Shown here piece by piece: positions 1 to 64,000 of a DNA stretch of 64,000 nucleotides. Under the pieces are notes generated by a model. That model was not told the origin of the DNA and did no database searches. It worked only from the letters and a program-made list of their open reading frames with translations. The stretch is from the NCBI GenBank assembly GCA_963924565.1, contig OZ004609.1, positions 18,910,001-18,974,000 on the forward strand. Reading direction: 5' to 3'. Both the position numbers and the translations under genes were made by a program. The stretch comes from Ascidiella aspersa (taxonomy: Eukaryota). Each line of letters begins with the position of its first letter. Position 1 is the first letter of the stretch.

Positions 1-542
1 AAATTAAGGCATGCCCTGGTCCAATGAGAGGGTTTACAGGGTTCTGTGCAATAATGCAACATATTTTATATATATTTACAGATAAATTATGTTACCACAT
101 CCTTCCTTTTGAGTTTAAATTATTATGATATAAATGACGCTTGTGTACTGTAATAGGTAAAGAGATTGCTGATTTTAACATTTGTGCACTGTTTTTTTTA
201 TTTCTTTCTCGGAAAAATTGTGGTGTTTGCCATCATCCCGAAAAAGTTCCGCCAAATAAAAAGTTTTAAAACTATCATCCACTTTATGCAGAGGGTAAAT
301 AATAAGGCTTTTGTATTTTTTTTTAATAGTTTTCGTCCTAAATGCATGGGTTGTTAAGAATCAATCAGCCTAGACCCCCACTTACAAAGTTAATAAACAT
401 ACTGATCCACTGCCTGGTGTACCATAATTGTTTACTTTACCTAATAATGTTACCCTTTAACAGATGTCACAAATATTGGAGTGATTTTGATTTGTACTTT
501 GATGCCTATATACAGAATTTATAAATTATTTAAATGTTTCAG

Positions 543-3500
543 ATAATGCCAAAAGTTCACCAGACTTTGCAAAATCAGAAGCGGTGAATGTGGATGTATA
601 CTATGCAATCCAGGGAAGTGAACTAGAAGGCAAGCTTGTCCGTTTAAGAAAACTTTTGTTAAAGATTTTTTATTATGTATATTACAACTCAGGCACCCAC
701 GTTTTTGAAGAAAAAAAAGCGGCCCTTAAATTCCTAACAAAACAAAAAAAGGGAAGATTGCAATCATTTAAAAAAAGAGAAGATGCAGAACTGTTTTCCA
801 ATACAGTGATGTATGTATGCATCATAATTCAGTTTCTCAGTAAATATAATGTGTTTGTAACACTTGAATACTTTTTTATAGATGCACAAATTATTTTACA
901 TTGGCCAAAATATATTATTTTAACAATATTATGTCAGTTTACTAGCACCCTTAAGGAACTATACAATAACCAACTAGCATGGTCTTTGTAGATTACTTAT
1001 ATTGTTTGCAACAATGCTTCTGTTATCCTAGTTATAAACAAGTTTAAAAACAGGCTTAAATGTAGTTTTTGTTATTTTGTAAATATAAAAGTGATCAACC
1101 AGATGAAACCAAGGCACCTACTGTTTCTGAAAAGCCAAATGAGTTTAGCACACCAAAGCAAAGTGAACTTAATGCTTTTTGTAAGCTGGTAGAGGCTGGT
1201 GATCAACAGGGGCTACTTTCTCATGTATGGAAAAATCCAAGATACATTGTGAACTCTGGTGATGGTCCAGTTATCCTAAAGCCTGGTGCGAGGTACAGTT
1301 TACCCTTTCTTAATTTCGGGGTAGAAAACATTGTGTTTTAGTCATAGCAAGTTGAAAATTATTCATTTAGATACAATGCGCTGCATGTTGCCGCCCGCTC
1401 AAATCAGGCAAATGTGGTGCGCAGCATTGTAACCGTGGTACAAGATGAATCGTTTCAGAAATTGATGTACAAATCAGATGTTGTTGATGATTTATTGATC
1501 ACTAATACTAGCAGAATTTCCCACATTCTTGATCTTTACTTTAATACTCCAGACAAGCTTCTGGGTGAAACTCCACTACACTTTGCATGCAAGCTTGGAT
1601 ACCCAGGTTGATCAGTGGTTGGTTAATGACAATATCTAAGTAGCAGGACCCAAGCCATAAATATTATGCTTTTGTTCTTTACTAATAAAAAATGTATGGA
1701 TTTGGCAAACTAAGTTTTAATTGTGCAAACTGCAAAGTATATTATTCTCAAACAAACATTAAATATATACCGTGGATTTAAAAACGTATTTCCCTTATGA
1801 AGATAAATACTGTTGATATTACAAAGTAAATGTTGATACAATTTTAAACTCATAGACAACTTAATAGAGCTCACTTACAGTTGTTTTGTTTTTGTGTTAT
1901 TCATTTTGCCCTATATAGATAAAAAAGTTCTAGTAAATTTGACAAAAATTAAAACCTAATATTAGCATGTTATAGATGTTGTCAGCGAGTTGGCTAGTCA
2001 TCCTTTATGCTGCAAAAATTTAAAAAACAAAAGCGGCCAAACTGCAAAAGATGTAACTTGTACAAGGCAAGGATCTAACGTGGATAAGTAAGCCATACTA
2101 AAATACTAACCTTACCGCTTACCGTACAAATAATCGCTGTTACCAAAAAATGCTTATGTCTTTAGGCTTAAAATTATAGAACTGCTAAAAGATCAGTTTT
2201 ATGTCCCATTGTTCCGATGCCATGACAACTCTCATGCACCAGTTGTGGCACCACCTTGGATACAGAATCAGAAAAATTTGGGAAATCTCAGCTTCCAAAG
2301 CACAGATCCACTTGATCCAATTCACGTTGTTAGTGCTGTTGCCGGCCCAATGAGTAGTGATGATGCCAAAAAATTGCATCTGTCATGGATGTCACCCAAT
2401 AAGAAGGCCCTTGATGGTATGACAGTAATGTTTTGTGTAAAAATTTTGCATCATTTTTTTGGTATGTATAAAGGAAAAAGGATATCACACATTCGGAGAT
2501 CTGATATAGACCGGGGTGATGAGAGAATTGGACGAGAACTGGCCGAACAATCTAATGTTCCATGGATGGAATATTGGAATTTCCTTGGTACTTTTGCTAA
2601 CTTTTCTACGAAAAAAGGCCTTGCACAACTTGAAGCTTTTTTTGAAACAAGGTTCTGACAAAGTAATTTCATCAAAAAATATTTTATTAAATTGAAATTC
2701 ATGTTTTGCTAATATTTATACTTGTTTTTAGGGTTTGTGAAAACCTGGATCAATCATCACTTAATAACAGTTCAGTTTTTATTGAAAATGATTCATTGGG
2801 AGACCTTTGCTCCAACATGTGTAACCTAAATGTTAATGATGAGGGGAAAGACGAAGGAAAAAGTGAAATTCCCTTGCCATTAATATGTTCTTCATCAGTA
2901 GACAAAGTCTGGTGGAATCTTTCATCTACACCAAGCCAAAAACCTAAACCATTAAGTAAAGAATTTGGCCCTGGTGAAAATCAAATGGAGTCTATGAAAG
3001 AAAAACTGTTGGAAATGAGGAAACAGCAACTCCAGAAACTGAACTCACCATCACATATAACAAACACCCAGAATCAAAACTTTGCCTATAACACCAAAAC
3101 ACAAAATAGTTTTCTTGACCATTCCTTGCACAATCTGTACATATCAACTCCTGCACAAAAAAATCCTGGACACGTTATTAACAGCTTGTATGTATTATAT
3201 TTTTTGTTTAGAAAAAATAAAATAATGATTCTACTTTATTTTTTTTATATTAGTCCATTACAACTACCAGATTGTAAAGGAAATATGCAAGATCCAAGCT
3301 CTCAGCATCTTTTTATAGCAGGGTAAGTTACAAGTTAATTAAAAAGGTCTTAGTTTTCATTTTGAACTTGTTGTGCAGAGAAAGCCCCTCAAAGATAGAT
3401 ACTGATGTTGTGCTAGCAATCGGTGGAACCAAAGTGAACAGGGAACACTTTCCTTACACATGGAAATGGCTGAGGTCTGTTTTATCTTATTCAGAAGAAG

Positions 3501-6007
3501 ATCGCAGAAGGTAAAATATATTTCAAAAAGATGATTTTCTTTTGAATTCTTAGGCTACATATCACTGGAAAGCAAAGTAGATAGCAGTAACAGTTGAAAG
3601 ACAAACCGAAAAAAAAAACGTCAAACGGTGATTACTCTAAAAATTGAAAACATGATTAAAATAGAAAAACGTTTTAGTTAATATAAAAAATTCATGGCCA
3701 TCACTCATTAGCCATTTTAGTGAAACAACGGTTTGTAAGACAATATAGGTGTAAAAACATGTCTAGTAGCATTCATGCCTAATGCACCCTTCATAATAAA
3801 CTCAATAATTAAAATAAACACTCTTAGTATAGGTTGTGGCTAGGGTTGGCAGATACCTGTTTTTTTCTCCTATGCCCATATTTGCAATTTTGGTAATTAG
3901 TACAACCATAGTAGTAGTAGCCATGCTTTGTGTCTTCTATAGGTCAATATCATAAAATAATTTAGTATATGTATAATTGTATATTGCTGAAATTCATTCT
4001 GCCCTCAACATTTATGTTAAGAACAACTCAAGTTGTTGGTTATGGGAAATGTAACTAAGACATGTTGAAAAATGAATAAAAGAGTTATTCGAACATGTTG
4101 AAAATGAATAAAGAGTTATTCGAAACGTTCAAAAGGATACCTACTTCTGTATGGGCTTTGGTATTCTTATTACGTCTTACTACAACCTCCAACCATTATG
4201 CTCCAAAGTTACTAAGAGAGATGTAGCTTTTCGTTATTCATGCAATCAACTAATTCTGATGACTATTCCAATCAGTACTCATATTTTTTTATTTCATTAA
4301 AGGTTTATACACATCTGGGAAAAAAATTATTTATTTAGTTGGCAACAATTGTAAGTGTGTTAGAAATTAATAAAGTAATATTAGTGAGGAATTAACCCAC
4401 CTTACATGCGTCTGCCAGACTATTGTATTAGTGAATTTGACAGAATCAAGCAAAAAACTTGATAAATCGCTTAATTAATTAAGCATATCAATCAGGACAT
4501 ACAACCACTGCTGGAATTCAATGTAGTTAACAAGCGATCCGCTCATCAGGAGCAGATATGGAATTTTATGTTTGGGTGAAGGGCATGTTAAAATTCTGTC
4601 ATATTTTGACATCAAAATGTGATGTAACAAAGTTTGCACTGCAGAGCGAGGAGTCCCTTAATTATTAGATGTTTTGTAAATGCGGGCGAGTCATTGGTAT
4701 TAGCCCAGCATGGTCGAACTACAGGCCCACAGGCCAAATGTGCCCCGCAGTGGCCAGTGATAAAATAAATGAAAAATGTTTTTATTTGATCAAGTCACCC
4801 GGACACACTTTGATACATCTGCCCCCTTTGCCTTAAAGGCGTGCCGAAGTTTAACTATGTAGACACACATTTTTTGCAGTTACCTATACCAAATAATATA
4901 GTTTTATTTTATATTACGCTTTGAATTATGGCATACCAATGCATGAAGGCGCCCTGTAATATTTTCACCTTTTCTATGTGTCCACAGCCAAGTGCTGAAT
5001 GGAATCATATTCTCCTTAAAATGCAATTTTCGTACAGCATTGCAATTGTTTCCTAAGTAACACCTGTTTAACTTTTTTAAGATGAACAACGCAATCCATG
5101 CTTTCTGCGCTTCATGCTAATTTGTTTTCGGTTAAGTCATTTAGGTATGGAGATATTAAAGCGCTAATATTTATATATGCCCAATGCGTCACGTTTACTT
5201 TGAAATAACCCTAAACTTAGTATGGTTGAATAATTGTACACGGTTATTTTTAAGACTAAAATTGTGACTTTTTATGTCCCCCCCAAAAAAGTTCAGAAAT
5301 GCCATTGCAACTTTGGCCCATCATATCATATGGAACCAATCACATTTGTTGGCCAATGACAATAAATAGTTGGACCATATTTTATAAGCCTAACCCCAAA
5401 ATACAGTTAGGGGGAATGGAAAAGTGCCCCGCCCCCCCTTAGGTAAATTTGTTAGCCTCACTGCATGTAGAGTAGATTATCTCCTTAGTTGTTATATAGA
5501 TATCAGTAGGTCTCAGGCATTTTCCAGGAACCGCGCTAATAACAATTTTTCAATTAAAGAATTGGTTAAATCCCCACAACAGCATACAACCCACTCGCAA
5601 AATTATGGTTGAAAAATATTTCATCCTTTTAATGTACAGCGTTAATCCTAACAGTTTTTAACTTGCTACTGGAATTGAATTTGAATGAGTAGTTTTATTC
5701 CAGTTAAGTGCTTGCTCACCCATATTTCTATTAAATATTACTAGTTTTTCACAAAAGTTTGTTTTTTCGTCTGCAGGATTTTATTTGTTGTCCGGATTTA
5801 AAAATAACAATAATTTACTTTATTAAACTGTATTTCTTTACCAGATGGAAAACACCAACACACACAAAAACTCTTGATAGTCCGTTACAGTCTTCTTCAA
5901 AGTTTACACCCTTAAAATCTCCTTGGCCAGCAAGTCCATTAGCAAAACCACGGTGGAAAATAGATGACCCAATTATTAAAAAAGCTTTAGACAAGGAACT
6001 GCAGTAG
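543..6007 (+). CDS. ANKLE2: Ankyrin repeat and LEM domain-containing protein 2 homolog (spliced; 5' start not resolved)
   Basis: Exons 543-629, 693-810, 1092-1292, 1371-1606, 1976-2087, 2166-2416, 2474-2651, 2732-3187, 3254-3322, 3379-3510, 5845-6007 join in phase. Motifs: caulimovirus-VI/RNase H N-terminal-like [54 protein letters not shown]; ankyrin LDLYFNTPDKLLGETPLHFACKLG; GPMS; ERIGRELA..VPWMEYWNFLG; C-terminal FIAGESPSKIDTDV..FPYTWKW. No LEM domain seen in the window. Confidence 0.9.
4131..4200 (+). repeat. Dispersed repeat family (GATACCTACTTCTGTATGGGCTTTG...), copy 1
   Basis: Near-identical copy at ~17396-17465 and a diverged inverted copy at ~57630-57745. Preceded by a ~32-nt tandem duplication at 4059-4123. 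Confidence 0.7.
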
Positions 6008-8674
6008 TGTGTTAACTTGATGACGTTATATTGATTTAATTCTTGTGGAAATGTTTGTGATATTGCTCATTGCACTCATAGAAAATAACAACGGTAAAAA
6101 AATGTAAACCTCAAACTAGATGGAAGAATTGTCGGTTTATAGCACCGACTCGGTCTCTGGGTATTAGCCGCAGCTCTGATCCATGCTTTAAAAAAACATT
6201 GCCAGCAGTTTGTGAGGGATTGATTCCAATTCCATCTATGCAATATATATTTGAAAAAGTGCGATTGAAGTTATGCTTTAGTAGATATATTAAATATTTT
6301 ATACTAACCGTTAGTGATGATTGCACTAGTCTCGGCATTCACTTTAAATTGTTCAGCCGCAAATTTTAACACAGCCGTGAAGGGAGTAGATTCCGGTACG
6401 CTCAAACTAAAAACACATTAGGTGCAGTATTACAAATAATGCAGCAGTATAAGTAATAACTCATAAAGTAGTGGTATTTCCAAACATTACTATAATTTAT
6501 GACTAGGTACCTGCTGAAATTCTAGCTATAATATAGTTTTAAAACGAATAATAAAAAAAGAAAATGCAAAAAGTTTTTTTGCTTACACTTTAAACGGAAG
6601 CTTTGGGTCCGAAGTAAGAATAATTTTGAAGGTGCATTTTGCCCTGCGGAAACAATTCATTTAAATTAAAAAACTGCATCCGATGTAATAAAAATTGTTA
6701 CAACTTACATGGTATACAGTAACTGAACAAAAAACAGCTTTAAGAGAGCCAAGTTTTGCCGATCTGAAAAGTCAACAGTACCAATTAAACAGCTGGTAGC
6801 TGGAAGTTTTTCTCCACATGTCAATGTTTTAATCCAGACCGCTATGATATTTTCTTAAAATTTACTTTTTGTATGATTCTTTTACTTACTCGAATTAGGC
6901 ATAACCTAAGGATATTTGCTACATGGCGTAGCAGACAAAGTAAATAAGTGTTATTATATTTTGGTATAAGTCTCTTGAATATTTAAAATTGGTGATAAAA
7001 TTTAAAACAACGCCACCTTGTGAACATTGCGGTGGAAACAAGGGACGCTTTTGTAAGAATTGTCCCCATGAAATTTTCGTCCATTCGTTTTGTATTTGTG
7101 GAATATCACCGTATGTAAGGTACAGCATGAAACCTTTTACCATTCAATGGTATTTTGTATGGTAAGTTGTACTATGTAATCTTGTTTCTAAATAGTATGA
7201 AAAACTATTAATCTAACATTTAGCCTTATTATAAGCAAATAGAATCAGTCGGTGAACTGCTATAAGGATGAAGAATTAAAGCCGTTGGCCGCTGTGACTA
7301 TTCTTCAGTGAGAGTCGAAATCCTGACATCAACAAAGGCCGCTATTTAACTTCCTTCTAGATAACTTTGGGCATCGAAAAAAAGATAACTCGGGAGTCAG
7401 CCCTAGGAATGTTTTATTTTACATTCTGTGACTGGGCACTGGTGCAAACCACCTGGGCGAACTTGGCGCTCCGGATGTGGTTTTGGGCAATATCTCCAAA
7501 AGTTGTGACGATATAAAGTTAAATTTTTTACACAGTCTTTGTATTGCCTACACCTTTCCAGCAATCACACTTTTGGCGAAAAATATTCAAAACAAATTAA
7601 TATTCAAAAATATTAAAAAAACACCTGGTCTAGTAACATGAACACCTAAATTCTGGAAAATGTTAAAGTTGTGTTCGATTTTCAAATCTCAGGGGTGCAT
7701 TAAACCTTGATTGCATATCTCAAATTTTGGCGCTGCACACCAAAAATCTCAAAATGAGCCCAATATTTTTGACAAAAAGTTATCGAATACTAAATGATGT
7801 AATCACTAAGGTCAAACAAGCACAATTGGCAATGATGATGTTTTCAAGGTTATTCGGCCAAATGTTAGTGTAAAAAAAAAAAAAAAAAATTTGCTGCATT
7901 GTAAAGCAAACCAAATCTGAAATGCCCATATTAATTTGATGTTGCTCCGGAACCAATAGCATTCTAGCATGCTTTATCTTGTCTGATATGTGATTGCAAT
8001 GGCCTGCATACCTCAATTAGTAGGGTGAATATGAGGGGAATGAAGTCAATTACCAACAACTTAAGCTAACTCCTAAAGTATGACTACAGCCTAGAAAATA
8101 AAGTCATATCTTGGATCAGACTCCAACCAAATTAGCCGACTTTATTGAGTCCAGAGTTTGTCTATGACTCAACAGCCCTATCTTCGACACATCCACTTAA
8201 CTAAAATAGAATATCCCACCCTATACTATTCTACCTTTACGATTTACAGTTACAGTAACTAAACAAGTCATTGTACTGAGCCATTTCCTGTCAGAGTGAT
8301 ACAAAAGTGAATTATTCCAGTTACATGTATACATATTGGTAAAAATGCAAATTAAACAAAATGTATATAACAGTAACTATTTTGAATTGTATTTTGATAA
8401 TTTATTGTTATAAAAAGGCTGGCCCTCGTTATATTGCTATATTATGGGCGACTGAAAAAAAATGAATAGTTATACTGCATATTTATTTTTTAGAATTATA
8501 TATACTTTCACTATAATTAGCTACAAGAAAACAAATTTATATACTACAAGTTAGAAGGTACACTAGGAATACAATTTTTAACAATGATGATAATAAATTT
8601 CCTACAAATTTCCAGTTAGCAGTATATTTATACAACAGAAATTCTGCCAAGTTCTGAACCAAAAATAAACCACT

Positions 8675-11600
8675 ATGATCCGCGCCACTACTGGCCGGCC
8701 AGCTGGCATGGTTCAAAAGAAGGATAAAATTGTTATCCGCCCATCATCGGCAAATGCAAAGATGCAATCACGTTCATACTCCACATTGGGGGATGAAATT
8801 CGACCTGCTACAGCAAATGTTACTCGAACTTCATCTGTTATCCCATTGCAAGCTGTACCAGTAGAGGCTGTGGCAAAGCCACCCTCAAGACCTATTTTGG
8901 GTAAGTTATTCAGTTATTACATATTCAAACAATTTGTAAAAGCTTAACAGTTATCATAAAAAATAAAGCAACATTTTACCATATTGTGTCGTTAGGCTGC
9001 TTTCTTATTCAGCGACTTAAAAACAAATTTAGAAAGCAATTAACATAATGTAATTAAGCAAATTAGTAATTTTTGTTTTATACATTTATTCAAAAGTAAA
9101 TACAAATTTTTAGATCGCAGGTTGACATTGTGTACTGTTGATGGAATTGGTGAAAATGCTAAAGTTTTGACAAGACTTAACACTCCTGCAAGTTCAATGA
9201 AAAAGATAAAGGTTGACTTGTTTTTTTAACAGTTCAGTAACTTTAATAATCCACTAAGCAATAGAGGTGTTAAATTGCAATTTCAATTTTAATGACAGTA
9301 GTATTTTTTCAAGTGCATTTTTTTGCTATGAATAAACAAATACATATGTATATATACATTAACATATATATACCAATTATATCTTTTTGGACAATGATTG
9401 ATGTATTTTATAAGAAAGGGTTTCTCCCAGCTGTCATAATAAAAGGTACTATTAAATGTAACTGATTACACAATTTGTACTTTTTAAACACAATAGCCTT
9501 TATAATTATTTTAATTTTTCCCCGCTAAGTATCAAGTATAAGAATTTGTAACTCTCCTGTGATTTTGGTAACAGTTTTGTGTGAGCATAATATTCGTTGC
9601 TATTGTATTATTAAACTAATTGTTTCTTACTTAATTTTAAACTTCCATTAAATAAATAATTACACTTAGCTTAAAGGTCACTTATCATTTTTTATATGGA
9701 AATATGTTTAATATCGCCAGTTTGGTGTGAAATAACCTTGTCAAAACAAAAATTTTAATAATCTAAATTTTATTGCAAAGATCGAGGAACGGATAACTCT
9801 AGAACAACTGCATAAGATCAAAACTGCTTTTGAGGTAACTGTGTGTCCTCAGTATGATTTTATTGCTTTTAGTGCTTTAAAGAGTTCCTCCCTCAATCAG
9901 CTACTTATATCACTTGACAGTCAAGAGCACCCGAGTAACGTTTCAATAGGCCACCGCTCATAAAGAATTTAAATGATTGGATGTATGTTTTGTATTGCTG
10001 GTGGTCTTTACAATTATTGTTTAAAAGCAATGTGTTGAAGGCCGAGCATTAAACATATATAATGGATTTATGGACTTTGTTTGTAAAATTTAAGGAAGCA
10101 GACACTGATGGAAGTGGGACACTGGACATTGATGAGTTTAAAACAGTTGTCAAAACCTGCCTTGGTGTAAAAGGAAGGGTATGTTTAAATGTTATACTTC
10201 GTTTAATTAACATGTTACCCTAACTAAAATCATTTTAAAGTAGTATATAATTTGCAGAATGAAGAGCAGATTGTCGCACTGTTTATGAAGATTGATTCTT
10301 CGTCAGATGGAGAAATTGATTGGGTAAATTTGAAATGCTCGATACCAATTTTAAATAAATGTTTTGCGTGTAGGATTATCTTTAAGAAATAGACTTCGAA
10401 CATCGCCTAATATTGTGTTAAACTATCATAGTCAATTCAAGCAGCTGCAATTCTTAATACATTTCTCTGAACTTTTCGTTTTAGGACGAATTCTGCACTT
10501 ACATGCAACTGGAATATGCTGAGAAAGAAGAAGCGATCCTTCGATCCAAAAGAACGGGATTCGCGCTACCCGCCATCACTTCATCTTCGTCCACTCCTCA
10601 CCACAAATCTCCTATCCTGCGCATCATTTGTGTCTCGGATTCCTCTTACATATGCGCTGGACAGGTTGTCTGTCATATATTGGGCGTTGAGCGAATACTA
10701 AACGTTTTTCGCAAAGCGAAAGTTCTTAGTTCACGCATTTGCCGTTACTGGAATTACTGGCAATACATGTTTTGTGGTTAATGAATAAAGGTTTTGTGGT
10801 TAAGGTTGTGCACTTAAACAGTGTTTATCATACAACCTGTCGTAACTATAAACTTTTCAACAATTAAAAAAAATCATATTGTTAGATAGTCATATTCTAT
10901 TTAAAAGGATAACTGGCTGAACCCCGCTCTCAACCCCATGATAGTTAGCTGAAAATGCCTTGTATAAGCTTAAACATGTTCACTTTTCACGACCAGGATC
11001 GCGTATATCAATCGATTTTAGCCATCGGCGTCATGTTGAATTCCGCAACACAACAGACTCTTGACTCGGGCGTGTGGACCCGGAAGACAATGGGTTGTAT
11101 CCAATTGTGGTTTGTCGCATTGTTTAGCTCTAGTGTAGGGTTGCCTTGGAACGCATCGCTTGGCGTGGGGTCAACTAGTGTTTTGCAAACGCGCTAAACG
11201 GCACCTAACCACCGTTTTGTATCAAAAGTTGTGTAGTTAAACGCAGATTTTTTTTGACACTACGGTCGATATGTTTTGTTTGTGTTTGGCTCTTCCTATT
11301 TGGTTTATATTATTTTATAGCAGGTGCCATATTTGCCTAATTTTTTAATTCATAAAATTTTTTTATCGGTGATATAAAAGTTATTTGGTCTCTTTGTAGG
11401 AAGTTTTAAATTTGTTTTAGAACATTTTAGCTTCACAAATATTTTTAATAAAAGTCACACCCAGACTGACAGTATGCAGTGTCCTAAACAAACCGTAAAA
11501 CAACATTGACACTCGTGGCGGCTCGAATAACCCTTTCGATGGCAGTCACTTTTGTATTACCATAGAAACATTTAAAGCACACGTAGCATAATATTTTTAC

Positions 11601-14600
11601 AGATCCGTGGTACAAAGGCGATTTTCCTTCGCCCTGTTTTTGTAAATTTTCTCTTTTGTTGTGCGCCGTCGTGTTAATCCCTATCCCTGGATTTACAAGT
11701 TGACAACTCGAACTTTGTGATTTTACCTTCTGTTCTGAAAAGATAACAAATTTACCAACGAATTAAAATAACATACCGTTTATCGATCAAACCACATATA
11801 TCCAACACACGCATTTAGTTTTCGAATTGACAGTTTGTCCCAACAACCTGATTACGAAGTAGTCTCTTTAAAAATTACTTACCCATGTTGTCGATTGACA
11901 GCCAACTTAACCAAGTACTGTTTGCTTTATCACAGGACGGACTTCTTACTTTTTGGTCGCCAGATATGAAGCTGCGCAAAACTAAGTCAATTTTGGAAAG
12001 CGCCCTGGCCGAACGACCTTCATTTGTGAACAAACCCTCCATGGTAGGCCAAAATTATACAGTTGGTATTGGCTATAGTGTGTAGATATAAATGGAAATA
12101 AGTGGCACTCTTGGCGACAAATTGTATTTAATTCTTGACAATCTTTTTGCGCAACCGTGCTTCATCAGGTCAAGGTCCAAGCAATTGAAATGCACAAAAC
12201 AGGTCGTAAAAGGCCACTAGAAGTTATATCATAATTGTTTTTGCGTCAGTAACACGCTTTTGCGAGCATGTGCCTGTGGATATGTTAGACGTCACCATTC
12301 TTATCGCCTTTTACTTGCGCCTGTGCTTTTACGTGCATTTTAATTGTTTTCATTTATACTTTGACCTGATGAAGCACGGTTGTGCGAAAGCTTGTCGAGA
12401 ATCAAATACAATTTGTCTTTATACAGTGCCACCTGATTTCTCTATTTAGAAGTTTTATGTTTCTTGTATTGAAATCGATTTTAAATTTTACTTCAAAGGT
12501 GTGGTAATGCTTATCATATAAATTAAAAGTGTTTCTAATGTAGTATAGGCTCCACATACAGTTATCTTCGTAGAGCAGGGGTTGTTAAACTTTTTTTACC
12601 GCGGACCCCTAAAACTTTTTTGGGCTCGCGTGGACCACGGTAGGCCATAAAAAAATAAAAATGACGTCATAAATTTTAGTCACAAAACAAATAGACTTGA
12701 TAAATCTTCTGATTTCGGTCCAAAATTGTGAAAGTGAAATTGAGTCTTAATACAGTCAGTGCAAAACCGTTTTATTTTTTATTAAACTGTTTACCTTGAT
12801 AAATTGATTTACTTCTTAAATATACAAAGCTAATATTTTAATTGGGCGTTCATGGACCCCCTAAAACTAGTTCACGGACCCCCAAGTGTTCGATGGACCC
12901 CAGTTTAAGAACCCCTGTCTTAGAGGAAGAAGGAAACAAATAACTAATTGGAGCCTATGTTACAAACAAAATATAACAGTCTGAGAATACTATGTATTGA
13001 CTGCTAGCCTTCTGAAAAAATTAGTTTCATCTAAAGATTCCACCGAGTTGATTAAGTTCACTAAAGCTAACAACAACTCTAGCAACCACGCTTTATTTTT
13101 TGTTCCCAGTGGGTGACGGACGTTGCTATGATTCCAGCGCACAGCAAGCTGTTGGTCGGCGTCGGAGAGCGCGAGCTGCACTTCTATGACATCATAACTT
13201 TCGAGTTCTACTGTCAGATTATCGGACTTGACGCGGTGCCACTCAGGATTGACTTGCAGCAGATGGAGCCTGATCAGTGCCTCATTGCGTACGGCGACGA
13301 CCAGGTCGGGTTAAAATAGAAAAAAACAACACATAAATTCATCTTATGTGTTAATTTATTTGTTCGACTTTTACTGCATTGAGATTCTTATTTTCTAATA
13401 TTTTGTTGAAAATTGATGATTTATAGCTGTTTCATTTAGATTTTTAGAGCAAACAACCTTACGAAAAATGTTTAAAGAATTATTTTTATGTGAAAACAAC
13501 ACGAGTTTAATCGCTTCAATTTAAATCCTATTGTTTTTCAAATATATATTAATCTTTTTGAGCTTCTTAGAAACAACTAACGGCGACGACTGATCTGTAT
13601 AAAAAATCGCGTTGTTTTAAACTCGCCAGGGCTGCGTAAGTATCATCATGCTGGAATCGATGGGTGACACACTTCGTGCGTGGAAAAAGGTGCCCAAGGT
13701 CAACGGAATCCCTACTGTGACAATCCAAGATGTGGCCCACGGTGCGGGTTCCTCGTTCGTCAAGTGGAAGGTTCACGAGGACTGGGTCACAGAGGTCAGA
13801 ACGATTAAAATCTTTTTTTGCTGATTGTTCATCGAAAGCCTCTTGCCTACGTCTTGACTGCCATTTGCGATTATTTTCGTGCCTATTAGTTGTACTACAG
13901 ATTTTTGATAATGCCTATAGTTGTTTAACACTACCGCCTTTTTAACAACAGTAATCGTTGATTTTCGGCTATTTTTGCTTTGTACAGAAATTACTACTGT
14001 TTTTTGTTCATGCAAAACCCATATTTTCATTTAAGTTAGGAGAATTTTTATTTTTAAAAGGTGAAATTTTTAGTTATATAATCCAAGTTATTCTAATGCA
14101 TTTGCTTTCACAAAGTGATCTAAATAGCTTTGTTGTATTTATTTCATACCAAAATATCGATAGCTGCCTAACGGCTCGGTTACAACATTTACAGCTGCGC
14201 TACTTCCACGAATTACGATCAGTAATATCGTCTTCCAACCACGCATCCACTGCCCTTGTGCGAGGTTAGTAGTTACATGTGATGCGAGTTCTATACACAC
14301 GTTAGACAGTTTTTAAAACAGTTTTAAAAGTCAATCTGATAAACAAGCAAAACAGTAGTAATAGTTGAATAATCCAAATTGAAACACTGAACGTAGGCTG
14401 CACAACTGCCAGTACCGCCCTGGATCGACTGCGCCAGGTCATATCCCCGGGTACTTCGGCAACACCAATGCAGTCCAACAAAGAGGCTGGAACCACCTTG
14501 CGAGTCGTTAAGAAGAGTCCCACAATGGTTGCCCAGCGGCGCCAGAAGACAGACCAGTCGGTGTTCTACGTTTACAAGGGTGTCAAGACGTTCGACTTCT

Positions 14601-17600
14601 GTCGCTCCAGCAACATAATGGCCTCCGGAGGCACGTTTGGCTTGAATAAGTATTTATGCTAAGCACAACAAAAACAGGTTTGTGGCAAAAAATGCTGCTA
14701 ACACCGCCAACCTGACGTTAATTTTGTCCTATAAAGGACTACATATATAATTATTTATTTTTTGTAGTTTTCACTAGTTTGATTTTTAGCAATTTCAAGC
14801 GGCGTGCAAAGTTGGTCAAAATCCCATTCCTTGTTTTTTTTTTGCAGCTTCAATGTTGTTCATTCGGAATTTTATCAACAAAAAAACTTACAAAACACAT
14901 AGTGTCAATTTGAAAATGTAACCTAAACATAACATTCCCTACATGTATTTCACATACAGGAATGGACAGGATAGTAAGATTGTGGAACCCTTACGTTCCG
15001 CAGAAGGCCACTGGCTTGCTAAGAGGCCACAACTCGCCAATCGTCTTTTTGTCAATAGCTGGCGAGGATGGGAGACTTTTCAGTATTTCCGCCGACAAAT
15101 GTGTGAAGGTATTCCTTTACAAAGTGTTTCTTCGTAGAATAAATTTTATTTTTATTAGTTGAACGTAATAAGTTTCGGAGAGATTGGTTAGTGCCTTTAA
15201 ATCAGTGGATCGTAATCCAGATTCTCAGTGGTAGGTGGATGGCTGATAAGATTTTATGTATACCTTTTACATCCTTTGCTAAACATTTTTTTATTAAATT
15301 AGTGACTAACTGCTGGTCATCATATTACTACCCTATTTGGTGCCAACTTGGAGTTTGGTTGGATTTGTTTTAAATTGCGGTACTTTATGGAAAACGGTTA
15401 GCAAGTCCTATAGCTTATACAAGTTGAATGTACGAAATCCAAGGATAGACATGGAATGCCAGCAACAATTGCTTTTCGTTTTAGCTTGTTTCAGACGCCT
15501 AAACACCAGTACGTCGTACATTGCAGGTTTGGGATTTAATGGAGCAGAATTGTCTTGCGACGGTTAACCCGAAACTTCACAAGATAAAAGGTGACATCGT
15601 TACATGCGCTTACGCCCATCACTGCCGAGCCATCGCCATAGCAACCGACCAAATGTGTCTTTTGCGAATCACCCAAAAGTAATTAAAAATTCGTTATTTT
15701 ACTAGAAATTTACACATTTAATACAAGTTTGTTTAAAAACATTTAACGTGCTCAAATATTGGATTTCACATTTAATACATTGTGTACCATGCCCGGGCTG
15801 GATATTGACATCAACGTGTTTGGTAAATTTGTTTTTCAGTTTATTTTGAGAGACAATGTACTAGTTCTATTAAACACAACATTTTTAAATCACATTTTAC
15901 TGCAGACATGGTCAAAAGATGCCGTCAAATTTGGCATCGCGACTTAGGATGTAAGTGCACGTGTGACATTCTGGCTTGAATTTTCGTTTGTGGTGTCAAC
16001 TTCGTGCTTGTTTTATCTTTAATGTTCACTTTTAATGTGTAAACATTTAAATTGGTGTCCATCAGGCAACTTGTTAAAGATGGAGCTGGAGAGAAATAAA
16101 ACTTTAAAAAGTTAAAAATCAGCTTATCTTTCATTGAACTTGCATTCGGATATAACAATATAACAACAAAATTAATTAAATCTGGTTGCTTACAGAAAAC
16201 AGTATTAGGCCTTAACAATGAAAATTTACTTCGCCTTTTTTGTTTGTTTGACTGCCGTGTGATATTTTTCGTGTTTTTTCGTTTTTAGCATTGCGCCTAA
16301 GTGTACAGTTGTATCTGACTTTCGATGTGTGAGCAACTGAGCTACCTTTTATCCATTAGATTGTGGTTTTCAGGGCAAAGCTGGCGGGCGAAATGTCGGT
16401 GACTCACAGTGAAGCAGTTACCTGCTGCGCTCACAACCCAAGCTTTGGTCACGTTATCACCTGCTCGGAAGGATCGGTAAGATTTCAAATTAGGTCGGCC
16501 ACTTCTGGCATTCTAAAAACTTTCTGGCATTCTAACTAAACAGAATTGCTGAGGGTTAGTTCGCTACTTGAAAGCAGTAAGTGTCAGTGCCATTTTCCGC
16601 GCAAAAAACACTGTACCAAGAATTATAATCGTGTTTGAATCCAAAAGGCCTTGCTTGTTAAATAGGTTTGTTTTACATGGAAATTTAAACAACATTTGTG
16701 TTTTTAACTGGGCCAAAACAAACTTGCTTTGCAGAACCTGTAAGCGCACTGGTTATGTATATCAGGACAGACCACTTGGATGTATTATTTGTTAACAGGT
16801 TGTTAAGCTATGGGACTTCGAGACTGGCACTTTTATGTTCGAGTTTAACAAAGCTCACGGCGACAGTGCCATCACGAGCCTTACGTTCGACTCATCCGGT
16901 CGCCGGCTTATCACTAGTGGGCGCGACGGAGCGGTGCGGATGTGGAACTACAACAACGGACACTGCCTGAGGTCGCTGGAAAGAGGTGTGGGTTATAAAA
17001 CGTTCTTTGGTTACGTATCATCAGCGTCCCGTAAACGTAGTTAATAAAATTGAAAATATAGCCTCAATAAGCGAGCATGCAAACAAACACAGTAATATAT
17101 GTCCATATTTCAAATTAAACCACTTTTCTCAAGTATAGCAATGAATTTTACCGGAAATGCTTTTAGCTTCATCAAAGTTTGTTTAGCAAACTTGAAATTG
17201 TTTAGGTCCGCCGTTCCAAGTCATCAAATTTAAAATCATCAAGAAACACCAGATGTTAAACCATTGGAGTTGGTCAACTCATTTGCTGCCGAGCAGTATT
17301 CACATAGAAGCACAAAACTCAAAATATATCACAATAAGAATATCCATGCAGAAATAGGTATCATTTTAAACGATTCGAATAACAACAACGTTCCAAAACG
17401 ATACCTACTTCTGTATGGGCTTTGATATTCTTATTACGTCTTATTAAAACCTTCAACCATTTTAGTCCAAAATATGTAGAAATAGGCAACTTTTACCCAA
17501 CATACAGACACGATAGAAAAACCTTCAAATTATGTTTTGTAACCAAGCTGCCTAATTCCAGTTTAAAATCTATACCAAATGTTTATAAACCAAATTTATT

Positions 17601-20600
17601 GTAGTTTTGCCTAAATCAAGATATTGCTATTTACTGGTAAGTTACAACATTATATTTTACCTTCTTATAAACTTTTTGCAGAGAATTGTACCTACGAGGT
17701 ATCGGATTGCGCATACGTCCAAATGAACAAGAACAGATACGTCATTGCTGTCGGTTGGGATCACAGAATAAACATTTTCGCGGATGAGACCGACTTCTTT
17801 CATCACGTTCAAAGGCCTTACCCGCATTGGCCGGATGATCTAGTAGGCTTTTAATTTTTTGTCTTGGGTTGGCATTAGGGTTGTTTAAAGTAAAATCCTA
17901 GGGAATTCTAGAATATTATGTATCGCATCCAGATAAACGAATCCAGAATATCAAACCCATAAAAAAAAAACATGCAACATGATGCAAGTACCACGTTGCC
18001 ATAACTTAATGTTTTGCTTATGTATGTTTATAGGGAGTGAAATGCAACACTGAACTCTTTAGAAAATTCAGTCCATTTTTATAAAACAATATTGTGTTTT
18101 AGTTCTAATTTACAACCAAACGTCTGTTTTACCGTCAAATATTGTGCTGCAAAAAATACAAAGTTACTAGGTTTACTTTCAGTAATGCGTAACCAAGTAA
18201 TGCGTTTACAGTTACACTTCGCAGAACCTCGCTGAATATAGACCTTAAAGTTGACCTTGGTGGCTAACGCCCTTTTCGATAGAAAGTTAAACTTCCAATT
18301 TAATTCATTAAAGCAAATTACAAAATATATATTTGGCATTCGCCGCTCGCCTAATTAATACTTGATTGACACTTAATAATTAGGCGAACGTTGTCGGAAA
18401 GTAATTGGTCGCCCGAAAAAACGTTGGTTTTAAAGAAAGCACTATAATAGCTTTTCCACAGCGACAGGCCTTTAATTAAACATGTCACTTGCGTAAGCAC
18501 AATTAGGTACAACTCTCCGCGACTGCCAACTAATCAGCACTAGCCTGGAAGAAATAACACTCGTCAAAAATTTCTCCATGTTGTCTGAAAATTTCAGTCC
18601 TACCAAACTGTTTTCTTTAATTTACCCGCCTTACTTTTTCCGTATGATACATAGTTCTTAAACGTCAAACATGGATGGTCAAATGGATTTCGCATGGGAC
18701 CGTTACGATTGCTGCTTAAAATAACTATCATTTAAAAACGTTTCATACATTTTGTTCTACCGATACTTGAATATTCCAACAAAGGATATCTGTAAAAACA
18801 ATAACACAGTTAACGGCAATTTTCGTCCGATTATTATTTTACTCAGTCACCCTGCAAAATTGATATATAGAGAAGAGGTCACACGGAGGATATCGTTTCT
18901 GTTACGTTTGGATCTCCCAACCTGCTAGCGACGGTTTCCTACGAAGGACTTATCATCGTTTGGAACATCATTTCGGGTCATATTATCAGCCGTATTCCCT
19001 ACCCTACGAACCGGTAAGATGCTTCACACAGCACTAAATAAGTAGTTGCGCCTTGTACCAAAACAAATTTTGTCTAGCGAGTGGGGGTAAATCGAAATAA
19101 AGATATGTTTCTCGCATGTTAATGGAGTTGTTTGTGTTTGCAGGTTACCTAATCTTGCGAGCAAAGATCCAACTTTCGATGACGAACTTACTGAAGGTAA
19201 ATACACAGCTTTTTACAGCTCTATGTTTGTTTTTTGCAAAATTTTTGCAAAGGTCAACAACCTATATATATCCCCACAAATGAGCGAAGGTGCTGCAGTT
19301 GCGAAATAGTAGTACGAAGCTCGCAATTAACAAGCTTGAAATAGGTTTCTGGTCACTCAGTAGACTCTTTTCTAATTGTTTTGTAATTTACCTATGTTGA
19401 TGGAAAACGATTTTTTTCACTAATTTATTAATATGGTTTTATAAAGCTGAGAATAAGTAGCGTAGCTGATACTGCCAAAAGACAATTTAAGACATCAGTT
19501 TCTGCACGGTTAATTATAAGACAAAACCTCTACCACCCAAGATTAATAAGCGTGTCTCAAGATTTTTTTTTCTTCTTCATTAAAATATGATCAGCAAAAC
19601 AGCATTTTGGGGATTTCAGTTCATTTAGCCGTTTGCAGTCGTCATAGTGGTGAGCGTCCAATTCAAATCTAACGGAATTTTAAATCAAGTCGACTCTCCG
19701 GGTTGGAGCTAAATGTGATCGTATCATCACTTTAAAAATAATAATTTATTGCTCAATTCAGACGAAGACGAAGGAAAGCAAGCGGTCAACAAGATCGCCT
19801 TCATACCTGCCCGACTTGCGCGCAAAGACAACGCCGCCCTCGTCGCCGGTTGCTCGGACGGCTCCGTCATCCTCTGGGACCCGCAATCCCGCGTGGCCCA
19901 CGCTAGGTGGCGTGCGACGCGACGCAGCGCCGCGGTTTGCGCCATGGCCGTGTCTGAGGACGGCAGCGAGCTGTTCGTCGGCGATCACTTGGGTTTGTTT
20001 CGAGTTTTAAAAGCATTAAGTTTTGATTCATCTGCATGTTTGTGGTATATGCACAGTTTTGTTAAGTGTTTAGGAAATTACTGAAAATCACAGTCAAACC
20101 ATTATCAAAGCAACTTATGTCATGTTATAGGAAAAAATAGCAAGTGGAGTCCCCGTACAAGTCATTGTCACAGCAGGTCAAGTAATATTAATCGAAATAA
20201 TATGCTGAATTATTAAAATTGGTAAAATCTTATAATTATTATTAGCCATATTTTCATTTAAAACAATAAAAACGTGACGTGACTGTTTCACAAGGAGTGA
20301 TTGGGGTTAATCACTAACCAAATTTATTTAATAAAAATGCCCACGCGATTTAAGTCTAAGTCAAATCATAAGTTAAGTAAAGTCATTAAGTCATTGCAAT
20401 ACTGTATATGCGTTATATCGGGAACACACAATAAGACCTACAAAGCAACAATATTTAAAGCAAAATAATCTATAATACCATAACATTAAGATCAACGACC
20501 TAATAAAGCCAAATTCGTAGTAATATCCACGACAGAATAATATGTATAAATCGTCTGAATATTACCTAAACCTGTCAGATTAAGTCATAAATCACTAAAA

Positions 20601-23600
20601 TAACGCCTTAAACTGCACAGAGAGAGGGTATGGGACGAACGGGGGTCGTCAGGCTGGCATCGACCATTTTGGTGTCGACGTTTGGGCGCCCTAGTTTAAA
20701 CGGCGCCGTTAGGGGTTAGGTAAAAGGTTGTATAGGCCAGACCATTTAAATCCGACGGATTTAGGACTTATTCTGACTTTGACGGTTTTACGACTATTAT
20801 ATGTTTTATAGTTTTATTTTGATCTTATTCCGAATAAGTTTTTTTTTCGACGTTGATGTTGTTCGTATTTCGGTCTTGTGGCTGAAGTCCGTTATTTCAG
20901 TAATTTCCCTGTGGTACTTCAGCAGTTTTAGACAATAGTCGTTGCCAGTGCAGCCTGTCGCCGTCGTAAGTATTTTTAGGCCATATAACTAGTATCAAAA
21001 CACGAAAAACCTAAACTCTTTGAACATATTAGTGTCCTTTCTCTGTATCGTACACTTAGCCCTAAACGAGTTTGTTTATTTGGAATAATGACACTAAAGC
21101 TCAGGGGCAGGCCAGGCAGAAAATTTGCACCACGCTTCTACGTTTGTTGGTTATGCAGAAATATGCTTCATTGTCGCTTGACAAAAATGCGTATTTCATA
21201 AACGTAATTTTCACCACCTCACAATCTTCGCCCGCCACAGGGTTCGTGAGCATATGGTTCATCGAGAAATACGCCATCAAACCACTTCGAGATCTGGGCG
21301 GCCTGACGTGTCCTAACGTCTCGATACCGCCGTCACGCGTCGCCTACTGGCGGTGTCACGTGCAACCGATCTCGTGGCTTCACTTGGTCGAGTCACATGA
21401 CGTCATTCTTACCGCTTCGCCGGACTTCACGTCGAGAGTGTGGACGACCGATGGGCTTTTTATTGGTGAGGCGATCACATGTGCAGGGCAGTTCGCTAAC
21501 TTTCGGGATATGTTTTAAGCCTATTTCATGTAAAAGAATATACATGCAAAACCGATTTCAGCGAATTTAATTCTTCGAAGTGAAAATGTTGGACACTTCC
21601 GAAGTCTGAATACTTCTGAACTTGGGAACGATTCGTTTCGATTTGTAATTCATAAATTGTTTAATAAAGCCGCAACACATATTTTGTAAATTTTCATTAT
21701 CGTTCTAGTCGCTCTTAAATAACTAATACATCATCTTACTTGATTCAACTAGGTAAGAAATAATAAGAGAGAAAATACTACTGTATTTAAAGTTGCGTGA
21801 TCGTCGGTTGTTTTTTGCAGGTTCATTCGGCCAGTCGAAACCGTGGGACGTCCATGATCCATCCACCTGGCAACATCCTATGGTTCCTCCTGAAGTTCTA
21901 CTGGATCCGCTTAGTATGCCAGATCACGAGATCCTTAAGGACAGCAATAGGGTATAGTTTATTCTAGGGCCTAACAACTTTTATATAATGTTTTCTTATA
22001 GGTAAACGTTGAACAATTTTTTCTGGCCACCTTGTTTCAACATGTTTAAATCGTGTCCTGTTGTCCAGTGGTTCCAAACCTTTTGGTTTCACGACCCTTT
22101 TCAGTTTTTGAATACTTACCCGGCCCACACATTTTTTTTGAAAATGTTTTTTATGATTTAAGTTTGGAACATGGTGTTACACATAGTTCAACTTTGCTTA
22201 AATGTTAAGTGTCACAAAACGGGCATTCCGGTGTTCTTACGGTCTGAACAGTTTAATTGACTATATTGTTTAACCTGTAAAGGTGATAATTGTTGAATTA
22301 AACTGTAAGGTTGCGTCATGAAACGAAGAACCAATATTTGTTAGTTTTCTTTATTCGTTGTTTAATATAGCTTTTATTTAGTACGATAGCTCGGAAGACT
22401 CCGACGAGGAAGGTGAGGATAACACTTCGCCAGACATTAAAAGCTCTAAACTCAGTGCAAAGCCCCGGGGGAAAAAGGAAAGGAACTCAGTGGGAAGATC
22501 TTCTAAATTGGTTTGGTTATTTGCCGTTTGATTTAATTGCGTTGTATTTTAAAGGTGGTTTACCCGTTTGCTTTTTTTCTGATCGTTTATATAGTTTCAC
22601 AGCGGCGGTGCCAGTGACGAGTGGCGACGTCGCCTGTCGCGTCGCTTGTCGCGTAGCGCTCTCATCACCGACGTGAACTTCTTCAAACGCGACGAAACGA
22701 AGATGCTGGACGAAGTGCGTCAGAGCATGAAATCGAGCTCGGGAAAACGGTAGTGTTTTAAACGTTTTATTTATTATTTTATTTGGTTTTACTAATGTAT
22801 TTGTTATTAATTTAAACTTACCTGCTGATTTCTTAAGTTGTTGTTTTTCGTACATTGTGTCTAATATTTTTTTGTGTTGTTTACTCGTTTCATTGACTAC
22901 AGAAGTGCTTTTCAACCTTTAAAATTTTCATCCGCACGAAACAAGCACAGTGAGTTTGCAACCTTTAGTTTTATATGTGAAATAACAACGAACGGGTTTT
23001 AAGCTGCAATGAACCACTATACGAGATTAAATTACTGTACGCATGTAACGCATGAGTGGGCGCACCAGCTTATCAGATTATTGTATTACACGTAATGAAA
23101 ACTAATAACACGCAACATTTTCATCCGCACATTCATCAGCACGACGTTTGTCATCCGCATTACATTTTTTATCCGCACAAGTGCGTACCATCCCACGGGT
23201 TGAAAAGCACTGGACTACAGTATCCACTATACATAATACATATCCATCCTAATTGTCGTGATCCGCCAAGTACCCCTAATGCAGTGCTTCTCAACCTTTT
23301 TTCGCGGCGACACAAAATATTAAGCGTAAGTATGACGACTAAGCTTTTTTTTTTCTGGCAAGCAAAATAAAAACTAGCTTCTAAACATAGGCATTAGCAT
23401 AAAAAATTTCCAATTTTAATATTTATTCTAAGACATTATTTGTATTGCTTCCTTAATTTTGTTAATTGATAAATGTGACTACTGCAGTCGGCGACCCAAC
23501 CAAATCATACAGCGACCCAATTTTGGGTCGCGACCCATAGGTTGAGAAGCACTGCCCTAATGGATAACCTTTATTAACAACCTTCGATTGCCACAGCTTA

Positions 23601-23786
23601 CGTCATGAAAAGCTGGTCGCTCAACAGCGCCACTTGCGGACGTCTCATGACACCTCTTCGCACGCCTTCCAATCACTGCAGTACTTCGAACTTGCAGAGC
23701 CACCCGATGAAGTGGACCGACCTGACCCTTCAGCCTACATTGACGACGTTTTCCAGTCTGACCGTAGCGAGAAGGTCGACGCTTAA
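8675..23786 (+). CDS. EF-hand + WD40 repeat protein, WDR49/CFAP337/WDY-like family (~25 exons)
   Basis: ATG 8675. EF-hands EADTDGSGTLDIDEF (exon at 10095) and LFMKIDSSSDGEIDW-DEFCTYMQLEY (10258, 10485). WD repeats: KGVKTFDFC..MASGGMDRIVRLWNPY, LRGHNSPI, AHGDSAITSLTFDSSGRRLITSGRDGAVRMWNYNNG, VGWDHRINIF, GHTEDI, WRCHVQPI..ILTASPDFTSRVWTTDGLFIGSFGQSKPW. C-terminal GKRLRHEK; stop TAA 23784-23786. Exact paralog not determined. Confidence 0.85.
12087..12450. mobile_element. Inverted pair of Penelope-like (Neptune-type) 3' termini/pseudo-LTRs in an intron
   Basis: Arms ~12087-12225 and ~12295-12450 are diverged reverse complements (GACAAATTGTATTT..CAACCGTGCTTCATCAGGTCAA vs TTGACCTGATGAAGCACGGTTG..AAATACAATTTGTC). 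Each contains a hammerhead motif followed by AAATA..TTTGTC..GTGCCAC, resembling Neptune-type PLE ends. Confidence 0.7.
12360..12399 (+). ncRNA. Minimal type I hammerhead ribozyme
   Basis: Stem I TTTGAC/GTCGAG; core CTGATGA (12366-12372) plus an extra A; stem II GCAC-GGTT-GTGC; GAAA (12386-12389); palindromic AGCT stem III; NUH = CUU with predicted cleavage after 12393. Confidence 0.75.
12576..12917. mobile_element. Non-autonomous hAT (Buster/Charlie-like) MITE
   Basis: TIRs CAGGGGTTGTTAAAC / GTTTAAGAACCCCTG; 8-bp TSD TCGTAGAG / TCTTAGAG; subterminal GGACCCC repeats. Confidence 0.8.
20420..20890. mobile_element. Non-autonomous DNA element with GGGAACACACAATAA terminus
   Basis: Colinear in reverse with 27279-27900; a third, more diverged copy lies at ~34430-34812. 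Confidence 0.7.
22903..23212. mobile_element. hAT MITE
   Basis: TIRs (A)AGTGCTTTTCAACC / GGTTGAAAAGCACTG; perfect TSD GACTACAG; internal CATCCGCAC repeats. Confidence 0.85.
23282..23554. mobile_element. hAT MITE
   Basis: TIRs CAGTGCTTCTCAACC / GGTTGAGAAGCACTG; perfect TSD CCCTAATG. Confidence 0.9.
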
Positions 23787-25717
23787 CGTCTTATTTGGTC
23801 GTTTTGTGATTAGATTTTTGTTCACACGTATTTCCGCCATACTCTTTACTACTTGATGCTTTGTGAAGTTGCACAACGTTTATGCCGATTGCCTACACGC
23901 CAAGTTACCTAAACTTGTATCGTTTTTTAGTCTTTACGCGCGCTTTTGAACGAATTTGTCTGTAAACACTGTGAAGCCTCTTGCTCGTTTTATCTTTTAG
24001 CCATTACTTGCCTAAACACCTCACACTCCATGACCCAACAGTCATGTGCATAGAACTTAAATATAGTTTAATAACTGTTCCGTTCCTTCCTACATTGCCC
24101 CGACTGTTATAAAACCCTGTTCTGTCCCCGAGGTTTTTTGCTTTGATAATCACTGAAAAAATGCCCCACTAGAGGAAATTTGCAAAGTAATAAATAAATA
24201 CCGTTGTTTTTGGATAATACTGTTTTACCTGTTTTATCAGCCACAATGTAAACGATGTGCTTTAGGGTTACATGTTCAAGCGGTTTTATGTATTTTTTTG
24301 CAGAAAACATGCCTTTAATTCAGACTTTTAAACATAATATTTAAACAAAAGTATGAAGTAAACATAGTTCGCATATTATTTTGTTATATTTTATCTTGAC
24401 TTATTAAAGCCTTTCGACGACACCGCAAGTGTACCTTGATTAGTGCTAGAGCCAGAACGTAAATCACAGGTATTTATGCTAATGTAAGTGTGTATCTATA
24501 CAAAATTAAGTTGCCCGACCTGGGTTGGCAATTATTTTTTATAAAGTTGCGTGGGCGAACAAAAGAATATGCTGATATGGCTGGTTGCTGACTTATTTAA
24601 CCCTGAATAAATGTGCTATACCCTAGACCAGTGGTTCACAACACGTTTTCAAGGCGACTCTTAAAAAAATCAGTTTTGAAAATCTCGCCACCCAAGCAAA
24701 CTGTCGTCATATTTTAAACGCCATACAAGATTGCGTTGCAAACAAACAGCACTACAAAGACTTTTTTCAAAAATAATATGTTTATCAAATCACTAATGAG
24801 ATAGCTGTGCTCGCTTTCTGTCAGTGAGTTTACTACATTGTAGGATCGTTTTGCCATTCGTTTCGTAAGCCTAATAATGGTTCTACGAACAAGAACATGC
24901 TATAAAGTTTTCCGATGTCTCGACATGAAACGCTTCATGACTTGTATTTATAGTTTCCAGTTTTGTGATCCCTTCACGTTTAAATTTATTTTGTTGTTAC
25001 TTTTTTCGCCCAAGATACAATATGCCTTAAAAGGGAGCGACCCCCCCCCCCCCAAAAAAAAGTTCTTACACACATTATTCGTTAAAACAGGGGTGCGCGT
25101 GTTTAGACAAAATACAAGCGTTAGCGGCCGTACGATTAGTACAAACTTTTGTCCACTTGCGGAAATTGGTATTTTGAAACTGATCAAAGACTATATATAG
25201 GCAGGGTTTTTATGTTATAGGCCAGGCAGACATCAGCCTAAAATTGTGATCATCAATTAGCTCAGAGCCTTGAGCGGACATTATTTTTATGTGCCTAATG
25301 TCCATTTTGGTAAACTTAAATTTAATGGTTTTATGACGTCACTCTATGACATAACTTTCTGTAGCGTCATCTATAAAAATGTTCTACTGACGACCGTAAG
25401 AAAAAAAATGTTAATGCGGCTGTAAATATCTAAAAGGTGTTAAAATTATTAACGCCCAATACTATATCCACAGAGATTAACAAATAAAAGATAACATTTG
25501 CAAAACGGAGTCAAGAGACCATTACTAAAACCGAAGTGCTTTAACTGGGATTAAATCCTGCCAGTCAAGATTCCTTTTAGCTAAGATTATTTATTACCAA
25601 AGATGTGCACTGGATTAATAAGCGGCTTTTTAGATTAACAAAATGTATTTCGGAATAATTTAGGTTAATCGTCGTGTCGTACGTATAGGGCGATTTTTTG
25701 TCCGTCTATGTCAGTGG

Positions 25718-26201
25718 CAGGGCTTTGGAGCCGGAGCTTGGAGCCGGAGCTTGGAGCCGGAGCCCCGGAGCCGTACATTTTTAACGGAGCCGGAGCTCCA
25801 CGTGAAATTTAAATGGAGCTGGAGCCAGTTTGTTGAAAAAATAGCTCCGGCTCCGATGTATTTCATAAAATGCTATGCCACTAACCTTCCACTAATTGCT
25901 GAATTCACATAATTTAACAGCAACTCTTCACACAATTAGGAATTGTTGCCTCTTTGGCGCACCTTTTGTAACTAACCATTGTGGTGTTTCGTTTGTGAAT
26001 ATTTTGAAACGCTAGATATTGCAAATTAAGCGTTCAGCATTAAACCTCAGTTTTTGATGTAATGGATATGGAGTTTTTTGACGTAATGGAGTCGTGGTAT
26101 CAATAAGCTCCGGAGCTGGAGCTGGAGCTAACCTATGATAAAAGAGAGCTCCGGAGCTGGAGCCGGAGCCGTTTAACATTTACGACTGCTCCAAAGCCCT
26201 G
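25718..26201. mobile_element. hAT MITE with GGAGCC/GGAGCT subterminal arrays
   Basis: TIRs CAGGGCTTTGGAGC / GCTCCAAAGCCCTG; TSD GTCAGTGG at 25710-25717 and 26202-26209. Confidence 0.9.
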
Positions 26202-26438
26202 GTCAGTGGTTCTTACTCTTTTTTCTTTCGTGGCCCATTTACGTTGCAAAAAAATTCTGTGGCCCAATCAACTTTTATGAAAGAAAAAACTGTAAAATAG
26301 CATTAGAACAAACACAGCAGATAAATTCCTCCCCAAGCCATTATTCCTGTAAAATTAAATAAAGTGACACAAATGAAACTTAATCTAGCTTTTAAAATTG
26401 GTCTGTGGCCCACCTTAAATGTTCTTATGGCCCACCAG

Positions 26439-28129
26439 CAGGGCCGGATTAAGGGTACTGTAGGCCTAAGGCTAATTACCAGGAAAGGGCCTTATTTTGC
26501 AAACGAAGCTACAAAAAGTAGTAAAAATACATACATAAAAAATTGAAATTATTTACTGCAAAATAACACAAACATAATATAAACATGTAATAAATGTAAT
26601 TAAGTGTCATAGACTCATAGTGTAGAGGAGATGTGCAACCAGTGGATCTTTTGACGTTTTTGCATCTGCAGGTTTTATTTGCGTCATAAAATAGGATTTA
26701 AAGGTCGTAACGTAAAGTTTAATCTACCCTTCAATAGCATTTAACTCAAAATGTAAGAAGAGAAAAGTTGAATAAATGCACCTACTTTCTAATTATTTAA
26801 CAATCATTTATCCAATCTTGCCACTCGCAAACGTTCAATTATGCGTAAAACTTTGCGATAAAACGTAATAAAAGGATACAATATTATACTTTGAACATCC
26901 CCACTTGCGAGTAAATCAAAGATAACGTGTCAGAAAAATTAGTTACAATACGTTACAAGAAAGGTCATAATTAAAATCACAATTTAAGTTAACAGGCAAA
27001 TTTTATAAATAAAGACACTTGTGTAGTTGGGTTATGCAAACTACGACCTAGCTAGAGAGTTATACCCGTGCCCCCCCCCCCCAATGACCTCTCCGTGGTT
27101 AACGCGTTGCGAGCGTTAACGGTAAATTTCCTCGCTCCTAACCGAAAGCGTCAAAGTTGAACTGTTTCAACTTTCGAAACTTTCGAAAGCGTTTTTTTTT
27201 TAAACATGAACCAACCTTATGAATGATGTCATTGAAATCTTTTCAAACCTCTACCAACATCACTATCTATGCTTAAAAGGGACTCCAACCATAAGACCGA
27301 AATAAGAACAACATCAACGTCGCAATAAAACACACTTCTGAATAAGACCAAAATAGGACCAATACCTAATAGTCGTATAGTACCGTCTAAATTGAAATAA
27401 GTTCAGAATCCGTCAGAATAAGAAATAGCCAGAATCAGGCCTAAACAACACTTTACCTAACCTCAAACCTTACCCTTAAGTACATCACTAACTCCCCTAA
27501 TAATTTTAACCCCTACCCGCTTTTTAACCCCGCCCATTACCCATCAATAACCTCAAACAGGGCCAAACACCCAATGAAAAAACAGCGGCGCCTTAATGGC
27601 GCAGGTCAAACTAGGGCGTCCAAACGTCGTCACCAAAACGACCAATGTCAGACCTATCACAGCGCCCGACCCATACCCTCTCCCTACCGTTTTAGGCGTT
27701 ATTTTGGCAATTTAGGCAATATTACGATGAATTTCGGACTATTTTGACAGACTTAGGTGTTATTCAGACGATTTTGATCTTATTCTGCACTGGGTAGTAA
27801 TCTGCGTATTTGGCTTTATTATTTCATTGGTCTTAACTATCGGTTTATAGATATTTCTGCTTTAGGTATTGTTGCTTTTTAGGTTTTATTGTGTGTTCCC
27901 CTTAAAAGTGATAGCACATAACATAGATAGTTCTTTTTGCAGCATAAATGAAACGATTTATTTATCTACTCACACATAAGTATTGACTCGACTCAGTCAT
28001 TCGTTTTTAAGCAAAAATTGTACTGTACTGGTACTAGATCTGTATCACTATTAGCCTTACAAAAACTTAACCTTAAAAAATTGGGCCTAAGGCTATAGCC
28101 TTATTAGCTTATTGGTTAATCCGGCCCTG
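26439..28129. mobile_element. hAT non-autonomous element
   Basis: TIRs CAGGGCCGGATTAA / TTAATCCGGCCCTG; TSD CCCACCAG at 26431-26438 and 28130-28137. Confidence 0.9.
27279..27900. mobile_element. Innermost non-autonomous element (GGGA...TTCCC ends)
   Basis: Flanked by direct repeat CTTAAAA(G) at 27272-27278 and 27901-27907; homologous to 20420-20890. Confidence 0.8.
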
Positions 28130-29476
28130 CCCACCAGTGAGACATGGCCCACTGGTTGAGAACCGCTGGTCTATGTTATTGAAACACAAAACCGCCATTA
28201 CGACTATAAGAATGGACAAAATCAAGACCACGGTTATCAATGACTATTGATATGATTTAATTTGCTACTCAAGGTAGCAATTGTAATATCTTTTTAAAAA
28301 CATCGAAATTACGTTTTTTGTTTGTTTTTCGTTTAGTTAAACGAGTCTCTTTACAATAAATACATTCTATAAAAACTATAACTTCAAGCAGGAAAATGCC
28401 AAACGGTCTATATGAAAATATAAATTATTCCCGCTTTGTTAAAGACATCCAAAATATGGGAATAACCAAATTTAGCCGAAGAATTCGTCTAGTCATGTGT
28501 TAAACAAAATCGTCGTCAACAGCGCCTAAGCTGGATTTCATTCAAGCGTACTTTTATTAAATGCCAATGAATACATTGCGCGATTAATTTGGCTAAGGAT
28601 TGTAGTTTAATTTGTTTTACTACAGCTTCCTTAATTGTTGGCGTAACTATAGGGACTAGTTGAGTAGTTGTCGGCCTGTCAGCCCTCTGTTTACTGCAAA
28701 GTCAATTTTATTCAAAGTAAAAATGTGGGAAAGTTTTTTTTTGGGTTTAAAAATCGATGCCGTAATTTGAAACCGGTTTCTAACTCCCGTGTTGTCATGA
28801 GGTTTCAGGACTTCGTGTGTCCCAAAATGTCCCAAACTTATTTTGAGCATATGAACAACCACATAAAATATACAGTCAATTGTTAAAAAAAAAAAAAATT
28901 TTGATATTAAATATTGACGACAATAATGTTGGACATGATATGTTTTTTGTTGCAGACGCACAAATAGGTACTTACAAAAATGTTTCTAGATGTTTCTGTT
29001 TAAACTTTAGTTAAATTAATCAGTCGCCTAATAGAATAACTAGTTTTAAAACGTTTACGGTCTGACGGTAAATAACCTTTAACACGGTAAATAACCTTTT
29101 ACGGTGTGAATGTAAACAACCGTTTTTTAAAAGGTCTTTTAGGAATAAACACATTATAATATGAGAGAACGTCAAAACAAAGTTGACCTATTAGTTGTAA
29201 AGTACAACTCCTAAATTGCAATACCAAAACGTCAATATCAACAAATGTAATATAAATACGGTTTATAGACATAACTCTAAAAAGGTATTTACAACAATAT
29301 TTAGGTCGCGATGCGTAAAAGAGTAAATAAAATAATTTCTTGCCGTTAAAAAGCAAAAACAAAGCGATGATATTAAAAACGTTCTTGATTTGCAACCGAG
29401 ATCTTTTTTGCACTTTATCTTGTAAAAATATTCAATATTTGGTTTGGACTATACGTGTCAGCACTGTTTTAGAGAT

Positions 29477-29860
29477 TCACAAATCGCTGTGACCAATCCT
29501 CTCAGGCTCCAGGTCGCGTACTTCAATGTGGACGTGCTTGCCCAATGCTTTAGCTAGATTGGCTCGAACCACGTCCTTGCAGTCGCCGTCACAGTTTTCT
29601 TTGTCGATAGTCAGCTGGTAACGTAACTTGCTTCCGCTTTCGCCTGTAAAATAAATTGGGATAAATCGATCGATATAATTAACCATGTGGTAAACGCAAT
29701 TTAAAAAATAATCTGTGGCTGGTAAACAAACTGGAACGAGCACTATCACTTAATTTTAATTTGGAACGTTTTTAGTTTATTTGTACTTACCTTTAGTAGA
29801 TTCCAGCATGTTCAAAACTGCAATACAGATTAAAAAAACACTGAGGACCAATCTAGACAT
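29477..29860 (-). CDS. Small secreted protein, 78 aa, unknown family
   Basis: Exon 1 29860-29791 MSRLVLSVFLICIAVLNMLESTK-G (signal-peptide-like; AAAATG context; donor AAG|GTAAGT). Exon 2 29643-29477 after TTTTACAG: ESGSKLRYQLTIDKENCDGDCKDVVRANLAKALGKHVHIEVRDLEPERIGHSDL*. Phase-1 junction is consistent; exon 2 is GC-rich against AT-rich flanks. Confidence 0.75.
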
Positions 29861-30160
29861 TTTAAAACCAAGTCGAAATCGGGATCTAACTTCCAATTAT
29901 TCTATTTAGGAATAATAAAACGTGCTTTATTAGGTATGTTATCAATAGAATAGATGTGGCTCGTTAGCTAAGTGTCCTTTAATTAGAACGAGGTCTTGCT
30001 TTAAATGTTTGGTGTAATTCTTATGTCATGGTGACCACTATAGGTCGGATGCAACCCTTTACAATACACATAATATTGCCAATTTACTAATTTTTTGACA
30101 AACATTTTGGGCGGCTTCTACACAAGTTTAATTCGTTGCATTTGCGAAGTTTGTCTAAAC

Positions 30161-30322
30161 CAGCGAGTTAAAAGTGTTATAAAACTACTTTGAGGGAACG
30201 TGATAACATGTTTTTTTTGGTATACCCGGCAAAAAGTATGTGAAATAGACTCGTGTCTAATTTGTCAAAGAGGCGGCGGGCCGGATGAATTATATCTGCG
30301 GGCCGTAGGTTGCCGTACCCTG
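30161..30322. mobile_element. Short decayed hAT MITE
   Basis: CAG...CCCTG ends, GCGGGCCG subterminal repeats, perfect TSD GTCTAAAC. Confidence 0.65.
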
Positions 30323-31975
30323 GTCTAAACTCTAAATTGTTAAATTTTCAACGCGTCAATATATTAAAAAATTTTTGCGTGAGCCCATACTGCTTTGTGA
30401 ATACAGCTAAAATGCATATCAGCACCGAAATTAAAGAATAGTGTACATACACTAAATATAAGTAATTAAAAAGCTGCTCTTGTTTCTTGTTCTGCTTGTG
30501 CGGCCCGTTGGCATATCGTACTTAAATTATCTCTTGTGGCTCTCAGTAAGACTTAAGTTGAAAACCCCTGCTCTAAAGACCAAAATCTACCAACTCAAAC
30601 CAAACACAAACGACTTGAATATTTACAGCTTGTGAGTTAACCAGTTAAAGAGTTCGCAACAAAACCATGGACCAAACTAGCACTATAACATATAAGACGT
30701 TTTTTCATTTTTATTTACACAGAAAATTTAACTGACCAAAATCATTTTTACACAGAAATTTAAATGACCAAAATCCTAACCAAATATACAAAAAATTACT
30801 GTGATTCGCATTATGGGCTCAACGGTTGAAAACCCCGAACCTGTGGTTAACGGGGTCCATTCGTTTTTGCCTTAAAAATAGCATATTTTATTATTGTCAC
30901 AATTAGCGGACAAAACTTTCATTGCCATTTTATAGGGAATCACATACATGGGTAAAAAAACACTGTCATAATAAACTGTTTCGGCTATGATTTCTCGAGT
31001 TTCCCCCCTTCGAACAGAGATATTTACCGCATGGGATAGCTGGTCTACGTCAGTCATTTAATTTAAGTACTTCATTTGTACGGTGGTATTGTTTGCTTTT
31101 ATATTTATATGTGCACGATAAGTTAAACGTGTTCATTGCCGATAACACCCATACTTTTCCGTTGGTCTATATTGTCATATGCCCACAAAAACCGATTTAT
31201 CTAATATAAAAGAGCTTATCGTTGATTGTAATAAAGGCTTATAATCGTCATTAGTCCTTCGCATCAAAGGGTAAACCTGAAAGCATGCTTAAGCAGCAAG
31301 TTTTAAATCATTTTAAAGTTGTGCACAACGTTTCGCTTTCTTGGTCAGGTAAGATGGCATTAGCGCAATTAGTACGTATCGAACAGCTGATTTTTTTTCA
31401 GTTGCACCCCACTTGCTCTTTACAAGAATTCAGTAAAACCTAGTTAAAGTCATGTGTCAGTCTTGCCTCACTCTGTTCGACGGCCATGTCGTGTTAACAA
31501 AGCAACGTATACCCTTTTCGCTAGTCATAATACGCTGAATGAATAAAGGGAGGAGTGCCGATCTCACTCTTTCTGCAAGAATGAGTTTAAATAAAGCCGC
31601 TCAGGCATTGACAACCAAACACAGAAATCAGTTTAGGTAAAAACTATGGAACGCAAAATATATATTTGGTCTAATCATACTCTTAGCTTTGTCGAATGAC
31701 GTATTTAAATGAAAGATTAATTATGGTGGTATTTGCATCATTTCGTTATCCAGTTATTTACTCATAGCAAAGAGATTATAACCTTATTGCTCATAGAAAA
31801 CTAAACGTAAAATTAGCCAAGCGTATCTGAAAAAACACTTCACATTCGTTGAATTTGTGGGAGTGTAGTTTACGTTTGTTTATCATTGGTGATGTGGCGT
31901 ATTCTTCCACGTTGAGGTTTACAAAAATTCACCAAATGCAAATTGAGTTGCAGTATATAAAATAGACAATTAACG

Positions 31976-33193
31976 ATGTCTCCTGTTTATCAAATAGAGG
32001 GAACTGTACAAAACTACTCTTGGGGAAAAGTGGGAAGCAGTAGTAAAGTGGCGCAACTTCTCTGCGGGAAAAATATTGAAGAAGATAAGCCGTATGCCGA
32101 ATTGTGGATGGGAACTCATCCGAAAGGCCCAAGTACCTTTACTAAGGATGGATCTTCTCTTGCAGAGTTTATTGATAAAAACCGTGAGGTACTTGGAAGC
32201 AAAGTTAAAAATCAATTCGGCAATCTACCTTACCTATTTAAAGTGTTAAGTGTAGCCAGGTCTCTGTCAATTCAGGCACATCCTGACAAGAAATTGGCTG
32301 AAAAGTTACATACTGAAAGGCCTGATGTATACAAAGATGCTAACCACAAACCAGAAATGGCGATTGCATTGACTCGATTTGAGGCACTTTGTGGATTTCG
32401 ACCTGTGAAAGAAATTTTAGATTTTTTCGAAGCTGTCCCAGAATTAGCTAATGTTATTGGTAAAGAATCCATTGCATTGTTAAAAAATGATATCCACCAA
32501 AAGTCTGGTGTAAGTGATGGTTTAAAATCTTGCTTTTCGAATTTGATATTGTGTGAAAAAGCTAAACTAGTACAGCAACTAAATAGTTTAATCACTCGCG
32601 TAAAGAAAATGGTTTCAAATGAAACTGATACAAGCAATTTAAATGGTGAACTTCTCCTTCGATTATACTCTCAATTTCCAGATGATGTTGGCTGCTTTGT
32701 TGTTTACTTTTTAAATCACATTTTTCTTGAACCTGGCGAAGCCTTGTTTTTAGCAGCCAATGTACCACATGCCTATTTGTCTGGTGATTGTATTGAATGT
32801 ATGGCTTGCTCTGATAATGTTGTAAGAGCTGGCTTGACTCCAAAACTGGTGGATGCAGAAACACTTTGCAGTATGTTAAAATATGTGCCGTCAACAATAG
32901 AAGGCCAAAAATTTAAACCAGTTACAACGGGTGACCAATATGAACTACAGTACAATCCACCTATAGATGACTTTGCTGTATTTTGTGTTAAAATACCTGC
33001 TGGCACAGCAAATTATGCATTATCCCTGAGTGAAAGTGCTAGCATTGTTCTAGTGGTTTCTGGTAAAGCTACATTAGCTAACAATGAAGAAAGCATTATA
33101 AGTGGAAATATTTTCTTCATACCTGCACAACAAACTTTGGAGATGTCAACTGCTACAGAAGTTCTTATCTATCGAGCAACATGCATTTTTTAG
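31976..33193 (+). CDS. MPI: Mannose-6-phosphate isomerase (type I PMI), intronless CDS, 405 aa
   Basis: QNYSWGKVG, PYAELWMGTHPKGPS, LPYLFKVLSV..SLSIQAHPDK, YKDANHKPEMAIALT, PHAYLSGDCIECMACSDNVVRAGLTPK. Confidence 0.97.
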   Translation: MSPVYQIEGTVQNYSWGKVGSSSKVAQLLCGKNIEEDKPYAELWMGTHPKGPSTFTKDGSSLAEFIDKNREVLGSKVKNQFGNLPYLFKVLSVARSLSIQAHPDKKLAEKLHTERPDVYKDANHKPEMAIALTRFEALCGFRPVKEILDFFEAVPELANVIGKESIALLKNDIHQKSGVSDGLKSCFSNLILCEKAKLVQQLNSLITRVKKMVSNETDTSNLNGELLLRLYSQFPDDVGCFVVYFLNHIFLEPGEALFLAANVPHAYLSGDCIECMACSDNVVRAGLTPKLVDAETLCSMLKYVPSTIEGQKFKPVTTGDQYELQYNPPIDDFAVFCVKIPAGTANYALSLSESASIVLVVSGKATLANNEESIISGNIFFIPAQQTLEMSTATEVLIYRATCIF

Positions 33194-36100
33194 AAAAGTT
33201 TACCTTATTTGTATGTCCATGTTATGGTGCTTCTGACTTGTTACTTACTGCTTCTTTGTTTTCTGGCTATTACAAACTAACTATTTATATTATTTTTGCT
33301 TCTTTCTTTTTTCAAAATGCTTATTTAATCATTGCACATTATTAATAGTTTTAATCACTTTTAACATTTGACAAAATTTTACACCAGAGCGTGCAACAAA
33401 TAGCATGGGAGCCAGAGCCTGATGCCTTTTGCAATTGCTTCTGTGCCACTTATAAATTGTACAATTTTACGCTCAAACATTTTATATTCTAATGTGGCCT
33501 GTCTCTGAAACTGAAAGGTATTGCAAACTCCTCTGTTATACACAAGTTATTATGACATTGTACAATTAAATGGATAAATTTAAATTGCAGATTTTTATTG
33601 ATAAAACTATAAAAAACAACATTTGTATGTGTAACACATTCTACGTTATTATATCTAATTGCAATGAAGCCATACAGTTTGCAGTTTAATAAATAAACCC
33701 TTGTTCATTTGTGTAAAAACAACACTAAACAAACAGAACAGGTATGTTTTATGTGAAATTGTGTCTCCCACTGATTGTTCTTATTGATCCAAAAATACAA
33801 ATAATGAACATAATTATGCTATTTTATTTTTTTCTAATTTTGGGAATTTACCGCCGCTCGAAAAGTCTAAGGTAGTAGATCTAAGAATATGATAGTTTTC
33901 TAGATATAAAAAAAAAACTCGAAAATTGGATTTTGTAATCCTTTAATTGTTTTTCAAAGCACCAACCAAGATAATCCATACCTTCCTTACTTACTCATAC
34001 TTGGTCCATGTTTTCAAAGACAAAATGGCTGTAATTTTGGTATGATATTGCAATGGTTTCGAGTGTGTGAATTGTTTTCTTGGGTTCCGTTTGGTAAATA
34101 GGTTAAAATTATTGTTGTACAGTATAGACGCGCTAAACACCTGGTAGTTTCACTACTTTTGGCGATTGAACGTCATATCGTAAAAAAATCCTGAGACCTT
34201 ACGTTTCTTTTGCTATTTACAATTAATGTTTCTCATCTCTTGTTAATTTTAAATCAGTGTTTTTGCTGCGATCCAAATACTAAACGTTGAATACAACAAC
34301 GAAGCTTTGGCGACCAAACTCTCTTCACCTAAACTTTTTGCAAGTTCACAAACATTTGCTATTAGTACAAGTTCGAACTTTATTGACATGAACCATGTCT
34401 TCGTTTTTTTTAAGTATTGATGTAGCTCAAAAACAGGAAATCTACAATACTGCAGTATGAATACCTACGGCATAAAAAGCAAAATACGCAGTACCATCCA
34501 TGAAAGAATAACGTCTAATAAAGCAATCTAACAAGACCTAAACCTGTCGAAATAAGTCCTAAATTCATCGGAAAAGGTTTAAATCAACGAAAATGCCTGA
34601 AACCGTAAGAAGTAATGGGTCGCAGTAGGTTGAACGGCGCCGTTAGGCACCGCTGTCGTGGCACCGGATTGTTTGCCACCGTTTAAGGTTAGTGGCGGGC
34701 GAGGGTTAAAAATTGGAATAGAGGGTTGAAATTAATAGGAGAGTTATTGATTAAGTTTGGGTAGATCAAAGGTTGTATAAGCCTTATTCTGGCATTTTAG
34801 ATGTTATTCCAATTTAGAGGTTACTGCGACTATAGATATCCGTCCTATGCCCTAACCAAAAAAGTCGCCCCCTTGCCCTGAAATCGCTCCGGCGTCCGTG
34901 CTTCCATAACAGAAGTTTGCCGGATAGATGGAAACCAGAGGAGGTTAATTGTTCTGGCCTCGGCGAGAGGTTAAGGCGGTCTCTGACGAATACAGTAGAT
35001 ACAAGGTGAAGAGGGCAATTAATAGAATACAAGAGGAATATTGTTTGCCAGATAAAGTTACCGCAAGACAGAGGTACGGAGTCACTACAGCCTAATTCCG
35101 GGTGTATATCTCAACTTACTTTATGATCATTTTTTGCTAGTTGAAAACTTGTGAACAAAATGGTAGCTTCTTATAAAAGGTAATGACTCGTGCGATATTT
35201 GACTACGGTACACCAGTTTCCTCCATTGTTATTTTATTTTCTATTCTGTTTCTTTTAGTATTATATTCCGTAAAATTCTTGAAATCTTTTGGTGTTATCC
35301 TGGGTTCCCAACATTTTTGCAGTTATTAAGTGGCCCTTTTCACAAGAAATTGAACCAACAGGTGAAAAATACCACATGCAAAAAAATGCATTTTGCCAGT
35401 AGGTTTTAGGTACCGGTGTAGGTTTTAGGTACCATTTTAGGTTACTAGGTTTTAGGTACCGGTTCCTATTTCCGCACAAGTTTGGTAGAGAACATATTCA
35501 ATGGTTATATCAACTTCAGTATGGGTATTTGAGGATTATTTGCTTTATGACGTAACTTTCTCTCGTTATCTCTGAAATGTTTTTACTAGCGGCCGTCAGA
35601 AAAGGTTGCCAAATGTTGTGCACCCCCCGCATTGGCTTAAATTTCGGTTTCATATTTGCCCACGACATCAAACGATAACCTTGGGTTACTTTTTTGTGAC
35701 ATGCCACAATGACGAAACTGAATGACGTCAACTCTGGAAATTTTCATGAAACAGGTGGAAAATGTGTCTATTGTTTCAATAAAAAAATAGTTTACTTTCA
35801 CCTCTACTTTACAGATGTAAGGCTTTATACATTATACAAACCACAGGTCGTGAAAATCTTGTTGTCAAAGGTTGTATTTAAAAAAAAACTTAAAAAAAAA
35901 AAAATAAATAAAAAATACTGACCTAAGTTGACAAACATGGCAATTTCAACAGATCCTTATTATTCATACTTTCGATTAAACCAATGCATTGATAAAACCC
36001 TGTGTCTTGTGTGCAACTGAAAACATGCCATTGTGTGCACGCAGGGCCGAAATAAGGCGTGGGCTGATGAGGCGGCAACCCCAGGCCCACAAAAAAATAA

Positions 36101-36270
36101 GCCTTAGCTGCGGTATTCGTAAAAAAGTGCAAAATATTAGTTGTATAATTGCACAACGCAGTTCGTTGGACAACGCACATTTCTTAATATGACTTGAATT
36201 TTGACGTCACGGTATGACGAATTTACCGTACGTCATAGCTGATTTTTATGAGCTTAATTTTAATAGGAAA

Positions 36271-37290
36271 TTAATAGGGCCTTACACTAGCGTATGCCCC
36301 AGGACCGCGTGGTAGTATTATTTTTTGGATATTTATTTCGGCTTTGATTTTATTAAGCCATTTATCTTCAAAAATATCCAAAAGACTGACTAGCGGCATT
36401 TGTACAAATACAACAACAAAACATTGGTGTAAGTGCGGCTTTCTTTCCAATGTGGTAGTATGTTGATCTGCATAGTGCCGTAAGAGCGCAGCTCGGTCGT
36501 TGTTGGCCGAATAATCAAACGTCTTCCAAGTTGCTCGACGAGCATTCCAACGTGTGGAAAACTTGGTTTTAGTTTGACCGACATACTGCTTGTCACACTT
36601 CTTGCAGGTGGCCACATAAATGCCGTAATGGCTACACGTCAAATTTTGACATAGCTGCACACTACCTGTCGGTGTACTTAAAACAGTAGTGTGTGGCACC
36701 ATGGTTTGGTGTTTGCAAAAATTGCCACAAAGAGCACATTTAACATATGGACTCGAAGAACCAATTTTATCGCCAGTCTGCATCCTCGACATTCCTTTAA
36801 AATTTGTGAGGAAATGTGCCAATGTGGGCGGTCTTTTGTATGCGATGCAGGCAAAGGGCTACATTGCTTTATCCTTTTGGGTTAACGAAATGCGCGATGG
36901 AAAAGCGGTAGCCCAAACAATGCGATGGTGAGGCTTAGTTTTAACTTTCGGCCCAAAACGTTCTTTCCAAAACACTGCGACGTGAAATACGTCCTCCGTC
37001 ATTCCCCGATGAAAACCAGAAACGATACATTTTTGCTTCAACCTGTTAAGGTTGTTTTTGTAGTCCACATCCAATTCGTTTAAGCGGCGCATGTGAATCG
37101 CTTCACCAAAAACAATAGATTTAAAAACTAATGGTGGGTGATGTGACGAACCATTGAGAAAATGACGCTCGCTTGCCGTTGGTTTATAATCTCTTGTAAT
37201 AAAACCTTTTGGTGAGCTTTTTGTCACAATATGATTAACATCGAGAAATTCCAAAGCCTTTCTTTCTTCTGCAGTTGATACCTTTCTAAA
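36271..37290 (-). mobile_element. Penelope-like retroelement fragment (Neptune-type): RT C-terminus + GIY-YIG endonuclease, frameshifted
   Basis: EFLDV..YKPTA..FLNGSSHHPPLVFKSIVFGEAIHMRR (36859-37254). Cys linker KCALCGNFCKH then GIYVATCKKCDKQYVGQT..FSTRWN..EDKWLNKI (36271-36822). The 3' end abuts a MITE-like sequence. Confidence 0.9.
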
Positions 37291-37677
37291 CGTAAGTTAG
37301 AGGCCGTAATGTTTAAATCCTATTTGAAGAGAACTTTGTATCTGTCTCGTGTTGTCAGTTCTTGTAGATTTTTTGAAAAAAACATGAACTACAATTTTAT
37401 CAAGTGGCCCCTCATAAGAAGTTTTAGGAGAAGGGGCCTCCCCATAGTTAACACAAAATGTGATGAATGTTATTGTTATTCTTCTTTTATAAACATGAAT
37501 AAGATACAAGGTACGGGGAAATATAAAATATTACTGCTTTCGACCTGTGGGATGTAGCAATGATAGTTGTTATATTATCTTTTGTTTAGTATTATTTTCG
37601 TAAATCAGCCGTGAAATACCAGCCCTGTCAAGCGTGACAAAACAATCCCGTTAAATTTTTCGGGCTGTTGCTCCTGG

Positions 37678-38295
37678 ATGATCTGGAAAAGCATTTTTTG
37701 CTGCAGTTGGAAATTTGCAGCTTTCAGTGGCCTGGCGTGCGTGTTGATTAGCTACTTTATACATTTGTGCATCGTTGAAGAAGTTAATATGGCAGCGGAA
37801 CCGAAAGACATTTACGGTTTTAATGTAACCGACGTTGACGGCAACGAGGTCGTGCTGTCCAAATACTCTGGACTGGTGTGCCTGATAGTGAATGTTGCAT
37901 CCCAATGAGGTTTAACCTCCTCGAACTATGCCCAGTTTGGGCCATTGCTGGAGAAGTACTCACAACAAGGACTGCGAATCCTTGCTTTCCCCTGCAATCA
38001 GTTCAACAACCAAGAACCTAAAAGCAATGCTGAAATTAAAGATTTTGCCCATAATCAGCAAAAAGCCCAGGTTGACCTATTTTCCAAAGTAGACGTTAAT
38101 GGAGACACTGCGATACCACTCTATAAATATCTAAAATCAACTAAGAATGGTTCTGGTTTTCTTACAAACAAAATAAAGTGGAACTTCACAAAGTTTCTTA
38201 TTGACAGAAAAGGACAAGTGCGAAAGAGGTTTAGTCCCACCAGCTCTCCGTCATCCATAAGTAAAGACATAGAAAAGTTGCTGAATGAAAAGTAA
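37678..38295 (+). CDS. GPX4: Phospholipid-hydroperoxide glutathione peroxidase (GPx4-like) selenoprotein, intronless
   Basis: ORFs 37678-37908 and 37945-38295 are one frame joined by TGA 37906-37908 at the catalytic site (IVNVASQ-U-GLT). Also LRILAFPCNQF..QEP and IKWNFTKFLIDRKG; SECIS downstream. Alternative start at 37789 (MAAEPKD). Confidence 0.93.
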
Positions 38296-38659
38296 CTGAA
38301 TAAAAGTGCGGCATTATTTGCGTTGTCTACTAATTATGTTTTAATTGTGTTCTTGTAAAGCAATTGTAATTTAACTTTATGTGGTTGTAATTATGGTATA
38401 CTTCAATATTGTCTAAAAAGGTTTCAATAATTGTTACTTAATGTAATGTTACAGTGTTAAACTGTGATTTGTAGGTGCAAGTTGTATTTTACTATTTTAT
38501 ATTCATTTGGTATTGGAACATTAAAGTTGTACGTGTAGCTAAAATATATTTTTAACTTTTTGTGACAATCGTTTGTAAATTCTTTTAACAGTTCTGACTA
38601 AACCCAATGCATATATGTAAATTGTATGTGCCAAAAGTGTAAAATTATATCTGCCGCTG

Positions 38660-38745
38660 TATTAACCACTCACTGCTTTTGGATGACGATACATTTGCAA
38701 ACTTTCTGTTAAGAGAAATGTGTCTGATTGACTTTTTGTTAACTA
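38660..38745 (+). promoter_or_regulatory. SECIS element in GPx 3' UTR
   Basis: ATGAC (38683) - helix GATACATTT / AAATGTGTC - apical AAA with mini-stem - TGAT (38725), i.e. the canonical UGA/GA quartet (form 2 layout). Confidence 0.85.
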
Positions 38746-38925
38746 GCATTGCCAAACTGACTAGTGAGTAAGTCTTTTTGACAAGAGTTGGCTGACAATA
38801 AGTAAAGCATGGTGCTAACATACATGTGTTCAATTATAAACATTCCAGTAATTATCTTGCAGAAAACATCAGGTAAACAAAAAGTTCTGTTTTAGTTCAA
38901 AACATTAAAAAAATTGTTTGCTACA

Positions 38926-41900
38926 ATGGAAGTTTTATCAGCTTCTCAGGAACGCATTGCAGAATTCCGCAAGAAACTAGATAAACCCCTGAATGGTATA
39001 TAACGTTATTATTTCCATAGTTCTTTTTAAATTTACTATATACTGTAGGTTGTAGGTTGTTAGCTTATAGGTCTTTTACAGTTTATGTATTTTGTCACCA
39101 TTATTTAATTAGTTCTAAAGTATCATTGAATTGTGTAAATTTTATTTTTAACAGATTGCAGAAATGAACTGGATGAACGAGATTTTGATCGCATCATGAA
39201 TGAAGACACTTATACTGCGCTATTTATTCAGTGGACACGATCTGAGACAGAAGCTGTTGATTTGGCAGTAAAATGTCTCAAGTGGAGAAAAATTAATGCA
39301 GTAAATGGTAGGCAACACGGAATTTGTACTTATCTTATATTCCCTAATATTTATAAAGAAATATTTTATTATATTTTTGTTGCTCTCTTAGATATTTCCA
39401 TTGAAAGTATTGGTGAAGAAACTTTCAAACAGGGATATCTGTTTCTTCTTGGTAAAGATACAGATGGCGGACGTGTGTGTAAGTCTTAATCAATTGCAAG
39501 TAATTTTCATATTTCCCTTAAATCTTCTTTTAACAAAACAGATTTCTATAAATAAACTTATATACATAAAAACTAAACCATGTATTTGCAGTAATCTTAT
39601 TACAATTTGCTGTTAAGTTACCTGGGCCTGGAGTATCTGCTTTGATAGTTCAGTAAATTTAATCAGAAATCTTTCTCTCTACTCAGTCTTTTTCTTTGCA
39701 TTTCCTCTCCACAGTACACCTACAAGCTGGCAGGATGAAGAAGGCAGACAAAGAGAAGAACACGCAGCTGCTTATTTTCTGGCTTGAGAGGATTCAACGG
39801 AAAGAACCTGGGAAGCATGTTTCCTTCATCCTGGACACCACTGGAAGTGGAATTGGCAACAGCGACATGGGATTCACCAAATTTATAATAGAATGTTTTA
39901 CCAGCTATTTCCCATGCATGCTACGTAAGTATATACCAACTTACAATTTAGGTATGTGTCACACTTAAGTTGCAATTTTTTCTTGAGGACTCTCACCTTT
40001 CTTGGTTGCGGTTTCAATTAGACAAATTAAATATATATCTTTAGTGGAGTGTTGCACCAAAATTATAATCATTTTTTTATGGGTACATCACAAATCAAGA
40101 ACGACTGTCTCATACACTTAAGTTTCTTCACACGATGAACAATATCACTTTGCAGACAGCATAAGTTGGTTCACGCCACGTAATGTAGAGTAACGGCATA
40201 AGTATATAGACCAAGTAACCTTTAAAATCGCGCCAGACAAAATGAAATCAATAACTTTTTTTATTTTTGGCTCTCAACAATGACGACATTCGGTAAAAGG
40301 TGAATTTTAATTCGAAAGCGTAATTGTTCGCAAAGTGTCAGTTACGCGTTTGGAAATTACGAGGTTAATAATTCACCACAGCTATTTTCGCAATGCCGTC
40401 CGTGTCCAGCGCCGCGTGTGGCTTTCGTAGCCTCTCCAGACAACACTCCTGCCTTGCACAAGCAGCACAACAACATCTCTTATTGATTGCCATTCAGAGG
40501 TTTTCGAGGAAGGTGGTGACAGGCGGTGCCACCTTCGTAGAGAAGTGTTATTTTTACGTGTTCAAGAATGACAAGCTTAATTGTCGTCTTGGGTTATTCC
40601 AGTCACGCTGCCGCACGCGCACAAAGATATTTGGATTACAGCTGCCCGAAACATGCATGCAGTCCGCCCATTGAACAGCTTCCGCTTTCAAACAGAGTTA
40701 CCCTACGTATCCTGTACAGTCCTCATTCCAATTATGCACTGTATATATCGAAATTAGGACTATTAGTCACTCGACTGTTTTCCCCATTGAGCGACTTTTT
40801 GCCTATACGGTGGACACTTCGTTAAACAAACGCCAATTTGTAATTAATTAAATTAGATTTTGCAGGTCTAAACGACCGTTTTTGTTCAATATGTGTGGTA
40901 TACCAGGCTGTTGTGTGCTAAAGATCTCCCAATCCCGCTGTATTATCATCTCATAATACATACAAGTGTTCTTGAAAATATTTAATTTGAAGGGTTTGGC
41001 CTGCAAAAAATTAATTGCGTTCGAACATTCACGAAGTATTGCCGTGGGTGCAACCATTCATCATTGGTGTATTGTGACGTCAATACGAAACTCAACCCAA
41101 CCCTTTTAATTAGCCACAATTAGGACTACTTTATAAGGTTGCCTTTTGTTTCAGGAATGTGACCAATCTAGCCTAATCTACCACGTGGCGATATCCAATA
41201 GGTTACTAATTAAAAGTTTGAGAATGATTAATAAAGCATACGTTTGTCTATATTTGCCATCCTTTTTGTAAATATGTGCGCTATATTAAAGCTGAATTAG
41301 AATTATAAGTATACCTTTTTTAAAGCATTGAGTCCTATCATGGTGTGCATTACCACGCCTTAAAATCAAAAAGCGCTGTATTTAATATGGTGCACATTAC
41401 TCTGTTTAGAGTATCACTAAATTAAATTATATTGTACAGCTGTCTTCTTATTTATTTATTTGTTCTTATTTTGTAGTCGGGGCTGGCATTTGTCAAATGC
41501 CGATTTTACTTTTTTGGGGTCGGTCGTTATGCATGATGACATAAACCGGCTATAAAAAGGGAAGTAGCCTGCATAATAGCCGTGACTAACTGTAAAAAAC
41601 GGACACTTACTTAGCGTACCTGTGAACGCCACAAAAATCAATTCCTCTTTCCATCTACGAAATATTGATTTTATGTTTTGCCATGACATGAATAATGGTT
41701 TGGAGCATTTTCATTCATCTCGTCTCCTGATAAAACGACACCCGAAAACCCCCGAGAGCCGCTGGCATACTGAGAAAAAGTAAATTTAGCTGCCCAAAAA
41801 ATCTTAAAACACCTCGAAATGTCTTGTGTCCGAAGGCCTTCATTTGCTGATTTTATTGAGTTTACCGCCTGGTGGTAACAAGCAACATAATAGTTCTAAA

Positions 41901-44900
41901 TGCATAATTCACATTATTTCAAAGTCTGCTTATCTACATTTTAAAAACCATCTTGTTGTTAAATATCAGCTAAACTTTTTCTACTACTGAAAAACATACT
42001 CATTTGGTCACACCATAAAGGAAATATGTGAAACTGCTAGTTTGCCGAAAAAAAATAAACAGTTATTTTCAGGACGGACACTTGTGTACAACCTGCCGTC
42101 GATCCTGAACGCGATGTGGAAGCTCATTAGTAAAATGTTGTCCAAGGATCAAAGTGACGTCACGGTGCTGTGTGGCAAGTCGGACATCGTGAAATACGTG
42201 AGCGTCGAAAACTTGCCAGTCGAGATGGGCGGCCAGGTTGGTTCTTTCTAATTTCGGTAACGGTAGATATGATCAGGATTACATCGCAAAGAATTTAGTT
42301 GACTTGTTTTACCAAAATATCCCACACTGACCAAATGCTTTGCGTTTTACTCGCTTAGTGAGAGTTATACAAAGAACAAAATATTTTCTTACTTCCTTTA
42401 TTCATGCGGCAACTGTGAAGCCACTTGTAGTCACTATACCCCATTTAAAATGTGAGCTAAACTAGTTACATTTTACCATACTTTTTTTTAAGCCGTTGAA
42501 AGCCCTATATTCTACAACCATTACACTTTATTTGTAGAACTAATAGATGGAAACGTAAGAATTATATCAGAAAGCTATATTTTGTTGTGAATTAAGGAAA
42601 CCTTTTCGCTTTCAAATAAACGCACTGGTGGAAATCTTTAAAGGGATAAAACTAACGGGAAATCTTAAATAAATACTGTGAAAAAGAACCAGTGGCTTTG
42701 TGAAGGCGAATGCTTGACTTTGGTGATATGTCAATCTTTACCACTCATCGGTTCTATATAGTCGCGCTTTGATAAAATAGTTTAGTGACGAAAGGCTGTG
42801 CGTTAAACCGTAAATGTATAGCTGTTGATTTTTGTGTTTTACCACTTAAAAAGAAGTAATAAACTATAACACAATGCACCTATCTCTCCTGTTAAGGCGT
42901 TGTCGAATTTACATTACATTAATAGAAACACTTAATTTAGGTGGTAACTTCAAATGGGGGTGTAAATTAAAGTAAAAAAATAAGAAAATATGTAGGTACT
43001 GTATAATGAAAAACAACAAATATACCCAACGTATGTTGGGCTAAAACAAATTTAGTGGTAGAAATAATAATGCTTGTTTTTTTTCGTCTGCTATTAAGTA
43101 TTCTTTGTTTAGTTTTTGATTCATATTTTTGTCTTATGGGCTTCCACTTTTAAAAACCAAACAACCATTTTCATGATTTAAATCTTCACGACAACACGGA
43201 AATAAAGTTGTTTCATTTATTTTTATATTTTTAGTTGCTTTTTGTTTCTCTTTTAATTTTATGAATCAAATACAGCCTGGTGAAAACATATAGATTGTAA
43301 ATCTTAAATAATAAATTTAGCTCAGGGCTATCTTCAGTCGCATGCCCAGTGCTCATTAATGCCCATTAAGTAAAAATAGGCCGGTTGGTATTAATGCCCA
43401 TTAAGTAAAAATAGGCCGGTTAGTAAAATAAGGCCGGTTAGTATTCTGCCTGTGTATATGCACTGTTTATTATAGTCCGATATAGTTCCAAAGGTACACA
43501 GTGGCAAAGCCTACCCGAATGACCAAACATTTAATAAAATTGTGGCCTAATTTTATATAAAAAAACTAAACAAACCTAAAAAGTAAAATAATTGCTAACG
43601 TTTCTTCTGTATAAAAGAAACTATTAATTGATATACGTTATAATTACTAATAAATCTAGGTTTCTGGCCGTCGGGCATTACCACTTTCGATATGGTAGCC
43701 TAATGTAAACATCCTTCTGTATGAATGTCTGAAGTATATAGTTTCTTTTTAAAGATACATTGGCTATCAGGAAAAGCATTTTTGGGCGCCGTTTGTAAAA
43801 AAACTGAAATCAACTGCATTATTTGGAGTTAATCGTAAATTGAAATTCATTGTGGTGGCGCTGTAGAGCCAATCTTTTCCGCTTTTTAGCAAACATCATC
43901 CAGTTTAGGGACAAAATTGTTTAAAATGATACACTTGTAACAGTAATGCCAGGGAAAAAACGGTTAACATTAAGGTTAAACGGTAAATCTTATCCAAATA
44001 AATACGTATAAACCTTTAGTTAAAGAGTGACATAATGTGCTTAATAGCGCATTTTAGGTGAACAAGGGGCACTGTTCTCAAAACACTGGGAAATTCGTGA
44101 CGGAATATTGGATTACAAAATGTCGAGAAAATGGCCAATTGGCCTGTTTTACGTCATTGGTTTAACTCAACACCTCGATTTTTTTTTGGTCGAGATAGTG
44201 GTTGTGTATATGGCCGGATAACCTGATAACTAATGTGCCCCAACACGATAAATGTTCCCCCATTACTTCGCTTTGCTCGTGCGGATCACGTTTTTTATCC
44301 AATATAGATTTTTCTGAGATCTCATCCCCTGTTACACGCCCAATGAAAACAGCGCCTGTCAAGACGTCGGATAAGGATTCACAGTCCACCGACCGCGTCA
44401 CTGTTTTTGTGTCTTGACCTGTCGGGAATGTCACAATACGCTGTATTTTGTACACATTGGCGCGTTTTATTGCTCGACACTTCCTCCCGCTTCTGTAATC
44501 CGATCACGAATGTCGAACCCGATCCGCCTCGAGTTTCATTTCCATTTTCGTCTCGGCGCACATTTAAAAGGACCAATTGACGCAAAATTGGAATACATTC
44601 GTGATCGTCTCCGCAATACAATGTCGCCGAGGAAACTGTTTAGCTTCGGGTGAACGCGGTTGGCATAGCAGCCCCAGCAACTAGTCCCCGAAATAGCAGT
44701 CGCTCTCATAGACCCACTACTTGATAATTACATGGACCGCTACACCTTTTTCGTGTCAGGACATCTCTGGCTACGCGACAATCTTTTTAAAACAAAAACT
44801 ATTTGGGACACGCCCACAATACACCCTTATTACGATTTAGGGGTACTGGCAAGCCAAATAACGTGTGTCGTCTACACGGTGGTGCTGTCTCCTTACCGCA

Positions 44901-46445
44901 AAATAACCCAAAACGCCATATAATTTAAAGCAAATGTTTGCAAAATCAGCAAAAGTAACTCTTTACCAGAAAAAATAATTAGCCGCGTGAAAATCGTTTT
45001 TTTATGTTATCTAGCAAAATAATTTGGTATAAATACCAGATAATTATGCCAACCTAATGCAATTTTACGCCTGCTTAACTTTTGCTTCCGCTAAGACGGT
45101 TTTTGTGTTGTCCGATTTAAAGACCCCCTTTGCCTGTTAAATAACCCCTTGAATAATACGTGACCGGGTGTAGTATAACTTGTGTGACCGCGAAACCCCG
45201 TTGGTGGATATAATTGGCTTTGTTGCGGAAACTTTGCAATTTCGATCCTTTTACCCTGGTGCTTCCATGGGTCTCGGACCTTTTCTCCGTTCATCCCAAA
45301 GAAAACAAACCCCGAAAGTAGATACCATCTAGTCCATTAGGGCCCCCCAGCGTGCCATTGGTCCTTGGTTAAAGACACGTAATAGTACGTGATGTTAAAC
45401 CGCTGGTTTGACGTGAGTAAAGATTGTTTTGTTTTGTTTGCGTCATCCGCCTTCACGCTCCGACGCTCTGGGAAACATTCAAAACACCTTAAAACAGTTG
45501 GTCGTTTGTTTGGCGTTGAGGTCAACCACATCGAAAGCAGTCGGCTGAAATCGTTCAGTTTCCGTTCTCACTCAGCGCCAACCACATTGGAATTTTCGCA
45601 AACTCGCTTACATAACCCCTCACTTGCGAAATCACCAACCGTAGCAGTAAACAAGGGTTGTAAAATTTGGTTGCTTGCTTTAAAGATGCACTCGTTTGCG
45701 AAAATTGAAGCTCACGTATATGGTTGAACTTTGTTTGAAAGTGCATTATCTCAACTCTCCAGAAAGCAATTGCAATAGGCATCATATTTCGTACGCGTGT
45801 CACCTTCCCTACATTCTGAGCACGAAACAGACATACGGAGTATATACAAACTGCGAATAATGCCAGTATGCCAAGTTGAAGATAAATTCTATCAGCAGTT
45901 TTTGTATTTTACACAGTTGAAAGCTTCCCGTTTTAAAGTAACAAAGAATGGGCCATTTTATCACAAAAAGCTAAATGCACCATTTGGCGCAACAATTGGG
46001 GTAGCTACAGTAGACAAAATCTAAGGCAATTTAACCAGCGATAATATATTATTGATTGGTGTGATACAACGCGAAGTCAACATGTTTGAACAACTACAAG
46101 ATGTTATAGTTAGATGGACCACTTGACGAAGGTTGTGCGGGTCATAAAAATTGATGTCTTGTGCCCAACTTCTGGCCTGCGTCTCGTAGAGGGTGCGGAA
46201 TTTGATTTAAAAGACTGTTCTCATTTTATTTATGACTCGTGACGACTTAAGCTAAGCAAAATTTGCTGATAACAATTTCTAAGTTTGATCGGCTCATTGC
46301 TGTAAAAATTTAAATAATATTGCCGTTTCACTTTTCTTTGTAATTGCCTTGAATGTTTGGGATAAAATTTACCTTTTTACTAATTTGTTTTCAGATTGAC
46401 TACAAGTATTCCTATCCCCCCTTTCCCGATGATCTCGACGCGTAG
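38926..46445 (+). CDS. MOSPD2-like protein with CRAL-TRIO (Sec14) domain only, 244 aa
   Basis: Exons 38926-38995, 39155-39307, 39392-39478, 39715-39924, 42073-42236, 46395-46445 join in phase. LDERDFDRI, LKWRK, GKDTDG, FWLER, DMGFTKFIIECFTSYFP, LVYNLPSILNAMWKLI, LPVEMGGQIDYKYSYPP match the MOSPD2 N-terminal half. Stop TAG 46443-46445. Confidence 0.85.
43355..43443. repeat. Short tandem duplication
   Basis: TTAATGCCCATTAAGTAAAAATAGGCCGGTT twice plus a partial third unit. Confidence 0.8.
45300..45800 (-). pseudogene. Possible decayed hAT transposase fragment in last intron of the CRAL-TRIO gene
   Basis: FPERRSVK..QRFNITYYYVSL resembles the FPEKR..FKV.VYY..LD segment of ZMYM1-type hAT transposases; many frameshifts. 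Confidence 0.35.
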
Positions 46446-49400
46446 ACAAAAATCCCCGAGAATAATGCCCTTAAGCGACATCACATTATTTGTAGCCTTA
46501 TCGTCGTACTTTTAGACGTAATTTGTTTTACTGTGTTGTGTTACACGTGTTCCATCAATCCTGCCTGACTAAATTATTTTATTTTTGTACCTGTGTACCC
46601 CGTATGCAATAGCGAGCTCAATAGCGCATTTTTGTTTTAAATTGTGCGTATGTTACTTGTTACAACGTCGATCAATGAGTACTAAATTGTTGTTTTGGAA
46701 TTCGTCACTTGTTTTCATGTTGATTTTAACACGACACCTTGGCTGTAAAAAGTTTTGCCAAAATTAATGTATGAATTGCAAACTTTCAATGAGCAAATCT
46801 ACCTGTACTGGTATTTTGTGCTACCTAATCAAGTATATGTATTTATTTTTGTAACTTCTATTCAAATATCTAATTTTATTAGCCATGTTTTAGTTTTGAT
46901 GCTCAACATAACTTTAAGTGCACTTTTTTCATAATATACACGCAAATTAAATGTTTTAAATGGACAACCTTGTGAAGCGTATTAAACCTGCTCCGAAATT
47001 TAAGGGTAGTGTAATTGTGAAAAGCATTGTTAAAGTTTGGAGTGTTTAGTGTCACAAATGTTTTTAAAATACCGAAATCGCAGGCGGCACTTTTGTTTAT
47101 ATAATATAATAGGTCTGTATTGATGCCTAAAGTTATTTTTTCTTGCATAGTCCTGGCTTAGTAGTTGTTGTTATATGATTTTTGTAAAGAAACCGACAAA
47201 TATTAAAACTAGAAAACATTTTTTTAGATATATCAGAGAAAACGGTTGCAACACAATGAAGTGTTTGCCAACCTGAATGTAACTTTTTTCGGTTGCCTTT
47301 ATGTTCGTTGCCTTAGTAGCGGCTTGTGATGTCATGCATTCAGGGTCGGTAAAACGAACGCATATCATACAGAAAATCCGGTCGTTCAATTCGTTTGCCC
47401 TTTGTTATAGATCGCGCGACATCCCGTCTCCAACCAACCCATGTAATTTCCTCTGCCTATCGACGCCCTACGTCCGCAAATTTCACTTCACGTGGATCAC
47501 ATTCCATCAGTTGCGTGACGCACGAGTCTTTATTTCTACTTGTAGAACAACGCGGCTCCGTTTCTCTAATAAACCTTTGACACTTCTATGCCGCACTTTT
47601 ATTCTTTTTAATGTAAACCAAGGAGGAAATTCCGGGCGTCTCTTTTGTTGGGCGATGCTGGATGGGTGTGTTCAGCTCCTCCCTCAAAATGTGGCAGTTG
47701 GTCGAAGGCATGAAAACGCCTGCATTTTGTCACCATGTGCAGAAAATAACGTATATTTGTGCTCAGTTGAACAAAAAACGATTGGAATGCGCGCTGAAAG
47801 TTTTTTCTACAACTTACGTATAAAAATGTTTTTTAACCCTTATAATTTGCGTTGGGTATACTTTGAAATATCTATTGACTTTACTTCGGAAGATCTTGTC
47901 TGCTTAAAACTGGTCTGAACTCGATTTTATTCACGCTCTACAACGGGTAATGCGAGGTTAAATTAAGCTCAGGAGTTTCCTTACATCACATCGAAAATTT
48001 CTTTCGAAAACGGTATTTTCTCCACATTCATAAAAGTAACGTGGTTCGTTCTCTCGACTAAAAATTGTCCACGTGTTTATAGTAATAATATATTTTCCTT
48101 TGTAGCCAGGTAACTGACGTTTAAACTCCTGTTGGTAGGAGATCGTTATCGACGAGACTATTCCGTATAGCCTCTGGTACCGTGACGTATCCCCGTTAAA
48201 AGAGCTCAGATTGCACACAGCCAGACGTCCTTCCCGCTTGTTGGTAAGGAGTCCTAATTTTATAAATTGACAACTGCGAAAGAATGCCAAACGAAAACTT
48301 TCCTGACGCCGAAAATAGACTATTGGGCGACCTTCGGGGAAACTCGAGATCACGAGTATAGGCCTGAAGCAAGCAGGAATTTGTCGACGTGGTTACAGCA
48401 ATACGTAATTCCCTAAACAAACACGATTTTCTTCGATTTATTTGAGCAGTATACTTTCTTAAGGGGCATGTCAGACCCCGCATACCTGATTGCACATTTG
48501 CTACAAATAGTGCAATGAGACTTCAATCTCGTTTTGTGAGATAGGCGCTACATTTAAGCACAACGTAAGTTATTTCGCGTGAAATAAAGTTTCCTGGTCC
48601 TTATTGGATTTGGTATGTTACATGCCGTAATTAATAAGTAAGGTAATAACTGTCATGTGCACTGTGGCTCTGTGTATTTGTATTTTCCGCAGATATGATA
48701 AGATTTGAGTTTCGAAAATTCCCTTTTGCCAACATATAAATGTGATATATTTCTTGAAACTCCGACAGAAGGGTACACAAATACTATTCACATCAATGAA
48801 ATACAGAATCAAACATAAATACAAGACCATATACTCTCTTTTTATTCGTACCATAGCTGAATGCTATAGCCTTTGTGATAAAATTGCTTTCGTTGCCAAC
48901 ATGATTCGTGAAGTTAATAATTTTGGTTAAAAGAATTTCAGTTTGTACATTGCAAATATGCGAAAATAAATTTAGATTTTTTTGAAATATCTTATGAAAA
49001 AAGCATTATCAATTTGGTTGAAAAAGTCGAAAAATATTCATAATTTGCTGCCCCTTTACTTCCCTACGATTAAAATATCAAAATATATATAGCACATAAC
49101 AGCCTTCAGTGACATTTTTTTTAATATTGTTTCGTTGCCTCGCATCACTACTTGAAGAACAAGTGCTGTTAAACACTTTAATTTTCCTGTTACCCAACCC
49201 CAACGTGACGACATGTGTGTCTAAAATCATCGGGTGTAGGAATATCACTTCGTTGAGAGCATCTATAATAGGTAACATGGTACTTGCTGCCTTGAGTTAT
49301 CTCCAGTCGATCAGAATTACGCTATTTTGTTTACATAAGTCTCTTGCTGCAGGTTTGTATTATACGATCTTGTTTCTGTACTAAACAAGGTTTAGTGGTT

Positions 49401-50562
49401 TCTTTGGCGTAAATTTAAACACATATAAAATGTCGACAATTTTTTGCATTTACCAAGCTGTCTTGCGGAAACCTTATTGGCATTTAAATGACGGAATTTA
49501 CTGAAAATACATTAAGTAATTGTTTTGTTTATTTTAGTTCTATTCTTTTATACTCATTAAAATAAACAAACAATGACATACTGCCATCAAAAATAATAAA
49601 TCGACCGTTTCCTGAGCCTATTGGTTAAATAATTTAAAAAAAGGTTTTATCATAAAAACTTCTTTTCGCCGTACGTATGATTTACAGAGGAGACACCCCA
49701 TTTATTCATTAATGGTTTATAGTTTGTTGAAGCTGATGGCCACAGATAAATAAAATGATAGTGAAAAAACAAATAAATATTATGCAACCAATAGCTGTTT
49801 TTCCTAAACTATTTTTTTTTTATGTTGAAGGAGTCATATTTTGTGCTTTGTAAAACCGGAGCTGATGTTGTAAACTAGATGAACGTAGATGTCGCAAAGA
49901 AATAAAAAAAATTAGAATACTGTTTTTTTTTAATGTTTTGTTTTCAAGCGATTTAAAAAGGATTGAAACATTGGCAATTTTTATTTTATAAAATTTTGCG
50001 GAACAACTGAAATTTTTGAAATTTTGCTCGATGCTTCTTTTTTTACAAATACCACTACACCCTTTGTTTGCAACTTTACAGATGTTTATATGCAAATCCT
50101 GTGATCTATATGGTGTTTTACTAAGGTAAATATCGGTTTTACCATATCAAAGATGTGCAGTAATTTTTCTATACAATATTTTATTTTTTTAACAGGTAAA
50201 ATTTACACAAATCAAAAACATATAAAAAACGACGTGTTTTTTGTTTAATAAAGTGTATATAAATAAATCCACTGTGAATAAAAACATCACTGTAACTTAC
50301 GACGCTAAATTTACATTGTAAAGAGTGCCCAGCAGCTTCGGGCAGCAGCGTAGATATTGACTTACCGTCCCTGTGTATACGTGAGCATATATGCGAATAG
50401 CAACAGAATGTAATAAATAAAGTCGAACACAGTGAAACCTGAACAAAACACAGCGAAAAACGTAAACCGACGTCGCCGTTCCTCGTCGACCAAGTAAATG
50501 TGGCGAAACGCAACGCCTCGGCAAAGGGCTACTTTAACGAACGCGACCGCCGCATTAGAAAT

Positions 50563-51128
50563 TTAGGACCCCAGTGGGTTGTTTTCATACGATCTCGTGT
50601 AGCATTTCGAACGTGCAGAAGTATGTTTTGGGTGCTTCGATCGACAACTCTTTAACTCGTGATGCATGCGGCACATCCAGTTGTACTCCCGGGCGTCGCA
50701 GGTGTGCTTGCAGCATCTGGCCGCCTGCCAATGGTATGGACCGGATTCCCTGTCCGGCAAGTTGTGTGACGCCGTAACTAAAAAACGCACAAATGCTCGT
50801 TAAACAATAATTTCACAACAATTACGATCCATTGAATAACGCTGTTAAACCAAAAATAAAAAAATAAAAAAAAAACATTTTAAAACTTACGACTTGCTCT
50901 GTAAAAGGGGAAGGGGAAATTGAAAGTTCTGTCCTTGCAGGCCCACCGCAGGAAATGGACCGCTTTTCGTCCACAGTGCTTTTCGCGATTGACGACCTGT
51001 CGGTAATATTTCAATCTGTGGGAAACGGCAGCGTCGGTCCTGGATGCTGAAAGCTGCAGAAGCAAAATGGCGAATCCCAACGTTAGGCAGGCAAAGAATG
51101 AAGTCTTGTCGGTTGCGTTGCAAAGCAT
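50563..51128 (-). CDS. Divergent insulin/IGF/relaxin-family prepropeptide, 150 aa
   Basis: Exon 51128-50891 has a signal peptide and B-chain CGRKAVHFLRWAC (C-x11-C). Phase-1 intron 50890-50778 (GTAAGT..TTTTAG). Exon 50777-50563 has A-chain CCKHTCDAREYNWMC (CC-x3-C-x8-C) and a basic tail with two more Cys. Confidence 0.88.
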
Positions 51129-51397
51129 ATTCTTTAGTGTATAACTTTTCTACTGTTTGAACGAGAAAATTCTAAAAACGTATAAAACAGATTAGTTTTA
51201 TGCTTTACAACAGAATTTAAAAGTATAGACAATACATTTAAGTCAGATTTTATTCTTGCGTCTGTCTGTTGCTGATTTGACTAGCGTGCTATGCAGTATC
51301 TCGAACTGCGAAATACCAATTGCGCCCAAGAAGCATCAGTGATGCGAACATGGCAACCTCCGCAGCATTATGAGCCTGTCAGGCGCCGTGTGCCGTA

Positions 51398-51404
51398 TTT
51401 TATA
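51398..51404 (-). promoter_or_regulatory. Candidate TATA box of the insulin-like gene
   Basis: TATAAAA on the minus strand in GC-rich context, ~270 nt upstream of the ATG. A branch-point/TTTTTAG acceptor lies at ~51173. Confidence 0.5.
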
Positions 51405-54400
51405 AGCTCTCAGTACGCACTGTCTTTCTCGCGTGTTCACTGGATCTGCACATTCTCTTAGTGCTCGTACACTTCAAATAATGTCGGGCAAGGCGCGCGT
51501 TTGCCTTCATCAGATTCCCTGTTATTTAAGCAGAGTGTACTAAAGCTTTGCGTGTTCTAAAGCCAACCGTGTATCTATCATCTGGGCATCCGCAGAACGG
51601 TTTTAAGATCAACCAGTTAGCCCCGTGTAATGAGAAGGTTGCGATCATCGTCGCGGTGGTAGCGTAATCCCGCGCGCGATATAAATAGACCGCAAATCAT
51701 GGATTAAGTAGTTTGCCGACCTGCTATATCAGGACGTCTTAGGCATCATTAGGCGGCGATTAAACATTTCGTTACAACATGGTCCGCCTAACAACTTTGC
51801 ATTGGGGCTGGATATGCCAGCTAATTTCGGTTAATTACCTGAAAACCCCATCACGTGCGCCGTTCGCTCGGCGACAGCAGTAAGATCACAGACGAACGTT
51901 TCCTTATCCACCGCAAATCAAGTGTGCACATAAATACAAATTCGGCACATTTTCTGTATTGCCGTCTGTGCATCTCGCCACTACAATTTCGTTTCGTCCA
52001 CTACAACTATCGGCGCCTGTTTGTCAAGTCATTCCCAGTAAATCACTGAAAAGTCGCAACACGCCGTTTACTCACGCCACCTTATAAATCCAACCTGTTT
52101 AAAACCTGTTATTTATAAGCCAATAGTGCTAACGTGGAAAAAGGCTGGAGCTCGTCAGGAGAGAAGTTGCTGACGTCATGCTTGCATCATACTCCCGCCA
52201 CGCGGTAATCCGTTCGATATCGCAGCCGAGGAAGCGCGCTTATTGGTAATTGGTTGGTTCATATGGGGTGTAAAGGGGGTGTGGGCATTCAGTACATCCA
52301 GTAATTTTTTCAAAAATCTACGGCCTTTTCGCCTTTGTTTGATTAAACGGAGTAGGGTGTGCCTTAGGGATGTTGTTATGTGCGATCGGATTTCAAACGT
52401 TTCGTGTAAATCCAAATAGGCCGAGAGAACACACACGCCAGAATCAGGTGACACTCTTGAGTAACTTGGTCAAACAAAAGAACCTTTCGATAAAGTCATG
52501 AGAGCACAAGCAAATTCCCCACGCGTAGTAACTCGCGCTGTAGTCAATGGTACTCGCAACGTTTGTTATGTACACATCGCAAGTCGCTGAAGGCATATTT
52601 TTCCGCTCACGTCATTTCACCTATACTATCGCCACCCTTTGGCACACTACTTCTATCCTATTAACTCCATTCAATCTACCGCGTCGTACTTAGTGGCGGA
52701 ACCCTTTCAGCGGTACGCGAACGGTTTTTGTTGTTGCCGCGTGGGGAGCGCTGTAGTATGGTACCGCCACGCTTGTTGTTGTTTCTGAATGGCGGAGAAA
52801 CGTTACCTGATGCCACAACTTCACGGGAGGCGGGAAATCGCTCTCTCGGAAACGAAGACTTTTGGGCGATCGATTGATAAATGAGCCTTTGTGAGTGGTT
52901 TGAACTGCGCGAACTCACCTCGTACTTGCGTGAACGAATCCAGCTAAAAAGACGCCCCCAATTTTGATGTTTCAAGTGGTTGCGGTCAAAGTTGAGAAAA
53001 TTTGCTGATAATTGGCAATCTGACTGACACTTTACGAGGTCGAATCGCTGATAGTAGATTGCGCACAATGCCTGTAGCATTTAATCCGCAATTAAGTCAT
53101 GATGGCCATTCTAGAAGTTTTGGTTTTAACACGAATTTCTGGAAGACCCGAAACGTTAGCAATATCGATTGTCGTCCATAAATTGTTGGCAAACATTCCA
53201 ACAAGAAGATAATTACCGACTGAACTCTATCTAAATGTACACAAAATAAAGCCAACAGCTTTCTGTACCAACAGACTTAAACGTCGAAATAGCTCACAGA
53301 AATTTCTTAGCAAAGGTAAATTGCTTTAGTGTACTACGCAAACTTGACCGGTTTTAGATAATAGCGTGCCACTTGTTCACAATTTAATGCGTTGTCGAAT
53401 GGAAACATTTAGGGATTTTTTAACGGTTATCGTAACGGCAGTTAATGTCTCGAGTTTCGGCCGTTTCAGCCGACGGCCAAAACGTCAGTTTAAAGAGAAA
53501 ATGTCTCGGTTTAGCGCGTCTCTGTCCTTCATTTACCAACGAGACTTTTGAAAAGAAAAAAAAAAATTCGCCAAAAATTGGAGTGAAATGTAAGCAAGCA
53601 AACGGCCACAGGCAGTCAGCGTGATGGGCTGTGTAATTAATCACACATATCGATGTATGATGGCGATAGCGAATTCAAGCGCCGTCCAGGATCGCAATTA
53701 AACAAGCGTCGAGGAATTCCCCTGGCAGCGCATTTGTGGCCGAAAAGTGCACTGTTTTTCGAGTGACTCACATTGGTCTGTGACGCAATCACTGGTGGTT
53801 GGCACCTGCAAGCATTGCGGGCAAGTCAGTCACACTGATTGAGAAGTGCTATCTCTCGGGTAATCTCGTCGCCTCGGCGACGTCGAATTTTCAGAATCCC
53901 TTTCCGTGACGCCATGGGAAACGCGCTACTATATACACTACAGTCAACCGGCTGATGCAACTCGCCAACAGAAACGCTTTCATTGAAAACTGTCCGTCGT
54001 ATTCGTCGCGTTATAATCCACTTAAAACATTTGAACTAAAGCGTTTAAAACAATTTTGCATTTATTTTCAGATGTTTAACATTGAAAGCCTTTATAATCA
54101 ATTTTGCGACACATATCCTTTCAGTTTTGTTATCAAATTCACAAAAAAATGAAATGTTTAAAAGATGTACATACTTTAAAAAACTATTCTGTCCGACGGC
54201 AAAAAACAATACCTGCAGTTGTCACAACACGGCAAAAAATTATAAAAGAATCGGAAAACCAGTAAACCACGATTATTTATTTCTTGCATAGTATGCTCAG
54301 TATAACGCCTGAAAAATGTCAACGCGCTCGGCTTGACCTTACGTGAACTAATTATATCGTCAGTGGTAAAAAGTGAGAACGGGCCTGACCTTTTTGATGG

Positions 54401-57400
54401 CTAAATTGCTTCCACTTCGTGTTCAGACAAGGCCCGGGACGCCGTCACGCCGACACACCCCCAATCCAGTCCTGGCGCTTTGACCATCCAAATAAAACAA
54501 TCGTTACATATGTTTAGGGTGCACACCGACTTTTATCAAACTTAATTAAAATAACAAAGCTTTCCTTTGATATTTCATGGCGAAAACACAGGTAAGTGGA
54601 CGCATGATGTTTTCTGGTTTTGCAGAGAGAGATTAAAAATCAGACCCATTTTCGAAAAAATCTAATGACGCCATCATGATTTATCCATGTATTTTTTTAT
54701 CTGTTTATCCGTCCTTTAAAATTGTTTAAATTGCAAAATAAGGTTATTGGAGTAGTGCGTGATTTGGAATGCAAGTGGAATTTTTTAAGGAGTGTCTTTA
54801 CTTACGAAAACGTTTTTTTAGGTTTTGCCGCAAACGAATGCACGTGATTAACTATGTCTTAGTTTTCGGAGTGAGGTATTTTATGACGTCAGTTTGGCAC
54901 GGTCGGATTCTTAAGCACTTAAAGTAATTACAAATAACAACAAATTGACTAATCAAGTATCAAGAAAAGTTACGTTGAGAAGACCACCCAAATTTATTTC
55001 GTTGTAAATCGCATACTTTACCAATTTGTGTTCTTCAAACGATACAAAGCTTTTGGGTGCAGGTAAGTGGATAACCCAAGCTTTAAAAGTTTAAGACGTT
55101 GACTGAATAACATTTCGTTTTTTACCCACTTTTCTCCCATTTAAGGTTGACTAACCATGTGGTTCATGTATTGCCAAATCAAACCAAACGACTCGGGGCA
55201 AAACGTGGCAAGCTGATAGTTATCTTGTGCACACGGAAATTGTTGCTGTTACTCTTGTGTGTTTGTTGGACAATGATTAGCATTTCATAGTTCACGAAGC
55301 AAGCAAACCAACGTGATCAGAGAGAAGCAAAGTGGGGAGAAAAATTTACTGTTGACAGAGAGATGTGAATGCTAGCACGTTGCCTTCTCAGACATTGCAG
55401 GACTGCATTTTTTTCGCGCACGTTTCGGCAGCCGCTACAAGAAGAAAACGTTTCGCTCGACACGAGTTTTAAGGAGCTGTCACGAAAATTTGCCGCAGAC
55501 TCAACAACCAATATGTAGGACCGTCGTTCCGTCGTGTGTTCATGTCAGCGCCCTGCGAGGCTATTACGACGATCTGCAGCACGTTAATCGATAAAAATCA
55601 CGCCATAAATCTGTCATGGTCAGCAACTATACTGTGGTGGCGATATTTTATGGCGTGGCGTTAATGACAAGGCTACGCGAGGTCGTTTAGCCACCGACAC
55701 TATAGTAGGGATCGAAATAGTCGACTTGCGGTTAATGGTATAAGTTCGTCCATTTATATCATACGCAGTAATTACTGAAACATAACGCCTTGTTTTATAT
55801 ACGCTGTATTTCAATCAAGTTCGCTGCTAGCGCCCAAGAAAATGCGGATTATATAGGGCTTAGAGTTAGGTACAAAGGCACAAAAGAATTGATATTGCCG
55901 AATTTCTTACAAACAACAAGAAAAATGTTTTATGTTGTTAGGTAACAGCACAAGGTTTTCGGTATGAACTGCGACTATGGTGCAAAATATATTATAACCT
56001 AAAAAGAATTAAAATATTTTTAGTTTTGCATAAAAAATAAACTTCAGAAAACTACTTACGCTTTCACATTAGGAAACGAACGCACAAAAGGCTGCAAGGT
56101 AGCGTTTTTTTTAACATAAACTCCTTATAATTTTGGAATCCAAAGGGTTTATATAAATAACCTGTTTTACATCATCTTAGCTGTATAAACACGGTGAAGA
56201 TCAACGTTAAGCCTAATATTTTTGTTTTTGGTGTCCTTTACTATTGGTTAATCTCAAGAAATTACGTCATAATAACAAATCAGTCACGCCTTTGGTAAAC
56301 TAGTTTCTATTGGCTGGCGAGATACAACACGGGGTTAAGCCTTATGGCATCAGCCGACCGACATGTGGGCTGGTCACCATAGTAGTATGTGGCGTTGTAG
56401 TGACTAAACGAAATCGCCTGAAACTGATTTTTTTTTACAAAATAACGCTTGTATTGTCTTACAAACCCTGTTTCATGTGTTCTGTAAAATTACTTAAATC
56501 TGAATTTGTGATTAATGGCATTCATTCGCCATACGCTATCCCACTAAGATAGCCTATACAACTGTCAGATATAAAAAAGTATTCAACCTTTGAACAGAAA
56601 AATGTCGGTCTTATTAAGAGACCTGTCTTATTGTTTAATTGGTTGGCAACAAAATTTCCTTTGAGTATCAGTGATATTATGTTAATCAATATTTAGGTAA
56701 TGCAATGAATCGCCCGTAGGGAATCAATTAGGCCACAGTCCTTCCCCGTATGACGCCACAAAAGCCAGTCGCGAGTCACTGTTTGCGTCACATAAAATCC
56801 TTTTGATGGAACGAGTTGTTGCATCAGCTGTTTGCATGGCGGATTTAGTCACAAAAAACAATTGGTCGCACTGCATTGGCGAACCTACGCAAATCCGCAC
56901 CTGTCTTTGCTCTGTTGACGAATTTTAATTTCATGTACCGTGCTGATTTAGCGGTGATTTGTCGCTTGCCGCGCAACGATTGCTGTCAGTCAAAACAAAT
57001 AAATATAAGCAACGACGCACAAAACAACGAAAACGGCCTAATCCTTATTTGCCAAAATTTCCTGTGTGCCGGAACCCAATTTCCGCGAACCTTGGAAAGG
57101 CTTTCTGGATTACATGTACCCACGCCAATACTCATTTGCATCGCGTTTAAGAATTACATCGGTCAACAGCGACCGAAAACGTTTTCTCAGAAAATAGTTT
57201 TCAAGGAAGGTGAAAGATAACGCATTCGCTGCCGGAGGTGCGCCGTTTCGGCGAAGGACTTTTAATAATCGTCGCGCAACAAAGGTTTTGGCCGCCGACA
57301 AATGGCCATACGTGCGCGCCACCAAGGTGTGTTTGTATACCCAAATGTACGTGCCTTATCGGTAAGTGGACATAACTTCAGTGGCCGTTTGTTGTTGTCG

Positions 57401-57450
57401 AATAATTGAGAACGACCTTGTAATTAACGACAACAACTATTAGGCCCACG
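51405..57450. promoter_or_regulatory. CpG-rich, repeat-poor non-coding block (putative enhancers of the insulin-like gene)
   Basis: No convincing ORF or TE. CRE TGACGTCA at 52171 and 54884, AP-1 TGACTCA at 53764, TGACGCAA at 53781, TTACGTCA at 56262, TGCGTCA at 56784. Confidence 0.4.
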
Positions 57451-58712
57451 ATTGATGCTTTTGCAGAGTAATTGGCAAACGACAATAGATAGTTTACATC
57501 ACCACTTTCTATACTTACATCTATATTATTTTGTATTTTTTCTCATCGACCGTTTTTGAGATAGGCTTGCCTCAATTCAACACCAGTTTGTTTCGTCTTA
57601 CCTAAACTATAATGTAAACACAGTTGAAACATAAAGGGTGATTTTGGAGTGTAATGGCTGGAAGTTGTCGTTAGATGTAGAACGAATATCAAATCCCATA
57701 CAGAATTAAGTATAAATTTAGTATATTTTGAACGTTGCGAATAATTCTTGAATAGTTTTTAACATGAACTGGCATATTTTTAGGTGAAAAGGTCAACTTT
57801 CTGTAAAACTCAGGCGTCGTATGATGTCCTTGACTAGTGTGATGCGGCCGCAGCCTCCTCGAATCACTGTTCCACTTAGTCAGCTATAATATATGCCCGT
57901 TGTTGGACGCACCCGCATAAAGTTACTCTGTTCGCCACCTTACAGTTTGGCAACGATGAAAACAATAGTGTACAAGGACACATCACTTACAGCTGATGGA
58001 CAACTTTTGACCATGACCTAATTTCTATAACTTCTTTAAACGCTGAATGCCAATTTTAACATTTTTATCGCGATGACCACCAAAATAAGAAATAATTCCA
58101 TTATATTTTCATTACATGCGATTTTACAGCTGTAACGGCAATGATGTTATTATTACACCACGCGTTTTTTTAAATACAAATTCAAAATACGTGTGAGTTT
58201 TAGCTCTGCCTATAAGCGAAGAAGTGAATAATTCAAATTATTTAAACTGTTGACATGGACCAGGAGCCAACAAACTTTGTACAAAGGGTCGGATAACTGT
58301 AAGAATTGATTATCGCTGGCTAGAATTTTTGTGTCCAAAATTATTTTTTTTTGTGTCCAAATTATTTACATGTTTCTTTGACCAGATGAAGAACGGTTGT
58401 GTGAAACGTTGTCAACAATGCAACACATTTTGTTGTTGCATTTTTTTGTTGAACAGAGCCACCTATTTTCCCATTTTTGTTGACATGATTATCGTTAAAC
58501 AAAAAAAAATCATTATATTCAACAAAAAATAGAGATGCCCGCTTGCCAGAAGAATTAATCCTGTGGGCAACATCTGGTCTTGGGGCCTCTTTTATTAAAC
58601 GCTAAAATTGGCGAATAGATTTGGCACTTCACTTTTTTTATTAAAAACGCTCTTTAGTGCTACCTAGCGACTGAGCGGAAAATCGATATTATTGAAATTG
58701 TTTGTATGGACG

Positions 58713-59060
58713 CAGGGCTGGATTAACCATTAAGCAAAATAAGCTTGTGCTTACTAAGGTAAGGGGGCACCACAGAAATTTTCATAGCCGAATTTTCAGT
58801 GGTGCATCAGTGTTTAATAAAATAATTCGAGTTGGTCGAACGACTCAGAACACAATAGTGGCCCGTTGATATAATTTTTTACTAGTATTTCTTTCTCAAG
58901 TATCATCCTACAACCACTCCATAAATGTTTGTAAGTATGAGAATTATCACTAAAACAAAAATTATGTAAATTAAGAATAACTTGACCCTCAATTATATTT
59001 TTGATATCGGACACAAAGTCTGAAGTGCTTAGCGCATCTAAAAGTCATAATTCGGCCCTG
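58713..59060. mobile_element. hAT MITE
   Basis: TIRs CAGGGCTGGATTA / TAATTCGGCCCTG, related to the 26439 element; degenerate TSD TATGGACG / TTTTGACG. Confidence 0.65.
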
Positions 59061-60049
59061 TTTTGACGATAGATATACGGTGTTAACCGTTAACATATAT
59101 TTCCGGCGAGGGTAACATACATGATAATTGATCAGCTATAATTATTTATTTTTGGTTTATTTTGTGTTTAAGCAGCAAATCAGGAACTTTGGGTGTGACA
59201 CTCAATTTTTTTTAAAGTTTAGACGTTTATTGTTACCCTTTTGTTGATAACTATTTTGAATTTTTTTTGTTTTTTTAGCTATTTACGGATACTTTTGAAC
59301 TAATGTCATTTTTAGAACAAAGAAGAAATGACTAAAAGTTAACCGGTATTCAGATATTTATTCCAATATTATAGTTTATAAGGACATGGCCAACTTAGTT
59401 GCTCGAAAAAGTCTGCCAAAATAATATGCCAAAATAATAAGTAGCCTACTCTAGACGAATTACCCGGAGTTGGTCAGGTTAAAAGGGGGATTTACCAGTC
59501 AAACACTATGTCGCTTAGCTTGATAAAAAAATGCTTGTACTACTGACGTTGTTCCGGCCATGTAAATCATTACCGTTGTAATAAGGGCTATAATTTGCAA
59601 AAACCACAAATTTTGCAAGTAACTTAAGAATCAATCATGATGTGGGATTAACTTAGTTACGTATTATGTCCTACCATGTCCGTGTACAGTACACCAATGG
59701 TTCTCAACCTTTGCTAGCATCCCATCTCAATTTGAACAGTCGATTGTAAAGGAGCCGGAAAAGATCATGCCGTTGAACAAAAGTAAATTTAACACATATA
59801 AGGCAATGTGCTATTTTGTCCATTTAATTTGAAAATGTTTATCTTTCTATTAATTCTCAAACGTCCATTTTCTTGTTGAAGAAGGCGAGCTTTCGTCGAA
59901 AGTTGTTTTGACGTCGCTGTTTGGTATGTGCAAGGGTGGATCCAGGATTTTCGGATGAAGAGGGCCAATACAAATTGTCAGGGTACACGTCAGGTATACG
60001 TAATATGTTACGTCACAAAACCAATTATTTAAAATAAACACCTACTGTT

Positions 60050-62750
60050 CTCGAACGACCTCATGCACAAATGCAGCTGAAATCCAGTCAAATCAAGCAA
60101 AGCGCCAAAAAATGTGTTCAATTGGTTATATTGGCAAAACCGTTAACTAAGCGTAAAGCGAGGTTAGTTCCCCCTCCAGCCAACCTCAAACTCGGAGCAC
60201 AGGTTCAATGAGAATTGGGTTCAGTTTGAACATGTGACGCTTTACAACGGTTTCTTGCTCTGACCCCTTTTCCAATGTAGCAAGCTCGGGACGTAAATGC
60301 TTTCGCTGTACGTATTTGACCACTTTGGGGTAACGGGGGACTAAAACATTAAATCCAAATGTGTTAAATGCACTTGATCGCTCACATCGGTAAAGCTTCG
60401 GTTTCGTACGACCCTTGACTTCTCTTCGGATAGAATCTCTTGGCTGTTACGTAACCTTTTCAAGTGGAATCCTCAACAGTATAGCAACTCTGATAGCTGC
60501 TTCGACTCCACAGTATAGCAACTCTGATAGCTGCTTCCTCTACGCCCTACGGACGTTAAGCAGTCGTCAACGTAACAATTTCTCTTTACCACGACAGACG
60601 TTTGAGAATCAAAATTGTCGCCGAAATATTTAGCTGTCTGTTTTAAGCAAAAGCTCGCACAGCGGGATGTTTATAGTTCCGAACAAGTCAACAGTCATCT
60701 GTTGCGTGGTGGGTCCATCGTCAAATCTCCGCCAGGCCACCACACAAATTGTATAGTATCCATTTTCTTTGATGGTGCGACACGAATCTGATAAAACATA
60801 GATTCTATACCGGCCGGAGGCAAATCGTTCTACACGAAACCGAGTAAGGACGCCGGTTAAGCTGTTTACAAGATCCCTGCATTGATTCGTCAGGAAAGTC
60901 CCCTTATGCTTAGGAGCGCAATAAAAAACAACTCGAATGTAACAAATGATGAAGCGGCAAAATCACTGCACACCATCACAATAATTCCTCTCTTTTTGGG
61001 GTATTTTTTAGCATATCCTTTATCGATATATATGACTGCACCGTACTCACGTAACTTTCCTTGAGTCTAATATCTCGTTTAAGGCGTCGATTGAGGTGTG
61101 CCAAGCGCCTTACAGCCATCGACTGATTCTACGGGAATTAACTTTCCCTCCAGAGTAGAGAGAGCTCGTAGTGGCCATCTACTAATTTTACTTGGCTTTG
61201 CATTATGCCAAAAGACTTTCTGTCTTCCCGCAAAGTGGAAATATCGAGCACAGCCGTTACGTTCCGAAATTAGTCTCCCATTGGCAGGCAATTTGCTCCT
61301 ATACAAACATCCTTTTTGGTGTTGATGAAATTCACGCGGTGCGTCGACGTGGCAACCGGAAGCAAGGAGGGCCCGAACAAGTCCATTTAAAGGGTGTCTT
61401 CACAGCATCGGTTTCCACTTTGGGGCCACGACGCATCTCCATAAAGAACAGTAAATCGGGATAGCCCAGGTCAACTATAAAAGTGACAGTTCTGTCCTCG
61501 ATATGCGAAAACTCTGAGGGTTTTCATTTAGAACCTTAATTTGACAGTAGGGCCTATACAGGATTAGGACGAACTGGGATTTCCTCCACAGACATCACCT
61601 TCGGGAAAATTATTACTAAGGAGACCGAAAAACTCGAAACGCCGACGTGCTCCTTTGCCTCATCAGTGAGGGTTTGCAGAACGATTTCTTTGGTTTCGGC
61701 TTTTACATTCAAAGCGTCTATAAGCCTTTTGGTTGCAAAATGTTCCAGTAGATATCCAAGCCTTTTGGTAATCGACGTTTTTTGTTTAAACGCGAAGCAC
61801 CTTGACAAATCTTACGGTTTGTCACAAAACAAGCACAAAAAAGACGTACTTGCTCGCTGTTGGGCCCACCATAGAGGGAATTTTCCACCTCAGTACGCTC
61901 CAATACGAAGTGAACGAAGTTGGCAAATCCAGCCTCGCGATTTGTTTTATTTAACACTTCCACTGACTTTCACTCCAACGTTCCTGCAGTCAGTAAGGCA
62001 ACTTTTCAATGAGCTGCATCATTGAATCCACGGAGTTCAGACCGGCATATTCCCCGATTTCCTGCAACGTAGTAGGGCACTTTTCCATCAGGTCTGCGAT
62101 CAGTGCATCAACCTCTCAGAATGATCTGCTAGCCGGGGAAAAGTCTTTAGATGCTTTTTGCATGCGTTGGCGAGGTTGTCCGTATCCTGAAGTAGCTCTT
62201 GGCGTGCCTGGCGGTAGCCCACGCCAGATCTCTCGGTCAAGTGATCGATCTTAAATCGTTTGTCATCACAATGCTATAGGGGGTAAACAGGACGCAAATC
62301 CTCACAATTAACCTTGTTTGCCACATGGGCTTCGAAGTTGCGAATGAACGTCCAGTACTCCACTCCAGTGGATCACCATTGGTGGCAGAAAATGCTAATC
62401 ATTACAGAACATTTCAGTTATTACATGGCGGAGAAGCAATGCTGACATCCTACTGTCCATGCGTAGAAGTGTGTCCATTTGAGCCTTTGCTTCCACTCGG
62501 CAACTCTTATGAAGAACTCTTGCTTTTCGCTAGCGTACCGCTCCAGAATTATCGTAGCCGAATCCTCGAACATAAATTCGTCTGCAATTATGTCCTTCCA
62601 AAAATTCGCACTGTTGCTTGTACAACGTTTAATCTGGTCGAGCGAACCAGCAAAGGAGAAGCGGACAGAGCTTTACCTTTTCGTAAGTTAGCATTTTCTT
62701 TAGATCAACTCCTTATATTGATACTAAGCATAAAAAGTCCTACATGAGAA
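60050..62750 (-). mobile_element. Decayed BEL/Pao LTR retrotransposon internal region (gag-protease-RT)
   Basis: Across frameshifts: gag NGDPLE.YWTFIRNFEAHV..LNSVDSMMQLIEKLPY.LQERW..FANFVHFV (~62400-61880); protease-adjacent RLIDALNVKAETKEIVLQTL (~61670-61730); VKLVDGHYELSLLW..SMAVRRLAHL (~61090-61190); LVNSLTGVLTRFR; QMTVDLFG; catalytic NCYVDDCLTS (~60551-60580). Confidence 0.85.
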
Positions 62751-63090
62751 AATATTTAAAACTTTTGCAATTTGAACTTTTAGAAGCATTACATAAAAGT
62801 GTTAAATGGTTCCCGTTGGTAAACTACTACGTCATCCACTGTGCGTATGGAGGGGGGACGAGGTAAACGCCATATTTTTTTCCAACTTAAAAAAATATAC
62901 CATTGTGGCGTACATGGTTTCGCGTCGGCGCGCGCTTAGCGAAGCGTGCAATTTGCCTTTTTTGAGTTGTGCTTTATAATCGAGTGTTGTGTTGCACTGA
63001 CCCCCTTATTCGATCTACGCATCTCGCAATAAAGCATCAACCGCTTCACTGGTGACCCCGCAACTTTAAAACGTTCTTTTGAAGTCGAAG

Positions 63091-63747
63091 ATGGAAGCTG
63101 AACACGCCGTTTCGACCAAGCTTCGTACGTTCTGGCCAACACAGCCACGTGTTTGGCTGCAGCAGGTAGAGGCGCAGTTTGCTATTAAGAAAATTGTTGA
63201 AGATAAAACTAAGTTCTATTACGTAGTTTCTGCGCTCGACCAAGGAACTGCAGCACGTTTAATTGACCTGCTGGAGCGCCCGCCGGCCGAAGGCAAGTAC
63301 GACGCAATTAAGCAACGCTTGCTGCAGTCATTTACGCTTTCAAAGCAAGAACGAGCAGCGCAGCTTTTAAACAAGCCTCCTTTGGGCGACAAGAAACCCT
63401 CTGTTTTAATGGACGAGATGCTTGCCCTACTCGGAGACCACCGTTCTTGTTTTCTTTTTGAACATTTGTTTTTGCAGCACATGCCTGAGGATATCCGGTT
63501 AATATTGGCTCACGAGGATACCACAGATCTTCGTCGATTGGCTCTGAAGGCAGACATTTTATAGCTTTCTCGCAGTAGCAACAACGAGTTTGCTGTAAGC
63601 AAGGTGCAACGCGGTAAGCAATTTCGAAATAACAGCGATAAAACTACTGGTATATTATGTTTCTACCATAGACGCTTTGGAGCAGACGCACGTCAATGCA
63701 GCCCACCGTGTTCTTTTCAGGGAAACGACAAGGCCGGCTGCCTGTGA
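63091..63747 (+). pseudogene. Gypsy gag with premature TAG at 63562-63564
   Basis: FWPTQPRVWLQQVEAQF..TKFYYVVSALD..LGDKKPSVLMDEM..LALKADIL*. The same frame resumes to CFYHRRFGADARQCSPPCSFQGN and TGA 63745-63747. Confidence 0.85.
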
Positions 63748-64000
63748 TAGCGAAGAAAGCCGGCAATACTTTTAGTCTATTTTTTCTTTGGGACCGGGTT
63801 TCTGGTCGTAACTTTTTAGTGGACACTGGAGCTCAAGTAAGTGCCCTTCCACCTACCGGTCTCGAACGACGCACAAACCCGAAGGGTTCCGTTCTTAAGG
63901 CTGCAAATGGTAGTTTAATCGCCACTTACGGTTACAAAATGGTTACACTCCACATCCCGGCTGGAGTTTTTAAATGGAGGTTTGTGTTGGCAGACGTTTC
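63720..64000 (+). CDS. Gypsy pol start (aspartic protease), -1 frame relative to gag, partial
   Basis: Slippery GGGAAAC 63720-63726; open frame ..DRVSGRNFLVDTGAQVSALP..LKAANGSLIATYG..FKWRFVLADV. Confidence 0.88.

Follow-up and report, generated by a model that had tools for sequence, protein, structure and literature searches.

Gene structure and neighbourhood

The window is a stretch of 64,000 nucleotides of the ascidian Ascidiella aspersa and contains, on its minus strand, a gene of two coding exons that is almost certainly a genuine member of the insulin superfamily (Table 1). Joined by script, the exons form an open reading frame of 150 aa, to which the first exon (51128-50891) contributes 238 nt. 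Hydropathy and alignment point to a signal peptide followed by B, C and A in that order; hydropathy peaks at 2.2-2.6 over residues 13-27, and the N-termini of the orthologues described below are likewise hydrophobic. Ten cysteines are encoded, at residues 3 and 14 of the signal region and at 52, 64, 101, 102, 106, 115, 124 and 138 of the mature part. The core six follow the insulin spacing, C-x11-C and CC-x3-C-x8-C, and this arrangement, which an earlier note on the locus had called canonical, holds in the window protein as well as in the Phallusia and Ciona sequences. The same note had described a phase-1 intron in the C-region, an A-domain that starts with WQAARCC and a basic tail with two additional cysteines, all of which are borne out; the 35-aa tail contains eight Lys or Arg residues and two Asp or Glu. 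The mature protein has a pI of 9.9 and the sole basic pair is RK at residues 54-55, which lies within the B helix.

Table 1. Features of the insulin-family gene and of its surroundings, in positions of the window
Feature	Position	Strand	Basis and remarks
Coding exon 1: signal peptide, N-terminal extension, B-domain, start of C-domain	50891..51128	-	X3 contigs and X4 reads; alignment to Phallusia and Ciona orthologues
Predicted signal peptide, residues 1-33	51030..51128	-	Cleavage inferred from hydropathy and small residues
Basic N-terminal extension, 12 aa before B1	50994..51029	-	Similar in Phallusia, lacking in Ciona
B-domain B1-B30, Cys52 (B7) and Cys64 (B19)	50904..50993	-	Numbering table; IGF alignments
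GT..AG intron, 113 nt, phase 1, inside C-domain	50778..50890	-	Precisely skipped in X3 record 3
C-domain, 20 aa, split by intron, no basic pair here	50731..50903	-	20-21 aa in orthologues
Coding exon 2: rest of C-domain, A-domain, tail, stop	50563..50777	-	Query that retrieved the orthologues
A-domain A1-A20, Cys101, 102, 106 and 115	50671..50730	-	Gly-Ile-Val and Tyr A19 replaced
Basic tail, 35 aa, Cys124 (50646-50644) and Cys138 (50604-50602)	50566..50670	-	Predicted helix-loop-helix hairpin
3' untranslated region, to limit of X3 contig	49602..50562	-	AATAAA at 50185, 49985, 49706 and 49533
Unspliced transcribed stretch 5' of ATG	51129..53540	- (contigs do not show strand)	TATA-like boxes at 51404 and 52117
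ANKLE2	503-3323	+	
WD40 protein	19719-21515	+	
Mannose-6-phosphate isomerase (MPI), intronless	31961-33190	+	68% to Phallusia, the nearest, with Clavelina and Ciona next; places the organism among the phlebobranch ascidians
GIY-YIG fragment	36274-37296	-	Transposon remnant
Glutathione peroxidase	37700-38292	+	
Spliced gene, last exon 46392-47506	39139-47506	+	CRAL-TRIO-like by eye, without Pfam support
DUF7041 gag-like ORF	63070-63561	+	Transposon remnant

The GIY-YIG fragment that lies among the neighbouring genes is presumably Penelope-like. The frequency with which such motifs arise by chance was gauged in 200 simulated windows of equal composition, where a B motif preceded an A motif by no more than 5 kb on one strand 4 times, a figure that scores the motif pair alone, before a signal peptide or a splice is required. 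A chance pair is thus unlikely yet possible, and it is the splice together with the orthologues that settles the question and rules out the reading of the locus as an artefact.

Transcript evidence

Four sequencing runs carry the species label (X1 to X4), with X3 taken as contigs and X4 as raw reads sampled to about 6%. Record 3 of X3 (1279 bases, depth 2207) joins 50891-50993 to 49602-50777 and skips 50890-50778 exactly, giving the junction 50891/50777 that the earlier note had expected, on the evidence of one contig of one run whose type is not on record. X3 behaves like RNA in that its depth drops to zero over intergenic stretches and the neighbouring plus-strand gene is spliced as well, a loose end at 46392 matching an exon at 42207 that is followed by a GT donor. 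In X4, 12 reads fall on the exons, and their orientation is that of a minus-strand RNA, opposite to the reads from the plus-strand neighbour; no splice joint is listed among them, in a sample of about 6% of the run in which reads are cut at a repeat within the intron. X1 has nothing at the locus and X2 only upstream pieces. The depth of 2207 in X3 compares with at most 81 for the other long contigs within 20 kb, and the contrast between X3 and X4 suggests expression that is restricted by tissue or stage, bearing in mind that contig depth is a poor measure and that the tissues of the runs are not on record. Three coding variants are present in X3, two of them synonymous (one at 50602, in the Cys138 codon) and the third exchanging Ala34 for Ser.

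Record 5 of X3 is unspliced and spans 51030-53540 at a mean depth of 350. The stretch of about 2.5 kb that it covers upstream of the ATG may belong to a long leader, to an outron removed by trans-splicing or to a transcript of its own. The sequence of this region contains 38 upstream ATGs within 51129-53600 and a 17-base indel at 51540.

Orthologues and conservation

A phmmer search of 1.84 billion proteins with exon 2 returned six matches at E<=0.001, three of which are orthologues, namely LOC100177666 of Phallusia mammillata (158 aa), LOC100177666 of Ciona intestinalis (145 aa, two alleles), both labelled 'uncharacterized', and a metagenome fragment of 71 aa. The other three (P0123, P0127 and P0128, of which P0127 was inspected) were dropped as repeat proteins, each long and containing 4-10 repeated stretches. 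Identity of the spliced protein amounts to 46% with the Phallusia protein over 132 aa and to 35% with the Ciona protein over 99 aa, and around the A-domain 12-15 of 23 residues are identical across the three species. Reciprocally, the Ciona protein matches only this locus in the A. aspersa genome (G000). The search for tunicate relatives that the earlier note had proposed thus yields orthologues in Phallusia and Ciona, both unnamed. The Ciona orthologue and Ciona MPI are located on records of equal size (6,976,749 bases), which we take to be chromosome 3, and in the window MPI lies 18 kb from the peptide gene, which is consistent with kept linkage.

The locus is single copy: neither its two exons, nor the Ciona protein, nor two exons of an insulin gene on contig C8 led to a further paralogue when used as queries against the genome. 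Weak matches on C6 and near 8.75 Mb of C3 were set aside as signal-like or antisense chance matches. Near 8.75 Mb of C3 (L021:1075-1698, minus strand) there is also a 208-aa ORF with a signal-like start, about ten cysteines and no Pfam match, possibly an unannotated secreted protein. A motif scan of the window, of 60 kb of flanking sequence and of 60 kb surrounding the C8 gene detected no insulin gene in tandem; an intron within the motif could hide one from such a scan. In word-index protein searches exon 1 had no match, and of the 1101 candidates for the family alignment only the three orthologues already named belonged to the family. None came from a stolidobranch, an aplousobranch or an appendicularian, although with this index such an absence counts for little.

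Pfam Insulin matches neither of the two exons nor, even over their full length, any of the four orthologues, and the Pfam scan of the genome missed the locus, in agreement with the earlier expectation that annotation could easily overlook it. It is because Pfam finds no insulin domain in the orthologues that they are labelled 'uncharacterized', and the PF00049 cut-off is a tool of annotation and not the definition of the superfamily. Of the HMM check that had been proposed earlier, the Pfam part thus misses the orthologues, whereas family profiles produce weak matches to DILP2 and IGF.

The positions that are invariant in the three species comprise Gly B8, Phe B14, Phe B24, Phe B26, Phe B28 and Phe B30 in the B-domain, Pro A-2, an aromatic residue at A-1, Gln A2, Lys A8 and Glu A15 in the C- and A-domains, and further Tyr A16 (aromatic throughout the family), Trp A18, Met A19 and His A23. 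The fourth cysteine pair is kept in all five family sequences, its first member always nine residues after A20 and its second 9-14 residues further. The net charge of the tail in these five is +6, +8, +11, +11 and +3, the lowest value being that of the JGI orthologue, in which the loop is shorter and less basic.

The cysteine pattern, the intron and the orthologues support the claim of a divergent insulin-family peptide made in the earlier note, but its statement that almost everything else departs from the family was too strong, as Gly B8, Val B12, Leu B15, Phe B24 and Phe B26 of the window protein match insulin and IGF. Its C-region does contain the intron, yet the first six residues assigned to it, those that follow Cys B19, align with the end of the IGF B-domain (B25-B30) and are therefore not C-peptide, which leaves a C-domain of about 20 aa. 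The absence of dibasic sites is true of this species and fails as a family trait, since the C-domain holds RK in Phallusia and RR together with a polymorphic KR in Ciona, the latter being KH in the second Ciona sequence. An Arg is present at C-domain position 13-14 in three of the four full-length sequences, and the domain has a constant length of 20-21 aa with some conserved residues. The basic extension that precedes the B-domain is likewise found here and in similar form in Phallusia, but not in Ciona.

Relation to the described Ciona genes

The gene appears to be a fourth beside the three INS-L genes described in Ciona. It is improbable that another name hides one of INS-L1 to -L3 (DQ538510, DQ643991 and DQ665317) or a fourth gene listed since, a case that would affect naming only. 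The identity was compared by accession, cluster membership and map position, which leaves some room for such a case, and a review may list an 'INS-L4'. However, both members of the 90% cluster of the Ciona protein (XP_002128503) are named only LOC100177666, and the UniProt entries of INS-L (Q0GRC2, Q0GQS5) differ from that of the Ciona orthologue (F6RUP4). INS-L1, -L2 and -L3 are all placed on chromosome 2 in the supplement of PMC8805411, and the available texts of a 2025 review and of a 2025 survey (PMC12796670) count three tunicate peptides. Neither the locus, nor its accessions, nor a Ciona INS-L4 is named in the literature searched, with subscription papers and most supplements outside its scope, and it is considered rather unlikely that the gene is already listed somewhere. 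What is new is a conserved, unannotated ascidian insulin-family lineage with a distinctive tail disulfide; there are precedents both for additional disulfides and for basic tails, so that the novelty is not one of category.

Predicted fold

The Phallusia orthologue was folded as a stand-in, with a six-row alignment. The model of its core reaches a pLDDT of 71.8 and a pTM of 0.58 (five models, 48-72) and places helices at 5-17, 48-59 and 63-74, which correspond to B, A1 and A2, with A1 predicted to begin three residues early. The best-predicted part of the full-length model is the tail hairpin, formed by helices 117-133 and 139-151 with a block pLDDT of 81-89 over residues 121-150, in which the two extra cysteines of Phallusia, 132 and 144, flank the loop.

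A search of PDB sequences with family profiles returned DILP2 and IGF chains only (2 of 2 and 4 of 4), with weak E-values of 0.25-3.4 and no relaxin among them. Foldseek with the core model puts a kinase first, at E 3.5, followed by mini-proinsulin in second and IGF-I in third place among 13 chains, all with E>3. Only two of these 13 chains exceed Z 2 upon realignment, IGF-I at 2.3 and mini-proinsulin at 2.1, the former with an rmsd of 3.1 over 45 aligned residues and with Cys6 of the model range-matched to residue 6 of the chain. A wider fold search gives 93 chains with Z>=2 and places INS-6 (Z 2.7) and mini-IGF-1 (Z 2.5) at ranks 12 and 31 of the 50 rows shown, where they have the highest identities (18 and 23%) and do not stand above the rest. 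The model of the full precursor matched nothing insulin-like in the fold searches, and relaxin chains are absent from every fold-search listing, which excludes nothing. In the Atlas, the feature search assigns the insulin family or clan to 10 of the 10 best family-bearing matches, with scores of 0.82-0.87 that count as leads only (below 0.9), and the structure search gives unrelated rows only, at TM<0.5. The structure prediction called for in the earlier note thus puts the B, A1 and A2 helices in place, but its fold matches do not rise above background. Sequence and gene anatomy indicate a probable insulin fold, to which the structure tools lend weak support.

Proposed mechanism

It is tentatively proposed, at somewhat less than an even chance, that the peptide is a single-chain factor of the IGF type with four disulfides, which is tethered locally by its basic helical hairpin and whose action as a ligand on the insulin receptor is weak or antagonistic. 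The signal peptide would be removed near residue 33, judging from hydropathy. The mature protein is predicted to adopt the three-helix insulin core with its usual three disulfides (52-102, 64-115 and 101-106), as the AlphaFold helices and the weak in-register matches to IGF-I suggest. In this species the C-domain would be kept and not excised, because it contains no basic pair and because the aromatic strip B24-B30 and the aromatic residue at A-1 are conserved. This favours the IGF-like single chain that the earlier note had foreseen, for this species; in view of the basic pairs in the orthologue C-domains, single-chain status may not be family-wide. The second A helix is predicted to extend into a hairpin that is closed by Cys124-Cys138 and has five Lys or Arg residues in its loop. 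It is surmised, in line with the matrix tethering that the earlier note had thought possible, that this loop binds acidic partners (sulfated glycans, IGF-binding proteins or LDLa repeats) and retains the peptide near its source.

The core, in turn, would touch the insulin receptor via B8, B12 and B24 but without the surface formed by A1-A3 and A19, and the loss of this surface would lead the peptide to tune and not to drive signalling by its conventional paralogues. The site-1 residues of insulin are given as GlyA1, IleA2, ValA3, TyrA19, GlyB8, LeuB11, ValB12 and PheB24 in the available text of PMC12796670; three of these eight are kept here, three in Phallusia, two in Ciona and five in the C8 paralogue. 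The loss of A1-A3 and A19 may also mean that the peptide does not bind the insulin receptor at all, and Phe B24 may be retained for folding instead.

The genome holds counterparts for such a role. Exons for the L1 domain of an insulin receptor are located on the same contig (G000:C3:17122350-17123210; L022:4353-5209), 1.84 Mb from the peptide gene, a linkage that may be due to chance. IGFBP domains give eight matches, six of which exceed the Pfam cut-off (C9:12.99-13.06 Mb, C8:20.3-21.3 Mb, C2 and C3). The only other insulin gene that Pfam detects in the genome is the one on C8 (C8:17718722-17721330; L007:8723 to L008:1330). According to a splice model without RNA check it has Gly-Ile at A1-A2, Leu B11, RGRR before the A-domain, a long cysteine-free tail and an intron within the A-domain, before the last cysteine, and it is 22% identical to the peptide. 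The C8 gene is of a conventional, IGF-like kind and likely an INS-L orthologue. On this model the animal possesses one conventional ligand or more, and a conventional site is probably retained in its receptor. Orthologues of the other Ciona INS-L genes were not found in the genome by a search that scores few candidates and therefore provides no gene count.

Alternative readings

A different receptor, which the earlier note had also considered, is conceivable, in that the peptide could be a ligand of an orphan GRL101-type LDLa-repeat GPCR, with the hairpin binding the LDLa repeats and the A-domain (Trp A18, His A23) activating the receptor, with or without residual binding to the insulin receptor. 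This is considered unlikely, though it is the strongest of the rivals, and the stricter version, in which a fourth ascidian insulin-family hormone has left the insulin receptor altogether and is a natural ligand of such a GPCR, docking via its stapled hairpin, is slightly less likely again. Across the peptide family the insulin-receptor surface is indeed replaced by other invariant residues. Veenstra posits a two-part ligand mode for GRL101 in which IGFs are bound via their basic tails (PMC8286064; PMC7357564, as far as their available texts go), but the pairing of GRL101 with IGF is itself a hypothesis there (PMC8286064). For Ciona, 14 orphan LDLa-repeat GPCRs with TM regions like those of relaxin receptors have been described (PMC2396169). 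Related loci number at least 121 in the A. aspersa genome (121 of 327 candidates scored), and the six that were scanned all combine LDLa with 7tm_1 and have RXFP1 as best PDB match. On the other hand none of these six gave an LRR match, whereas it is LRRs that bind the insulin core in relaxin-type receptors (PMC2396169), and a fast-duplicating family of about 120 genes would be more in keeping with sensing or immunity than with a lone hormone encoded once. The receptor class is present, but its size and the absent LRR matches argue against a simple pair of hormone and receptor. Were the pairing true, it would provide the first ligand for the orphan GRL101 class, and a GPCR-acting hormone of the insulin fold in the sister group of vertebrates despite the loss of RXFP/LGR3. 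The loci themselves are related to single-exon GPCR genes with 3-22 LDLa repeats and a 7TM region like that of relaxin receptors (e.g. L024:1313-4849, L026:972-5006, L030:2708-8140 and L034:3846-6689), and their number is far above the 14 reported for Ciona.

The remaining readings are less probable still. A Dilp7 type, which has a conserved A chain with CC-x4-C, was rejected: signal and B-domain share one exon here, without the phase-2 intron between them, and the extension is not conserved. That intron and a conserved F-domain are given as Dilp7 traits in the available text of PMC11863921. A classical two-chain hormone, its C-domain removed in part by convertases and the product stored in neuroendocrine or gut endocrine cells, would explain the basic pairs of the Ciona and Phallusia C-domains and the recurrent Arg; it is nevertheless unlikely, as no basic pair exists here, the Ciona KR is KH in the second sequence, and the domain is held at 20-21 aa with conserved residues, unlike a disposable C-peptide. 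A tunicate orthologue of gonadulin, dilp8 or relaxin with an RXFP/LGR3-type receptor and a reproductive role has very little probability; the earlier note had named a gonadulin/dilp8-like hormone as one of two options. It could account for the single phase-1 intron, as in relaxin and Dilp8 genes (PMC11863921), for a divergent sequence without Gly-Ile-Val, as described for gonadulins (PMC7357564), and for the early predicted start of the A1 helix. However, PMC11863921 reports that urochordates have lost RXFP/LGR3 and chordates LGR4, a phase-1 intron is shared by all of the superfamily (PMC8286064), and Phe B24 and B26 together with every PDB profile match, weak as these are, favour IGF and insulin over relaxin. 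The relaxin motif R-x3-R-x2-I/V (PMC551602) is absent from all three species. Its first Arg, pointed out in the earlier note, is literally there at B9 but is Glu in Phallusia and Ser in Ciona; not being conserved it carries no relaxin signal, and the partial motif was rejected. Just as remote is the co-option of the insulin scaffold for a cationic peptide that serves in defence or in the matrix and needs no receptor: the mature pI and the very high depth in one run are in keeping with it, but the gene is single copy and well conserved, unlike fast-duplicating defence peptides, and the conserved residues comprise the aromatic core and surface positions.

Ciona's three insulin-like genes serve as reference for the origin of insulin, IGF and relaxin at the base of the vertebrates, and a conserved fourth member with a new cysteine pattern alters the ascidian inventory. 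No physiological function is reported for the tunicate peptides in the available text of a 2025 review. The Ciona orthologue already has a gene id, and CRISPR, single-cell atlases and peptidomics are established for that model animal; the peptide offers a concrete test of the proposed engagement of LDLa-repeat GPCRs by basic IGF tails. More generally, whole insulin-family lineages can escape surveys that are based on Pfam.

Comparison with known systems

The closest likeness is to vertebrate IGF-I and IGF-II (PF00049), which share the order signal-B-C-A-tail, the six core cysteines, a short C-domain (uncleaved in IGF and predicted to be so here), Gly B8, Phe B24, an aromatic B26 and a basic C-terminal extension, and which provide the best, albeit weak, profile and fold matches. 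Unlike them, the peptide has A1-A3 and A19 replaced, a C-domain of 20 aa and a sequence below Pfam detection, and its 35-aa tail is encoded on the A-domain exon, contains two conserved cysteines and has no furin-type site. With Ciona INS-L1, -L2 and -L3 and the C8 paralogue it has in common the superfamily, the animal group and a phase-1 intron after the B-domain.

Fourth disulfides are found elsewhere, and in the nematode beta-type peptides the extra bond joins the B and A chains. Octinsulins, some multinsulins, decapod gonadulin 2 and the nematode beta-type show that such a bond arose repeatedly; octinsulins and multinsulins have KR sites (PMC8286064), a comparison made by description, alignments aside. 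In none of these eight-cysteine peptides, as described in the available text, is there a tail hairpin with both extra cysteines directly after A20. The long isoform of arthropod IGF comes nearest, in that it combines an insulin core with an Arg-rich C-terminal extension and an extra predicted disulfide (PMC7357564). By eye, though, its cysteines are mostly C-x-C, tens of residues after A20 and on a separate, alternatively spliced third exon, and many arthropod IGFs keep Gly-Ile/Val at A1-A2 (PMC7357564). The motif GTV-x-P-x-F/Y at the end of that long form (PMC7357564) is absent here, where the tail shares the exon of the A-domain, and the likeness of the tails is more plausibly due to convergence than to homology. 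Finally, relaxin, INSL3, Dilp8, gonadulin and the starfish RGP resemble the peptide in their divergent A-chain start and two coding exons, but differ from it in that the peptide lacks R-x3-R-x2-I/V, keeps B24-B26 and carries a long basic tail.
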